Origin: a virus
Strand: one strand, 5' to 3'
DNA length: 41,389 nt
IMG/VR virus record: IMGVR_UViG_3300044257_000012
The translations under genes were made by a program, and so were the position numbers. The notes beneath the pieces are model-generated. The model ran no database searches. It was not told where the DNA came from and worked only from the letters and a program-made list of their open reading frames with translations. This document shows positions 1 through 41,389 of the stretch, piece by piece; the stretch's first letter is position 1, and every line of letters starts with the position of its first letter.

Positions 1-127
1 CAGCACGATGGACCCGACGCCGGTCGGGGCATTGAGGGTGAGCGTGCTCGTGCTGCTCGTCGCCGTCGTCCCCAGGGTCCACGCGGTGCGCGTGCGATCA
101 CCGCCGACAACGCCCCAGATTCCGCCG
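1..127. repeat. 127-bp segment identical to 41263..41389 (contig end overlap / circular closure)
   Basis: Direct comparison of both window ends: cagcacgatggacccgacgcc...ccccagattccgccg, 127/127 identical. Confidence 0.95.
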
Positions 128-531
128 GCCACGAGTGAGCGCTGACCCGTGCCCTCCGCGCCGATCTCCAGCGCGTCACTCGTGCTCGTATCGATCTCGA
201 TCGCGCTGTACGGCGCGCCCGATCCCGGCCAGAGCAGGGCGGACGCGTACACGTTCTCCCCGCCGGAGACCAGCGACGTCAGCGAGTGGAGACGAAACTG
301 GTTCAGCCAGAATCGATAAGCCTCGCCGTTGTTCACGGTCGGCCAGTCGAAGGAGATCGTGCCGGTCCACGGGGCGAATGCGGGACGCGTCGCGTCGCCG
401 AGATTGACGAGTCGGTCAACGGAGTCGCTGGCCGATTCCAGCGCTTCCAGGATCTCATCCTGTACGTAGGCGCTTGCTTTCACGTCGGAAGCGCGCATGA
501 CTCTTTCGACAGTGGCATATACCGCGCGCAT
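1..531 (-). CDS. virion-module protein, N-terminal part; continues across the junction at 41262 (about 356 aa when joined)
   Basis: Hand translation from ATG 531 (alt ATG 498) is open to nt 1. It is in frame with ORF 40723..41268 once 1..127 is overlaid on 41263..41389. GC-rich third positions. Confidence 0.6.
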   Translation of the reverse strand, partial: MRAVYATVERVMRASDVKASAYVQDEILEALESASDSVDRLVNLGDATRPAFAPWTGTISFDWPTVNNGEAYRFWLNQFRLHSLTSLVSGGENVYASALLWPGSGAPYSAIEIDTSTSDALEIGAEGTGQRSLVAGGIWGVVGGDRTRTAWTLGTTATSSTSTLTLNAPTGVGSIVL

Positions 532-543
532 CTATTCCGCCGT

Positions 544-1389
544 TCAGTTCGTGGGGGTGACGACGTGTCCGCCGAATTGACAGTGAAGAACACCCCGCAC
601 GCGGACCAGCGGCCAACCGTGCTGCGGGCAGTCCAGCGGGTTGCGGCGGCGCTCGGCGTTCACTCGCGCGTCTTGCCGAGCGGACTCGATCACGGCCATC
701 AGCCCGTTCCACCCACCCGCGGGTGCGGGTGTCGTGATCGACGGCGCGCCGAGCGTCATCTGAGATTCAATACCGTCAGGCGCGATGCCCTGAATGGCTA
801 CCGTGGGCGCACCGAGCGTTATCGGCGCGGCAATGCCCGTAGGGGTGATTGCGGTATCACCGCCTGTGGCAGTGAATTCGAAGTCGACGAAGTAGCACGT
901 TCCGCCACCGCCGCTCGGGTAGGTGGCGGACGCGTCGATGGCGAACGCCCCATTGCGCAGCGAACCCAGGCCGACCGGATCGTCACCGTTGGCGTCCGCC
1001 GTGATGTCACCGTTGACCAGGTCACCGGTGAAGAATGACGTCGTGGCGACGTACCGGCCAGCACCTGAGAAGATGCACGCGCGGTAGAGGGTGCTCGTGG
1101 TGACGCTCTGGGGGGTATCGAACGTGACCGTGTTCCAGGTTCCACCGGTGGGCGCACTGCCCGTCGTCTTGGTAGCCAGCAACGTCCCCGCGGGGGACGG
1201 GGTGTCAGCAGCGTCGACGCGATACAGCAGCGCCGTGTACGTCCCGCCGACCGTGACCGTGGCGTAGAACCTGACGCCGGACACCGTGCCTGCCGTGGCG
1301 AATCTGGCCGTGGTGGCTGTGGTGATGCCGGGAGCGCCGTCGGACGCGTCCGTGATGGTGGGGGTCTGGCTGGTAAACAGGTTGGCCAC
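544..1389 (-). CDS. DUF4082-like virion protein (possible fibre or decoration protein)
   Basis: 281-aa ORF. N-terminus MANLFTSQTP..DASDG...GVRFY resembles the DUF4082 signature. Thr/Gly/Ala-rich, with a C-terminal Cys/His cluster. Confidence 0.6.
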   Translation of the reverse strand: MANLFTSQTPTITDASDGAPGITTATTARFATAGTVSGVRFYATVTVGGTYTALLYRVDAADTPSPAGTLLATKTTGSAPTGGTWNTVTFDTPQSVTTSTLYRACIFSGAGRYVATTSFFTGDLVNGDITADANGDDPVGLGSLRNGAFAIDASATYPSGGGGTCYFVDFEFTATGGDTAITPTGIAAPITLGAPTVAIQGIAPDGIESQMTLGAPSITTPAPAGGWNGLMAVIESARQDARVNAERRRNPLDCPQHGWPLVRVRGVLHCQFGGHVVTPTN

Positions 1390-1399
1390 GAGTCGGCGC

Positions 1400-1828
1400 T
1401 CAGCTCAGCCGGAAGATCTTGTCCGCGCTCGACGCCCATGTGACAGTCGTCGTCCCCGTACCCGGTTGTACGGCCAGTCCGGTGCCCGTGTCGTAGTACG
1501 CAATGACGCGCTGCGCACTCGTCGCCACGTCAGCCCCGCCGGTGACCGCGCTCGACTGGAATATCAGGAGCCCGTGGTCAATGGCGCTGGCCGTGGTGGT
1601 GATCGTCGTGTCGTCCGCGTCGAACACGCCGCTGGTGGTCGTCCTGTTCGCGAGCGCGGCGCTCGTCCCGTTGATCGTTCCGCCCGCGCCGGTCACGTCG
1701 GAGACGTACGTGTGCGCTGAGCTGAACGTATAGCCGCGGACCAGCGAACATTTGATGACGGCCGTATCGAGGTCGATCGCACCCGTGAGCAGGCCCTCTC
1801 TGGCCGTGTTGTATAGGGCGTTGGTCAC
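1400..1828 (-). CDS. hypothetical virion-module protein
   Basis: 142-aa ORF co-oriented with the structural genes. Thr/Gly-rich. No competing ORF has protein-like composition. Confidence 0.6.
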   Translation of the reverse strand: MTNALYNTAREGLLTGAIDLDTAVIKCSLVRGYTFSSAHTYVSDVTGAGGTINGTSAALANRTTTSGVFDADDTTITTTASAIDHGLLIFQSSAVTGGADVATSAQRVIAYYDTGTGLAVQPGTGTTTVTWASSADKIFRLS

Positions 1829-1886
1829 GAGTCGATCCCTTCGAGAAAGGCGTCACGCCCGGCCAGAGCTGGCCGGGCGTGACAGG

Positions 1887-2348
1887 TCACGCAGCGACGA
1901 TCGTCGCGCCGGCGTCGAGCGGAACGTACGTGACGTTCCATTTGACCGAGCCCGTGTTGCTGGCCGCACAGGACAGATCGATGGTGCCGACGTTGACGAC
2001 GATGCCGTTGGTCTGCACGGGCGTCGCGCCGGCGTTCGCGCCGACCATCGCCGTGGCGAACGTACCGGTGATGCCGTAGAGGCAACCGGCCTGATCGGCG
2101 GAGATGTCCAGCACGGCGCACAGATCAACGTCAGTGCCCGTGGTCGGGTTGGCGACGATCTTGGTGTTGTTCGCCTGAGTCTGAATGACCGTGGTGACCT
2201 CGCCGACGATCGACGTGATGATCACGCGGCCAGTGGCGACGGTGAACAGTGCGGACTGCGTGGTCTGCGGGAGCGCGGCCGTGGCGCGAGCCACGGAGAT
2301 CCCGAAGAGTGCCTTGCGGAACGCCGCAGCGTCGTCGAGAACGCTCAC
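1887..2348 (-). CDS. hypothetical virion-module protein
   Basis: 153-aa ORF. 4-nt overlap with the upstream gene stop, suggesting translational coupling. Confidence 0.6.
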   Translation of the reverse strand: MSVLDDAAAFRKALFGISVARATAALPQTTQSALFTVATGRVIITSIVGEVTTVIQTQANNTKIVANPTTGTDVDLCAVLDISADQAGCLYGITGTFATAMVGANAGATPVQTNGIVVNVGTIDLSCAASNTGSVKWNVTYVPLDAGATIVAA

Positions 2349-2779
2349 GCGGTCACGCTCCGAAGGTTCTGCGGAGCGCGCTGATGAGCCAGGTCGTGCA
2401 GCACGGCCATGACCGTGGCAGATCCGTCACCCGAGCACTTGACGTACGGGTAACCGTCCGGGCACTGGTTCGCCGCGACGTAGATCGCCACGAAGTCCTC
2501 AGTAGCGTCGGCCGCGCTGACGGTCTCCGCCGCAGTCTGCGTGGTGCGGTGCCAGACTCCCGAGCTCGTGTCGGCGGACTTGCCGTAGTACGAGGTGATG
2601 ATGTCGGGCGTGGTGGTGGCGGTGCCGGCCGCGTCCGAAGAGAACGTGATCGTGAATACCGTCGCGCCGTCGACTTCGTGCCCGAGGAACGTAATGCCGG
2701 CGGCGTCCGCCATGAGGATGTAGACGTCATCGGCGGGGTAGTGGGCGTTGAACAGTCGCCCGAGCCCTTCACTGAACAT
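2345..2779 (-). CDS. hypothetical virion-module protein
   Basis: ORF 2345..2812 trimmed to ATG 2779, which is preceded by GAGAGGAA. 144 aa. Confidence 0.6.
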   Translation of the reverse strand: MFSEGLGRLFNAHYPADDVYILMADAAGITFLGHEVDGATVFTITFSSDAAGTATTTPDIITSYYGKSADTSSGVWHRTTQTAAETVSAADATEDFVAIYVAANQCPDGYPYVKCSGDGSATVMAVLHDLAHQRAPQNLRSVTA

Positions 2780-2943
2780 GTGGTTCCTCTCCGCTGCTCG
2801 CGAGGGTTTCAATGCCCGTGAGCGAATGACCGGACAGGGGTTTGATTGCCTGTTCCGGCTTGGATGTCTGGCCGATCATAGCAGTCGCGCGAGTACAGTA
2901 CGAGCACGAGAAAGTCAAGCTGCAAAAATCAAGCGTGCAAGTA

Positions 2944-2972
2944 TTGCGCGACGATGAATCGCGCGCTATGAT
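2944..2972 (+). promoter_or_regulatory. sigma70-like promoter TTGCGC-N17-TATGAT
   Basis: -35 at 2944..2949 and -10 at 2967..2972, about 40 nt upstream of ATG 3014. Homologous copy at 4084..4112. Confidence 0.5.
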
Positions 2973-3013
2973 TTGCACGTAACCATCGAGGGGCGACGAA
3001 AGAGGTACGAATC

Positions 3014-3196
3014 ATGGCCAGCACTCGCACCGCCGAAGACGTGCGTCACGAGGTCATCACCTCGCTTGCCGGATCGGAGTCCGAGTTCAACGTCGACGGG
3101 ATCGTCGACGCCATCGTGAGCAACTACGGTCTCGACTCGATCGACGACATCCCCAGCAACGCCTACTGGACCATCGTCGAGAACAACGCGCTGTGA
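3014..3196 (+). CDS. hypothetical small acidic protein
   Basis: 60-aa ORF, first gene after the promoter. GAGG 9 nt upstream of the ATG. Confidence 0.6.
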   Translation: MASTRTAEDVRHEVITSLAGSESEFNVDGIVDAIVSNYGLDSIDDIPSNAYWTIVENNAL

Positions 3197-3438
3197 CCGG
3201 GCCTGGATCGAATGAAGGACTCGGCGAAGCGTTGCACTGGGCGCGCGACTCGTATCTCGTGAATGCGGATCGCGACTTCCTCCTACTCGAAGCGGGAAAG
3301 CGATCGAGAGACGTCACGAGTCTGATCGAACTCCGATCATGGATCGGGAACAAGCGCCGCACGGCCAGGGACGGACGCGCACTCGCGAAACGCTGGGGAG
3401 TCACCCTCCCCAGCGAATCAAATCAGGAGCACCGATGA
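3193..3438 (+). CDS. hypothetical protein
   Basis: 81-aa ORF. GTGA start/stop overlap with the upstream gene. Confidence 0.55.
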   Translation: MTGPGSNEGLGEALHWARDSYLVNADRDFLLLEAGKRSRDVTSLIELRSWIGNKRRTARDGRALAKRWGVTLPSESNQEHR

Positions 3439-3977
3439 ACAAGATCCCGACACTTTTCCGGCGTGACCCTGCCGACATGAAACGAGTCCTCCCTGAGGTC
3501 AACCCAGAATGCCAGTGGGTGATAGACGGGGAGGGTGTCGCGACTCGCAAGTATGACGGCACGTGCGTCATGTTTGACGGTGAGTACTGGTGGGCAAGGC
3601 GAGAAGTCAAGCGTGACGCGGTTCCGCCGACAAACTACGTTCCGATCTCCATCGACCTGAACACGGGCAAAACGATGGGGTGGGAACCGATCGGACAGTC
3701 GTCGTTCGCGAAGTTCCACGCGGAAGCGCTAGGGGCGTCGGATCGAAACCTCACGCCGGGCACCTTCGAGCTAATCGGCGCGAGAATCAACAAGAATCCT
3801 GAAGCGGTTCCTTCGGGGCATCGTCTGGTCCGCCATGAATACGCTGCCCTCCTTCCCGGCGCTCCACGCGACTACGATGCGCTACATGCATATCTCGCCG
3901 AATTCGACGGTGAGGGTATCGTCTGGCATCACCCGGACGGGCGCATGGCAAAACTCAAGCGGCGCGACTTCGTCTAG
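3435..3977 (+). CDS. minimal ATP-dependent nucleic-acid ligase (RNA/DNA ligase nucleotidyltransferase domain only)
   Basis: ORF 3339..3977 trimmed to ATG 3435 (AGGAG upstream, ATGA overlap). Motif I KYDGT, motif IV EGIVWH and motif V KLKRRDF. 180 aa. Confidence 0.7.
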   Translation: MNKIPTLFRRDPADMKRVLPEVNPECQWVIDGEGVATRKYDGTCVMFDGEYWWARREVKRDAVPPTNYVPISIDLNTGKTMGWEPIGQSSFAKFHAEALGASDRNLTPGTFELIGARINKNPEAVPSGHRLVRHEYAALLPGAPRDYDALHAYLAEFDGEGIVWHHPDGRMAKLKRRDFV

Positions 3978-3983
3978 TCACGC

Positions 3984-4020
3984 AAAAACGCCCCACACCG
4001 AAATGGTGCGGGGCGTTTTT
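3984..4020. terminator. bidirectional rho-independent terminator hairpin
   Basis: aaaaacgccccacacc-gaaa-tggtgcggggcgttttt. GC stem flanked by an A-run and a T-run. Confidence 0.75.
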
Positions 4021-4057
4021 GCGGTTGCCAAGAATCAGGCGCGCACTGCAAGAGTCA
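3984..4057. repeat. 74-bp direct repeat, copy 1 (terminator plus duplicated last 23 nt of the capsid gene)
   Basis: Matches 4460..4533 except for the inverted hairpin loop. Includes tcaggcgcgcactgcaagagtca, which is the capsid gene 3' end. Confidence 0.9.
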
Positions 4058-4083
4058 AGCGTGAAGAATCATGTGTGCAAGTA

Positions 4084-4112
4084 TTGCGCATCGATGAATC
4101 AGGGAGTAGTAT
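4084..4112 (+). promoter_or_regulatory. sigma70-like promoter TTGCGC-N17-TAGTAT
   Basis: -35 at 4084..4089 and -10 at 4107..4112. The surrounding ~60 nt is homologous to 2911..2975. Confidence 0.5.
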
Positions 4113-4151
4113 TTGACTTGCAAGTGAGAGAACGAACGAGGGGCGAACGAA

Positions 4152-4454
4152 ATGTCGAACGAGTTGCAAGAGATTCGCAAGAGCATGACCGGCAAAATGT
4201 ATTGTGCGCTCACGACAGGCAGCCACGTAGGGTATACATGCATTGGCCAGAGGGTCACGCTGAACGCCCTGAGGCGCCGCGGCTTGATCGCGGATGACAA
4301 CCGATGGACTCGGCTTGGATGGGCCATGGTCTTGTGGATCGTCGCCACTGAGCCGGGGTGGAATCCCGCATACTTCAAACTCCCCCAGGACGTTCACACC
4401 GAAGCCCTAGCGGAAGACGCTTCGCGGCGAGACCAGCGCAACTCCGCATCCTGA
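4152..4454 (+). CDS. hypothetical protein (single-gene cassette)
   Basis: 100-aa ORF. CGAGGGGCGA lies 5 nt upstream of the ATG. Has its own promoter and terminator. Confidence 0.6.
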   Translation: MSNELQEIRKSMTGKMYCALTTGSHVGYTCIGQRVTLNALRRRGLIADDNRWTRLGWAMVLWIVATEPGWNPAYFKLPQDVHTEALAEDASRRDQRNSAS

Positions 4455-4459
4455 GACAC

Positions 4460-4496
4460 AAAAACGCCCCGCACCATTTCGGCGTGGGGCGTTTTT
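4460..4496. terminator. bidirectional rho-independent terminator hairpin
   Basis: aaaaacgccccgcacc-atttc-ggcgtggggcgttttt. Lies between the convergent genes 4152..4454 and the capsid gene. Confidence 0.75.
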
Positions 4497-4533
4497 GCGG
4501 TTGCCAAGAATCAGGCGCGCACTGCAAGAGTCA
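4460..4533. repeat. 74-bp direct repeat, copy 2 (overlaps the true capsid gene 3' end)
   Basis: See 3984..4057. Confidence 0.9.
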
Positions 4534-5866
4534 CGAACGGGCTCAAAGTCGGTCCGCCGTTCTTGGGCGTGATCGCCGACGGAATCCACGGACGTCCGTC
4601 GTTGCGTGCGATGACGCGGATGGTGGTCTGGTCGGAGGTGAACTTGACGTGCGGGGACGTCTCCACGCTCGCAGTCTCCCGCTGACCGATCAGGTAGAAG
4701 CCGAGGTCCACCAGCGACAGATCCCCCTGGTCGCCGAGCACGCCCGGAGTCTTCTCGCTCATGATGACCGGCCGGCCAAGCAGGGTGAGCTGCGGCGCAC
4801 CGTGGCCGTCAGTGATCCACACGGCGCTGCCACCGGTGCCGACGGACAGCGCCATCGTCGCCAGCTCGACGAACGTATCCGGCGACGCGAGCCACACGGC
4901 GCGGCCAATCGACGACGGTAGCATCCGCGCGTACATCTTCAGGGCGTTCTGCCAGACGATCGTGTCCGCGGCCTGCCCGGTCTCCTTCGTCTGCACGATC
5001 AGCGCCGGGTTCTGCGTGGCGATCGCGCCCAGCGGCTCACCCGCGCCGGTACCGGTGAGGAAGTCAGAGTCCGCGTAGAACGCCATCGCTTTCGGCAGGG
5101 CCGTCATCAGGAACGCAGTGAGCGCACCCCCGCCATCCTTGATCAGTTCGTTGGTCACGTACGCGAGAGCGGTCTGCTTGGTCGGGGACAGCTTGACCCG
5201 ACCGAACTTGGCCTCACTCTCGACGAACTCCTCCCCCTCCTCGGTGCGGTAGACGACCACACCGCCGTAGACCGAAGAGGCGTTCGAGGTGGCGTCCACC
5301 GTCGGGAAGGTAAGCGTCGCGCTCGACATCGGGATGACCGTGGCGCGCGGGAGGACGACCGACTCTTCCAGCTCCAGCATGTGAAGTTCCTGCCGGAACT
5401 CCTCCGGAACGAGGAAGCCGCCCGAACTCGGGATCTTCTCGCTGTAAGCGTTGACCAGCGCGATGTTCTCGGCCTGCTCCGCCGACGGATTGCGGTTGCC
5501 GTGCCACATCGCCTGAACAAATTCGCCGATGTCGCCGAACTTGCCGTTCAGCGCAGCGCCGGGAGCGCGACTCGGCTTGCCCTTCGCCTTGTGCCCGGCC
5601 AGCAGCGCACCGTTCAGCAGGGCCGCGCCGCTCTTGTCGGCCTTCAGGCCCTGCTCACGGAACATGTCGACGATGACGGACTGAGTGGCCTCTTTGATCT
5701 GGCCGGTCATGTCGGCGCGCTCGGCGTTCTGAGCGTCGACGTAGGCGGTAAGGCTCTCCTTGAAGGAGCCGTCGGCCAGAGCCGCGCCACCCTTCTCGGG
5801 AGTGTCCAGCGTCTCGAGGTACGAATTGAACTCGGCCACGGTCTCCGGGAGTGCGCGAGTGCTCAC
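4511..5866 (-). CDS. major capsid protein, HK97 fold
   Basis: ORF 4511..6019 trimmed to GTG 5866 (GTGA overlap with the protease stop, AAGAGG upstream). 451 aa with typical Phage_capsid-like sequence, following the portal and protease. Confidence 0.9.
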   Translation of the reverse strand: MSTRALPETVAEFNSYLETLDTPEKGGAALADGSFKESLTAYVDAQNAERADMTGQIKEATQSVIVDMFREQGLKADKSGAALLNGALLAGHKAKGKPSRAPGAALNGKFGDIGEFVQAMWHGNRNPSAEQAENIALVNAYSEKIPSSGGFLVPEEFRQELHMLELEESVVLPRATVIPMSSATLTFPTVDATSNASSVYGGVVVYRTEEGEEFVESEAKFGRVKLSPTKQTALAYVTNELIKDGGGALTAFLMTALPKAMAFYADSDFLTGTGAGEPLGAIATQNPALIVQTKETGQAADTIVWQNALKMYARMLPSSIGRAVWLASPDTFVELATMALSVGTGGSAVWITDGHGAPQLTLLGRPVIMSEKTPGVLGDQGDLSLVDLGFYLIGQRETASVETSPHVKFTSDQTTIRVIARNDGRPWIPSAITPKNGGPTLSPFVTLAVRA

Positions 5867-6708
5867 GCGAGTACCTCTTTCATGATGTTGACGAGAGCCG
5901 CGCGATCCCAGTTGACGGCGGTTTCTTTCTGCTCGTGCTGCTCGTGCTCTTGCGATTCCCTCGCGAGGGCTCGCGCGCTGACGCCCGCAGCAACCTCTTG
6001 CGGGAGGATGTTCACCCAACCGGCGAGGTAGTCGTCGATCGACTCGGCCGACTCGTCATCGTCCCCGACGATCTCATCGACGAGTCCGGCATCGAGTGCG
6101 GTCTGGCCGGTATACCAGACACCATCCTCACCGTTCTCCAGCATCTTCGCGCGCCAGAACTCGACATCCTCGCCCGCTTTCTCGGCGTAGATGTCCGCGA
6201 TGTTCGCCGACGCCAAGTCCAGCAACTCGACCTTGCGCATCAGGGAGTCGCGGTTGCCGAACACGCCGGTCATCGCATCGTGGATCATGAACATTGCATT
6301 GCGCGATGTCTTGACCGTGTCGCACGCGAGCATGACGAACGATGCCGCCGAAGCAGCGATGCCGTCGACGTACCCCGTCGTCAGGCCGGAATGCCGGGAG
6401 ATGAGTGAGTGGATGGCAACACCATCGAACGCGTCGCCACCGCCGGAGTTGATCCGCACGTCCAGCGGACCGGGGCCGACCTCGTGCAGGATGCGCGCCA
6501 CGTCGCTGGCCGAGATGCCGTCCTCAAACCAGCTACCTCCGCCGATCCGTCCGTAGATCATCAGCTCAGCCGGCGCTTCAGCAGTCACCCGCGCGCGCAT
6601 CGCCAGTCCGGGGACATCGGCCAGAGGACGAACGGCGGGTTGGTTGGACATCGCGTACGCCACGACAGGATCAAGTGCGCTGAGAATGCCGCGCCTACGT
6701 TTGTTCAT
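5863..6708 (-). CDS. prohead (capsid maturation) protease, ClpP/S14-like
   Basis: 281 aa. INSGGGD, GIAASAASF (Ser) and MFMIHDA (His) motifs. Acidic C-terminal tail. Lies between portal and capsid. Confidence 0.85.
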   Translation of the reverse strand: MNKRRRGILSALDPVVAYAMSNQPAVRPLADVPGLAMRARVTAEAPAELMIYGRIGGGSWFEDGISASDVARILHEVGPGPLDVRINSGGGDAFDGVAIHSLISRHSGLTTGYVDGIAASAASFVMLACDTVKTSRNAMFMIHDAMTGVFGNRDSLMRKVELLDLASANIADIYAEKAGEDVEFWRAKMLENGEDGVWYTGQTALDAGLVDEIVGDDDESAESIDDYLAGWVNILPQEVAAGVSARALARESQEHEQHEQKETAVNWDRAALVNIMKEVLA

Positions 6709-6944
6709 GCGTCACCCTTGCGCTTGCTCACTGTGCACCGACACCGGTTACCGTACTCCGCACCGACGCACTTGATATAGCCCCGACCACCCGGGTAGTC
6801 CGCATATGCGCTTGCGCGGTTGCGATACAGCTTCCCGTCATTGCCCTTGCACGGCTTACACACGCTGTCGTCACTCTTCGCCGTCACTATCCAGCGCATG
6901 GCGTTATCAAGTCCGCCGAGGAGTCGAGCGACGTACGTGCTCAC
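6705..6944 (-). CDS. small Cys-rich protein with MuF/SPP1-gp7-like core motif
   Basis: DDSVCKPCKGNDGKLY resembles the D-x-x-V-C-x-x-C...DG motif of head-morphogenesis proteins. Start uncertain (GTG 6944 or ATG 6899). ATGA overlap with the protease start. Confidence 0.45.
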   Translation of the reverse strand: MSTYVARLLGGLDNAMRWIVTAKSDDSVCKPCKGNDGKLYRNRASAYADYPGGRGYIKCVGAEYGNRCRCTVSKRKGDA

Positions 6945-6945
6945 G

Positions 6946-7161
6946 TCAGAACGCCACCGAAACGAGAGGCTTGCCCGAGCTGCGGGCATCGCGCTCACTG
7001 GCATAGACGGTGACGCTACGGGCCAGCACGTCGGACGAGTCGGGGCCGATGTGCACCACGGCCTCTTTTCCGGCCACCTGAACGGCGCGAGCGGCAATGG
7101 TATGCGCGCCATTATCGACGAACACCCGGACGTCATCTCCGACTTTCAGTGCGGCCATCAT
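6946..7161 (-). CDS. hypothetical small protein
   Basis: 71-aa ORF. ATGA overlap with the portal stop. Confidence 0.5.
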   Translation of the reverse strand: MMAALKVGDDVRVFVDNGAHTIAARAVQVAGKEAVVHIGPDSSDVLARSVTVYASERDARSSGKPLVSVAF

Positions 7162-8381
7162 TCATCCTCTTCAGCGGCGGGAATCGCGCGGGGAATCGCG
7201 GGGGCGGGTTCCTTCACGGTCATCGGGGGGAGACCGCATACCTCAGCGGCTTCGAGCGGATCGACACGCGCACCGACCAGCGTGGCGAACGCCGTCGTGC
7301 GCGCGGCGAGATCAAGGCGCTCCGATTCGGCATCGGCGGGGATCGGGGAGCGGTAGTTGTACTCGTGGCTCTTCCAGAGCGGACCGAACATCGGCAGTAG
7401 TCGCGAATTCAGGACACCGCGGATGTCTTCCAATCGCGGGATGGTGAGTGTCTGCGCCATGAGCGTCATCGACGCTTCCGCGCTCGCTCGGTTGACGTCG
7501 TCCACGTCGCCGATGCCGAACTTCGGGAAGCCGAACGTGTCGAACACGGCCTGCCGAGTGAGGCCGCGGCTCTCGACGAATTGCATGTCTTTCTGCGTGT
7601 ACGACAGGGGGGTGAAATCACCCTCTTCGAGCACGGCGACGCGGCCGGCATTCTGTACGCCCTGGTGCTGGAAGCGCCAACGCTCGACGAGTTCTTCGAA
7701 CTCGGTCTCGCTCATGCGCCGGCCGACCCTGATGATGCCACCCGGATTGGCGGAGTTGCGATACAGCGATGCTTGCCAGGTGGACTGTGCGTCACTCTGC
7801 GCCAGGTCGGACGCCAGCGCGCCGATCGGCGACTCGCCGCGGAACGGATCGGACGGCGATGGCAGGAACGACGTGATCACGTCGTCGACGTCGAGCGGGA
7901 TCTCTTCACCGTCAGGTGAGCGGTAGACGTATCCGGCGATGAACTTGGTGGTGCTCGGCACCACGAACATGCGGTCGGGGCGGACCGGCCAGATCTCGAC
8001 GGGCATCCCGCCGATCTTGACCAGCACCCACCAAAATTCGCCGCACAGGTCCTTGTGCTGCTGAGATGCGTTGACGAGTAGCGCGCGGCTCATGAAGTCG
8101 TTCGGCTTGCGCCAGACTTTCAGCGGCGCGGCGTTCTCCGCGCGCACCCCTTCCAGTGGAACGGGTGCGTCGCCAGCCGTCGTCGGCTTGGCGCACAGAT
8201 CCCACTCGACCATCGACGTCATACGCGCGAGCTTTGTCACCACGCCGTACAGAGTGGCCGTGGCCGTGAGGGAGTCGAGCTCGCTCGATCGATCCCGCCG
8301 ACTGAACAGCCCTGTTCCGCTGTAGAGTGGGCGTCCGGCCTGGGACCGAGGGATGAGCGGGACCGGGGTGTCGTTCACCAT
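7158..8381 (-). CDS. portal protein (HK97-family-like)
   Basis: ORF 7158..8618 trimmed to ATG 8381. 407 aa, acidic C-terminus, positioned upstream of protease and capsid. Confidence 0.85.
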   Translation of the reverse strand: MVNDTPVPLIPRSQAGRPLYSGTGLFSRRDRSSELDSLTATATLYGVVTKLARMTSMVEWDLCAKPTTAGDAPVPLEGVRAENAAPLKVWRKPNDFMSRALLVNASQQHKDLCGEFWWVLVKIGGMPVEIWPVRPDRMFVVPSTTKFIAGYVYRSPDGEEIPLDVDDVITSFLPSPSDPFRGESPIGALASDLAQSDAQSTWQASLYRNSANPGGIIRVGRRMSETEFEELVERWRFQHQGVQNAGRVAVLEEGDFTPLSYTQKDMQFVESRGLTRQAVFDTFGFPKFGIGDVDDVNRASAEASMTLMAQTLTIPRLEDIRGVLNSRLLPMFGPLWKSHEYNYRSPIPADAESERLDLAARTTAFATLVGARVDPLEAAEVCGLPPMTVKEPAPAIPRAIPAAEEDE

Positions 8382-8413
8382 CCCGCCGAGAAGCGAGCGA
8401 AGACTCAACGCGT

Positions 8414-8457
8414 CACCCCCGGCATCATGATCGCGATGATACAGCACAAAACCACAC
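8414..8457. repeat. 44-bp direct repeat, copy 1
   Basis: cacccccggcatcatgatcgcgatgatacagcacaaaaccacac is identical at 9502..9545. Confidence 0.95.
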
Positions 8458-8481
8458 CTCGCGCTGAGGTGTGGTTTTGTG
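8445..8481 (-). terminator. rho-independent terminator (16-bp stem)
   Basis: cacaaaaccacacctc-gcgct-gaggtgtggttttgtg immediately after the stop of gene 8488..9129. Confidence 0.7.
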
Positions 8482-8487
8482 TGCGAC

Positions 8488-9129
8488 TCAGGAGATGTCG
8501 AAACGCTCCTGAGTCGCCTCGACGGCGAGACTCCACACCTCGCACCATCCTTCTGCGCGAGCCAGGTCTTGCAGATCTCCCCAGGACGCCCCATCGCGCA
8601 GCGCGGAGAGAACCCCATTCACCTGATCTTCGTAATCGTCTAGGTAGTCGCCGACGATCCACGCAATGAGAGGGGATGAGTATTCAGCCTTGCCGTACTC
8701 CGCCGACGCCGCAGCGCGCACCTTGCGGTACTCCGTCCACGCCGCGTCGCACACCTTGTCACACTCCGCCGACGCCGCAGCGCGCACCTTGCGGTACTCC
8801 GTCCACGCCGCGGCGCACACCTTGTCGTTCTCCGCCAACGCCGCAGCGCGCACCTTGCGGTACTCCGTCCACGCCGCGTCGCACACCTTGTCGCACTCCG
8901 CCGACGCCGCAGCGCGCACCTTGCGGTACTCCGTCCACGCCGCGTCGCGCACCTTGTTGTACTCCGCCAACGTCGCAGCGCACACCTTGTCGTACTCCGC
9001 CAACGCCGCGTCGCGCACCTTGTCGTACTCCGCCAACGCCGCGTCGCACACCTTGCCGTACTCCGCCAACGCCACGCGCTGCTCTATGGGTAGCGGAAGT
9101 GTGATCTTAATTCGCCCCTCATTGGTCAT
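8488..9129 (-). CDS. tandem 11-residue-repeat protein
   Basis: 213 aa. About 12 consecutive A-x-x-E-Y-x-K-V-x-x-A units followed by a unique acidic C-terminal domain. Has its own promoter and terminator. Confidence 0.75.
   Translation of the reverse strand: MTNEGRIKITLPLPIEQRVALAEYGKVCDAALAEYDKVRDAALAEYDKVCAATLAEYNKVRDAAWTEYRKVRAAASAECDKVCDAAWTEYRKVRAAALAENDKVCAAAWTEYRKVRAAASAECDKVCDAAWTEYRKVRAAASAEYGKAEYSSPLIAWIVGDYLDDYEDQVNGVLSALRDGASWGDLQDLARAEGWCEVWSLAVEATQERFDIS
8680..9072. repeat. tandem repeat, 33-bp unit x about 12 (66/132-bp higher order)
   Basis: Periodic ccgccgacgccgcagcgcgcaccttgcggtactccgtccacgccgc.... All frames on both strands are open across it. Confidence 0.9.
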
Positions 9130-9135
9130 GCCAAA

Positions 9136-9164
9136 AGTCTAGCACGCACGAATCAAACGCACAA
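9136..9164 (-). promoter_or_regulatory. promoter TTGTGC-N17-TAGACT, 6 nt from ATG 9129
   Basis: Reverse complement reads ttgtgc gtttgattcgtgcgtgc tagact tttggc ATG. No SD is present. Confidence 0.55.
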
Positions 9165-9168
9165 GAAT

Positions 9169-9516
9169 CTAGCGTCGACGCAGTTCGAGGAAGAACGCCC
9201 CAGCTCCGCCAACCACTAGCGCAGCACTCGCTGAGTGCTGCGCGGCGGCCACCGTGAACGATGTAAGGCCGGCGAGCACGAGCGCGTGACGCGACAGGAA
9301 GACGGCCAGAAACGCGAACACGGCGACCGCGAAGCGCGCGCCCGCGTTTCTGGCCGAACCGAGCAGGCGCTTAGCTCGCAACCCCGCGAGAGCGAACGTG
9401 CCCAGCTTGATCCTGATCGAGGCATCCCTGTCGGCCAGAAGGCTGGACAGGGTCACGCGAGCGCGCACGGGGGGACGCACCGCGTGCACTCCGATCGTGA
9501 CCACCCCCGGCATCAT
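9169..9516 (-). CDS. membrane protein
   Basis: ORF 9169..9558 trimmed to ATGATG at 9516 inside the 44-bp repeat. 115 aa with 2-3 hydrophobic helices. Confidence 0.55.
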   Translation of the reverse strand: MMPGVVTIGVHAVRPPVRARVTLSSLLADRDASIRIKLGTFALAGLRAKRLLGSARNAGARFAVAVFAFLAVFLSRHALVLAGLTSFTVAAAQHSASAALVVGGAGAFFLELRRR

Positions 9517-9545
9517 GATCGCGATGATACAGCACAAAACCACAC
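9502..9545. repeat. 44-bp direct repeat, copy 2
   Basis: Identical to 8414..8457. Confidence 0.95.
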
Positions 9546-9550
9546 GGGAA

Positions 9551-9580
9551 AGGCGCACGTCCGGTTCAGGACGTGCGCCT
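9551..9580 (-). terminator. terminator hairpin
   Basis: aggcgcacgtcc-ggttca-ggacgtgcgcct downstream of the lipoprotein gene. Confidence 0.6.
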
Positions 9581-9603
9581 CGTTTCGTGCTGACCGACCC
9601 TGG

Positions 9604-9954
9604 CTACTTGTTGTCTTCCTCGCTGGACTGCAAGTCCTCGGTGCGCGCACGCGGTGAGCTGTCCGGCGCGCTGGGGTTGACGTCGATCGCACCCGCGCCG
9701 TTGACGATCCGGCCGTCCGCGGTGCACCCGTCGTAGACGATGAATTCATAGTCGTCGTCCCCGCCGTCGCCGAGTGCCGGCGTCCAGTAGATCAAGATCG
9801 AGCCGTCGCAGAACTTCTGAAGCGTTCCGTTCGTGCCGGGGACCTCAACAGAGTTCGTCTCATCCTTGTCGATCGTGCGCCGAGCACACCCGCCAACTCC
9901 AGCGATGGCGATGACGCCGACGATTAGTGCTGTCAGGATTCGCTTCATTTTCAT
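9604..9954 (-). CDS. secreted lipoprotein
   Basis: MKMKRILTALIVGVIAIAGVGGC is a signal peptide plus a lipobox-like AGVGG-C. GAGAGGGA SD. ATGA overlap with the upstream gene. Confidence 0.7.
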   Translation of the reverse strand: MKMKRILTALIVGVIAIAGVGGCARRTIDKDETNSVEVPGTNGTLQKFCDGSILIYWTPALGDGGDDDYEFIVYDGCTADGRIVNGAGAIDVNPSAPDSSPRARTEDLQSSEEDNK

Positions 9955-10106
9955 TTTCCCTCTCGCTTGTCACGGTGTTCGCGCCCTACTTGCATGTACG
10001 TCTTCTTGCACGTGCAACCCGCGCCGTGCTCACACCCGTTGCGCGAGTGATGTCTGCGTGGATGCCCACAGTTCTTCTGTCCACAGTTCTGTTCGCAGTC
10101 TGCCAT
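9951..10106 (-). CDS. Cys/His-rich small protein (possible metal-binding)
   Basis: ORF 9951..10181 trimmed to ATG 10106, preceded by CGAGGGGCT. 51 aa with 7 Cys and 7 His in the first 40 residues. Confidence 0.6.
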   Translation of the reverse strand: MADCEQNCGQKNCGHPRRHHSRNGCEHGAGCTCKKTYMQVGREHRDKREGK

Positions 10107-10135
10107 TAGCCCCTCGGTCTTTCGTGATGGTCGGA

Positions 10136-10372
10136 TTACTCGGTGACGTACCCGTCGGGGAAGTGGACTTCCGACGCGCACCCGTTCGCGTCGACATTGA
10201 TCTCCAGGCCGTAGATCTCGACAGTCTCAATCGGCACGTGCCGATTTCGCGCGTAGGCGACGTACGAGACGTCCGACTCGAAATACCTAATGATCTCCGC
10301 AACCTTCTCGTCACGCTTCATCCGTCCCGCAAGGAGTTCGGTGAGCCATTTCTCGTCGTCCGTCATCGCCAT
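10136..10372 (-). CDS. hypothetical protein
   Basis: ORF 10136..10408 trimmed to ATG 10372. 78 aa. A -10 box lies 6 nt upstream. Confidence 0.6.
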   Translation of the reverse strand: MAMTDDEKWLTELLAGRMKRDEKVAEIIRYFESDVSYVAYARNRHVPIETVEIYGLEINVDANGCASEVHFPDGYVTE

Positions 10373-10378
10373 GCTTAG

Positions 10379-10408
10379 ATTATTGCACACGGGAAAGGCG
10401 CGCCGCAA
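10379..10408 (-). promoter_or_regulatory. promoter TTGCGG-N18-AATAAT, 6 nt from ATG 10372
   Basis: Reverse complement reads ttgcgg...gtgtgc aataat ctaagc ATG. No SD is present. Confidence 0.4.
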
Positions 10409-10420
10409 TACGGCGCGCCT
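10396..10420 (-). terminator. terminator-like hairpin
   Basis: aggcgcgccg-caata-cggcgcgcct. Followed on the minus strand by ttcccgtgtg, which also follows hairpin 9551..9580. Confidence 0.45.
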
Positions 10421-10435
10421 AGATTTCTCGACTTC

Positions 10436-10600
10436 CTACTTCCCGCCGCGCTCGATCCCCTTACCGAACACGCGCGCCAGTTTCTCGCTTGCTTCGCGTG
10501 CGGCCTCGTCGACGCGTCGCCACTTCTCGCCGTCGCTGACCGATTCAGCCGCGCGCGATCCGCCCTGGCTTTCGAGGCTCCACCCCTTGCGCGGCTTCAT
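10436..10600 (-). CDS. hypothetical small basic protein (54 aa, below the ORF-track cut-off)
   Basis: Hand translation gives MKPRKGWSLESQGG...GIERGGK. GGGAGGG SD. ATGA overlap with the upstream stop. Confidence 0.55.
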   Translation of the reverse strand: MKPRKGWSLESQGGSRAAESVSDGEKWRRVDEAAREASEKLARVFGKGIERGGK

Positions 10601-10788
10601 CTGACCACCCTCCCGTCAGGCGTCACGCATAGGTAGCGCGTGCGATAGGTGTACTGCGGAGTCGCCCCGAGCTGCGCGCAATGCTCATTGGCGTTCCTGA
10701 CGTCGCGACCCCATGCCCAGTCAATGAGCAGGTACGACCCATAGAAGACGGCCGCCACGACAAGAAGGGCAACGATGGCGGTCTTCAC
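10597..10788 (-). CDS. small membrane protein
   Basis: 63 aa. N-terminal TM helix AIVALLVVAAVFYGSYLLI. 4-nt overlap with the upstream gene. Confidence 0.6.
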   Translation of the reverse strand: MKTAIVALLVVAAVFYGSYLLIDWAWGRDVRNANEHCAQLGATPQYTYRTRYLCVTPDGRVVR

Positions 10789-11105
10789 GACTCCTCCACT
10801 TCGCTGAAGATCTCACTCGTGGGCGGCATCGGTGCCCAGTCGAGATCAAGCACGTCGAGGCTGGTCCACTCCCCAATGCCGCCATCGATCTTGATCCACA
10901 CTCCATTGCGCTCCCGCACCTCAATCGTGCCGACTCGCGAGTCGCGGCAGACAACCCGCTTGCCGCACAGCATGAGCTTGCAGTCGGGGCAGTCGACGGC
11001 GAACCATCGCTCGCTCACGGCCTGTGCGCTGACCACGCCGCAAGCCGGCCCGATGAAACCCTGTCCCTTGCTGAACCGCCTGTAATTCTCGTAATGAATC
11101 GCCAT
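10785..11105 (-). CDS. hypothetical protein
   Basis: 106-aa ORF with CPDC..C..C cysteines. A promoter -10 lies 6 nt upstream of the ATG. Confidence 0.6.
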   Translation of the reverse strand: MAIHYENYRRFSKGQGFIGPACGVVSAQAVSERWFAVDCPDCKLMLCGKRVVCRDSRVGTIEVRERNGVWIKIDGGIGEWTSLDVLDLDWAPMPPTSEIFSEVEES

Positions 11106-11111
11106 GCCATG

Positions 11112-11140
11112 AATCTACCGCGCATGAATCAAGATCGCAA
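11112..11140 (-). promoter_or_regulatory. promoter TTGCGA-N17-TAGATT, 6 nt from ATG 11105
   Basis: Reverse complement reads ttgcga tcttgattcatgcgcgg tagatt catggc ATG. Confidence 0.55.
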
Positions 11141-11175
11141 CCCTCGCGCGAGTGAAACATGCATCAATTCAAGGC

Positions 11176-11204
11176 TTGCGAATTGGGGCAGCATGAATTA
11201 AGCT
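11176..11204 (+). promoter_or_regulatory. promoter TTGCGA-N17-TAAGCT
   Basis: Divergent from 11112..11140. 27 nt upstream of ATG 11232. Confidence 0.5.
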
Positions 11205-11231
11205 AGTGGCATCACCAGCGAGGGAGCGAAC

Positions 11232-11393
11232 ATGAAGTACAACCTGACGATCACCACAGAGTCCGCCGCCGGCACCGACAGGCTCACCTTCCGGAACCGC
11301 ACTGCCGAGCAGGCCGCAAAGCTGGAACGTGACCGCCGAGCCAAGGCGCCCAAGGGATCCGCGGTCACTGTGCGGGTCACTGAAGCCAAGTAG
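11232..11393 (+). CDS. hypothetical small protein (53 aa, below the ORF-track cut-off), opposite orientation to its neighbours
   Basis: Hand translation gives MKYNLTITTESAAGTDRLTF...VRVTEAK. GAGGGAG SD. Has its own promoter and terminator. Confidence 0.55.
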   Translation: MKYNLTITTESAAGTDRLTFRNRTAEQAAKLERDRRAKAPKGSAVTVRVTEAK

Positions 11394-11398
11394 TCGAC

Positions 11399-11447
11399 GC
11401 ACACGGAAACCCCCACCTCAGCGGAAAGGGAGGGGGTTTCCGTGTGC
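11399..11447. terminator. bidirectional terminator, 16-bp stem
   Basis: gcacacggaaaccccc...gggggtttccgtgtgc between convergent genes. Confidence 0.7.
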
Positions 11448-11693
11448 CTAGTCCTTACTGATCGAGCCCCATTCATGGCGCTCGATACCGTCAAGATCAA
11501 CTACCCCCCCCCCGGTCCCACGAGTCTCGATCTCGAAATCATCGTCCACCTGGTCTTCTTCACCCCACTCGTACTCATCGTCCTCGGTGGGGGAGTGGTT
11601 GTGGATCTTGACAGTCGCCACGTGAATCAAGTACATGACCACGACAGCCACCACGATGGCGATCGGTCCGCCCCATCCCCTGTCCGCATCCAT
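11448..11693 (-). CDS. membrane protein with acidic C-terminal tail
   Basis: ORF 11448..11738 trimmed to ATG 11693 (TGATG overlap). 81 aa. TM helix PIAIVVAVVVMYLIHV followed by a D/E-rich tail. Confidence 0.55.
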   Translation of the reverse strand: MDADRGWGGPIAIVVAVVVMYLIHVATVKIHNHSPTEDDEYEWGEEDQVDDDFEIETRGTGGGVVDLDGIERHEWGSISKD

Positions 11694-12220
11694 CACGCCG
11701 CTCCGAACAAGATGATCGGCAGGGGTGCCACGATCCACGTCAGCGCCTCAACCGTGGCCTCTGTCGTACTACCCACCAGCCCCTGTCCGAGGTCGGCCAG
11801 AACGCCGAGCAGGAAGGCGACCACCCACAGCTTCCAGTTCACCTTGCCCAATCCCGACTGCGGAAATTTGAGCGTGGCCCACCGCCCAAGACCCTTGCTC
11901 GCGCGATCGGGCAGCAAGCATCCCGTCGCGTAGATAGCCAGAACGCCCACACTCGCGCCGATGAGCGCGTTGATGCTCGCGCCGGCGACGTACGCACCCT
12001 TGGTCTGATCGAGCAGTCCCTGAATCAGCATCCCCAATTTCTCCACGGTCCATTTGTCGGCTGGAGATTTGTTGAACCCGTCACGAAACCCGGCGATGGC
12101 CATCAGGAACGCCGCACGGTCGCGCAGTGAATCCGGACCGGCGCTCATGTAATCGATCACGAAAGCCAGTACGAGCACGATCACCACGCCGGTAGGACTC
12201 ATTGCATGTTCGCGCATCAC
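11693..12220 (-). CDS. integral membrane protein (about 4 TM helices)
   Basis: 175-aa ORF. The start is GTG 12220 or ATG 12217, overlapping the upstream stop. Confidence 0.65.
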   Translation of the reverse strand: MMREHAMSPTGVVIVLVLAFVIDYMSAGPDSLRDRAAFLMAIAGFRDGFNKSPADKWTVEKLGMLIQGLLDQTKGAYVAGASINALIGASVGVLAIYATGCLLPDRASKGLGRWATLKFPQSGLGKVNWKLWVVAFLLGVLADLGQGLVGSTTEATVEALTWIVAPLPIILFGAA

Positions 12221-12468
12221 CGATTCCCCAGCCAGTCCATCACGTACGCCCCACCATCCTGGTCGGTTTCATGCACACTCAATCGCACGCGGTCCAGTGG
12301 TGTCTTCAGCGATCGTGCGATCGCTGAACGCAGTCCCTCCAGCTCGACACGAGCGAGCATCAGCCCGGCTGGAGTGTCGAGATCGAGCGCTGCCAGGTGC
12401 ACGCGATCGACGAGCACTTCATAGTTGTCATCTTCATACACGCGCAACCGATACGTACCGAGCATCAT
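12217..12468 (-). CDS. hypothetical protein
   Basis: ORF 12217..12510 trimmed to ATGATG at 12468, preceded by AGGGGGG. 83 aa. Confidence 0.55.
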   Translation of the reverse strand: MMLGTYRLRVYEDDNYEVLVDRVHLAALDLDTPAGLMLARVELEGLRSAIARSLKTPLDRVRLSVHETDQDGGAYVMDWLGNR

Positions 12469-12489
12469 TTCCCCCCTGTTCAAACGTGC

Positions 12490-12524
12490 GAGCACTGGCG
12501 ATCGACGCACGATCGCCAGTGCTC
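12490..12524 (-). terminator. terminator hairpin, 14-bp stem
   Basis: gagcactggcgatc-gacgcac-gatcgccagtgctc. Confidence 0.55.
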
Positions 12525-12543
12525 GTGACTATTCGTTGCGTCG

Positions 12544-12744
12544 TCAGATCATGTCCCGCTTGAAGCGCTCCCACCTGGTTTTCGGTGCTGGCGTAAGCGG
12601 GATGTGCTTCTCTTGTGACTTCTTCTGAGCGCGCGTCAATTGACCCGCGCCGTATTCGTCACCGTACGCATCACCACTCTTGCCCGCGCGCTTCAGGATC
12701 TCTTGAGCTTTTCGCGCAGCCTCGCGCTCACTCGCCCGACTCAT
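12544..12744 (-). CDS. hypothetical small basic protein
   Basis: 66-aa ORF, Lys/Arg-rich. TGATG overlap with the upstream gene. Confidence 0.55.
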   Translation of the reverse strand: MSRASEREAARKAQEILKRAGKSGDAYGDEYGAGQLTRAQKKSQEKHIPLTPAPKTRWERFKRDMI

Positions 12745-12911
12745 CAGTCCCTGTCCCGCCTGTCCCGCATGTGCACGTCGCGCGACTCGCGCCGCATCAC
12801 GCCGGCGATGTCGGGATCGCGAGCTACCGCCTGGTCGTCGCGGTTGCGCTTGTCCGTGTCCTCAGTGCGCCGCGGATTCTCGCGACCCTTGTTGCCACCC
12901 TTGTTGGCCAT
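12744..12911 (-). CDS. hypothetical small charged protein (55 aa, below the ORF-track cut-off)
   Basis: Hand translation gives MANKGGNKGRENPRRTEDTDKRNRDD.... GGAGAGGAAG..AGGGG lies upstream. Confidence 0.5.
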   Translation of the reverse strand: MANKGGNKGRENPRRTEDTDKRNRDDQAVARDPDIAGVMRRESRDVHMRDRRDRD

Positions 12912-12936
12912 ACCCCTGCTCTTCCTCTCCAGAAAA

Positions 12937-12960
12937 GCGCGCCACCGATCGGTGGCGCGC
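12937..12960 (-). terminator. terminator, perfect palindrome gcgcgccaccgatcggtggcgcgc
   Basis: Followed by a T-run on the minus strand (A-run 12933..12936). Confidence 0.6.
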
Positions 12961-12971
12961 TCCGTGCCGAC

Positions 12972-13256
12972 TCAGGCGTCCGCGTCGATCTCGGCCCATC
13001 GAACGTGGCAGAACTTGACCGCCTTGACGCCCGAGTGTCGGCCCTTGCAGCGTCCGCACCGAACCCCAGCGACAGTCGTAACGGGGAGGCCGCCGCTCAT
13101 CTGGAAAGCCTCACCCTCGAAGACGTAGGCGTCTCCGTACCGAGTGGGCATCCCTTCCGCCATCTCGGCGGCGAGCACGCGCTCCGCGTCCTCGACAGTC
13201 GCCATGACGTGCGCCCAGTAGTGCGACTGGCCTTCAGCCATCCCGCTGCTCCGCAT
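12972..13256 (-). CDS. hypothetical protein with CxxC...C.H cluster
   Basis: ORF 12972..13298 trimmed to ATG 13256, with GAGGGGCGA 4 nt upstream. 94 aa. Confidence 0.6.
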   Translation of the reverse strand: MRSSGMAEGQSHYWAHVMATVEDAERVLAAEMAEGMPTRYGDAYVFEGEAFQMSGGLPVTTVAGVRCGRCKGRHSGVKAVKFCHVRWAEIDADA

Positions 13257-13298
13257 GTTCTCGCCCCTCGCTCGTTCGCTCCCTCGCTTACAAGTCAA

Positions 13299-13327
13299 AC
13301 TCTACACTGCACGAATCGAACACGCAA
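13299..13327 (-). promoter_or_regulatory. promoter TTGCGT-N17-TAGAGT
   Basis: Reverse complement of 13299..13327. Lies in the 35-nt gap after the terminase stop. Confidence 0.55.
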
Positions 13328-13333
13328 GTATCT

Positions 13334-14710
13334 TCAGTTGATAAATCTCACGCGCATCCTAGGCTGGAGATCGAGGTACGCGCCGACGTAGCGCGCCGTA
13401 TCCATGCTGTGGTCGTTAACCTTCAGCGGCTTATCCTTCACGGGCTTACCGTCCATCGACGGTTCCCAGACGTAGCCCTCAACCTCCTCGCCCATCCACG
13501 TCGGCCGGCCAGACTCGCCGAGCTCGGTGTCACGCGAGACCAGGGCATCGCGACACAGGAGCGCGCGCGGCAGGCCGTCAGGCTGCACCACGAGGCGCGC
13601 GGACAGCGCCTGGATACCCTCGCTCACGTTCTTGTTGGCGGCGAGCGTCCCGATCTCCGCGTGCCGCTCGAACGTCGCCCGGTCCTCGGCATCGTGGTCA
13701 CACACCACGGCCATCGGGCGCGGGTACTTCCACACGCCGTCAGCCGTGCGCACCACGGCCAGGATGTCGCGCACGTGATCCTCCACCAGGCGCTTGGTCC
13801 GGTAGATCTCCTTCTCCAGATACATGCGCCCATCGGGATCGATCGCCCACATCTGCCACACGAAAGGGTTCGTGTACCCGAAGTCGATCCCCCACACCCG
13901 CGGCCAGTCACGAGGGAGAATCTTGCGATCGATGAGGTGAACGTCGGACTGCCACCCCTCGTAGATCATGCCCTCAGCCGCGGCCCACCGTCCGTACCGC
14001 AAACGCTCACGCCGCACACCCGTCAGCCGATCCAGCCGTGCGATGTAGTCACGCCCGTACGACGTCACCACACCATCGGCACCGAAGATCCGCGGGTTGT
14101 CCTCGTGGCGCGACAGGAGCATCTTCGTCAGGCCGTCGTCGCATCTCTTCTTGAGCCAGTGCGACGGCTGCTGCGGGTTACAGTCGGCCAGCAACTGCTG
14201 GAACGACGTCCGCCCGTTACGTAGCCGACTGTTGACCTTCTCCCAGTCATCGAGCGTGAAGTCGGTCCCCTCTTGCAGGAAGGCGACGTCGTACTCCGCG
14301 CTCATCACCTTGTCGGCGTTGTCCATCCCGCCGACGACGATCACAGAGCCGTTCTTATAGATGTACTGCGCCGGCTTCTCCCCCGACCCCCCGTGCCACT
14401 TCATGTGCCCCTGAGCGATCGACTCCGCGGCCACCTGCTCCCGCAGCGTCACCAGGCCTGTCGACGTGAGCGATTTGTGCGTCTTGCGCAGCACGAGCGC
14501 ACGCATCCCCCTAAGGTGATGCTCGTGATCCTTTGTGCACCCCTTTTCGCACATTCCATTCATCAGGCACATCAAATGAATCTTGTACAGCGCCCCATAG
14601 CTTTTGCCGGTTCCGGCGGCACCGACTGTCAGAACCTCAGGGGAGCGGTCGGCCAGAAGGGTGCGAGCGGCCCCCCTGGTCTCGATCCGCCTGACGATCG
14701 GCTCAGGCAC
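13334..14710 (-). CDS. terL: terminase large subunit
   Basis: Walker A GAAGTGKS, Walker B DVAFLQE, nuclease motifs GIDFG / CDHD / DHSMDTARY. The track start is TTG 14719; GTG 14710 is preferred because GGGAG lies 10 nt upstream. Confidence 0.9.
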   Translation of the reverse strand: MPEPIVRRIETRGAARTLLADRSPEVLTVGAAGTGKSYGALYKIHLMCLMNGMCEKGCTKDHEHHLRGMRALVLRKTHKSLTSTGLVTLREQVAAESIAQGHMKWHGGSGEKPAQYIYKNGSVIVVGGMDNADKVMSAEYDVAFLQEGTDFTLDDWEKVNSRLRNGRTSFQQLLADCNPQQPSHWLKKRCDDGLTKMLLSRHEDNPRIFGADGVVTSYGRDYIARLDRLTGVRRERLRYGRWAAAEGMIYEGWQSDVHLIDRKILPRDWPRVWGIDFGYTNPFVWQMWAIDPDGRMYLEKEIYRTKRLVEDHVRDILAVVRTADGVWKYPRPMAVVCDHDAEDRATFERHAEIGTLAANKNVSEGIQALSARLVVQPDGLPRALLCRDALVSRDTELGESGRPTWMGEEVEGYVWEPSMDGKPVKDKPLKVNDHSMDTARYVGAYLDLQPRMRVRFIN

Positions 14711-14906
14711 AGGACACAAGCTCCCATGCTCGAATGAGGCGAACGGCGAGAATCAGCGTCTCGTCCGAGCTCATTGGTCGGTCCGGCGCTCTCATGCGCA
14801 CCGACCTCGACGTGCGCATAACGGTGATCGACGCGTCCGCCGGAATGCCTCGCGCGTGCAGCAATCCGGGCACACGCTCATCCTCCGCCCAATCCTGATC
14901 ACTCAC
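14703..14906 (-). CDS. hypothetical protein between the terminase subunits
   Basis: 67-aa ORF. GTGA overlap with the upstream stop. Its 3' end overlaps the terL start. Confidence 0.4.
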   Translation of the reverse strand: MSDQDWAEDERVPGLLHARGIPADASITVMRTSRSVRMRAPDRPMSSDETLILAVRLIRAWELVSCA

Positions 14907-15370
14907 GTCAAGTCCTCCGGATCGACTCCGACGATCTCATACTGAACCGTCGCCCGAACCACACTCTCGGCCGGCGCATCGAGTCCGAGACGTTTCGCGA
15001 ACTGAGCATCTAGCGCTAGCATGGTCTTGACGGCATTGAGACGTAGCGAGTAGTCACGCACCACCTCTTCCGTCTCGGGATCGATGAGCACATCCCCCCG
15101 TTGACCTGCCGTAACAGGCGCACCCTGCATCTCCGCAAGGTTCATAACCTTTCCCCGGAGATTCATCAGCGTGTCAATCGTCAGCGCAGTCAGTGCCGAC
15201 CGGTCCATCTCCGGCAGCTTGCGAGCCATCTCCGACACGATCGTGCAGATGCGCGAGGGGACAACGCCGTACTCCTCGGCCAGAACGGCGAGTGAGGCAC
15301 CGTTCATGCGTTTGGTGAATATCTCCTGATCCCGCAATTCATTGGGTGACGCGCGCTCATTCATTGCCAT
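14903..15370 (-). CDS. putative terminase small subunit (N-terminal HTH)
   Basis: 155 aa. HTH-like ASLAVLAEEYGVVPSRICTIV. AAGGAGA SD. Position upstream of terL. Confidence 0.5.
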   Translation of the reverse strand: MAMNERASPNELRDQEIFTKRMNGASLAVLAEEYGVVPSRICTIVSEMARKLPEMDRSALTALTIDTLMNLRGKVMNLAEMQGAPVTAGQRGDVLIDPETEEVVRDYSLRLNAVKTMLALDAQFAKRLGLDAPAESVVRATVQYEIVGVDPEDLT

Positions 15371-15375
15371 TCTCC

Positions 15376-15576
15376 TTATTCCGCCGACACGCTCGACTTG
15401 ACGTGATCGTACATTCGCGCGCCCTTTTCTCCGTACGTCGCGCCATGCTTATCGCTCAGCGTGAAAGGCCTATCCCGCCGGGCGTACGTCACACCTTTCA
15501 CCTGCACCAACGGCTCAAGAAACTTGACGCTGACGACGTTTCCGCACTCCGGACCGCCCACCAATTCGATTTTCAC
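15376..15576 (-). CDS. hypothetical protein
   Basis: ORF 15376..15876 trimmed to GTG 15576 (AGGAGG upstream, GTGA overlap). 66 aa. Confidence 0.5.
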   Translation of the reverse strand: MKIELVGGPECGNVVSVKFLEPLVQVKGVTYARRDRPFTLSDKHGATYGEKGARMYDHVKSSVSAE

Positions 15577-16376
15577 AACGCCTCCTGCTTTCCTTTCTTC
15601 GGCATTTTCCACGGTTGTCCATTCGTCGGCCACGCATTCCCGCAAGTCGCGCAGAGTGTCATCCCGCCGGCAACCAGCTCCATGCCGGGATGCGCGCCTC
15701 GATTGCACGCGGCCCGCACCTTGCTCCGCGCGAGCTTCCCGCTCTCGCGCTCCCGGATCGCGTCGTACCACTCGTCGCCGAGCGCCCCGCCCGTGCTCAC
15801 GTACTCGGCCAGGTCGGTGATCGAAGCGTGCGGGAACCAGGTTCGCGTCCGCCCCCACAGCATCACCGAAACCCACGTCCCACCGTCGTGAACGGCGTAC
15901 GCCGAGTGTCCCCCGTTCCCCAGCACCAACGCGTATAGCGTTTTAACCGCCCCAGGGCGGCCTGTGATGGCATGGGGCACGCTTCCCCTACTCCGCTGTA
16001 CCCTCACGTCCCACGACGCCGCTACGGCCCTCTCAGCCTGTTTCAGCACAGCCGACGGAGTCCCCGCCCCGTCCCACGGTTCCCTCGATGTGACCTCGGG
16101 CGCCGGGTATGCCTTCACCACGGCAATCGGCGCGAGCCGATTCGACACCGGAAAGCCGATCACGGGGTCGATGACCCGCTTCGCGAGCCAGACCCGCTCC
16201 TCGATCCCGGCATCCCCCTTCCGGCATTCCACGCAGCGCCCCGGACCGGCGTACGCCTCGGCCACCACTGCGGGTGCCCCGCACCCGCACCGAGTCCGGA
16301 CCAGGTGCGAGTTCCCGATCACCTCACGCTCGACGAACTCCTCGTGGCCGTCCTCGGTGAACTCCACGAGGCTCAC
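15573..16376 (-). CDS. hypothetical Zn-ribbon-containing protein
   Basis: ORF trimmed to GTG 16376 (GTGA overlap with the RusA stop). CGCG..CVEC and CATC cysteine pairs. 267 aa. Confidence 0.6.
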   Translation of the reverse strand: MSLVEFTEDGHEEFVEREVIGNSHLVRTRCGCGAPAVVAEAYAGPGRCVECRKGDAGIEERVWLAKRVIDPVIGFPVSNRLAPIAVVKAYPAPEVTSREPWDGAGTPSAVLKQAERAVAASWDVRVQRSRGSVPHAITGRPGAVKTLYALVLGNGGHSAYAVHDGGTWVSVMLWGRTRTWFPHASITDLAEYVSTGGALGDEWYDAIRERESGKLARSKVRAACNRGAHPGMELVAGGMTLCATCGNAWPTNGQPWKMPKKGKQEAL

Positions 16377-16900
16377 AGCCCACACTCCGCGGCGAGGATC
16401 GCGTGAAGGTCCCCGATCTCCGCCGGCCGAACCTTGATCAGCACCCCCGCCGACTCGCCGCCCATCGTCCACCGCTTCCACGACTGTCCACCGACGACGT
16501 TCGAATCGTCCAGAATCAGACCACTCTGCGTCAAAGCGTCCAGAACGTTCCGCCGCAGTTTGTCCTCGTCGCCGTGCCCGTACGTCCCACCCTCACGGGT
16601 CGGCCAGAGCATCCCGTGATCCGGCTCGCACAGCTTCTCGAACCTGGAGAACATGTCCACCACGACCGGACCGGCAAACCGCTCCACGATGCACTGAGCC
16701 CGAATCGCCCGGACCGTCTCCAGCTTCCACGACTCGGAGTACTCCCCCGACTCCCGCAGCGTCACGCGGCACTTCCCCGGTCCAACCCGGACGTGCACAG
16801 GAACCAGCGAGCCTTTCGTCCGCGGTCGGCCAGAGACCGACACCCGGACGCCACCCCCGGTCAGCTCGCTGCCGAGCACTTGCCTGCCGAACTCACTCAT
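16373..16900 (-). CDS. rusA: RusA-like Holliday-junction resolvase
   Basis: GRPRTKGS... and GHGDEDKLRRNVLDALTQSGLILDDSNVV match the RusA family pattern. ATG 16900 is chosen because a TATAAT box (16943..16948) and GAGGGGCGA lie upstream within the TTG-start track ORF. Confidence 0.75.
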   Translation of the reverse strand: MSEFGRQVLGSELTGGGVRVSVSGRPRTKGSLVPVHVRVGPGKCRVTLRESGEYSESWKLETVRAIRAQCIVERFAGPVVVDMFSRFEKLCEPDHGMLWPTREGGTYGHGDEDKLRRNVLDALTQSGLILDDSNVVGGQSWKRWTMGGESAGVLIKVRPAEIGDLHAILAAECGL

Positions 16901-17005
16901 CGCGAACCATCGCCCCTCGAAATCGCCAAGAATCTCACGCTCATTATACAACAGCGCTCGATCGGCGTGTGCCAATCGAGCGCGCCTAATCAAAGATCGA
17001 AGCTC

Positions 17006-17230
17006 TCAGAACATCGCGGCGAAAGCGGCCTCGCTCGCCAGCACGGCCAGAGCGGAGCCGACCACGGTCAGCCCATCGCCCTTCCCGACCACTCCAGCAC
17101 GCCGCAGCTCGATCATCGCGCTCTCGTCGGCCAGAACCACGACACGACCGGCGTGGGTCACTCCAGCCCGACCCAGTGCCGAGAACGCGTCCGCACTGAC
17201 CGACCTCTTCATCATCGCGAGCTTGCTCAT
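17006..17230 (-). CDS. hypothetical protein
   Basis: 74-aa ORF. AGGGGCGA lies just upstream of the ATG. Confidence 0.55.
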   Translation of the reverse strand: MSKLAMMKRSVSADAFSALGRAGVTHAGRVVVLADESAMIELRRAGVVGKGDGLTVVGSALAVLASEAAFAAMF

Positions 17231-17271
17231 CTTCGCCCCTACTTTCGTCGCCGCTCTTTCTTGCTACCTAG

Positions 17272-17300
17272 ATTCTTGCACACTCGATTGTTTCACGCAA
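17272..17300 (-). promoter_or_regulatory. promoter TTGCGT-N17-AAGAAT
   Basis: Reverse complement reads ttgcgt gaaacaatcgagtgtgc aagaat. About 40 nt upstream of ATG 17230. Confidence 0.5.
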
Positions 17301-17389
17301 CCCCCCCCCTAGTCACTGGTTAAGACTGAGCTTTCCACCCCGAGCATCGCCCGAGTGTCCCCCCTCCCTTCGGAAAGGGGTGACGGAGA

Positions 17390-17585
17390 GTGTGTGTGGG
17401 GATGTGGGGATGGGGATGCATCCATCCCCACGGAGGGATTTCCATCCCCAGGCTGGAAACGGACATTTGTATATAGATAGATAGAATTAACGGACTAGAA
17501 CCACAGTCTTGATCATGCTTTATCGAGAGCGATTCAAAGAGTCCGTGGGGATGCATTCCATCCCCATCCCCACGATCCCCAGTGA
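17390..17585. other. putative origin of replication (iterons flanking an AT-rich element)
   Basis: GGGGATG x4 and its complement CATCCCC x4-5 form two near-palindromic clusters (17398..17449, 17547..17580). They flank catttgtatatagatagatagaattaa, adjacent to the primase gene. Confidence 0.5.
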
Positions 17586-17592
17586 CTCTGTG

Positions 17593-19974
17593 TTACGCCG
17601 AGTAGGTTCCTTCAGACACCTTCAAGACGCCCGCCTCGCACCCCTGGCCGAGTGCCTCGTCAAGGCACCCTCGGTGCTTCGTGTAGATCCAATCCCTGAT
17701 CTGCCGCTTGCTGCGCCCCTCTCCGAAGGTGCGCAGCTTTCCCGCGATCAACTCGACATGCTTGGCGATGCAAGCTTGTGCCTCTGTCTGGCGTCCGCGC
17801 TCATTCGCTGCGGCTTCCGCCTCTCGGCGCTTGAGGCGAGCGATGCTCTCCCGCTCCTGCTCCCTGGCCGTAGCCTGCCGGATACGCGTCCGCACGGCCC
17901 CCGAGACTGCGAGAACCTGCTCCGCGAGCCCCCAGTCCCCCTCTGTGGCGTTCATCCGCCCGTCCAGCACCGCGAGCAAGCAGGAGAGCTTCACGAGCAG
18001 GAGGGGCTTGTGGGAGTCGAGAGGCTCCACGGTCAGCGTGCCGCGTTGCTTGGCAAGCCTCTCGGCACGAAGCCGGACTTTGATGCTGTCGGCGATGGTC
18101 ATCTTCGGCAGTTTCGTGACCTCGGATGCGGCCTGACCTAGCAGTGAGCCCTTCCAGGACTCGGCGAACGCGCCAGGGAGTTCCAACCGGGCCATCACTT
18201 TGTCCTCAACATCGTCGGGGATCGTGGCGTCTACGGCCGACAGCCACAGGAACCGCTGAACGGTGCCGAGTTCGACCTGTTCCGCCGTGAACAGGCGGCC
18301 GGCGATGGCGGGCTGAAAGCCGATGGTCATGCCGAGTGAGTAGGTTCCCGCGGGAATGATGCGCGTGGTGTCGGCGCGCCCGTTCTGCTGGCCGAGCGCT
18401 TCCCCTGACCAGGCGGAGCGCAGTGCTTCGCTGACGGTGCTGCCCTGACGCTCCAGCATCCGCACGAGTTCGGCACCCTCATCCTTGTGCAGCAGGACGT
18501 TGTCATACACCTTGTCGCGAACCTTCTTGGTCTTCCCGGTCTCTTCGTCCTCCCGTTCGACCATGCCCATGAACGACTCGGCGATGCCCTCCCCTGACCC
18601 GAGCGGCAGTGCGTGAGGGTTCCAACGCTCGTTCTCCGGCATCACTGCGTCCACCACCCTGAGGCCGGACGACTTCCCGCCCCCGGACGGAGCTACGAGG
18701 GACACGATCAGGTTCAGCGAGGTTGTGTCTCCGCCGATCCCGGTGTCGGGTCCGCACTTCGGCGGAAGGGCTGCGGCGATCCGGGCGAGTACGCCCCCGA
18801 ATACCGCATCGGCGGACGACAGGCGCTCATGCGCCACGTCCCTGATCAGCCGAAGATTCGGGCGTGATTCCCAGAACTCGGCAGGAAGGTTCGACGGCGC
18901 GATCTCGATCGCTACGTCCGCCGCAGACACGAACGCCGCGCGCCACTGCTCCGGCCCGCGCATCGCTCGTCTGGCCGACGCGATCGTGTCTGCGGCCCTC
19001 CAGGTCATCCCGTCGTACGCCGTGGCGCTGAGCGCGTCCTGAAGCACCGCGTCGGCTTGGTCCGTACTCCAGAATTCGTCCCCGAAGTGCGCGAGCGCGC
19101 ACGAGGCCTCGTTGAGCCGGACGTTGATCTCTCCGTCTCTGGCCGACCTCAACGTCAGCAGCGCGGGGGCCGTGAACGCTCGCGCCTGCTCGATCGTGAA
19201 CGAGCGCGTCTCTCCGGCCCATCCCTGCATCGAGGGAGTGAACAGCACGATCCCTCCACCCGACGCGGGAGCAGGCGCGGAGATGGCGACAGGCGCGACG
19301 AGTCGGCCGACCACGTCGGCCAGGGCGAACCGCGCACCGACGGCAGCCTCCCCCGGCCACCATCGCGCCACCACGGACTCAGGCATCCCCGGCTTGCGGT
19401 TGGTGGTGCCCGGCATCCGGTAGACGCGCGCCAGGTCTGACGTGTTGTCGACCTTCCAACCGTGCACTTTCGCGGCGTCGATGATGGCGCGATGCACACG
19501 CCGCACGTCGTCCCGCGTCTGGCCGATCACGTCGGGGTCGGTGAGCGGGATCGGTTCGGCCAGTCGCCACACCGGATACACCCCACCCCCGGATTCGATC
19601 CATGTCGTCGGGTCTGGCAGTCCGGCCTCACTGAGCACCTGCTCGTACTGCGCTCGCGTCTCGGGGTAGTTGAGTGCCTTGTGCCCCGGACCTTTCAGGT
19701 CGAGGTCGGCCATGATCGCGGGCAGCGAAACGGAGTCGGCGACGGTGCCGCGCCTCAGGGCGGTGTCGTTCATCGTCGTCAGTCGGTGATAGACGCCGGA
19801 CGCTCCACATTCTCCGTCGAGAATGATCGCGTATCGCGCGGCCTCGTCGAGGTCGGTGAACCGCCTGCCGCGCCAGTCCGCGGGCGTTCCGATCCACACG
19901 TTCCCGTCGAACTTCTCTCCGTAAAGCCACTTCAGCCAGGACGATGCCTGTTGTAGACGTGCGCTTTCATCCAT
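17593..19974 (-). CDS. bifunctional primase-polymerase (AEP) with C-terminal DUF3987/P-loop helicase-like domain
   Basis: 793 aa. AEP motifs ADLDLK, SGGGVYPVW and RMPGTTNRK. P-loop APSGGGKSSG. Confidence 0.85.
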   Translation of the reverse strand: MDESARLQQASSWLKWLYGEKFDGNVWIGTPADWRGRRFTDLDEAARYAIILDGECGASGVYHRLTTMNDTALRRGTVADSVSLPAIMADLDLKGPGHKALNYPETRAQYEQVLSEAGLPDPTTWIESGGGVYPVWRLAEPIPLTDPDVIGQTRDDVRRVHRAIIDAAKVHGWKVDNTSDLARVYRMPGTTNRKPGMPESVVARWWPGEAAVGARFALADVVGRLVAPVAISAPAPASGGGIVLFTPSMQGWAGETRSFTIEQARAFTAPALLTLRSARDGEINVRLNEASCALAHFGDEFWSTDQADAVLQDALSATAYDGMTWRAADTIASARRAMRGPEQWRAAFVSAADVAIEIAPSNLPAEFWESRPNLRLIRDVAHERLSSADAVFGGVLARIAAALPPKCGPDTGIGGDTTSLNLIVSLVAPSGGGKSSGLRVVDAVMPENERWNPHALPLGSGEGIAESFMGMVEREDEETGKTKKVRDKVYDNVLLHKDEGAELVRMLERQGSTVSEALRSAWSGEALGQQNGRADTTRIIPAGTYSLGMTIGFQPAIAGRLFTAEQVELGTVQRFLWLSAVDATIPDDVEDKVMARLELPGAFAESWKGSLLGQAASEVTKLPKMTIADSIKVRLRAERLAKQRGTLTVEPLDSHKPLLLVKLSCLLAVLDGRMNATEGDWGLAEQVLAVSGAVRTRIRQATAREQERESIARLKRREAEAAANERGRQTEAQACIAKHVELIAGKLRTFGEGRSKRQIRDWIYTKHRGCLDEALGQGCEAGVLKVSEGTYSA

Positions 19975-20018
19975 ATCTGCTACCGTTCTGGGCGCGTGTT
20001 GTCGGTCCCGATGTCACA

Positions 20019-20048
20019 GAACGCCCAGTGATGACTCACTGGGCGTTC
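20019..20048 (-). terminator. hairpin overlapping the stop of gene 20036..20230 (attenuator or terminator-like)
   Basis: gaacgcccagtga-tgac-tcactgggcgttc, 13-bp stem. No clear T-run. Confidence 0.35.
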
Positions 20049-20230
20049 GTCATGCCCAGCGCGATCAGTGCGCTCACCACCCGCTCGGCCTGCTCGGGCG
20101 AGTAGCATCGCCACCCCCGGCTCTCTAGCTCGGCAGCTTTGCGCTCTTCGCTCTTGCGCATCCGGCCGGCGGTAGCTGCCATGGTGCGCGTGCGGCGTTC
20201 GCGTCGTTCCCCGGTGTCTTCGTGGCTCAT
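20036..20230 (-). CDS. hypothetical small protein, first gene of the leftward operon
   Basis: 64-aa ORF. TAGGTT lies 6 nt upstream of the ATG and there is no SD. Confidence 0.55.
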   Translation of the reverse strand: MSHEDTGERRERRTRTMAATAGRMRKSEERKAAELESRGWRCYSPEQAERVVSALIALGMTNAQ

Positions 20231-20567
20231 GCGGGGAACCTACCACGGTCAACGGTGACCGTCTTTCGTGGTAACGTCGTGGCTGATGTTCCCCTCGTTC
20301 GAGTGATTGACCCGTCGTTCGTGCTAACGTCGTCAGCAGAAGTGCCCGTTCGCCCGGTCCCGCATGATTCTTGCGCTTGAGGTTCGCCCCTCCCTCGCCT
20401 GATGATTGCCGCTCCCGCCGGACGGGCACTCTTCTTTCACTTGCGCGTTCAGGTTATCGATGGTAGATTAGTCAACGGGTCACCGGGCAGGCAGAGGCTG
20501 AATACGTCGTCACGCTGTCGGAAGAGACTCACGTCAACGAGGAACGACGAAACATCGAGGGGCGAGT
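20231..20567. promoter_or_regulatory. divergent early control region
   Basis: Rightward promoter TTGCGC-N17-TAGATT (20441..20469). Leftward -10 TAGGTT (20237..20242). GTCAACGG(G)T(G/C)ACCG sites at 20248..20261 and 20471..20485. ttcgtgNtaacgtcgt at 20265 and 20318. Confidence 0.55.
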
Positions 20568-20846
20568 GTGCGAACTGAGATCCGCGCGAGGCGCGGCGCG
20601 AGACTGATCGGATGGGTGGACGTCGAGCGCATCGGAACGACTCGATTCGTCGTGACCACGCACTCCGGCTACCGAGCGGAACTGCCGATGTGCGTTCATG
20701 ACGCGCATGTCGGCCAGCGCGCGGTGTGCGTGAAGGAGGTCGGCGGAGTGTTCGGCGCGCGATGCACTCAGGGTCGCCACTGTCACTCCGGTCATCAGGA
20801 GCACATCGACGCGTTCGTCAAGAAGCTGATCGGGACGTACGTATGA
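20568..20846 (+). CDS. hypothetical protein, first gene of the rightward operon
   Basis: GTG start 5 nt after GAGGGG. 92-codon ORF with high third-position GC. Confidence 0.6.
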   Translation: MRTEIRARRGARLIGWVDVERIGTTRFVVTTHSGYRAELPMCVHDAHVGQRAVCVKEVGGVFGARCTQGRHCHSGHQEHIDAFVKKLIGTYV

Positions 20847-21193
20847 GGCCGCAGCGGGAGATGTGGATATGCGGCGCGGCTCGCGCGGAACGGATCTCGC
20901 TGGGTAGGGGATGGCAGGTGCGCATGTGGCTTAAGCCGTGGCGCTCGAAGGTCCCCGTCCCCTGGTCCCATCCGGTCGTGGCTCGTCGTCCGGCCAGAGA
21001 GCAGGAAGTCCTCCTCGCTCGTGCCACCACACCCGGTTGGCCGGACGAGGACGACCCCGGCTACAGCGAGGCATTCGTGCTGACCTTCTCCGACGGCCGA
21101 ACATGGACCGCTCCACAAGGCGTCCGCCTCATCCTGCAACGACTGCGCACCCCCCAGCGAGATCAAGAGGCGAAAGAGTGGAGGTTCACGTGA
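20843..21193 (+). CDS. hypothetical protein
   Basis: ORF 20726..21193 trimmed to ATG 20843 (ATGA overlap). 116 aa. Confidence 0.55.
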   Translation: MRPQREMWICGAARAERISLGRGWQVRMWLKPWRSKVPVPWSHPVVARRPAREQEVLLARATTPGWPDEDDPGYSEAFVLTFSDGRTWTAPQGVRLILQRLRTPQRDQEAKEWRFT

Positions 21194-21411
21194 GGGGCGA
21201 ACTCGACAGCCTGACGCGTCAGTTGAGCGGGCGTCAGGTGGAAGTGCTGGCGTACATCGCGGCAGGCCAGACCGACGCTCAGATAGCCAGTGCCATGTTC
21301 ATCGGCGAGTCGACGGTAAAGCAGCACGTACAGGACATCCGGTCAAAACTCGACGCGTCCAATCGCGCACACGCCGTCCACCTCGCACACCGGAAGGGAA
21401 TCCTGGAGTGA
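21190..21411 (+). CDS. stand-alone LuxR/GerE-type HTH regulator
   Basis: LSGRQVEVLAYIAAGQTDAQIASAMFIGESTVKQHVQDIRSKL matches the GerE HTH pattern. GTGA overlap, GGAGG SD. 73 aa. Confidence 0.75.
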   Translation: MRGELDSLTRQLSGRQVEVLAYIAAGQTDAQIASAMFIGESTVKQHVQDIRSKLDASNRAHAVHLAHRKGILE

Positions 21412-21935
21412 GGATCACGCAACGACAGTTCGACGAGGCGTCGAACGCGGCTTTCGACGCGGCAGACTCGTCGCCCGACGAGGTGCCCCTGAACGACAGG
21501 GCCCTACGCGCGTTCGCGCGTGCGCTCGGCATCGAGATCGAGAAGGATGCCGAAGCAAGTCAGTCGTTCATCTGGGTTCGGCGGACGTGGGCGGACGTAC
21601 GCCAGGGTGACGCCATCCGCCCCATCAACACTGACGGTTTTGCGCTCGATCAGCACGCGGCGCACGTCGTCCGCATCGGCCCGACGTGCGAGTGGCACGT
21701 CGACGACCTGACTGCGGTCACCGAGCAGACGATGCTCGACAGGCAGTACCGGCCCAACGAGCACCGCCTCACCTATTCGGCCAGACTCGTGACCCTCATC
21801 CCTCTGGCCGACGAGAGCGCCGCGCCCTTCTCGCCGCCGCACGGGATGAACCCTGACGCGCCTGTCGACATCCGTACCACTCAGGTGGAGGCGGACGCGA
21901 TCGAGTTGCTGGGCGGATGGGCGGCGAGACTGTGA
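21408..21935 (+). CDS. hypothetical protein
   Basis: 175-aa ORF with GTGA overlap. Confidence 0.6.
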   Translation: MRITQRQFDEASNAAFDAADSSPDEVPLNDRALRAFARALGIEIEKDAEASQSFIWVRRTWADVRQGDAIRPINTDGFALDQHAAHVVRIGPTCEWHVDDLTAVTEQTMLDRQYRPNEHRLTYSARLVTLIPLADESAAPFSPPHGMNPDAPVDIRTTQVEADAIELLGGWAARL

Positions 21936-22189
21936 CCACCGTGCCGATCGACAGCGGGGAAGACCTGGCGTCGACGCTGAAGTTACTGCGCGTCCTGGCT
22001 GGCCGGACGCAGCAGAGCATCGCCGAACCGCTGAACTTCTCGCCAGGAAGGGTCGGTGAGTACGAGCGCGGAGTGCGCAGCATGAGGGTGACCACCCTGT
22101 TGCGACTTCTGGCCGAGTTGGGTTGGCAGATGACCCTCGTGCAGCTTGACAGCGCACAATCGAACGTGCAAGAATCAGAGCATCACTAA
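21932..22189 (+). CDS. XRE (Cro/CI-type) HTH protein
   Basis: LRVLAGRTQQSIAEPLNFSPGRVGEYERGVRSMRVTTLLRLL is an HTH_3-like pattern. GTG 21932 overlaps the upstream stop. Confidence 0.7.
   Translation: MTTVPIDSGEDLASTLKLLRVLAGRTQQSIAEPLNFSPGRVGEYERGVRSMRVTTLLRLLAELGWQMTLVQLDSAQSNVQESEHH
22146..22175 (+). promoter_or_regulatory. promoter TTGACA-N18-AAGAAT
   Basis: Lies inside the 3' end of the XRE gene, about 45 nt upstream of ATG 22220. Confidence 0.45.
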
Positions 22190-22219
22190 ACGCAGCAACG
22201 AGCGAGGGGCGACAGCATC

Positions 22220-22342
22220 ATGACGATCGACTTCCCGAAAGACGTCAAGACGACCGAGTGCAAGACGGTCACGAACAGCAAGATCACGAAGACTCCGCAC
22301 GGCATCGTGAAGTCGACGACGACGAAAGAAGTCAAGCGATGA
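22220..22342 (+). CDS. hypothetical 40-aa protein (below the ORF-track cut-off)
   Basis: CGAGGGGCGA lies 7 nt upstream. MTIDFPKDVKTTECKTV.... ATGA overlap with the next gene. Confidence 0.45.
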   Translation: MTIDFPKDVKTTECKTVTNSKITKTPHGIVKSTTTKEVKR

Positions 22343-22779
22343 GCCTGCTCTTTCCGCCGCCGCCCCCCGAAGACGCGCCCGACGCCGTCGGCGAACAGAT
22401 GAATCAGGGCAAGTATTGGGTCAACGGGTTCGGTGAGGCGCTGTTAATCGATCGGATGACGCCGGGGCACGTCGAGAATTGCATGGCGATGATGATTCGC
22501 AAGTCGTCCATCCTGACGCACATCGCCACGGGGCCGATGTGGTCGTACTCCATACATGTGGGTGACGCGGCGCATGACTCGATCATGAGCATGATCGACG
22601 AGATCGAGTCCGACTCCGAGAAGTGGGTAAAATCCACGCCGCTGTATCGAGCGCTCAAGAAGCGCCGCAAGGCGCTGCGCAAGGCGGCCAAGTTTCGTGC
22701 AGCATCGGAGCGTCTGCTCATGCTCCCTGAAATTCAGATCACGCGAGACGTGTATGAAAAGGCGGAGTGGAAAGGATGA
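22339..22779 (+). CDS. hypothetical protein
   Basis: ORF 22258..22779 trimmed to ATG 22339. 146 aa. Confidence 0.6.
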   Translation: MSLLFPPPPPEDAPDAVGEQMNQGKYWVNGFGEALLIDRMTPGHVENCMAMMIRKSSILTHIATGPMWSYSIHVGDAAHDSIMSMIDEIESDSEKWVKSTPLYRALKKRRKALRKAAKFRAASERLLMLPEIQITRDVYEKAEWKG

Positions 22780-23192
22780 GCGACGATGCGAAAGAGGTCA
22801 CGCTCAGCCTGGAAGTGGCGCGGCACCTGTTCGATCTCGCGACCGACGACATCCGAGTGCTGCGCAAATTTGCCATCGCGATCGGAGTCGATCCGCTGGG
22901 CGCAACACCGTTCGAATTCATTCGCGACTTCCCGCACGCGTTCCAGCCGTTCGACGTTGACAAGGCGCGTTGCCGCAAGCCGTCGAACTGGTCGTACTCC
23001 AGCCCTCTCGGCCTGTGGGAAACCGACGACGAGGTGATCGCGCGGGCCACACGCATCGGTGCGGACCTGACGCAGTGCATCGCGGGCGGACCGTTTGGTT
23101 CTCGTAAATGCCGGCGCGACGCGTCCGACCCGATTCACCAGGCCGGCGCGCCGGAACCGACGAGTGATGGACTGGAGATGGTGGACGAATGA
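22776..23192 (+). CDS. hypothetical protein
   Basis: ORF trimmed to ATG 22776 (ATGA overlap). 138 aa. Confidence 0.6.
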   Translation: MSDDAKEVTLSLEVARHLFDLATDDIRVLRKFAIAIGVDPLGATPFEFIRDFPHAFQPFDVDKARCRKPSNWSYSSPLGLWETDDEVIARATRIGADLTQCIAGGPFGSRKCRRDASDPIHQAGAPEPTSDGLEMVDE

Positions 23193-23359
23193 GCAAGACG
23201 CCAGAACGGGCGACGTATGAGATTCGGCGTACTCCGTACGGGAAGGCGCGATGGACGTACACAGTCTTCCGTGACGGGATCGAGCTTCCGCTCGCGTTCT
23301 ACTCACGCAAGAAGGATGCGGAAGCACGCATCCGAGAGGACATTGCCAACATCGCGTAG
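23189..23359 (+). CDS. hypothetical 56-aa protein (below the ORF-track cut-off)
   Basis: ATGA overlap. MSKTPERATYEIRRTPYGKARW.... Confidence 0.5.
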   Translation: MSKTPERATYEIRRTPYGKARWTYTVFRDGIELPLAFYSRKKDAEARIREDIANIA

Positions 23360-23394
23360 CTGAAACACAAATCGAGCGTGACAGGCTACCAAGC

Positions 23395-23424
23395 TTGTCG
23401 CGCTCGATTTGTTTGCGCTATAAT
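23395..23424 (+). promoter_or_regulatory. promoter TTGTCG-N18-TATAAT
   Basis: Consensus -10 box 31 nt upstream of GTG 23456. Confidence 0.6.
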
Positions 23425-23455
23425 CAGAACAACGTAAATCAACGAGGGGCGAATC

Positions 23456-26263
23456 GTGAGTGAGGCTTTCCAGCTCTACGACTATCAGCAGGAGGCCATC
23501 TCTGATCTCTTCTCTCGTTGGGATGCTGGCGCGACGCGCGTGCCGACGGTGGCTGCCACTGGACTCGGCAAGACTGAGATCTTCATTGCGGTGATCGATC
23601 GCTGGCTCGCGCTCAATCCGAGCAAGCGTGTGCTCGTCGTCGCGCACACCAACGAACTGATCGATCAGGCTGCAAAGAAATCTCGACTGCGCATGCCGCA
23701 TCGCCGCATCGGCATCGTCAAGGGCGCGCTGAATCAATCCACCGCCGACGTCATCATCTCGTCACGCCAGACACTCGCGAGTGTCAAGCGCAGAAATCAG
23801 ATCAAGCGTGTGGGCCTAATGATCGTCGACGAATGCTTCCCTGCTGGAACGCTGGTCGGGGGCGGGCCTATCGAGACGCTAAAGCCTGGCGACATGGTGC
23901 AGTCGTGGGATGAGGCGTCCGGTGAGGTTGTAGCGCGCCCCGTGGTCGCCGTCATGCGCAAGCGTCCACAAGCCGTGGTTCGCGTCTCCCTGGCCGGCGG
24001 GCAGGTGTTCGCCTGCACCCCGAACCATCCCATCCTCACGAGTCGGGGATGGTGTCCCGCCGGAATGCTTGCGCGTGGTGAGTTGGTGGTATCGTTTACT
24101 CATGACGGACAAACGAGTAAAACAGCCGGGGATCGGATCAGGGGGCGCAATGAGGCTTGCGGCGGAAGCGCGGAGAGTCGCGCGCACGACTCCGCCGTGC
24201 ACGTGGTGCGGAAACCTCGTGGACATGCCGAACGACACCATTCACAGGTATCGAACATGGCAGAAGACCGGACGGGCGTTCGACACCGACCAGTGCCGTG
24301 CGCGATGGGTGAGCCTGGATTCGTCGAATCGGATGGCTCGGACCAACAGGGTGCACGCTTCGGCGCGCATGATGGCGAACAACCCGATGGCTCGGGAAGA
24401 GACTCGCGAGAAAATGAAAGCGACGCTCTTGGCGATCGGTCATCAGCCGCGAATTCGTGGCGGGAATGGAACTCCACCACCCCAAGCTCAGCGCCTATTG
24501 GCGGAGTTCTTGGGGTGGCCCATGGAAGTAGTCGTTCCTCCCGGCGACGGGGATCGCCCCTATCACTACAAGTTGGATATAGCGCATCCGGCAATGAAGG
24601 TGTGCGTGGAGGTGGACGGGGGGTCCCACTACGCGCCGGCGCGCCGAGACTCGGACCGTCGGAGGGACGAACGCCTAGCGCGTATCGGGTGGTTGACGTT
24701 CAGGTTCTCGAATCAGGAAGCGACGGAACGTACGGCGGAGTGTGCCCAGACGGTTTTGTCTACAACATTGAAGTGGCGGGCACGCATACCTACCTGATTG
24801 GGGATGGCGTGGTGGCTCACAATTGTCATCACGCGCATTCAAAAAATACCTACGGGAAGGTGCTGAAACACTACGGGGCGTTTGACGCGTGCGAGCACTC
24901 CGACGATCCCGACTCTGTCGACGTGGCCGCATGCAACCCGTGCGTATCAACCGACAGGCACACGCCACCACGAATCAAAGTCGCTGGATTCACCGCAACG
25001 CTCGTTCGCGGCGACAAGGCGAAGCTGAGCACAGTGTGGGAGGACTGTACGTATTCGAGGGACATCCTCTTCGGCATTCGTCATGGCTACCTGCTCGACG
25101 TGAAGGGAGAGCGGATCATCGTCGATGATCTCAACTTGAAGAACGTCAAACAGGCGGGTGGGGACTTCAGCGAGTCCGCGCTCGCCGAGGAATTGGAGCG
25201 ATCGTTCGCGATCGAGACGATCGCCGAGGAGTACGCACGTCTCGCGCACGATCGCAAGGGCATCGCGTTCTGGCCACTCGTCGCCACAGCCGAGCACGCC
25301 GCTCAGGTGTTCAACGACGCGGGCATCCCGAGCGCGGCAGTGTCCGGCCAGACCGACAGGCACGAGCGTGCGAGCACGCTGGCAGACCTTGCCGCCGGGC
25401 GGATTCAGGTCGTGCACAACGCGATGGTGCTAACGGAAGGGTTCGACGACCCGTCCATCGAATGCATCGTGATCGGACGCCCGACGAGATCCCCCGTCCT
25501 CTTTCCGCAGATGGTCGGCCGCGGACTGCGCAAGCGTCACGACATCCCCATCGAACAGCAGCGTCCGTGCCTACTGTTCGTGGTCAGCGGAGCTGCCGAG
25601 ACGATGGACTTGCGAGGCATGATCGACCTCTCGCCTGAGTCCAACCTTCAGGGCGCGTACGACGAGAACCCGGACGCCACTCTCGGAGAGCTGGAAGAGT
25701 GGGTCGAGCAGCAGATCGAGGAGGAGCTTGACGCGCAGCGTTCGGGAGCGTCGTACGAATTCGAGAGTGAGCAGTACGCCGGCCCCGTCACCACGGCCAC
25801 ATTCGACCCTCTCGGCAGGGATAAGGCGTGGGGGAAGACGGACGGAGGTACCTACTATCTGCGTGCATCGCGGTTCGGCAAGGGCGACGCGTTCATCTTC
25901 TTGACTCCCGCTCTCTCGGGTCTGGCCGACGCATACGACATCGCCGCCTGCTCCACGAATACCGGCTTCGATCAGTTCGTCGACGCCGCGCCCGAGTGGG
26001 TGTCCGGCTTCCCCGAGCACGTGAACATGCCACTGGAGCGCGCGCTGCTGTTCAGCGAGGAGATCGCCGGGGGTGCGTACAACTCACACAAGAGCCCGTG
26101 GCACAGCCGGCCGCCGGGCAAGCACCTGAAAATCAAGGCGTGGCGCTTGGGCGTCGACGTCGGCCAGATGACGCACGGTGAATTGCAAGAGGCCGTCGAC
26201 GCGCGCATCGCCAACGCGCGAATCGATCCGCTCGTTGCTACCGTACGATCAAGTGTGCAATAA
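23456..26263 (+). CDS. SF2 (DExH) DNA helicase precursor containing an intein
   Basis: Motif I ATGLGKT, motif II MIVDE|...|CHH split by the insertion, motif III GFTAT, motif VI QMVGRGLRK. 935 codons, 605 without the intein. Confidence 0.85.
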   Translation: MSEAFQLYDYQQEAISDLFSRWDAGATRVPTVAATGLGKTEIFIAVIDRWLALNPSKRVLVVAHTNELIDQAAKKSRLRMPHRRIGIVKGALNQSTADVIISSRQTLASVKRRNQIKRVGLMIVDECFPAGTLVGGGPIETLKPGDMVQSWDEASGEVVARPVVAVMRKRPQAVVRVSLAGGQVFACTPNHPILTSRGWCPAGMLARGELVVSFTHDGQTSKTAGDRIRGRNEACGGSAESRAHDSAVHVVRKPRGHAERHHSQVSNMAEDRTGVRHRPVPCAMGEPGFVESDGSDQQGARFGAHDGEQPDGSGRDSRENESDALGDRSSAANSWREWNSTTPSSAPIGGVLGVAHGSSRSSRRRGSPLSLQVGYSASGNEGVRGGGRGVPLRAGAPRLGPSEGRTPSAYRVVDVQVLESGSDGTYGGVCPDGFVYNIEVAGTHTYLIGDGVVAHNCHHAHSKNTYGKVLKHYGAFDACEHSDDPDSVDVAACNPCVSTDRHTPPRIKVAGFTATLVRGDKAKLSTVWEDCTYSRDILFGIRHGYLLDVKGERIIVDDLNLKNVKQAGGDFSESALAEELERSFAIETIAEEYARLAHDRKGIAFWPLVATAEHAAQVFNDAGIPSAAVSGQTDRHERASTLADLAAGRIQVVHNAMVLTEGFDDPSIECIVIGRPTRSPVLFPQMVGRGLRKRHDIPIEQQRPCLLFVVSGAAETMDLRGMIDLSPESNLQGAYDENPDATLGELEEWVEQQIEEELDAQRSGASYEFESEQYAGPVTTATFDPLGRDKAWGKTDGGTYYLRASRFGKGDAFIFLTPALSGLADAYDIAACSTNTGFDQFVDAAPEWVSGFPEHVNMPLERALLFSEEIAGGAYNSHKSPWHSRPPGKHLKIKAWRLGVDVGQMTHGELQEAVDARIANARIDPLVATVRSSVQ
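23834..24823 (+). mobile_element. intein (330 codons) inserted in helicase motif II
   Basis: Begins CFPAGTLV (block A), has TPNHPILT (block B) and VYNIEVAGTHTYLIGDGVVAHN (blocks F/G), and is followed by +1 Cys. Excision restores DECHH. Confidence 0.8.
24150..24797 (+). CDS. nested +1-frame endonuclease gene (Zn-ribbon + NUMOD3-like + DUF559/Vsr-like PD-(D/E)xK domain)
   Basis: ORF 24069..24797. ATG 24150 is preceded by AGGGGGCGCA. Contains CTWCGN..C and YHYKLDIAHPAMKVCVEVDGGSHY..RRDERLARIGWLTFRF. The frame-0 translation of the same DNA is a featureless Arg/Gly/Ser-rich stretch. Confidence 0.7.
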   Translation: MRLAAEARRVARTTPPCTWCGNLVDMPNDTIHRYRTWQKTGRAFDTDQCRARWVSLDSSNRMARTNRVHASARMMANNPMAREETREKMKATLLAIGHQPRIRGGNGTPPPQAQRLLAEFLGWPMEVVVPPGDGDRPYHYKLDIAHPAMKVCVEVDGGSHYAPARRDSDRRRDERLARIGWLTFRFSNQEATERTAECAQTVLSTTLKWRARIPT

Positions 26264-26264
26264 T
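26235..26264 (+). promoter_or_regulatory. possible promoter TTGCTA-N18-AATAAT
   Basis: Overlaps the helicase stop. The gtgcaataat element resembles other -10 regions in this genome. Confidence 0.4.
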
Positions 26265-26281
26265 CAAACGTGCAGTAACGT

Positions 26282-26312
26282 GATCCCGTAGCTCAATTGG
26301 CAGAGCACTGAG
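26282..26312 (+). pseudogene. tRNA-like 5' fragment (acceptor strand plus D-arm), not a complete tRNA
   Basis: gatcccg-ta-GCTC-aattggca-GAGC-a-ctgag is a canonical D-arm. No anticodon or T arm, and no matching 3' acceptor strand, lies downstream. Confidence 0.3.
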
Positions 26313-26349
26313 GTCAATCACAGACACTACGAACAGGAAGTTCAAGATC

Positions 26350-26733
26350 ATGAGCACTGAATACTACGGCGAGGCGTACATCGTCGAGCCGGTCAAGCGC
26401 GCACCTCAGGTCGGCGCCGGACGGAAGGCTGAGGCCAACCCGTTCCACGTCGACGTGCGCGGTGTGATCGGCCAAGTGACCGAGGACGGCCGCCCACTGA
26501 CTATCGGCCGGACGTTCGCGCTGGACGCCGTGCAGGGCGAGACGCTGAAACAGCGTCACGATCGCATCCGGCGCTTCCTCACCCGCGCGGGCAAGGAGCA
26601 CGCCAAGGCGGACGGCGCGCCACTGCCGTACATGATCGGTCTCGCGATCGACGCACTCCCGAACGAGGGTGGGATCCCCGCCACTCAGCGCTACGTCGTC
26701 AAGTTCTGGGACAAGCGCGCACGCAAAGCCTGA
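26350..26733 (+). CDS. hypothetical protein
   Basis: 127-aa ORF with AGGAAG SD. Confidence 0.65.
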   Translation: MSTEYYGEAYIVEPVKRAPQVGAGRKAEANPFHVDVRGVIGQVTEDGRPLTIGRTFALDAVQGETLKQRHDRIRRFLTRAGKEHAKADGAPLPYMIGLAIDALPNEGGIPATQRYVVKFWDKRARKA

Positions 26734-26738
26734 AAGCC

Positions 26739-26776
26739 GGGGCAGGCGCTTCTGAGGGGTTGCGCCTGCCCCTTTC
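26739..26776 (+). terminator. rho-independent terminator
   Basis: ggggcaggcgc-(12 nt)-gcgcctgcccc-ttt. Confidence 0.65.
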
Positions 26777-26804
26777 GCATCGAGATGGAAGAGGGGCGCA
26801 AGGA

Positions 26805-27029
26805 ATGCACGCTTATTCGAGCACGTTCGTGATCGCCGGATATCTGACAGTGTCGTTCGCTACGACGCTGTTCGTAGTCATCGCGGGAGGCAAGGGGGCG
26901 AGGAATCAGGGCAAGCCGATGAACGCGGCGGACGCCTACTTCACGGGCTTCATCTCGATCGTCGTCCCTGTGTCCGCGCTCGCCATGATCGCGGTGCTGG
27001 CGTCCGGCGCGAAGGGTGTCAAGAAGTGA
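26805..27029 (+). CDS. small membrane protein (2 TM helices)
   Basis: ORF 26760..27029 trimmed to ATG 26805, with GAGGGGCGC 5 nt upstream. 74 aa. Confidence 0.6.
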   Translation: MHAYSSTFVIAGYLTVSFATTLFVVIAGGKGARNQGKPMNAADAYFTGFISIVVPVSALAMIAVLASGAKGVKK

Positions 27030-27976
27030 GCCTGCTCTTCAGCAACGATCGGCCAGGGCAGGAAGAGCCCGAGGGCAAGGAGTTCGGGGAGCGGTACTCC
27101 GGGCGGTATCACCTACCCCTACTGCCGGGAGAGAAGGGCACGAAGGCGGGGGGTGACTACGTCTCGCGCGGCGTGATGTCGGCTACCAACCTGGCAGGGT
27201 CGATGGTGGACTCGCGCACGTTGAGCGTCTGGGAGCGTGAACGTGGACAGATCGGCATGGCGATGCGTCCCGAGCTGTTCGAGCGCCTGGTATTCGACGT
27301 CAATGCCGCCGCAGCCGCGGGTGCCGACATGAGCGCGTTGAAGGACTCGACCTTCGGAAAGGTACTGGTCTCGTCCCTGGCCGAGATCCACGACCTGGCG
27401 AGGACGGCCAGCGGCGGGAATCGCGCGGCGGCGATGGGCACGAACAGGCATGACGCGTGGGAGGCTCGCGCGCAGACGGGCGCGCTGCTCGGCACTCCGC
27501 AGATCAATCGCGAGATCGAGGCACTTGAAGCGCTACTGGTCGAGAATCGATTGGCGCGCGTCGACGGCCTGCAAGAGCGCGTGGTGCGTAACGTCGGACT
27601 GAACGCGGCCGGCAGGTTCGACGACATCCTCATGTCGGAGAAAACCGGCAAGCTCTACATGGCAGACCTCAAGACGAAGCGGACGGCGTTCTACTCGTGG
27701 ATGGAGTCGTGGATTCAGCAGGCCGTCTATGCCACTGCCGAGTGGATGCTGAACGACGCGCGGGACGGTTACGTTCCCGGCCCGTCGCACCACGTCGATC
27801 AGAAGACGGCGATCCTGTTGCGGATGCCTTCCGATGGCGCGGCCCCGTACCTCGAACGCGTCGATCTTGAGATCGGGCTACGATGGGCGAAGCTGGCTCG
27901 CGAGGTCACCGACGCGCGCAGTGAGGCGCGGAGTTCGGCAACATTCGAGCTTGCACGATGGACCGGCGAAGAGTAG
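27026..27976 (+). CDS. PD-(D/E)xK exonuclease (RecB/Cas4/RecE-like)
   Basis: GRFDD...YMADLKTKR (D..D-x-K) followed by QQAVY (QxxxY). 316 aa. GTGA overlap. Confidence 0.6.
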   Translation: MSLLFSNDRPGQEEPEGKEFGERYSGRYHLPLLPGEKGTKAGGDYVSRGVMSATNLAGSMVDSRTLSVWERERGQIGMAMRPELFERLVFDVNAAAAAGADMSALKDSTFGKVLVSSLAEIHDLARTASGGNRAAAMGTNRHDAWEARAQTGALLGTPQINREIEALEALLVENRLARVDGLQERVVRNVGLNAAGRFDDILMSEKTGKLYMADLKTKRTAFYSWMESWIQQAVYATAEWMLNDARDGYVPGPSHHVDQKTAILLRMPSDGAAPYLERVDLEIGLRWAKLAREVTDARSEARSSATFELARWTGEE

Positions 27977-28149
27977 AGTAAGCATCAGTTGAGGGGCGAG
28001 AAATCAACTCCCCTAGCGAGACGGCGATTAATTCGCGCGCTAGGTAAGCGGTTGAGGAATCAATCCTGAATGTGTGCGTCGGCGGATCCACGGGAATGGC
28101 CTCCCGGCGCACATCACGCCCCGAATGAGCAGGGCCCGTCGGGGTCTGA

Positions 28150-28183
28150 GGACGTTCGATCGGTTCGAGTCCGATCCGGGGTA
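28150..28183 (+). other. tRNA-like 3' element (T-arm plus acceptor strand) in a 295-nt intergenic region
   Basis: atcGG-TTCGAGT-CCgat followed by ccggggta. I could not fold the upstream sequence into D or anticodon arms. Confidence 0.3.
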
Positions 28184-28271
28184 CGGAATACGGAGCGTGT
28201 GGCAACAAGACAGTCCGGAGAGACGGACACCTAAGCAGCAAGAGCAGGACGAGCAGAGAGCAGGAAAAAGC

Positions 28272-28937
28272 ATGACTTCTCCCGTTACCGACCCGTGGGC
28301 CGCGGCCTCCCCCGTCGCCGTCGCTCCGCCGGCACCCGTCCAGCATTCCGCTCCCGCAGTGACGGGCATCGCCGCCGGGTTCGCTCCGGCCGCGGGTGGG
28401 GGTGGTGGCAACCTCCTGTTCAGCCGGGGCAACGCTGCGCCGTCGATCATGAACAAGACCCACCCTCTCGGCACGTCGCGCGGCGGCATCATCAAGTCGG
28501 TCACCGACAAACAGGACCAGGACTTCAACAGCAAGACTCCGAAGTACTGGTCCACCTCGCGCGTGGGTGGAGAGCAGCGCAACCGCGCTGTCACCACCGA
28601 CGCCGTCGACGGCCCGACCGGTCAGCCGAACCGGCCGGTCATGGTGGTGCATGTCGAGCTGTCCACCGACTACCGCCTCACCGACGCGGAAGCCATCGCC
28701 GTCGGGCGCAACGCATCGGCCGTCGCCACCGACGATGGCAAGCGGATCGAGGTCATCGGCGGATTCGACTTCGAACCGTTCACCAAGGCCATGGAGGACG
28801 CGCGGATGCGCGGCATCGTGCTGACCGACTATCCGAGCCTGATCGGCAAGCGGCTCACGATCACCCGCGCCGGACAGAAGCCGAACCCCGGCCGAGAATC
28901 GAGCTGGATCAAGGCCTACCGCATCGACAACGCGTAG
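28272..28937 (+). CDS. hypothetical protein (its position next to the exonuclease suggests an ssDNA-binding or annealing role)
   Basis: ORF 28074..28937 trimmed to ATG 28272 (AGGAAAAAG upstream). Ala/Pro/Gly-rich N-terminus. 221 aa. The function is positional inference only. Confidence 0.6.
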   Translation: MTSPVTDPWAAASPVAVAPPAPVQHSAPAVTGIAAGFAPAAGGGGGNLLFSRGNAAPSIMNKTHPLGTSRGGIIKSVTDKQDQDFNSKTPKYWSTSRVGGEQRNRAVTTDAVDGPTGQPNRPVMVVHVELSTDYRLTDAEAIAVGRNASAVATDDGKRIEVIGGFDFEPFTKAMEDARMRGIVLTDYPSLIGKRLTITRAGQKPNPGRESSWIKAYRIDNA

Positions 28938-28954
28938 GCATCAGCGACACACGT

Positions 28955-28986
28955 CAGGGCAGGGAAGTCGCGACTTCCCTGCCCTG
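28955..28986. terminator. perfect 16-bp-arm palindrome (terminator or protein-binding site)
   Basis: cagggcagggaagtcg|cgacttccctgccctg. Outer arms ggcatcag/ctgatgcc. No T-run. Confidence 0.45.
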
Positions 28987-29013
28987 ATGCCTATTCAGGG
29001 GAGGGGCGATTTG

Positions 29014-29337
29014 ATGGAAGATCCAAGGATTCAACGGTTGATCTGCGAGCTTTACGAGATCAACTGCGCCGGAGGTCCGCTGCACGCCGCGTTGGACGAC
29101 GGAAACCTGAGCGGCGTGATCAAGCCGTGGTATGACCACTGGAGTCATGAAGAACTCGATGAGCTGTGGTACTGCGGGTGGCTCGTCAGGGAACTCTCGC
29201 CGGAAGCTCCGGCGGTCAAGGCCGGTCTGGGGCGTAGCATGCGTTCACTGTGCGAGGAGATCTCGGCCATCCTGAACGCCATGCCCGAGGATGAGCGGGT
29301 GAAGGTCGTCGAGCGTTTCAGGGAGGGGCGAAAGTGA
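29014..29337 (+). CDS. hypothetical protein
   Basis: ORF 28987..29337 trimmed to ATG 29014, with GAGGGGCGA 4 nt upstream. 107 aa. Confidence 0.6.
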   Translation: MEDPRIQRLICELYEINCAGGPLHAALDDGNLSGVIKPWYDHWSHEELDELWYCGWLVRELSPEAPAVKAGLGRSMRSLCEEISAILNAMPEDERVKVVERFREGRK

Positions 29338-30002
29338 ATGACAACCTGAAGGCTGGAGACATCCTGTTCGGACCGATCGGTGGGGTGGTGCCGGGATTCG
29401 TGCCCGTAGGCGTCGGCCAGCTGGCGCTGTTCGCGACGAGGCGGTGGTGGCGGATGGTGCACTCTCCTCGCACCTGGTTCCGCATCCGCCACGCCGCAGT
29501 CGTCGCGCGTCAGGCGACGGTGAACGGCGTCGGCCGGCTGACTGTCATTCAGGCGATGCCGGGAGGATGCGAGGAGGTCGCGTTCGATCCGGCCAAGCAC
29601 TTCACCGCGGCGCACGTCTTCATCCGGCCGGACTACGAGGCCGCGGCCTACGTCTGGCCCGGCGATGTGGCGACGTGTGCGCGTAGGTACGTCGGCACGC
29701 CGTATGGCTTCCTGACGTACGCCAAGCTCGCCGCCGGCGCACTGAGGATGCGGCTCACTGAAGCGTGGCTTCGCCGGATCATCTCGACACGTCGCGACAT
29801 GATCTGCTCACAGCACGTCGATCAGTCTCTGGCCGATGCCGGCTACCACGCTTTCGACGACGGACGGCTTCCTCAGGACGTCGTCCCCGCCGAGCTGTAC
29901 CACCGACTCCTGTCGTCGCCCGGTCAGTTCTTGATCCCGGGGCATCCGGGGTTCGGCCAGTGGACAGATAACAAGTCGATGAATCAAGGCTTGACGAATT
30001 GA
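29334..30002 (+). CDS. permuted papain-fold hydrolase (NlpC/P60 superfamily, YiiX/C92-like)
   Basis: GDILFGP..., IRHAAVV (His), VIQAMPGG, VGTPYGF and MICSQHV (Cys) appear in the His-before-Cys order typical of the permuted family. GTGA overlap. Confidence 0.6.
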   Translation: MNDNLKAGDILFGPIGGVVPGFVPVGVGQLALFATRRWWRMVHSPRTWFRIRHAAVVARQATVNGVGRLTVIQAMPGGCEEVAFDPAKHFTAAHVFIRPDYEAAAYVWPGDVATCARRYVGTPYGFLTYAKLAAGALRMRLTEAWLRRIISTRRDMICSQHVDQSLADAGYHAFDDGRLPQDVVPAELYHRLLSSPGQFLIPGHPGFGQWTDNKSMNQGLTN

Positions 30003-30020
30003 CGCGATGCAGCGTATGAT
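29991..30020 (+). promoter_or_regulatory. promoter TTGACG-N18-TATGAT
   Basis: Spans the stop of the hydrolase gene, about 40 nt upstream of ATG 30062. Confidence 0.5.
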
Positions 30021-30061
30021 TAGGGCAACAAATCAAGAGCGCATTTGGAGGGGCGAGAAGC

Positions 30062-30175
30062 ATGAAGTGGAACGCGAGGCGATTGAACTCCGCTCAGGGT
30101 GTCGTGCTCGGAGCGACGGTTGGCGCGCTGGCATGGTTCAGTGTCATCGGCGCGACGTTGGCGGTGTTCGGATGA
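30062..30175 (+). CDS. 37-aa single-TM peptide (below the ORF-track cut-off)
   Basis: GAGGGGCGA lies 5 nt upstream. MKWNARRLNSAQGVVLGATVGALAWFSVIGATLAVFG. ATGA overlap with the next gene. Confidence 0.45.
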   Translation: MKWNARRLNSAQGVVLGATVGALAWFSVIGATLAVFG

Positions 30176-30351
30176 AAAAGCCGAGCACGGGCAACGGGCG
30201 CGATGACGGACAGAAACCGCAGATGAAGGAATCGTTCTTCCGCGAACGCGACGGCGGGGTGCGCTGGGACGAGACTCCCCTGATCTTCCCGCTGGGCAAG
30301 GAGAACGAGCGCAAGATCGCTCGTGAGCGCGAGCAAGAAGAGGGGCGGTAG
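30172..30351 (+). CDS. hypothetical 59-aa charged protein
   Basis: ORF 30007..30351 trimmed to ATG 30172. Confidence 0.5.
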   Translation: MKKPSTGNGRDDGQKPQMKESFFRERDGGVRWDETPLIFPLGKENERKIAREREQEEGR

Positions 30352-30354
30352 GCC

Positions 30355-30534
30355 ATGGGGCGCGAGGATCGACAGGACATCAACAAGGTGCGTAAGGCGG
30401 GAAGCGATCTCCCGCCGCGCGGCAAAGGTGTCAAAGACGTGAAGCTGAGCGTCACCGGTGAGCCACCGGTGACAGCAGCCATCATCAGGCCGAAGCCGAA
30501 AGGCTACAAGGGGGCGCATCGTGACCGCGGCTGA
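30355..30534 (+). CDS. hypothetical 59-aa basic protein (below the ORF-track cut-off)
   Basis: GAGGGGCGG lies 6 nt upstream. MGREDRQDINKVRKAGSDLPPRGKG.... Confidence 0.5.
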   Translation: MGREDRQDINKVRKAGSDLPPRGKGVKDVKLSVTGEPPVTAAIIRPKPKGYKGAHRDRG

Positions 30535-30736
30535 CCGCCTGCCGATGTGGCGCAAGTCCAGCTTCAGCAACGGGACCGGCGGGAACAACTGTGTGGAGGT
30601 GGCGCGCAACCCGGCCATCCCCGGCAAGGTGTTCGTGCGTAGCACGAAGGACCGCGGCGGCAGCGTGGTCATGTTCACCACCGACGAGTGGGCCGCGTTC
30701 CTGGCCGGCGCAAAGGCCGGAGAGTTTGACTCGTGA
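30521..30736 (+). CDS. DUF397 domain protein (BldB/WhiJ-associated family)
   Basis: WRKSSFSNGTGGNNCVEVA...VFVRSTKDRGGSVVMFTTDEWAAFLAGAKAGEFD matches the DUF397 pattern. Confidence 0.8.
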   Translation: MTAADRLPMWRKSSFSNGTGGNNCVEVARNPAIPGKVFVRSTKDRGGSVVMFTTDEWAAFLAGAKAGEFDS

Positions 30737-30749
30737 CGTTCTAGACATA

Positions 30750-30781
30750 CATGGGCACTGGCCGATTGGCCAGTGCCCATG
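30750..30781 (+). terminator. terminator hairpin, 14-bp stem
   Basis: catgggcactggcc-gatt-ggccagtgcccatg. Confidence 0.6.
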
Positions 30782-30807
30782 TTCCGCTCAGAGGAAGGGG
30801 GAATCAG

Positions 30808-31023
30808 ATGACGATCAGAGGCAGGCACCGTGCGCCACCGCCGTACGACACACGCACGATCGAGCCGAGCGTACGAGCGCTGTACGGCGTGTTCGTGCTG
30901 ATGGTCGGAATCCTCCTGCTCACGCTCGGCGCTGTCGCGTTCATCCCCGAACTCTCCCCGCCGGCGTACGTGATCGGCGGAGCGTGCATCGCGTCAGCCA
31001 TCTACGAATTCACCGCCGAATGA
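30808..31023 (+). CDS. small membrane protein (2 TM helices)
   Basis: ORF 30751..31023 trimmed to ATG 30808 (GGAAGGGGGA upstream). 71 aa. Confidence 0.6.
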   Translation: MTIRGRHRAPPPYDTRTIEPSVRALYGVFVLMVGILLLTLGAVAFIPELSPPAYVIGGACIASAIYEFTAE

Positions 31024-31026
31024 TAC

Positions 31027-31055
31027 TTGTGCGCTCCATTCGTCCATGCTAGATT
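31027..31055 (+). promoter_or_regulatory. promoter TTGTGC-N17-TAGATT
   Basis: Close match to the genome's promoter consensus. Points toward the 3' end of the lysis genes. Confidence 0.6.
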
Positions 31056-31093
31056 AGTCCTTGTAAGCGAGATGGCGAGCGAGGGGCGAGACG

Positions 31094-31129
31094 ATGATCG
31101 ATTTGATGGAATGCGGCATCCGCGCTTAG
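31094..31129 (+). other. 11-codon mini-ORF (MIDLMECGIRA) behind a canonical CGAGGGGCGA element
   Basis: ATG 4 nt after the motif, stop TAG at 31127. Followed by hairpins. It is unclear whether it is translated. Confidence 0.3.
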
Positions 31130-31184
31130 CCACATGCCGCCGCGGCATGGCGGATGCTGACCGAGTAACGCGGATCGAGTATGG

Positions 31185-31222
31185 CTCAGCCCCATCGCCA
31201 CAGGGGGAGCGATGAGGCTGAG
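31185..31222. terminator. convergent-transcription hairpin (13 bp, 1 mismatch)
   Basis: ctcagccccatcgc-(10 nt)-gcgatgaggctgag, just beyond the holin stop. Confidence 0.45.
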
Positions 31223-31235
31223 AGCTGTTGACCGC

Positions 31236-31574
31236 CTACTTGACCGTAACTCCGAGGTAGGCCAGCATGCCGATGATCGCCATCGCGACTGTCGCGATGA
31301 GGCCGACCATGGCTTTCGGCATCTTGTCCCGTTCAAGCGAACGGATGCGCGCTTCGAGGTCGGCTTTCGCAGCCTGCCACTCCGTCTCCATGCGCGTCAC
31401 CCGCTCAGGGATGGCGCTGAGTGCGCGGATCTCGTGCTTGTGCTCGGTGACGTCTTCTTTGATGTACGCCATGTCAGACAAGACGGTGGTCACCTTTGCC
31501 GAGAGGTCGCCTAGCTTCGCCAGGATTTCGACCAGCATGACACCGGTATTGTCTGATTGGGTAGGGGAAGTCAC
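31236..31574 (-). CDS. holin-like membrane protein
   Basis: 112 aa. Coiled-coil-like N-terminal part and one C-terminal TM helix MVGLIATVAMAIIGMLAYLGV. GTGA overlap with the endolysin stop. Confidence 0.5.
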   Translation of the reverse strand: MTSPTQSDNTGVMLVEILAKLGDLSAKVTTVLSDMAYIKEDVTEHKHEIRALSAIPERVTRMETEWQAAKADLEARIRSLERDKMPKAMVGLIATVAMAIIGMLAYLGVTVK

Positions 31575-32428
31575 TCGGCAACCCCATCGCGCAGAATCTC
31601 CCGTAGTGCCTCGATCGCGACATCTGCGGTCACGGGCGCGCTACCGGTCGGCCGTGCGATCAGTTCGGCCAGAACGGCACCGAGCGAGGCCAGCGCACTA
31701 TCCAATGCCGCGAACCGCGATGTCCAGTCCAGCGCCGCGGCCTGAGCCGAGTACGTGCGCGCTGACACCGCTGCACCACGAGTCGACTGCGCGTATCCGG
31801 CCAAGGTCCAGTGAGTATTGGGCGTTCCGTCCGCGTTGGCCGCAGCATCGGTCGGCGCGGTGATGATTCCGTCGGTGGCTACTACCGCGCGGCACATCGC
31901 CGCGCGGACGTCCGCGTCATTGAGCAGCGCCAGGAACTCGGCTTTGGTCATGGTGTCGTCCTCCTGTACGCCCCACGGGCGAGTGTCGGCCTCAGTGCTG
32001 CTCAAGTATCGCCCAGAGAAGTGAACGTGATTCGTGTGCGGGTCGCTCCCGGCGTAGTCGCGCCAGGCCCACCCTTGCGAGCGCGACGCGATCCGCCCGT
32101 TCCAGATGACGTACGACAGTCGGCCGACCACGTCCGCGCTCTCATACTCGACACGCTCGCGCTCCACCAGCGCCAGGATCGCGCGGTTGAACCATCCGCT
32201 TTCCGGCCACGGGCCGGAAGCGTCGATGTCGAGCGCGTGAACCTCGTTCTTGTCGTCCGCATCGTGATCGCGGAGGACGTCCGAGTCCTCATCCGGGGTG
32301 TGATCAGACGTCGACGTGTGCGACGTGTCGCCGATCGTCCCGTCAGCGCCCTTGTCGCGATCAGGGGAGACCGTATTGAACTCCGCGCGCAGAGTAAGCA
32401 GGCACTGGATGACGGTCCATGCGCTCAT
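31571..32428 (-). CDS. endolysin, LAS-type (M15-like) zinc peptidase domain plus C-terminal domain
   Basis: DGTIGDTSH..SDHTPD, HALDID and HTNHVH (HxH). ATG 32428 is preferred over the track start 32437 (GGAGGAGG 8 nt upstream). Adjacent to the holin-like gene. Confidence 0.6.
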   Translation of the reverse strand: MSAWTVIQCLLTLRAEFNTVSPDRDKGADGTIGDTSHTSTSDHTPDEDSDVLRDHDADDKNEVHALDIDASGPWPESGWFNRAILALVERERVEYESADVVGRLSYVIWNGRIASRSQGWAWRDYAGSDPHTNHVHFSGRYLSSTEADTRPWGVQEDDTMTKAEFLALLNDADVRAAMCRAVVATDGIITAPTDAAANADGTPNTHWTLAGYAQSTRGAAVSARTYSAQAAALDWTSRFAALDSALASLGAVLAELIARPTGSAPVTADVAIEALREILRDGVAE

Positions 32429-32443
32429 CGATGCCACCTCCTC

Positions 32444-32881
32444 CTAGCTGATGATGAAGGACACGGACAGCCGGAGGTTCGTCACGCCCGACCCCGCCGT
32501 CCCGTTGATGGTGCTACTGGCCGTCCTCAGCGTAACCAATCCCGCAGTGTCGACAGTCGCCTCCCCCGACGACGTGCCGTTACCCCAGATTGCCGACTTG
32601 ATATGCGTCGGGCGATACGCGGCTGCCAGTGTGAACATCAGCGTGTCTGCGATGTTGCCTGACGTCGCCGTGATGTCCGCGCCGGTCCGTGCGCAATACA
32701 GGTCGATGTCGACGTGTTTACCGTCGGACAGCGTCGCCGCGCGCACGTCGTTGACGCTGAATCCCGACGCCACCGTCCCCACGGTGGCCGTGACCACGGT
32801 GACGTCGGGGACGTCGATGATGTTCGTGTTGAGCAGGTCAGCCGTCAGTCTCTGGCCGGTCAGAAAGTCGGTAGTCCCCAT
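32444..32881 (-). CDS. minor tail protein (small, fibre-like)
   Basis: 145-aa Thr/Gly/Ala-rich ORF following the large tail protein. Confidence 0.55.
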   Translation of the reverse strand: MGTTDFLTGQRLTADLLNTNIIDVPDVTVVTATVGTVASGFSVNDVRAATLSDGKHVDIDLYCARTGADITATSGNIADTLMFTLAAAYRPTHIKSAIWGNGTSSGEATVDTAGLVTLRTASSTINGTAGSGVTNLRLSVSFIIS

Positions 32882-32882
32882 G

Positions 32883-35708
32883 TCATCTCCCTACGTAGAA
32901 CACTTCGGCCAAGCGCACGAGCGCGCCCGCGTCGTGCGCCTTGACCACGCCGTTCACCGACCTGGTGATGGTGCCGGTCTGCGGTGAGGACGTCCCCGTC
33001 ACTGCGGTCAAGGTGACCACCTCACCGTCAACATCCAAGTCCATCGGGAAGTCGCTGGGGTAGGTGGCGCTGTCCGCCCATCTGGCCGATCCCGCCGGCG
33101 TGATCAGGGTGACCGACGTGGCCGTGGTCGTCAGTGAGCCGCTACTGGTGTGCGTGGTGGCGTCGAGGCGCGGGACATACTCAGCAGACCCGAGGACGGG
33201 TACCGCGCGGTACGGGCCAGCGGGAGTCGCGTTGAAGCTGATGTCCCACATGAAACGCGACAGCGTTTCCTGATAACCCTGAATCAGTTCGGCGACGTCG
33301 TCGGGCGGCATCCATGAAGGCAAGTCGGCCAGCACCGCGGTGTCGCCGAGATTCGCTGCGACTACGGACGCGAACTGAGCGGTGTCGGCCAGAAGGGCGG
33401 ACCGGTGAAGGGCGACGGCGACGGACGGATACCTGTCCTGGTCCCAGGTCCCCACCAGGGCGATCCATCCGGCCGCCGATGGCAACCTCTCGTCGGTGGC
33501 CACGTTCAGTGTGTACGCCGCGGCGTACTTTCCGACTCCGTCAGGTGGTTCGGAGATCGAGTTGTAGCCCTCGGTGACCACCGCGCGATACGACGAACCG
33601 CCCGTGCGCGTGACAGTGACGTCGTTCATCAACCCTAGATCGTCGTCGGACGGCTGCGGGACGTCGCTGAGTTCCGAGTCCGTGTACGTGAAGACGACGT
33701 CTTCCCTTGACTCCATGTCGGCGCGCGTGCGGTACGCCAGCATCAGCGCGTCGCGCGTCTCTCCACCGATGCCGCCGTCCGTGTCCCAGCATTCGGCAGC
33801 CAGGTCGAGGTAAGTGCCAGGGGTCTGGTAGCCCATCGGTTCGGAATCCGCGTACAGCCCCGTGATCTCGATGGCGACGCCCTCCTCATCGGACAGGCGC
33901 TTCAATCTGGCCGCGGCGGTCTCGAGGGCGTAGGCGTTGGATGCGTCGCGGAAGGTGCCGTCCGACAGGTCGAGCGCATCCTGAGACAGGAAGACCTGGC
34001 TGATCCGCATCGCGTTGAATGTGGTGTCGTTCGACGCGAAGAACTTGATCGACTTCGGCTCCCCCAGGCTGTATCCAGCGATCGTCGTCGGGCCCGATCC
34101 GCCACCGTATGTGCCGATCGCGTCCCATCGCTGGGAATAGGTGAAGTCCGACCCGCTGTCCTGTAGGAGCAGGTTGTATCCGATCCACCCGTTGGCAGGG
34201 TTGATGTCCGTGATCGCCGTCGCGCTGTTGCCGAGACTGACACCTGTGATGTCGTAGAACTCGACCGTCCACACTGTGCTGCTCAGGCTGACATCGACTC
34301 GCGCGAACTGCCCTAGCCAGACCATCGTAAAGAAAACCTTGGCCGACGCGGGGAGCGCGTCGACTCTGACGTAGAAGACGATGCTGAACGTCGCCGGCGC
34401 GAACAGCTCGGTCAGCTTGATCTTCCCGAGAAACTGGCTCGTTGACGCCGAGAATGCGATCGCCCCCGCCGATCCAGGCGGAGTGTCGGTTGACCCGAAC
34501 GTCGCATCGACAATGGTTCCGGCCGCGCTCCCCGCGCGCGAGCTGCTACTAGCCGCCGTAGTCGAGTCGCTACCGTCCTCCATCGGCCAGTAATCGAACG
34601 GATCGTGTTGGAGGAAGTTGCGGCGCATGGCACTGTCCAGCGGCTTCGCGCCCTGAGAGAGGCGACGCATCAACCCAGATGCCTGAGCGGGCATGGCGAC
34701 GTCGATGCCCGCGACGTCCCATCGCTGAGGGAGGGAGTGAAGCTCACCCCAGAACCTAACTCGATCCGACGTGAGTCGCGCATTGTCACCAGCGATCGTC
34801 CACGTGTTCGGTGTGCCGAGTCCGTCGCTCCATGACGTGTCGCCGATCGACCGAGATGTCGCGTCCATCCTGGCGACAAGCGTTCCCGCGATCCCGTTGT
34901 ACATCTCGAACGCGTAGATCTTCCCGCCGAAGCCGGAGTTGCTGCCGATACCGCCACGAGAGTTTGCGCTACCTCCGACGGTGACATTGGTGGTGCTCGC
35001 AAAGATCGACGTGGTTCCCGCGGTAACGACGGCGCTCCCGAGAGTCGTCCATGACCCGCTGATCGAGTCGGATGTGTAGAACGTGACCGTGTTCCCTCCG
35101 GCCCCGTTGTTGACGTCGAGTGTGACTCGAATGGCCAGTCGGCCAGAGGACGCGGGGACGGACGCCGTGGAGCTGATATCGATGCGCGTGGCCAGCGTTC
35201 CGGCGCTGCTCCACAGTAGAGCCAATTGCCCGCTCTGGCCGAGCGTGATCATCCATGACCGCTGATCGCTTGCAGTCTGGTATTTCGCGGCGAGGGTCAA
35301 GTCCGGCGGGGGTCGCCACGAATGCGGCCACAACTCCATGCGGATGTCGATGTCGCCCGTAATGTCGAGCACCGCTTTGTCGGCAGTCGTGACGTGCTCA
35401 AGAGTCGTCTGTTGGTCGTTGAACGGCAGGCGGACGTGATTGTCGCCAGAGCCCGCACGTACGCGAAGCTGAGTGTTCTTGCCCAGCTTGCGATAGTTCG
35501 TGGAGGTGGGCAGTCGGTTCGAGAAGTACCCGTCGGCGTTCTCGAACGTCAGATTGGCTCGCTGCGCGGATGGCCGAGACTGCTCACTCGTGCGGCCACG
35601 ACTGATGACTACCTTCTGCTCGCCGCGCACCCTGGCCGAGACATCCGTCCACGTCCCGTCGATCAGTGTCTCGATGATCGGATGATCGTCACTTCCGTAC
35701 AGCGCCAT
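32883..35708 (-). CDS. large minor tail protein (Dit/Tal-like, host-recognition candidate)
   Basis: 941 aa, immediately after the tape measure (TAATG overlap). The N-terminus MALYGSDDHPIIETLIDGTW is typical of distal-tail proteins. Confidence 0.7.
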   Translation of the reverse strand: MALYGSDDHPIIETLIDGTWTDVSARVRGEQKVVISRGRTSEQSRPSAQRANLTFENADGYFSNRLPTSTNYRKLGKNTQLRVRAGSGDNHVRLPFNDQQTTLEHVTTADKAVLDITGDIDIRMELWPHSWRPPPDLTLAAKYQTASDQRSWMITLGQSGQLALLWSSAGTLATRIDISSTASVPASSGRLAIRVTLDVNNGAGGNTVTFYTSDSISGSWTTLGSAVVTAGTTSIFASTTNVTVGGSANSRGGIGSNSGFGGKIYAFEMYNGIAGTLVARMDATSRSIGDTSWSDGLGTPNTWTIAGDNARLTSDRVRFWGELHSLPQRWDVAGIDVAMPAQASGLMRRLSQGAKPLDSAMRRNFLQHDPFDYWPMEDGSDSTTAASSSSRAGSAAGTIVDATFGSTDTPPGSAGAIAFSASTSQFLGKIKLTELFAPATFSIVFYVRVDALPASAKVFFTMVWLGQFARVDVSLSSTVWTVEFYDITGVSLGNSATAITDINPANGWIGYNLLLQDSGSDFTYSQRWDAIGTYGGGSGPTTIAGYSLGEPKSIKFFASNDTTFNAMRISQVFLSQDALDLSDGTFRDASNAYALETAAARLKRLSDEEGVAIEITGLYADSEPMGYQTPGTYLDLAAECWDTDGGIGGETRDALMLAYRTRADMESREDVVFTYTDSELSDVPQPSDDDLGLMNDVTVTRTGGSSYRAVVTEGYNSISEPPDGVGKYAAAYTLNVATDERLPSAAGWIALVGTWDQDRYPSVAVALHRSALLADTAQFASVVAANLGDTAVLADLPSWMPPDDVAELIQGYQETLSRFMWDISFNATPAGPYRAVPVLGSAEYVPRLDATTHTSSGSLTTTATSVTLITPAGSARWADSATYPSDFPMDLDVDGEVVTLTAVTGTSSPQTGTITRSVNGVVKAHDAGALVRLAEVFYVGR

Positions 35709-37711
35709 TACGCCACCCCCGCCACGCCGAGGCTCGCCTGAACGCTTCCGCCATCGCCACGCACTTCCGCGCGAATGCCTTCCATCATCCCCCGAATCGC
35801 CTCAGGAGCGTGAGAAGGGTCGAACTTCAGCACGATCTCAAGTTTCCCGCCGGCCAGGGACGAGCCGGCAGCGCCGGACATCATGCGCTGAGTGTCAGGG
35901 TTCGAGTGCACCTGAGTTCCGGCGGGCAGATCGACCAACTCGGGACCGGCCTCACCGACCATGCGCATACCCGAGTGCATCCCGCCGGTAGCCGCGCCGA
36001 CGATGCCGCCGGATGCCTTACCGCCGGTGACGGAGTTCCCCGCGTAACTGACGTTCTCCTTGCGAACCACGTGATACGTCTGCGTGAACGTGCCCTCCCA
36101 CCTGTCCGCCGCACGCTTCGCAGAGATCAACTCCTTCTCGAGAGCGTCGATCTCCTTCTTCGTAAGACCAGCGTTGCGCATCGCCGTACGCATAGCGGGA
36201 GTGAGCTTCCCGTCCAAGCCCTCGCGCGCGGCCTGTCCTGCCTTGCTCGTGAGGTTGCTAGCTGCCGAACCAAGCTTGATCAGTGCGTCCCTAGCTTCTT
36301 TCGACTTGGGCCCATGCTTGTCGAGCGCCTTGTTGTAGTCACCCTGAGCCTCCCTGACGGCCTGCTGAGCGGAGATCATCGCGTAGAGCGGATCCGTCTG
36401 CTGACGCATCGTCTCCTCCAGCTCTTTCAGCGCGGCGTTCTGCGCCTCAGCTGCGGACGCAGCGTCGATCGTGACGTCATGCCATTCCGCCCCAGCGATG
36501 ATTGCCGTATCCGCACCATCCGTCCACGCGACGAGCGCGTTTGCCCAATCCGCGATGAGGCCACCAGCGGGACGAATGGTGTCGATCACGGACGCCGCGA
36601 CTTCCATGAAGATGGTGAGCGCCTGAATCGTCGTCACTATCATGCCCGTAAAGAAGTCGAGCGCGGCAGCCGCGCTGTCGCCGTCGTCGGCCATGTGCGC
36701 GAACATGTCACCGATAGCTTCGCCGACTTCCTCGAACATGTCACCGAACGACTCAAAGACGGGGCCTGCTCCGCCAAGCATTTGATCGATACCGTCCATC
36801 ATCGTCGACACGCCGTCGAGGATGCCGTTGATTAGGGGATCGAGTAGGCCCGCCGACTTGCCGAAGATGGACGCGACTGTCGGCAGTAACGACTTGAACG
36901 CGCCACCCACTCGCTCGATCGCATCAGTGGCGGCAGGCACGAACGACTTGGCAGCACTCTGGAGATCGCTCTTGACGATCTCGCCTAGCGCTTTCGCCGC
37001 GCCCTTGACTCGCGGGTCACTCGCTGCCGCCGCAAAACCGCCCGCGATGCCAAGCCCGCCACCGGCACCGATGACGGCAGCAGCCAGGACTCCACCGATC
37101 AGCGGAGAAGCGACGACCGTCAAGCCCGCGATCCCCGCAATGACGTACGGGGACGTGCCTGCCGCCTGTGCGGCCTGCCCGAATGCTTCGGCAAATGTCT
37201 CCGCCGTAGCCTTACCCGCGCCCTTCGCCCCCTTAGTCAGCGCGGGCAGCATCTTCGAGAAGATGCCTTTCTCGCCGTCGTCGCCACTCGCGCCGGCGAG
37301 GCCCCTCTTGATTCCGTCGCCGAGCTTGCTCCCCGCCTTGTCCCCGGCGGTCTCCATCTCGTCTTCAACGTCGTCGCCGATGCGCTCAGTCATGCCTGAG
37401 ATGAGCGGGGCGCTCTCGGCCAGACCGGCGACAATCCCGCTCCCGAGCTTGCCGCCTGCCCTGTCTCCCGCAGTCTCCATCTCGTCGATGACTCCGACTC
37501 CGATGCGGTCAGCGCGGTTGACGATCGCTGGTTGACCCTTACTCAGGCCATCCCCGATACCGTCAGCCAGACCGCACCCGCCCTTCTGGCCGGACTGCTT
37601 CAGACCTCGTTCGACATCTTCGCCGAGCTTCTTGGCGTTCTTGCGCGCGGAGTCGAACCCCTTGGCAGTGTCGTCCTCCGACCGGACATGGATGACAACT
37701 TCATTCTCCAC
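35708..37711 (-). CDS. tape measure protein
   Basis: 667 aa, Ala/Gly-rich with internal repeats (DEMETAGD(R/K)AG.KLG x2). Position after the G/G-T chaperones. Confidence 0.85.
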   Translation of the reverse strand: MENEVVIHVRSEDDTAKGFDSARKNAKKLGEDVERGLKQSGQKGGCGLADGIGDGLSKGQPAIVNRADRIGVGVIDEMETAGDRAGGKLGSGIVAGLAESAPLISGMTERIGDDVEDEMETAGDKAGSKLGDGIKRGLAGASGDDGEKGIFSKMLPALTKGAKGAGKATAETFAEAFGQAAQAAGTSPYVIAGIAGLTVVASPLIGGVLAAAVIGAGGGLGIAGGFAAAASDPRVKGAAKALGEIVKSDLQSAAKSFVPAATDAIERVGGAFKSLLPTVASIFGKSAGLLDPLINGILDGVSTMMDGIDQMLGGAGPVFESFGDMFEEVGEAIGDMFAHMADDGDSAAAALDFFTGMIVTTIQALTIFMEVAASVIDTIRPAGGLIADWANALVAWTDGADTAIIAGAEWHDVTIDAASAAEAQNAALKELEETMRQQTDPLYAMISAQQAVREAQGDYNKALDKHGPKSKEARDALIKLGSAASNLTSKAGQAAREGLDGKLTPAMRTAMRNAGLTKKEIDALEKELISAKRAADRWEGTFTQTYHVVRKENVSYAGNSVTGGKASGGIVGAATGGMHSGMRMVGEAGPELVDLPAGTQVHSNPDTQRMMSGAAGSSLAGGKLEIVLKFDPSHAPEAIRGMMEGIRAEVRGDGGSVQASLGVAGVA

Positions 37712-38212
37712 CCTTGATCCGCCTTTCGATCATGACCATCTGGATCAGTGACACGTCTTCAGCGTCGATCTGAGACGGTAGGGCGTGGAAGCGATCACAC
37801 AGATAGAGCGTGTCGAGCGCTTCCTGAGCTTCCCGGGGAAGGGTTACAACGGTTCCATCGGAATCGATTCCTCCGCCGACGGCGAGGTAGAGGTCGATCC
37901 CAGATCCAAAGGGGCGGACACGCCCACCGCGGCCAGGTACCACTCACGCGCGACGGCGGCCAGAACCACGCTCTCTTGAGAGAGTAGGGAGTCGACGGAG
38001 ATCGGCAGCGTCTCGCCGGCCTCGTCCTCGAAGTTCCAGCGCTTGATGTGCGCGATCAGAATCTCAGCCAGGCGCGTCTCATCCTGACTGAGCTTCAGTG
38101 CGCGAACCTCGCGCATGGTTTCGACGGAAGTCGAGCGGATGTCGATTTCCAGCCCTTCGAGGTCCCCCGCGTCCCATCGCAGCGCGTACGTCCGATCGAG
38201 GCGAAAACCCAT
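37701..38212 (-). CDS. tail assembly chaperone, -1 frameshift product (G-T type fusion)
   Basis: ORF 37701..37943 lies in the -1 frame relative to 37844..38212. The slippery heptamer sits in the overlap. Confidence 0.65.
37844..38212 (-). CDS. tail assembly chaperone (G type)
   Basis: 122-aa acidic protein between the tail tube genes and the tape measure. Confidence 0.75.
   Translation of the reverse strand: MGFRLDRTYALRWDAGDLEGLEIDIRSTSVETMREVRALKLSQDETRLAEILIAHIKRWNFEDEAGETLPISVDSLLSQESVVLAAVAREWYLAAVGVSAPLDLGSTSTSPSAEESIPMEPL
37907..37913 (-). promoter_or_regulatory. programmed -1 frameshift slippery site C CCT TTG
   Basis: X XXY YYZ heptamer checked codon by codon in the G frame. The -1 frame reads CCC TTT G and stays open to 37701. 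Confidence 0.65.
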
Positions 38213-38263
38213 GTCTTTCTTGCTCCCCTGTTTGATGATGCTGTCATTCGTGGGCGTTCGATT

Positions 38264-38671
38264 CTAAGCCCAAGTGGGCGTTGAACCGTCACTCAGGACA
38301 CCCGGCGCGGTGAATGTTAGCTCGCCGGACTGTGCGCGAGTGAGTGCGTAGTCGGTGTACAGGAGTTCGCCGGCGAGGGTCTGGCCGGACACCGTGAGCG
38401 TCGTCGTGCGCGCCACCGACGTCGACGGAACCGTCTTGAACACGTCGTGAGCCTGGCTCGTCGCGTCATTGAAGACGCCGTTGAGGGTGATGGTGAAGTC
38501 GGCCAGCAGGAGCAGGCGCTCGAACGCGCTCTTGTCGACGCCGGTCACGTCCTGAACGCCACGAGGCGTGGCGAAACTGAAGTTGGTGATGTCATTCTTG
38601 ATGGCTCGCGCAGTACCACCGCTGTCATCGATCGACAGCGTAGTCCAGCCCAGTCCTGATTCCTTGGCCAC
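38264..38671 (-). CDS. tail tube-like protein (short paralogue)
   Basis: ORF 38264..38728 trimmed to GTG 38671 (AAGGAAGG 8 nt upstream). The N-terminus (M)AKESGLG resembles that of gene 39118..39846. Confidence 0.6.
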   Translation of the reverse strand: MAKESGLGWTTLSIDDSGGTARAIKNDITNFSFATPRGVQDVTGVDKSAFERLLLLADFTITLNGVFNDATSQAHDVFKTVPSTSVARTTTLTVSGQTLAGELLYTDYALTRAQSGELTFTAPGVLSDGSTPTWA

Positions 38672-38675
38672 TGAT

Positions 38676-39104
38676 TTAGCCTTCCTTGATTCGATCGGCG
38701 ATCGCCTGCTGATGCGTGGCGAAGTCATCTACCCAGTCACGCGCGTTGCGCTGCACCGACGGAACGCCGTGCGGGTTGCCGCGGAAGTCTCCACCCTTCA
38801 CCACATACAGCGGCTCGCGTTCGAGCGAGACGAGATGCTCGGACGCGCGAAAGCACATCTGGCCGGGAGGGAAGGTGAACGTCACCGTCCCGTCAGCGTT
38901 GCGCTCCTCGGTGAACCGCCGGCCAGAGGACGAACGGATGTAGCGAGCCTGGCCGGAGTCGGGTAGGAGTTTCGTCTTCCACCCGAGCGTGTACCCGCGA
39001 CACTGCGCCTCTTCGCACGTGGTGGCCTTGCGGAAGTGCGTCGAGATGGGCGCGACGATCTGATACGTCTTGAAAGCTTCGGCGGGAAGGTTCGGCACGA
39101 TCAT
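38676..39104 (-). CDS. hypothetical protein
   Basis: 142-aa ORF with AGGGGTGA SD. Confidence 0.6.
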   Translation of the reverse strand: MIVPNLPAEAFKTYQIVAPISTHFRKATTCEEAQCRGYTLGWKTKLLPDSGQARYIRSSSGRRFTEERNADGTVTFTFPPGQMCFRASEHLVSLEREPLYVVKGGDFRGNPHGVPSVQRNARDWVDDFATHQQAIADRIKEG

Positions 39105-39117
39105 CGTTCACCCCTGA

Positions 39118-39846
39118 TTAGAACGTCACCGCGGTCGTGTTGCGAACACCGTTCACGAAGAACGTCGTGCTGGTGATCGTGCCCGTAGTGACCACGCGCA
39201 GATAACGTCGCACGGTTCCCGTCACCGCGATGCGCTCGCTCGTGATCGCCGCCGTCGACGTGAACGCCGCGCCCGACAGTGCGGCGAACGTGACGTTGTC
39301 AGCGCTGTCCTCGATACTCACCACCACGGACGTTCCCGTGAAAGCCGTCAGGTGCAGATAGAACTGAGCGCCGAACGCGCTGGAAGCCGTCCCGTCGACG
39401 CCGGTTCCGTTCGTGGCCGCAGTGTCCGTGCGCAGTCCGGCGGTGAGCTGAGTGCCCCACTCGATCCCGTACGCGTTGGACTGCGCGGACACCGCGAACG
39501 ACAGCGAACCGTCAGCCGCGCGCGTCCCGTCGTACCCGATCTGCTTTGCCACGCACGACGCTGCCGGATTGCCGAGAGTCGTGCCGCGTCCGTATGTGGT
39601 GATGACGTCCGTGGTCGGCAGGGACGCGAGGCGCGGGTGGGACTGGCCGGCCGCGGGGTTGAACCAGGAGGAGAACTCCAGCGCGCCCGTACGCAGTCCA
39701 CCGACCCGACCGTATCCCGACTGGGTGATGTCGGTCAGATCGAGAGCGGCAGGCCCCCCGGCGATGCGCTGAATCGAACCGATGTTCCCCGACAGGTCAT
39801 AGGCACCCACATACAGGCGATCGCCGAGCCCGGACTGTTTTGCCAC
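39118..39846 (-). CDS. putative major tail protein
   Basis: 242 aa, Gly/Thr/Ala-rich. GTG start with AGGGGTAAG upstream. Position after the connector genes. Confidence 0.6.
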   Translation of the reverse strand: MAKQSGLGDRLYVGAYDLSGNIGSIQRIAGGPAALDLTDITQSGYGRVGGLRTGALEFSSWFNPAAGQSHPRLASLPTTDVITTYGRGTTLGNPAASCVAKQIGYDGTRAADGSLSFAVSAQSNAYGIEWGTQLTAGLRTDTAATNGTGVDGTASSAFGAQFYLHLTAFTGTSVVVSIEDSADNVTFAALSGAAFTSTAAITSERIAVTGTVRRYLRVVTTGTITSTTFFVNGVRNTTAVTF

Positions 39847-39849
39847 GGC

Positions 39850-40305
39850 TTACCCCTGAATCCAAGCATCGTTCACGATTATCGGGATGGTGATGTCCAT
39901 GATGCGGTATGTGGCGTCGCCGAGCTTCTGGTAGCTCGCACGGGCACGTAGCGCGGCACCGTGCGCACCCATCACATCGACGTTTCGCGCGTTGCCGCCC
40001 AGGTCGAGATCCCCGGTGTACGCCTCGAAGAGATCATCGCAAGCATCGGCCAGGGACCGATCGATCAGGCCCTCGGGCTGAGACATGAACGGCTTGTAGA
40101 TCCGCCCGGTCAGCTCGACTCTGGCCGACGTCGCCGTCAACCCGGATGCCGCGCGGGCGGGCCCGAGGTCCGACAGGAACACGGCGTACGTCAGATCGCC
40201 GTCGGGGGCGGACTTAGGCTCGAAGGGCAACACCGCGTCAAAGTGCCCCGAAGCGAACGCGTGCGAGACAACCGCGTTGATCAATGCCGTGATCCCGATC
40301 GTCAT
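39850..40305 (-). CDS. putative tail terminator / connector protein
   Basis: 151-aa ORF with TGATG overlap with the upstream gene. The call is positional. Confidence 0.5.
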   Translation of the reverse strand: MTIGITALINAVVSHAFASGHFDAVLPFEPKSAPDGDLTYAVFLSDLGPARAASGLTATSARVELTGRIYKPFMSQPEGLIDRSLADACDDLFEAYTGDLDLGGNARNVDVMGAHGAALRARASYQKLGDATYRIMDITIPIIVNDAWIQG

Positions 40306-40682
40306 CAGCCCATCCTCTTCACGTAAGGGCTGGTGACGGACTGTGCGACGTCGCCGGCGCGCACGCGCAGCAACTCCGTCGCAATCTCGAAAGTGCGGTA
40401 GCCCTTGAACCGGGTGGCGGGGAAGTTGCGCGAGCCCTTGCCTTCAAGCCACCAATGGTAGATCACGTTTTCGCCGGTCACCTTCATATGACCGGCGAAA
40501 GGCTCGTCTCGAATCTTCGATGAATAGAATCCTGTCGGATTCTTCAGTACCTGACTGAGGCGTTGGCGCACCACCGACACCCCTTCGCCGGCAACCTCGC
40601 GCTCGATCTCCCTGCATAGGTGTTCGGCAGCGACGGCGGCCTGTCCGTCGAACAGTGGACCCCTCGCGTCCATCGCCTTCAC
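40305..40682 (-). CDS. head-tail connector protein (HK97 gp10-like)
   Basis: 125 aa. The TGFYSSKI and WWLEGKGSRNFP region resembles the gp10 family. The start is GTG 40682 or ATG 40673. Confidence 0.55.
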   Translation of the reverse strand: MKAMDARGPLFDGQAAVAAEHLCREIEREVAGEGVSVVRQRLSQVLKNPTGFYSSKIRDEPFAGHMKVTGENVIYHWWLEGKGSRNFPATRFKGYRTFEIATELLRVRAGDVAQSVTSPYVKRMG

Positions 40683-40722
40683 CGCCTCTCACCAGCATAG
40701 GAACGATCAAACGAATGCTACC

Positions 40723-41389
40723 TCAAATGGCGCGATGGCGGATTCGCCCGTACGCGGCCAGCAGCCGCGCCTCAAGCGCGGCGATGCCCACCGCGCCGAC
40801 GTCCGTGGCGGTCGGCTGCCGCTCACCGCGGATGTGCGCGAGCGAACTGGCGTAGCCGACGTTCTCTTGTGACCGCTGGTCGATCGCATACGCCACGGTG
40901 AGTTGCTCAACCATCGGGGGTGGGAAGTAAATCGAGATCGCGTCGCCCGACGAGTGACTAGCGGCCGTCGTGCCGAGCGCCCCGCGATCGATGTCGCACG
41001 AGCGAGCCCAGTACACCGTGGCTCCGGACGAGTGGGCGGCCAGAGTCGAGCCGCCCACTGCACGCTGAACGGTCAGCACGTTTCCTGAGATGTCGCGAAT
41101 CAACATGCGCTCACTGTCGATCAAGATCTCTTCTCGGGCCAGGAACGCGGAGCCGGTGGCCACGGTGATGGACGAGTCCGCCGCACTGGCCGTCAAGGCA
41201 CTGGCCGTCTGCGCGGACGTGACCCACGAACGAGCGGTCACCATCACCCGCTCGCTGCCGATCAGCACGATGGACCCGACGCCGGTCGGGGCATTGAGGG
41301 TGAGCGTGCTCGTGCTGCTCGTCGCCGTCGTCCCCAGGGTCCACGCGGTGCGCGTGCGATCACCGCCGACAACGCCCCAGATTCCGCCG
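40723..41389 (-). CDS. virion-module protein, C-terminal part (same gene as 1..531 across the junction)
   Basis: ORF 40723..41268 has no convincing start and stays open to the window edge. It joins in frame to 1..531 through the 127-bp overlap. Confidence 0.6.
   Translation of the reverse strand, partial: GGIWGVVGGDRTRTAWTLGTTATSSTSTLTLNAPTGVGSIVLIGSERVMVTARSWVTSAQTASALTASAADSSITVATGSAFLAREEILIDSERMLIRDISGNVLTVQRAVGGSTLAAHSSGATVYWARSCDIDRGALGTTAASHSSGDAISIYFPPPMVEQLTVAYAIDQRSQENVGYASSLAHIRGERQPTATDVGAVGIAALEARLLAAYGRIRHRAI
41263..41389. repeat. 127-bp segment identical to 1..127
   Basis: See 1..127. Confidence 0.95.

Follow-up and report, generated by a model that had tools for sequence, protein, structure and literature searches.

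We analysed a 41,389-nucleotide stretch of DNA (the window). It is the complete, high-GC genome (about 41.3 kb) of an uncultured phage, probably with an actinobacterial host. Within it, on the minus strand, lies a gene whose product consists largely of 11-residue (hendecad) repeats. The gene and its surroundings have these features:

7158..8408, minus strand: portal gene (Pfam PF04860, E = 1e-42), with a TTG start that is preceded by GGGGGTG
8414..8457, minus strand: downstream copy of a 44-nt perfect direct repeat, with a -10-like TATCAT, 7 nt, and then ATGATGCCGGGGGTG
8445..8481, strand not assigned: perfect 16-bp hairpin with a 5-nt loop (arms 8445-8460 and 8466-8481), starting 7 nt past the stop codon of the repeat gene
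8488..9129, minus strand: coding sequence of the hendecad-repeat protein (213 amino acids plus stop; from the ORF listing, GC3 and homologues)
8491..8676, minus strand: C-terminal acidic domain of 62 amino acids, with four short helices predicted (from alignments and AlphaFold)
8677..9072, minus strand: repeat array of twelve in-register 33-bp units (132 amino acids, residues 20-151, A-x-A-E-Y-x-K-V-x-x-A)
9073..9129, minus strand: N-terminal 19 amino acids (MTNEGRIKITLPLPIEQRV), with an L-P-L that is invariant in the family (from an alignment of nine members)
9136..9164, minus strand: promoter-like element, with -35 TTGTGC (9164-9159), a 17-nt spacer and -10 TAGACT (9141-9136)
9169..9516, minus strand: gene for a small hydrophobic protein (115 amino acids) with 2-3 hydrophobic segments by eye
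9502..9545, minus strand: upstream copy of the 44-nt repeat, within which the ATG at 9516 opens the gene for the 115-residue hydrophobic protein
9604-9954: lipoprotein-like ORF, from the ORF listing
13334..14719, minus strand: gene for the large terminase subunit (TerL; Pfam PF04466), the upstream boundary of an accessory island

The repeat gene and its array

The first-pass annotation had described this gene as twelve 33-bp tandem units that code for 11-residue repeats, and both Tandem Repeats Finder and the translation bear this out. Over 8688-9073, Tandem Repeats Finder reports a period of 33 in 11.7 copies (80% matches, 0% indels) and a period of 66 in 5.8 copies (91%). The array is 94% identical to itself at a shift of 66 bp and 93% identical at a shift of 132 bp. 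Since the longer shift does no better, only the 66-bp superperiod is supported, and the 132-bp period that had also been proposed falls away. The periodicity had been called perfect, which is true of the spacing (no indels) but not of the sequence: units 5, 7, 9 and 11 have identical DNA, units 6 and 10 show a difference of 1 nt, and the last unit (12) is degenerate. The alternation of units with and without cysteine that had been noted is there, but with one phase slip. (Units 1, 3, 6, 8 and 10 have a cysteine at unit position 9, and two of them, 6 and 10, have another at position 5.)

Two pieces of evidence support the conclusion that the ORF at 8488..9129 is protein-coding in this frame, with orthologues that keep the non-repeat N- and C-termini. 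First, GC3 in this frame is 0.82. Second, 81 protein homologues match this frame, including orthologues in which the unique ends are conserved. Within the array, 11 nucleotide columns vary, 9 of them at codon positions 1-2, and 9 of the 11 third-codon positions of the unit are invariant across units 1-11. This pattern fits a recent duplication in which differences were kept at the protein level. It had been claimed that all frames are open here; across 8677-9072, four of the six are free of stops, and the remaining two contain 1 and 2. We rejected the plus-strand ORFs over the array (8666..9142 and 8676..9104) as genes. They have no homologues in any search that we made, and we regard them as by-products of the repeat. 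We also rejected a diversity-generating retroelement: there is no reverse transcriptase gene among the scanned ORFs, and the variable bases are not adenine-specific.

Predicted transcription signals and genome neighbourhood

The gene had been credited with its own promoter, 6 nt from the ATG, and with its own terminator with a 16-bp stem. As predictions, both stand. A gap of 6 nt separates the end of the -10 hexamer from the ATG (9129), which implies a leaderless mRNA. A scan for the strict sigma-70 consensus did not call the TTGTGC/TAGACT element. The window has 7 occurrences of the motif TTGYGC-N17-TAGANT, as compared to 0.6 expected by chance, and one of the 7 (at 20441 on the plus strand) is in a divergent intergenic region, ahead of a block of plus-strand helicase and exonuclease genes. 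In related phages, the same hexamers, the 17-nt spacer, and a gap of 6-7 nt to the ATG are found before the orthologue in L001 and before all three paralogues in L006. Altogether, the putative promoter layout is conserved before five family genes in three phages.

At the other end of the gene, the perfect 16-bp hairpin has a folding energy of -32.3 kcal/mol (z = -5.4 relative to shuffles). One arm contains a run of A and the other a run of T, so the hairpin could terminate transcription in both directions. L001 has a hairpin of different sequence at the equivalent place after the stop codon.

The downstream copy of the 44-nt repeat yields a mini-ORF of 7 codons whose TGA overlaps the TTG start of the portal gene. 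(The position of this start was inferred from a comparison with L001.) The same layout is found in L001 and L008. Upstream, the stop codon of the hydrophobic protein's gene (TAG, 9171-9169) lies just before the -35 hexamer of the repeat gene. Transcripts from this neighbour's 44-nt promoter element, which looks late, could also run on into the repeat gene.

The portal start (TTG at 8408) is about 80 nt downstream of the repeat gene, and TerL is 4.2 kb upstream, with about ten small orphan ORFs in between. (The closest deposited relative of TerL is from Thermobifida phage P1312, with 54% amino acid identity.) The first-pass annotation had placed the gene between terminase and portal. This is correct as a position, but it understates what is a 5-kb island of small genes, and in L012 the orthologue is in the early region. 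More precisely, L001, L006 and L008 have the gene immediately upstream of portal, as does the window; in L012 it sits among helicase, HTH and primase-like genes (an early/replication region). The content of the island varies among the related phages as well. In L001, two extra genes separate the membrane-protein gene from the repeat gene, and L006 holds three paralogues of the repeat gene. In L001 and L006, a homologue of the hydrophobic protein (51% and 50% identity, respectively) is encoded close to the repeat gene; this is not so in L012.

Predicted structure, relatives and spread of the unit

We ran AlphaFold on the monomer with shallow alignments (4 and 9 sequences). With the 4-sequence alignment, it predicts one continuous helix from residue 15 to residue 147, about 200 Å long, followed by a four-helix domain. 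The pLDDT of the helix is around 90 over most of the array. The N-terminal stretch is predicted to be a coil, with low confidence. Columns M1, L11, P12 and L13 are invariant across nine family members. The C-terminal domain had been described as unique and acidic, and with a pI of 4.05 (13 D/E versus 3 K/R over 62 residues) it is. Its conserved features in the alignments are a W, GWC..W and ERF, and AlphaFold on this domain alone gives a pLDDT of 77 and a pTM of 0.62.

We considered a ribbon-helix-helix fold for the N-terminus and rejected it. There was no Pfam match to this fold, and a PDB profile search with the N-terminal alignment found no ribbon-helix-helix chain. In the AlphaFold model, the helix after the strand-like N-terminal motif continues for more than 130 residues, which also does not fit that fold.

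The repeat had been proposed to form an 11/3 helix, and three observations agree with this: the predicted continuous helix, the power in the hydrophobicity of the sequence at 3.66 residues (11/3), and the placement of the variable positions. (There is also power at 2.75 residues, or 11/4.) Using 546 units from 92 proteins, we found that the four most variable positions of the unit (9, 2, 6 and 10) adjoin on an 11/3 wheel. The conserved positions (7 of 11) form one contiguous arc of about 200 degrees. Within the hendecad core, Tyr fills position a (84%), Val position d (89%) and Ala position h (90%); position e, with Arg (47%), Cys (22%) or Thr (7%), is not classically hydrophobic. The hydrophobic centre lies at about 0-30 degrees; the invariant Lys is on the opposite side, at 229 degrees, and the invariant Glu is at the boundary, at 294 degrees. 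The 11/3 helix had been taken to mean either a coiled coil or lipid binding; the layout of the charges disfavours the latter. A right-handed coiled coil remains a prediction. A single alpha-helix (ER/K) domain was rejected because only 45 of the 132 residues of the array (34%) are charged and there is a clear stripe of Tyr, Val and Ala. In other families that carry the hendecad module, 20% of units have Pro (often Gly-Pro) at unit positions 10-11, which argues against an unbroken helix in those proteins.

Databases of known proteins and phages had little to say about the gene. Pfam, PHROGs, NCBIfam and PADLOC gave nothing above threshold for the repeat protein or its island neighbours. A cluster look-up gave no names from the source either. 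Among 50,697 deposited phages, there was no match to positions 7000-11000 by megablast and no match to the repeat protein by tblastn. A sequence search of the PDB gave no significant match to the repeat protein, and Foldseek against the PDB and BFVD, with the full model and with the C-terminal domain, gave no match with E below 1. PDB profile searches with the class-A and class-C head-plus-repeat alignments found only insignificant matches to stalk proteins. The repeat itself had only sub-threshold matches, to Scy, DivIVA, ATP synthase b and V-ATPase E; these are hendecad-rich or coiled-coil proteins, and the repeat is similar in composition to known hendecad proteins. Relatives of class A and class C also had weak matches to a 33-bp tandem repeat from Corynebacterium phages (TMGALWAHYGR x7), which we judged to be unrelated. 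Full-text literature searches, with motif strings and with "hendecad" together with phage, found no description of an A-x-A-E-Y-x-K-V-x-x-A repeat.

We did find relatives in other collections. The orthologues that share the unique ends are P0001 (5 units), P0002 from L001 (7 units), P0003, and L012 (about 15 units), and their N- and C-terminal domains are 32-75% identical at the protein level. In more distant members (P0084, with 3 units, and P0086, P0087 and P0089), the hendecads are degenerate. An exhaustive phmmer search with the C-terminal domain gave 10 matches, about 6 of which are true relatives, among 1.84 billion cluster representatives. No relative came up when metagenomes were scanned with the C-terminal alignment.

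That the copy number would vary had been suggested from the array alone, and it does: family members have from about 3 to about 15 units. The closest comparison is with L008, which is 97.4% identical to the window over 8.8 kb. Where the window has units 8-9-10-11-12, L008 has 8-9-12, which is exactly two units (66 bp) fewer. At the level of sequence, these comparisons demonstrate that the array grows and shrinks in steps of 33 or 66 bp. Between L008 and the window, dN/dS is 0.71 for the 3' 96 codons of the repeat gene and 0.05 for the portal gene, but we discount the higher value as evidence about selection because half of the differences are between non-equivalent units that are aligned across the 66-bp indel. 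A metagenome scan with an exact 35-mer had no match, so it added no near-identical genome for comparing copy numbers.

The unit itself is more widespread than the family. It is present in at least 90 proteins with at least 6 different head domains, and the GC content of its carriers ranges from 0.38 to 0.68. A loose DNA pattern for the unit matched 39 stretches in IMG/VR, as compared to 5 among 185,579 species genomes, and all five of the latter are MAG contigs, one of which equals an IMG/VR contig in length. A strict DNA pattern was absent from the species-representative genomes. As judged from these matches, the hendecad unit is a mainly viral module that is found on several head domains. 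The other carriers are mostly in early/replication regions, and in L002 and L005, pentapeptide-repeat genes lie within a few genes of the hendecad-module genes. Overall, nearly all of the checkable statements of the first-pass annotation held, and its interpretation as a whole is supported.

Proposed role, alternatives and known systems

We propose that this is an independently transcribed accessory gene and that its product is a self-associating rod, an adjustable oligomerising stalk, with a role outside the virion. We give this model as a whole a probability of roughly 0.55, or slightly better than even. Transcription would start at a host-type promoter, would produce a leaderless mRNA, and would stop at the 16-bp hairpin. 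The product would be rod-shaped, with an N-terminal tail that carries L-P-L, a helix of twelve hendecads (about 200 Å), and an acidic end domain of four helices. Along an 11/3 helix, Tyr (a), Val (d) and Ala (h) should form a straight stripe, and from this stripe and the conserved arc of about 200 degrees, we infer that the rods associate with each other. The bundle would be straight or slightly right-handed and would leave the narrow variable stripe (positions 9, 2, 6 and 10) exposed. The length of the array presumably changes by slippage or unequal recombination, and changing the number of units would alter the distance between the two end modules. The weakest step in the model concerns what the rod is for. 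Most likely, it would be a generic stalk of adjustable length that oligomerises, with the specificity in the end domains. The protein most likely works inside the infected cell, where its partner would come from the host or the phage and its task would be host takeover, anti-defence or exclusion.

A more far-reaching version of this model seems doubtful to us. It holds that the unit is a mainly viral scaffold whose conserved arc would pack into a multi-helix bundle, barrel or filament, and whose variable stripe would be a tunable binding surface that can be reset in length. Behind interchangeable heads, phages might use it to target periodic or variable host structures in takeover or counter-defence, which would make it the alpha-helical equivalent of ankyrin- or pentapeptide-repeat effectors. 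In the variable stripe, the differences between units are almost all amino-acid-changing, with recurrent Arg/Cys and Trp/Leu/Arg swaps.

The repeat protein might instead belong to the virion or its assembly, as a fibrous coiled coil associated with the portal or head (such as a portal-associated fibre, a chaperone or a scaffold-like factor). Long coiled coils are common in phage fibres. Also, the portal gene is next door in the window, L001, L006 and L008, the repeat gene has the same orientation as the structural genes, and it may be read through from the 44-nt element, which also precedes the portal gene. But the orthologue in L012 is among replication genes, far from any portal gene, and the other carriers of the module are mostly in early regions, which argues against a structural role. 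Similarly, the promoter type of the repeat gene is also found before the plus-strand helicase/exonuclease block and other accessory genes. There is no match to a PHROG or a structural protein, and no homologue in the 50,697 deposited phages. A range of about 3 to 15 units makes a fixed structural fit unlikely. As for a scaffold, the capsid protein of the window phage has about 200 amino acids N-terminal to its capsid domain, and there is a gene for a ClpP-type protease; in HK97-type phages, such an extension together with a protease suggests that no separate scaffold protein is needed. We consider a virion role unlikely: the repeat protein is probably not a virion part.

Equally, the array might be an amphipathic 11/3 helix that binds membranes or lipids, like those of apolipoproteins, alpha-synuclein or perilipin. 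It would then cooperate with the hydrophobic protein and the lipoprotein gene, in superinfection exclusion or lysis control, for instance. The 11-residue periodicity and the abundance of Trp and Tyr are consistent with this, as are the hydrophobic protein's gene, which is adjacent in three genomes, and the lipoprotein-like ORF at 9604-9954. The Pro-punctuated units of other families also have a parallel in the Pro-punctuated repeats of apolipoproteins. However, in class-A lipid-binding helices, basic residues lie at the boundary between the polar and non-polar faces, and acidic ones occupy the middle of the polar face. The unit has the reverse, with Lys about 160 degrees from the hydrophobic centre and Glu at the boundary. 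Furthermore, the hydrophobic stripe has only Ala, Tyr and Val, plus a variable Trp or Leu, and the array is net neutral. The adjacency of the genes is shared synteny of one phage lineage and is missing in L012. Lipid binding is therefore improbable.

It is very unlikely that the protein is a sliding-clamp binder. This idea rests on the N-terminal K-I-T-L-P-L, which would mimic the QLSLPL of Hda; an oligomeric rod would offer at least two such motifs to the host's DnaN and would block or hijack replication. L-P-L is the sole invariant N-terminal feature across distant members, and it is in a tail at the very N-terminus that is predicted to be disordered. The clamp-binding motif of Hda is likewise at a disordered extreme N-terminus. 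The window phage has a primase/polymerase-like gene and helicase genes, and no clamp gene was found among its scanned ORFs. QLSLPL binds the clamp tightly, the common pentapeptide consensus is QL[S/D]LF or QxxLF, and in E. coli, mutating position 1, 4 or 5 of the consensus weakens or abolishes clamp binding (PMC12309361). The family motif, [KRTI]-[IV]-[TKN]-L-P-L, matches QLSLPL exactly at three of six positions and also has the substitutions I for L and T for S, but in place of the Gln at position 1 there is always K, R, T or I. A five-residue match can be due to chance, and a PDB profile search indicates that T-L-P-L-x-E-x-E-R also fits the start of a helix after an ordinary loop, in a designed repeat protein.

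We also asked if the number of units in the window could be an assembly artefact (a collapse or an expansion), and we find this highly improbable. The contig of the 97%-identical L008 does end within the array, and about 15 of the 39 IMG/VR loci with the repeat have it at the end of a contig. But the window has a 127-nt terminal overlap, which suggests a graph assembly with k = 127. The longest exact repeat within the array is 55 nt, so every 127-mer in the array is unique. In addition, arrays of about 3-20 units recur across many independent assemblies. Finally, it is barely credible that the array works as DNA (as iterons, or as sites for the binding of packaging or regulatory proteins close to the terminase gene) with an incidental ORF: the twelve evenly spaced, near-identical DNA units could suit such a role, and with four of six frames open an ORF alone is weak evidence for coding, but the amino acid motif is kept with different codons in phages of 38-68% GC, the unique end domains are conserved at 32-75% protein identity and GC3 is 0.82, the differences between units are nearly all amino-acid-changing and at fixed unit positions, and 4.2 kb separate the array from TerL.

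Both hendecad helices and accessory genes of phages are well known. The A-x-A-E-Y-x-K-V-x-x-A unit is an unannotated, mainly viral module, and the window is a clean case for studying it, with a complete genome, a conserved leaderless promoter architecture and a three-part protein. The difference of two units from a 97%-identical relative is direct evidence that the length of the predicted rod changes over short timescales. If the proposed stalk is a true right-handed coiled coil of programmable length, then it would be useful in protein design and would help to explain how phages present small effector domains. Because hendecad arrays often end short-read contigs, copy numbers in metagenomic phages need confirmation by long reads.

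Among known systems, the peripheral stalks of rotary ATPases (F-type b; A/V-type E and G) have been described as right-handed hendecad coiled coils. Like the array, they are long, charged helices that are rich in Ala and keep an 11-residue register, and they act as rigid spacers. They are the only PDB sequences that the repeat profile approaches (E of about 0.2, which is not significant). In contrast to these stalks, the array has no homology to them and no membrane anchor, and it is a recent, near-identical phage repeat with a variable number of units. Scy, FilP and DivIVA/Wag31 (Streptomyces cytoskeletal or actinobacterial proteins) are also long helices, rich in Ala, Glu, Lys and Arg, with a hendecad-based register. 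However, Scy has a 51-residue superrepeat, and the best hit of the repeat homologues to the NCBIfam model for Scy (E = 7e-7) has 27 bits, as compared to a cut-off of 1040, so the likeness is compositional only. Also, the module is found in phages with 38-50% GC, which cannot have Streptomyces hosts.

The DNA pilot protein H of phiX174 also comes from a phage and contains true 11,3 hendecads, which build a multi-helix assembly, a decameric tube (PMC7354561). For protein H, the tube-forming role has been demonstrated. It has only three hendecads and then eleven heptads, its sequence is Gln-rich and unrelated, and it is a virion protein of a microvirus. The 11-mers of apolipoproteins, alpha-synuclein, perilipin and group-3 LEA proteins share the tandem period of 11 residues and, in some families of the module, the Pro between units. 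They differ in that the module has the reversed charge layout and a highly conserved unit with Tyr, Trp and Cys, with no sequence similarity.

Pentapeptide-repeat and other tandem-repeat accessory proteins of phages are small and encoded in early regions, as are carriers of the module. Pentapeptide repeats form a beta-helix and have no sequence relation to the unit, which is predicted to form an alpha-helical rod. Lastly, the repeat gene can be compared to phage morons. Two things set it apart from classical morons: we found no integrase or repressor among the scanned ORFs of the window, which makes expression from a prophage unlikely, and other genes of the same phage have the same promoter type. 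Like morons, the repeat gene has its own promoter-like element and hairpin, it is part of a variable island with conserved late genes on either side, and it shows presence/absence polymorphism, with extra genes in L001, three paralogues in L006, and the gene at another place in L012.

The repeat gene and its family

The repeat gene next to the portal gene (8488..9129, minus strand; 213 aa) is a real gene, with a tandem hendecad array and conserved end domains. GC3 in its frame is 0.82, and all 81 relatives recovered from 5.8 billion protein clusters match this same frame. Tandem Repeats Finder reported a 33-bp unit in 11.7 copies at 8688-9073 (80% matches, no indels) and a 66-bp unit in 5.8 copies over the same interval (91% matches). 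Cut in register, residues 20-151 form the twelve 11-residue units that the first-pass annotation had described, refined to A-x-A-E-Y-x-K-V-x-x-A (unit 12 is degenerate). Cysteine is found at unit position 9 in units 1, 3, 6, 8, and 10; units 6 and 10 have a second one at position 5. As described, the C-terminus is unique and acidic (62 aa, pI 4.05). Two other claims needed trimming. Self-identity is 94% at a 66-bp shift versus 93% at 132 bp; because the longer shift is no better, the 66-bp period stands as the only real superperiod and the separate 132-bp period does not. And not every frame is open: four of six are stop-free across the array, and the other two have 1 and 2 stops.

Units 5, 7, 9, and 11 are identical in DNA, and one base separates units 6 and 10. 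Variation is confined to 11 of the 33 nucleotide columns, nine of which are at codon positions 1-2, and nine of the 11 third-codon positions are invariant (units 1-11). The units therefore appear to have been duplicated or homogenised recently, and the differences they retain change amino acids. The alternative that the array is a DNA-level element could draw on the identical units; the pattern of retained differences and the conserved end domains weigh against it.

Three relatives (P0001, P0002, and P0003) share the N-terminus (MTDEGRIKITLPL...) and the C-terminal domain with the window protein, with only ~5 to 7 units. The suggested search for C-terminal homologues, run as an exhaustive phmmer comparison of the last 73 aa with 1.84 billion cluster representatives, gave ten matches, ~6 of them true relatives. 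P0082 is a 97%-identical fragment. P0084, P0086, P0087, and P0089 are only distantly related, and their central regions are either shorter or made of degenerate hendecads. Another orthologue, with ~15 units, is on IMG/VR contig L012. Judging by these sequences, the family is small, with conserved ends and a hendecad centre that ranges from degenerate to freshly amplified. It was absent from all deposited phage genomes searched.

Gene neighbourhood and expression signals

The first and last 127 nt of the window (1-127 and 41263-41389) are an identical direct terminal repeat, which suggests a circular assembly overlap and a complete genome of ~41,262 bp. GC content is 60-67%. TerL is closest to Thermobifida and Streptomyces phages (≤54% identity), and no integrase or repressor was found among the ORFs scanned. 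Elsewhere, a 281-aa ORF at 544-1389 (minus strand) carries a DUF4082 domain (E = 3e-16), in a region of late, probably tail, genes. A 935-aa ResIII/DEAD-type helicase at 23456-26263 (plus strand) probably contains an intein, because Hint/intein-type domains match at residues ~126-215.

Features around the repeat gene
7158..8408, minus strand: portal gene (Pfam PF04860), beginning ~80 nt downstream of the repeat gene
9164-9136, minus strand: promoter-like element, TTGTGC (9164-9159), 17 nt, TAGACT (9141-9136), then TTTGGC and the ATG at 9129
9169..9516, minus strand: gene for a hydrophobic 115-aa protein, its stop codon just upstream of the repeat gene's -35 hexamer
9604-9954, minus strand: lipoprotein-like 116-aa ORF with a signal-peptide-plus-Cys start (MKMKRILTALIVGVIAIAGVGGC...), two genes upstream of the repeat gene
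13334..14719: TerL gene, 4.2 kb upstream of the repeat gene

The TerL-portal interval holds ~10 small minus-strand ORFs with no match in Pfam, PHROG, or PADLOC, among them the lipoprotein-like ORF and the hydrophobic-protein gene. Two related phages, L001 and L006, have TerL proteins 72-75% identical to the window's (the L006 portal is 73% identical). Both have a comparable island with a family gene adjoining the portal gene, but the island contents differ: L001 has two extra genes, and L006 has three tandem family paralogues (7983-8357, 8758-9273, and 9312-9803). The second paralogue and the neighbouring membrane protein finish alike (...LEARR* and ...FFLEARR*), which places the duplication junction within the preceding gene's 3' end. 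The terminase-portal location holds in the window, L001, and L006 but not in L012, a different phage, where helicase, HTH, and primase-like genes surround the orthologue. This bears on one of the most serious rivals, that the protein is a virion or assembly fibre: the portal-side position favours it, and the L012 position does not.

The promoter proposed 6 nt from the ATG drew no call from a strict sigma-70 consensus scan at 9136-9164. Its generalised form, TTGYGC-N17-TAGANT, occurs 7 times in the window versus 0.6 expected by chance.

TTGYGC-N17-TAGANT sites
4084-4112, 20441-20469, 27951-27979, and 31027-31055, plus strand
9136-9164, 11112-11140, and 13299-13327, minus strand

At two sites, an ATG follows after 6 nt (9129 and 11105). 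Several of the remaining sites run into a conserved leader, TTGACTTGYAAGYGAG...GAGGGGCGA, with the ATG a few bases further on. This looks like a reusable promoter/leader cassette ahead of accessory genes. (A 100-aa ORF at 4152-4454, plus strand, has its own copy; it runs counter to the head genes that surround it and so resembles an accessory gene inserted in reverse.) A matching element, with a 6-7 nt gap to the ATG, precedes the L001 orthologue and each L006 paralogue (6 nt in L006); these proteins share only 38-65% identity with the window protein. The promoter-like architecture is conserved. A TAGRRT-type -10 ending 6-7 nt before the start codon is in keeping with an actinobacterial vegetative promoter that yields leaderless mRNA, and the putative promoter has this form.

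Codons 4-6 of the repeat gene (9112-9120; GAG GGG CGA, EGR) match the Shine-Dalgarno-like core of this leader exactly, and the L012 orthologue has the leadered form upstream of 9249 (GAGGGGCGAACA ATG AAA ACG..., giving MKTIITLPL). For these reasons, the MTNEGR extension may have started out as 5' untranslated sequence and turned into coding sequence once the leaderless ATG arose. A clamp binder acting through the KITLPL motif is a lesser rival. AlphaFold models the window protein's residues 1-14 as low-confidence coil.

The reported 16-bp hairpin is a perfect stem 7 nt past the stop codon (-32.3 kcal/mol, z = -5.4), and L001 has a hairpin of different sequence in the equivalent place. A perfect 44-nt direct repeat flanks the region (8414-8457 and 9502-9545, minus strand, 1088 bp apart), with a -10-like TATCAT, 7 nt, and ATGATGCCGGGGGTG. 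The upstream copy (9502-9545) opens the hydrophobic-protein ORF without a leader. The downstream copy (8414-8457) opens a 7-codon mini-ORF, MMPGVTR*, whose TGA overlaps the portal's TTG start. Because L001 (MTPGVSR*) and L008, a close relative, have this layout, the repeat suggests a conserved late-type promoter, with the mini-ORF possibly coupled translationally to the portal gene.

Unit number and the wider module

The predicted copy-number variability is borne out. L008 (IMGVR_UViG_3300044760_000039) and the window share 97.4% identity over 8.8 kb (portal protein, 99.3%). The L008 contig stops inside the array (L008 1-300), and the visible part runs unit 8, 9, 12 versus 8-9-10-11-12 in the window, a clean 66-bp difference. 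Unit number ranges from ~3 to ~15 across the family and from 3 to 20 across all module carriers; on these alignments it varies even between near-identical genomes. Hendecad arrays often break short-read assemblies: the DNA pattern lies within ~250 nt of a contig end in ~15 of 39 IMG/VR loci, and two contigs have arrays at both ends. That would favour unit number being an assembly artefact, but the longest exact repeat inside the window array, at 55 nt, falls short of the 127-nt assembly overlap, which argues against collapse here.

In homologues outside the family, similarity is confined to the repeat, which is attached to unrelated N-terminal heads.

Heads joined to the hendecad module
Class A: MCEGFG..SHS
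Class B: MC.F.SWIE..GHGAI
Class C: MKITL..L...GAC...LF..FDW.WAA
Class D: ..ACR.AW..HHE..LTEP.ENRI
Further heads: a DUF7666 head and others

On phage-sized contigs, these genes occupy early or replication regions, and in two cases pentapeptide-repeat genes are nearby. We scanned IMG/VR and 185,579 species genomes for two consecutive units. The strict pattern hit 9 IMG/VR contigs and no stretch in the species genomes; the loose pattern hit 39 and 5 stretches, the latter all in MAG contigs. The unit is thus, by its distribution in sequence databases, a mainly viral module. Carriers' GC ranges from 38 to 68%, so the module is conserved at the protein level. Some phages have two separate module genes (L047, at 3064-3443 and 6396-6511; L052; and IMGVR_UViG_3300050015_000167, loci L034 and L051), so it has been duplicated within genomes: L047 has two 243-aa class-A proteins, and in L052 two genes are alike and have a head similar to the GAC type (class C). 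We found no mention of the motif in the literature searched. A 33-bp tandem repeat in Corynebacterium phage Cruella gene 87 (L019 2479-2757; TMGALWAHYGR x7; annotated hypothetical protein) gave weak tblastn matches to repeat homologues; a true relationship is unlikely, and the Cruella repeat may be non-coding.

Helix geometry and proposed role

AlphaFold, run on a 4-sequence alignment, predicts a continuous helix at residues 15-147 (~200 Å, pLDDT ~90 over most of it) and four short helices at 153-210. Modelled by itself from nine sequences, the C-terminal domain again showed these four helices (pLDDT 77, pTM 0.62). The predicted protein is a rod-like continuous helix with a four-helix end domain. 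Foldseek found nothing significant in the PDB for the full or C-terminal model, or in BFVD for the C-terminal domain, and a PDB sequence search gave no match.

The 11/3 helix proposed earlier agrees with this model and with conservation. Tyr5 (a), Val8 (d), and Ala1 (h) line up in a straight stripe on the 11/3 wheel; position e holds Arg or Cys, neither of which is a classical core residue. Over 546 units from 92 proteins, positions 1, 3, 4, 5, 7, and 8 (A, A, E, Y, K, V) are conserved, although 4, 5, 7, and 8 were the anchors for finding units and their conservation is partly built in. The most variable positions (9, 2, 6, and 10) are direct wheel neighbours at 65-163 degrees, as an 11/3 helix with one exposed face predicts; by our count, 11 of 330 possible four-position sets are wheel-contiguous. 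The large conserved arc suggests extensive burial, in an oligomer or by two-sided packing. In other families, Pro is at position 11 in 20% of units, often after Gly, and those rods are probably kinked; the window family's array has no Pro.

The first-pass description and reading were essentially right: the product is an unannotated helical repeat protein built on hendecads, and its gene is a self-contained accessory gene. We propose that the gene would be transcribed leaderless, independently of the late genes and possibly early. The protein would be non-structural and intracellular, self-associating through the Tyr/Val/Ala stripe, with the rod as a length-adjustable oligomerising spacer and the end domains carrying specificity. 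What makes the case interesting is not so much this single gene as the module behind it, which is widespread in phages, together with the direct evidence that rod length changes rapidly.

The only profile similarities to known proteins (Scy, DivIVA, ATP synthase b, and V-ATPase E) are sub-threshold and compositional. The other most serious rival is a membrane-binding helix, for which the 11-residue periodicity and the neighbouring hydrophobic-protein gene would speak. But the invariant charges are laid out in reverse of class-A lipid-binding helices: Lys lies opposite the hydrophobic stripe and Glu at its edge.

Follow-up and report, generated by a model that had tools for sequence, protein, structure and literature searches.

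Inteins whose endonuclease occupies a different reading frame from that of the splicing domain have already been described (Gosselin et al., bioRxiv 10.1101/2025.01.02.630785), and the same concept underlies a second report (Phillips et al., bioRxiv 10.64898/2026.09.14.751524), on the cyanobacterial dnaX intein, whose first observation is credited there to Gorbalenya 1998. A related arrangement is that of 'fractured genes', in which the parts of a split intein lie on either side of an independent endonuclease gene of the Vsr-like or GIY-YIG type (Dassa et al. 2009, PMC2677866). Here we analyzed a helicase gene from the IMG/VR virus record IMGVR_UViG_3300044257_000012 (41,389 nt, hereafter referred to as the window). 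The concept of an out-of-frame endonuclease thus has precedents in print (Gogarten-lab preprints 2025/2026), though none that involves a helicase or a Vsr-like endonuclease on the sense strand.

Like the actinobacteriophage inteins of Gosselin, Arsenault and Gogarten, the helicase intein is contiguous, and the stretch between its splicing blocks, unstructured when read in the host frame, holds a complete endonuclease ORF in another frame; the proposed origin, invasion of a mini-intein by a free-standing homing endonuclease gene (HEG), and the fact that gene callers overlook the arrangement are also shared. One of their types is likewise Vsr-like, with an HHpred link to 3R3P (bioRxiv 10.1101/2025.01.02.630785). 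In contrast, their Vsr-like and LAGLIDADG cases are antisense and their sole sense-strand case is Endo VII-like and in frame 3, whereas the nuclease described here lies on the sense strand in the +1 frame. Moreover, their inteins reside in DNA polymerase, minor capsid, terminase, and thymidylate synthase genes rather than in an SF2 helicase gene, and, unlike their set, the helicase-intein family ranges far outside actinophages, into Vibrio and Pseudomonas phages. The cyanobacterial dnaX intein (Phillips, DeSimone and Gogarten) resembles this locus in its overlapping splicing and endonuclease ORFs, its disordered host-frame linker, the purifying selection on its endonuclease frame, and the proposed secondary invasion of a mini-intein, but it has a cellular host, a LAGLIDADG nuclease, and a '+2 ORF', as opposed to a phage host, a Vsr-like nuclease, and the +1 frame. 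Fractured genes share the Vsr-like superfamily, the placement of a separate nuclease gene, complete with start and stop, between the N and C intein parts, and a main occurrence in phage DNA-metabolism genes (PMC2677866); however, their host gene consists of two ORFs whose products are joined by trans-splicing, whereas frame 0 is continuous here, and the 3' end of the nuclease gene covers 6-69 bp of the downstream intein part (PMC2677866) compared to ~133 nt here. Finally, the ShiLan domain of phage methylases (Arsenault et al. 2025, PMC11855218) also carries a hidden out-of-frame endonuclease ORF in an insert that is open in the host frame, but this insert has no splicing domain, is thought to be retained as a loop, and encodes an HNH nuclease in frame 3.

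The features of the locus, with positions counted in the window, are the following:

23395..23424, plus strand: promoter-like site (consensus match only), TTGTCG-18-TATAAT, lying upstream of the helicase gene
23456..26263, plus strand: helicase-intein precursor ORF, frame 0, 935 aa, GTG start, no internal stop
23456..23833, plus strand: N-extein, 126 aa, ending in ...MIVDE, the first half of helicase motif II (DE|CH)
23834..24823, plus strand: predicted intein, frame 0, 330 aa, with Cys1, T62-x-x-H65, and H329-N330, with Cys as the +1 residue of the C-extein
23834..24103, plus strand: predicted N-terminal splicing (Hint) region, residues 1-90, beta-rich, pLDDT >90
24107..24658, plus strand: frame-0 linker, intein residues 92-275, Gly/Ser/Arg-rich, without predicted secondary structure, pLDDT 33-42
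24665..24823, plus strand: predicted C-terminal splicing (Hint) region, residues 278-330, blocks F/G ...VYNIEVAGTHTYLIGDGVVAHN, pLDDT >83
24824..26263, plus strand: C-extein, beginning with CHHA, the remainder of motif II, and comprising Helicase_C plus a C-terminal extension
24102..24797, plus strand: nested endonuclease ORF, +1 frame, 231 aa from ATG 24102 or 215 aa from ATG 24150, TGA at 24795-24797
24140..24145, plus strand: Shine-Dalgarno-like tract AGGGGG, 4 nt upstream of ATG 24150
24198..24296, plus strand: zinc-ribbon-like module, C33, C36 ... D61, C65
24483..24776, plus strand: DUF559/Vsr-like (EDxHD-type) nuclease domain
24665..24797, plus strand: doubly constrained zone, with the nuclease C-terminus over the C-terminal Hint region, ~44 codons, ~133 nt

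The host protein is an SF2 DExH-type helicase, with ResIII/DEAD in its N-terminal part and Helicase_C in its C-terminal part. The junctions of the insert, ...IVDE|CFPAGT on the N side and ...VVAHN|CHHA on the C side, lie in the helicase frame exactly where a preliminary description of the locus had placed them, and the motif that they interrupt is contiguous (DECH/DEAH) in the intein-less helicases of L064 and L071 and of many phages. On frame 0, Pfam PT-HINT (32.1, cut-off 27.7) and NCBIfam intein_Cterm (22.1, cut-off 15.6) scored above their thresholds, NCBIfam intein_Nterm fell just below its curated cut-off (23.4 vs 24.5), and Intein_splicing was also below its own. A profile of 47 such inteins matched mini-intein and BIL structures in the PDB at 4e-20 to 1e-11, with both the N and C stretches aligned. 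In the AlphaFold2 (AF2) model of the intein, residues 1-90 and 278-330 were structured (pLDDT >90 and >83, respectively), and the model superposed on the Mtu RecA, Ssp DnaB, and Npu DnaB mini-inteins with an rmsd of 1.5-2 Å (prob 1.0). Block B reads T62-P-N-H65; all 47 family members have T62 and H65, and almost all have C1. H329 and N330 are invariant or nearly so in the family, and almost every relative has HN|CHH. Sequence and model together indicate that the insert is a class-1 intein in helicase motif II (DE|CH site), in effect a mini-intein, whose predicted Hint parts of ~90 aa (N) and ~53 aa (C) are linked by a disordered stretch of ~185 residues.

As the preliminary description had it, the frame-0 middle is featureless: positions 24098-24700 matched no family at E<=1, and the linker is predicted to be disordered. 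It is stop-free throughout, yet its amino acid sequence is not conserved. A canonical bifunctional intein with the endonuclease in frame was rejected on account of this matchless, low-confidence middle (pLDDT 33-42), the presence of the nuclease in +1, and the finding that 0 of 80 relatives carry it in frame. A fractured gene or natural split intein was also rejected, as frame 0 is unbroken in the window no less than in the nested relatives (77/77); given this continuity, splicing would be expected to occur in cis.

The +1 frame is open over 23934..24797, and the proposal of a separate nuclease gene with its own start and stop holds. The start itself had been placed at 24150, where an ATG is indeed present, but this ATG is absent from L006, while 'LLMT' at ATG 24102 is kept in three relatives; the nested start may therefore be ATG 24102 rather than 24150. 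The AGGGGG tract in the window is not a canonical Shine-Dalgarno (SD) core. Among relatives, an ATG lies 2-20 codons upstream of the first CxxC in 67/73 loci, and SD cores precede the nested start in 42% of loci, whereas the rate for the remaining ATGs of these ORFs is 10% (p=9e-11). The question of internal translation initiation is one that the ShiLan domain shares (PMC11855218). A scan of 23300-25000 for promoter-like sites found only the one at 23395..23424, and none within the gene ahead of the nested ORF.

Consistent with the claim of a C-terminal DUF559/Vsr-like nuclease, the +1 product matched Pfam DUF559 (PF04480) at 2.8e-9 (36.9-37.3 bits, gathering cut-off 20.6), and the nuclease-family profile matched the DUF559 structure 3HRL at 1e-10. 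The AF2 model of the nested protein had a pLDDT of 89.3, and its top Foldseek match was the homing endonuclease I-Bth0305I (3R3P; prob 1.0, TM(target) 0.71, E 5e-3), followed by 3HRL (prob 1.0), which agrees with the suggested kinship to the Vsr-like endonucleases of fractured genes. Residues D159 (24576), E170 (24609), D172 (24615), H176 (24627), and D185 (24654) are invariant. The N-terminal part is composed of a zinc ribbon and long helices. The zinc ribbon (CxxC..C) foreseen in the preliminary description is present, but the third ligand of the family motif CxxC...CxxxC, Cys in the consensus, is Asp (D61) in the window, so the DNA-binding module of this particular nuclease could be weakened. 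A NUMOD3-like segment had also been proposed; a Pfam search of the nested protein returned no NUMOD family, NUMOD3 included, at E<=1. The 113 homologues retrieved by database searches (1e-14 to 1e-103) are each 120-280 aa long, and a Hint domain was found in 0 of these. From sequence and predicted structure, the nested product thus appears to be a homing-type endonuclease, in which a DUF559/Vsr-like ('EDxHD') domain comes after a zinc ribbon and a helical DNA-binding region. I-Bth0305I and the EDxHD family (Taylor et al. 2011, PMC3239194; PDB 3R3P) have the same order of an N-terminal DNA-binding region and a C-terminal Vsr-like catalytic domain, with conserved acidic and His residues that are putatively catalytic in the nested protein, but I-Bth0305I is encoded by a recA group I intron and contains NUMOD/HTH repeats (PMC3239194), whereas the nested protein has no NUMOD match. 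By sequence, the nested nuclease is closer to DUF559 (3HRL) than to I-Bth0305I; its family residues are spaced E-x-D-x3-H-x8-D, a pattern that would suit the composite E-D-x-H-D motif, and the profile match to 3R3P is marginal (E=0.096).

The layout was then compared among relatives. The same +1 nesting is present in 77/80 IMG/VR relatives, as well as in five GenBank phages (e.g., Corynebacterium phi673, Pseudomonas MR14, and Vibrio CP-T1), three metagenome contigs, and two MAG contigs; it was seen at the loci L001-L005 and L006-L008. An in-frame nuclease, a nuclease in +2, or a broken host gene around it occurred in none of the relatives examined. The nested ORF is intact in 76/77 nested loci, being truncated in L050, and the layout is kept down to ~35% protein identity. 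The family is present in at least 405 IMG/VR loci and spans phages of Actinomycetota, Gammaproteobacteria, and others. Junctions of the form xxDE|CF..GT ... HN|CHH occur almost everywhere, and the nested stop falls 4-18 codons ahead of the intein end. Recurrence of the same arrangement in ~80 unrelated phage sequences indicates that the layout is real and maintained by selection. Homologues of the nuclease are nearly always found within this one intein or directly adjoining the same helicase gene, and the free-standing ones start and stop at residues equivalent to those of the nested ORF. At the same site there are also mini-inteins of 128-180 aa lacking the endonuclease (HEN-less), in some of which frame 0 retains remnants of the nuclease gene, so that occupancy of DE|CH is patchy: empty, mini-intein, or full intein. 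By sequence comparison, all states expected of a homing cycle, including intein-less helicases and HEN-less mini-inteins, are represented. When pairwise identities of exteins and nucleases were compared, their incongruence was no more than moderate (r=0.52) and clear-cut recent transfers were not seen, so ongoing homing does not follow from these data.

Both frames bear signs of selection. The hand count in the preliminary description proved exact: the nested ORF has 32 T-ending codons and 44 codons preceding a codon that starts with AA, AG, or GA, with 0 coincidences of the two. Several chance stops had been predicted, and synonymous shuffles of the window's nested ORF gave a mean of 6.1 frame-0 stops, compared to 0 observed, with P(0 stops) = 0.0003 when codons were permuted within the ORF and 0.001 when they were drawn from extein usage. 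The proposed selection to keep frame 0 open extends to the relatives, as each of 63 distinct nested ORFs has 0 frame-0 stops where shuffling predicts a median of 8; as a control, three free-standing homologues carry 9, 21, and 29 stops in that frame, matching the shuffle prediction. In the exteins and the N-Hint part, frame-0 position 3 collects the most mismatches, but inside the overlap the peak shifts to frame-0 position 1, the third position of +1 codons (0.42/0.19/0.16 vs L006). Compared to the 99%-identical L009, two of the three substitutions in 24150-24797 are synonymous in +1. The nuclease has a median identity of 46%, compared to 31% for the flanking extein. Where the nuclease C-terminus overlies the C-terminal Hint region, an overlap previously put at the last ~40 codons, the sequence is nearly invariant in relatives (5/61 mismatches to L006 over 24737-24797). 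These patterns indicate that selection acts on the nuclease protein (+1), on the Hint parts (frame 0), and, in the frame-0 linker, on the mere absence of stops; in other words, the endonuclease frame appears to be under purifying selection and the host-frame linker under selection only against stops.

Both ORFs, the family and fold assignments, the selection signatures, and the conservation of the layout are observed, and their best explanation, in which we place high confidence, is a helicase intein that doubles as a separate +1 homing-type endonuclease gene. Nearly every detail of the preliminary description was confirmed, and none of the findings that it had named as fatal turned up: the nuclease is in frame in 0 of 80 relatives, frame-0 stops occur in 0 of 63 distinct nested ORFs, and the +1 product does have significant HMM matches. 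A single window on its own gives no protection against indels, and two compensating sequencing or assembly errors might have displaced the in-frame endonuclease of a canonical bifunctional intein. However, the same +1 offset in independently sequenced isolates and metagenomes, down to ~35% protein identity, together with 0/80 relatives having an in-frame nuclease and 0/113 homologues having a Hint domain, refutes such an artefact, leaving it a negligible probability. Programmed frameshifting, with entry into +1 behind the N-Hint part and a return ahead of block F, would also yield a canonical bifunctional intein; phages do use programmed frameshifts, and the nuclease sits exactly where canonical inteins have their in-frame endonuclease domain. 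This is nonetheless exceedingly improbable, as it requires two efficient shifts in opposite directions, ribosomes leaving frame 0 would make the strong selection against frame-0 stops over the whole linker needless, and one pass cannot read both members of the ~44-codon overlap. The conserved ATG of the nested ORF, its SD enrichment, its own stop ahead of the intein end, and the equivalent ends of free-standing homologues likewise argue against it.

It is also conceivable that the +1 ORF is a decaying relic whose nuclease is no longer made or active, with frame 0 open only for the sake of the helicase. The truncation in L050, the Cys-to-Asp change at the zinc ligand in the window, and the HEN-less mini-inteins with remnants, which show that decay does occur, fit this idea, but it is highly unlikely given that the ORF is intact in nearly all nested loci, the putative D/E/D/H/D catalytic residues are invariant, window included, SD cores are enriched ahead of the start, substitutions (including two of three relative to L009) gather at +1 wobble positions, and the nuclease is better conserved than the flanking extein. 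A nuclease that is expressed but has a non-homing role, such as a domesticated replication or recombination nuclease, exclusion of competing phages, or a regulator, with its position in the intein incidental, is unlikely as well. DUF559/Vsr-like domains occur in many non-homing contexts, recent horizontal transfers are not evident, and an ancient, stable arrangement could mean a benefit to the phage; on the other hand, the closest structure found is that of a bona fide homing endonuclease, the domain order is that of the EDxHD homing family, homologues are nearly confined to this intein or to the flank of the same helicase gene, and patchy site occupancy is a signature of the homing cycle. For the doubled intein and endonuclease gene, the mechanism would most likely be as follows. 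The helicase mRNA would be read in frame 0 across the whole insert, and the Hint parts would fold together around the floppy linker and excise themselves by protein splicing, restoring DECH. Internal initiation at the nested ATG behind its own SD would yield a free endonuclease, whose specificity would be for intein-less helicase alleles of co-infecting phages, and homing would be completed as repair of the cut allele copies in intein and nuclease together.

The arrangement was originally suggested to be evolutionarily intermediate between a canonical intein and a fractured gene, a status that it may hold. The nesting spans distant phage groups over very long evolutionary times, and we tentatively consider, at somewhat less than even odds, that it is an ancient, selectively stable end state rather than a fleeting intermediate toward an in-frame or fractured form. 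One mini-intein/HEG partnership at DE|CH may have diversified to ~35% identity without ever becoming in-frame or split in the loci examined. If so, no known family of overlapping-gene inteins would be larger or older, and the partnership would be a natural system, with culturable members in Vibrio CP-T1 and Corynebacterium phi673, for testing directly whether bifunctional inteins arose from a splicing domain that an endonuclease invaded later. The dozens of independent loci and natural negative controls provide unusually clean evidence for a HEG as an overlapping, probably separately translated gene inside an intein and support the model of 'mini-intein first, free-standing endonuclease invades' for bifunctional inteins, and the shared nuclease superfamily ties contiguous inteins to the fractured-gene arrangement. 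For annotation, gene callers either hide the nuclease in a 'putative helicase' or split the helicase and drop its N-terminal part. For protein engineering, natural mini-inteins that, judging from their sequences, tolerate linkers of ~180-250 residues may be of interest.

The preliminary description had placed an intein and a separate nuclease ORF, in the +1 frame, within a helicase gene, and both were confirmed, with frame 0 (that of the helicase-intein precursor) open and a DUF559 match in the +1 frame. The features concerned are:

23456..26263, + strand, helicase-intein precursor ORF of 935 codons, from an ORF scan
23834..24823, + strand, intein insert of 330 codons, inside helicase motif II (DE|CH)
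23934 to 24797, + strand, open stretch in the +1 frame ending at TGA 24795-24797, with ATGs at 24102 and 24150

The two ends of the precursor match ResIII/DEAD (N-terminal part) and Helicase_C (C-terminal part), and at the intein junctions ...MIVDE passes into CFPAGTLV... and ...GVVAHN|CHHA leads back into helicase sequence. The +1 product matched Pfam DUF559 at 3e-9 (37 bits, cut-off 20.6), and frame-0 translation of 24098-24700 gave no family match at E<=1. Searches of PHROGs and NCBIfam returned only weak matches for the nested nuclease. No GenBank phage matched the helicase gene by megablast, and relatives were therefore compared via protein-level searches.

When the +1 protein was used in a tblastn search of GenBank phages, 40 records were returned at 38-48% identity, and in all 40 the match lay inside a gene annotated as a helicase or as hypothetical. 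Five were fetched (Corynebacterium phi673, Pseudomonas MR14, Vibrio CP-T1, Vibrio 1.088.O, and Vibrio 104E43.1); in each, the start of the nuclease match is shifted by +1 (mod 3) relative to the annotated CDS, which has no internal stop, and the +1 frame stays open for 215-263 codons. The closest homologues (64-77% identity), from three metagenome contigs, are also +1-nested. A pattern scan of IMG/VR detected at least 405 loci encoding a relative; of the best 80, 77 have the nuclease in +1 within a long host ORF that spans it, and 3 carry free-standing nucleases. An in-frame nuclease in relatives, which the preliminary description had named as evidence against its own reading, was found at none of these 80 loci, nor was any in +2. 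A scan of genome contigs with a narrowed nuclease alignment found only two MAG contigs (Acidimicrobiaceae and Elusimicrobia), both with +1 nesting. The junctions xxDE|CF(P/V)AGT ... (H/S)N|CHH are present in almost all relatives. Because the +1 layout is common to phage, metagenome, IMG/VR, and MAG loci, a sequencing artefact was rejected as its source; a double programmed frameshift and a relic pseudogene were also considered and rejected.

Several loci depart from the common pattern. The intein C-termini of L014, L025, and L038 form a ...AVSN|CHH subgroup in which Ser replaces the penultimate His. At L081 (2595-3515) the intein ends in ...VHN|SQRI within a 1552-aa host ORF, and this intein may occupy another host gene or site. 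At L050 (2965-3039) the host frame (834 aa) is open but a stop ends the nested nuclease frame after ~25 codons; this may be a decaying nuclease.

Annotation of these loci is also uneven. For the three metagenome contigs (L006, L007, and L008) and the contig of family member P0002, gene callers give a 'DUF559' gene and a 'Helicase_C' gene with a 58-nt overlap and drop the N-terminal part of the helicase, sometimes calling an antisense ORF in its place, whereas in GenBank phage records the nuclease is hidden within a 'putative helicase'. Searched with the frame-0 intein, a 5.8-billion-protein set yielded only ~10 precursor-like proteins, since the word filter was saturated by the low-complexity linker and a precursor is seldom called as one gene.

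The preliminary description had also argued that several stops would be expected by chance in frame 0, and that the frame is nonetheless open. Its hand count proved exact, with 32 T-ending codons, 44 positions followed by codons starting AA, AG, or GA, and 0 coincidences. To obtain an expectation, synonymous codons of the +1 ORF were either permuted within the ORF or drawn from extein usage. Both schemes gave a mean of 6.1 frame-0 stops in the window, compared to 0 observed, with a probability of no stop of 0.0003 (permuted) or 0.001 (extein usage); the open frame 0 in the window is beyond chance. For those of the five GenBank phages with G+C as low as 43-50%, 11-19 frame-0 stops were predicted and none of 3000 trials was free of stops. 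Frame-0 stops in relatives, likewise named beforehand as contrary evidence, were absent from all 63 distinct nested ORFs (expected median 8). The three free-standing homologues, on the other hand, carry 9, 21, and 29 stops in this relative frame, as their shuffles predict (10.9, 19.4, and 29.2); they serve as a natural control and show that nesting, not the protein sequence, imposes the open frame 0.

To locate the constraint on each frame, mismatches were scored by frame-0 codon position with the window gene aligned to L006, L007, and L008. In the exteins and the N-terminal Hint (intein splicing fold) part, mismatches peak at frame-0 position 3 (e.g., 0.28/0.25/0.47), whereas in 24150-24736 they peak at frame-0 position 1, the +1 wobble position (0.42/0.19/0.16 against L006, with L007 and L008 alike). 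Only 5 of 61 sites differ in 24737-24797, a stretch that codes for conserved protein in both frames. Comparison of 24150-24797 with L009 (IMGVR_UViG_3300044760_000039, 99% identical) revealed 3 substitutions, 2 of them synonymous in +1 and non-synonymous in frame 0 and 1 the reverse. The invariant Tyr-Lys of the nuclease imposes Leu-Gln in frame 0, where L245 is nearly invariant and Q246 invariant; the Tyr codon must be TAC, as TAT before AA would give a TAA stop in frame 0. The 15 C-terminal residues of the nuclease (TVLSTT.KW.ARTPT*) owe their conservation to the fact that they overprint intein block F (VYNIEV..HTY). Substitutions between the window and L009 number 8 in the 990 nt of the intein and 45 in the 1818 of the exteins, and the lower divergence of the intein could reflect dual coding constraint or recent transfer. 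Ungapped register between the two is lost upstream of ~21200, through indels or a different gene.

The frame-0 product has the hallmarks of a splicing domain split by a linker. A profile of 47 such inteins matched solved mini-inteins and BIL domains, including 2LWY, Spl DnaX, Mtu RecA, Npu/Ssp DnaB, and gp41-1, at 4e-20 to 1e-11, the N (positions ~2-100) and C (~282-306) stretches being matched separately. In the intein alignment C1, T62, H65, H329, and N330 show little or no variation, and NCBIfam intein_Cterm scored above its cut-off with intein_Nterm one bit short. Although the AF2 alignment was shallow (a 10-protein search), the Hint parts were confidently modelled, with residues 1-90 and 278-330 all beta at pLDDT >90 and superposing on the Mtu RecA, Ssp DnaB, and Npu DnaB inteins at 1.5-2 Å. 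Residues 92-275 were modelled at pLDDT 33-42 without secondary structure. Gly, Ser, and Arg together make up 43% of the frame-0 linker, whose hydrophilicity clearly exceeds that of the Hint parts and of the +1 protein.

Homologues of the +1 product in the 5.8-billion-protein set (n=113) are all 120-280 aa long and all carry DUF559/MTES_1575, and none of the 113 has a Hint domain. Their alignment contains a CxxC...CxxxC zinc ribbon, a conserved MARTNR..AS.RM..NNPM....R.KM..TL segment, an invariant GGNG, and the core YK.D...(V/I)E.DG.SH......D..(K/R).....L...GW...RF.N. In the window (24282-24284), as in family member P0003, the third zinc-ligand position is Asp, where the family has a nearly invariant Cys. 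The zinc-ribbon module is duplicated (two CxxC...C..C units) in Vibrio phages CP-T1 (L003:2342-3088) and 1.088.O (L004:2333-3112) and in P0019, P0055, and P0095, with a correspondingly longer intein linker. The AF2 model of the nuclease (pLDDT 89.3) had as its best Foldseek matches in the PDB the catalytic domain of I-Bth0305I (3R3P) and the DUF559 protein 3HRL, both at probability 1.0; by sequence profile the values were 1e-10 for 3HRL and 0.096 for 3R3P. The earlier assignment as DUF559/Vsr-like is borne out by these matches: the nested nuclease is a DUF559 protein by Pfam's own threshold and, as modelled, is related in fold to EDxHD homing endonucleases. I-Bth0305I is the prototype of this 'EDxHD' family of Vsr-like enzymes, whose members occur in group I introns and in fractured genes (PMC3239194, PMC2677866); in I-Bth0305I as in the nested nuclease, DNA binding is N-terminal and the nuclease C-terminal. 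A NUMOD3-like segment had also been proposed; the Pfam search of window products did not confirm it, and the NUMOD feature of the EDxHD family was not detected in the nested nuclease at E<=1. The putative target is the intein-less site ...ATCGTCGACGAA|TGTCATCAC....

With regard to expression, 67 of 73 loci have an ATG positioned 2-20 codons ahead of the first CxxC; it falls where the N-terminal Hint part ends, 80-100 codons from the start of the intein. A strict Shine-Dalgarno core (AGGA/GGAG/GAGG) occurs at -16..-6 of the nested start in 42% of distinct loci, compared to 10% before all other ATG triplets of the same host ORFs (p=9e-11). In the window, AGGGGG and then 4 nt precede ATG 24150, and ATG 24102 corresponds to an 'LLMT' start conserved in L006-L008, so that either ATG may be the nested start. 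A search for promoter-like sites found none ahead of the nested ORF inside the helicase gene and one upstream of the helicase (23395-23424). The most economical reading is therefore that the nuclease would be made by internal initiation on the helicase mRNA. An inverted repeat at 23367-23412 (acaaatcgagcg ... cgctcgatttgt), between a small ORF (23189-23359) and the helicase gene, overlaps this promoter-like site and may be a terminator or operator.

Four states of the DE|CH site were observed. It is empty in many phage helicases. In L064 and L071 it is also empty (motif II DECH / DEAH), and a free-standing nuclease homologue lies directly upstream, overlapping the helicase start:

L064: nuclease 2977-3663, helicase 3581-5269, overlap ~80 nt, intein-less
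L071: nuclease 2995-3636, helicase 3602-5263, overlap ~35 nt, intein-less

This arrangement resembles free-standing homing endonuclease genes (HEGs) beside their target gene and may be the state preceding intein invasion. The third free-standing homologue (L057:2968-3594) belongs to a replication module; a DnaB-like ORF follows it, and it has no SF2 helicase next to it. At other loci (L095, L096, L099-L103, L105, L106, L108, L112, L115, L118, and L130; match regions ~1501-2058) the same DE|CHH site holds a mini-intein of 128-180 aa that lacks a nuclease ORF; these were found with an alignment of the N and C parts, a single-sequence query giving close relatives only. The mini-inteins of L103 and L105 retain Arg/Ser/Gly-rich frame-0 remnants like the overprinted linker (L105 '...NSSRSGR...'), which suggests that the nuclease gene was deleted. 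Among the best 80 loci with the nuclease as query, the intein with nested +1 nuclease clearly predominates (77 loci). These four states are the set expected for a homing cycle and for a free-standing HEG acquired by a mini-intein. Median pairwise identity is 46% for the nuclease compared to 31% for the extein, with moderate correlation (r=0.52), and no pair of near-identical inteins in divergent exteins was seen among these comparisons; the indication of recent horizontal transfer of the intein is weak.

The general phenomenon has already been published. Actinophage inteins in DNA polymerase, minor capsid, terminase, and thymidylate synthase genes carry antisense LAGLIDADG, antisense VSR-like, or frame-3 Endo VII-like endonucleases, and invasion of inteins by free-standing HEGs has been proposed (Gosselin, Arsenault & Gogarten, bioRxiv 10.1101/2025.01.02.630785). 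A LAGLIDADG enzyme is encoded out of frame in a cyanobacterial dnaX intein, whose host-frame region is disordered and whose endonuclease frame is under purifying selection (Phillips et al., bioRxiv 10.64898/2026.09.14.751524). Methylase inserts without splicing domains carry out-of-frame HNH genes (Arsenault et al., PMC11855218), and in fractured genes Vsr-like HEGs lie between split-intein halves, with a 3' overlap with the downstream half of 6-69 bp (Dassa et al., PMC2677866). The present family appears to work like the published inteins with out-of-frame endonucleases. These four descriptions include neither a helicase host nor a +1 Vsr-like enzyme on the sense strand, and a full-text literature search for inteins with DUF559 or with phage CP-T1 returned nothing relevant. 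Helicase inteins with a +1 Vsr-like nuclease are thus a new and very large family of a known phenomenon. The interpretation in the preliminary description is upheld overall by the conserved nesting, the lack of frame-0 stops, and the +1 family matches, and we consider a dual-coding intein with a nested endonuclease very likely, the remaining uncertainty lying in the predicted activities (splicing, translation, cleavage, and homing). While its relevance is tempered by the recent description of the same principle, the family should be of value to specialists in inteins, homing endonucleases, and overlapping genes for its deep and broad conservation, clean natural controls, and culturable phages.

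By appearance, the window is most of a tailed-phage genome. No tRNA genes were found in 1-41389, and the other features noted are:

4511-6019 (-), capsid
7158-8618 (-), portal
13334-14719 (-), terminase large subunit
17593-19974 (-), DUF3987-like primase/helicase candidate
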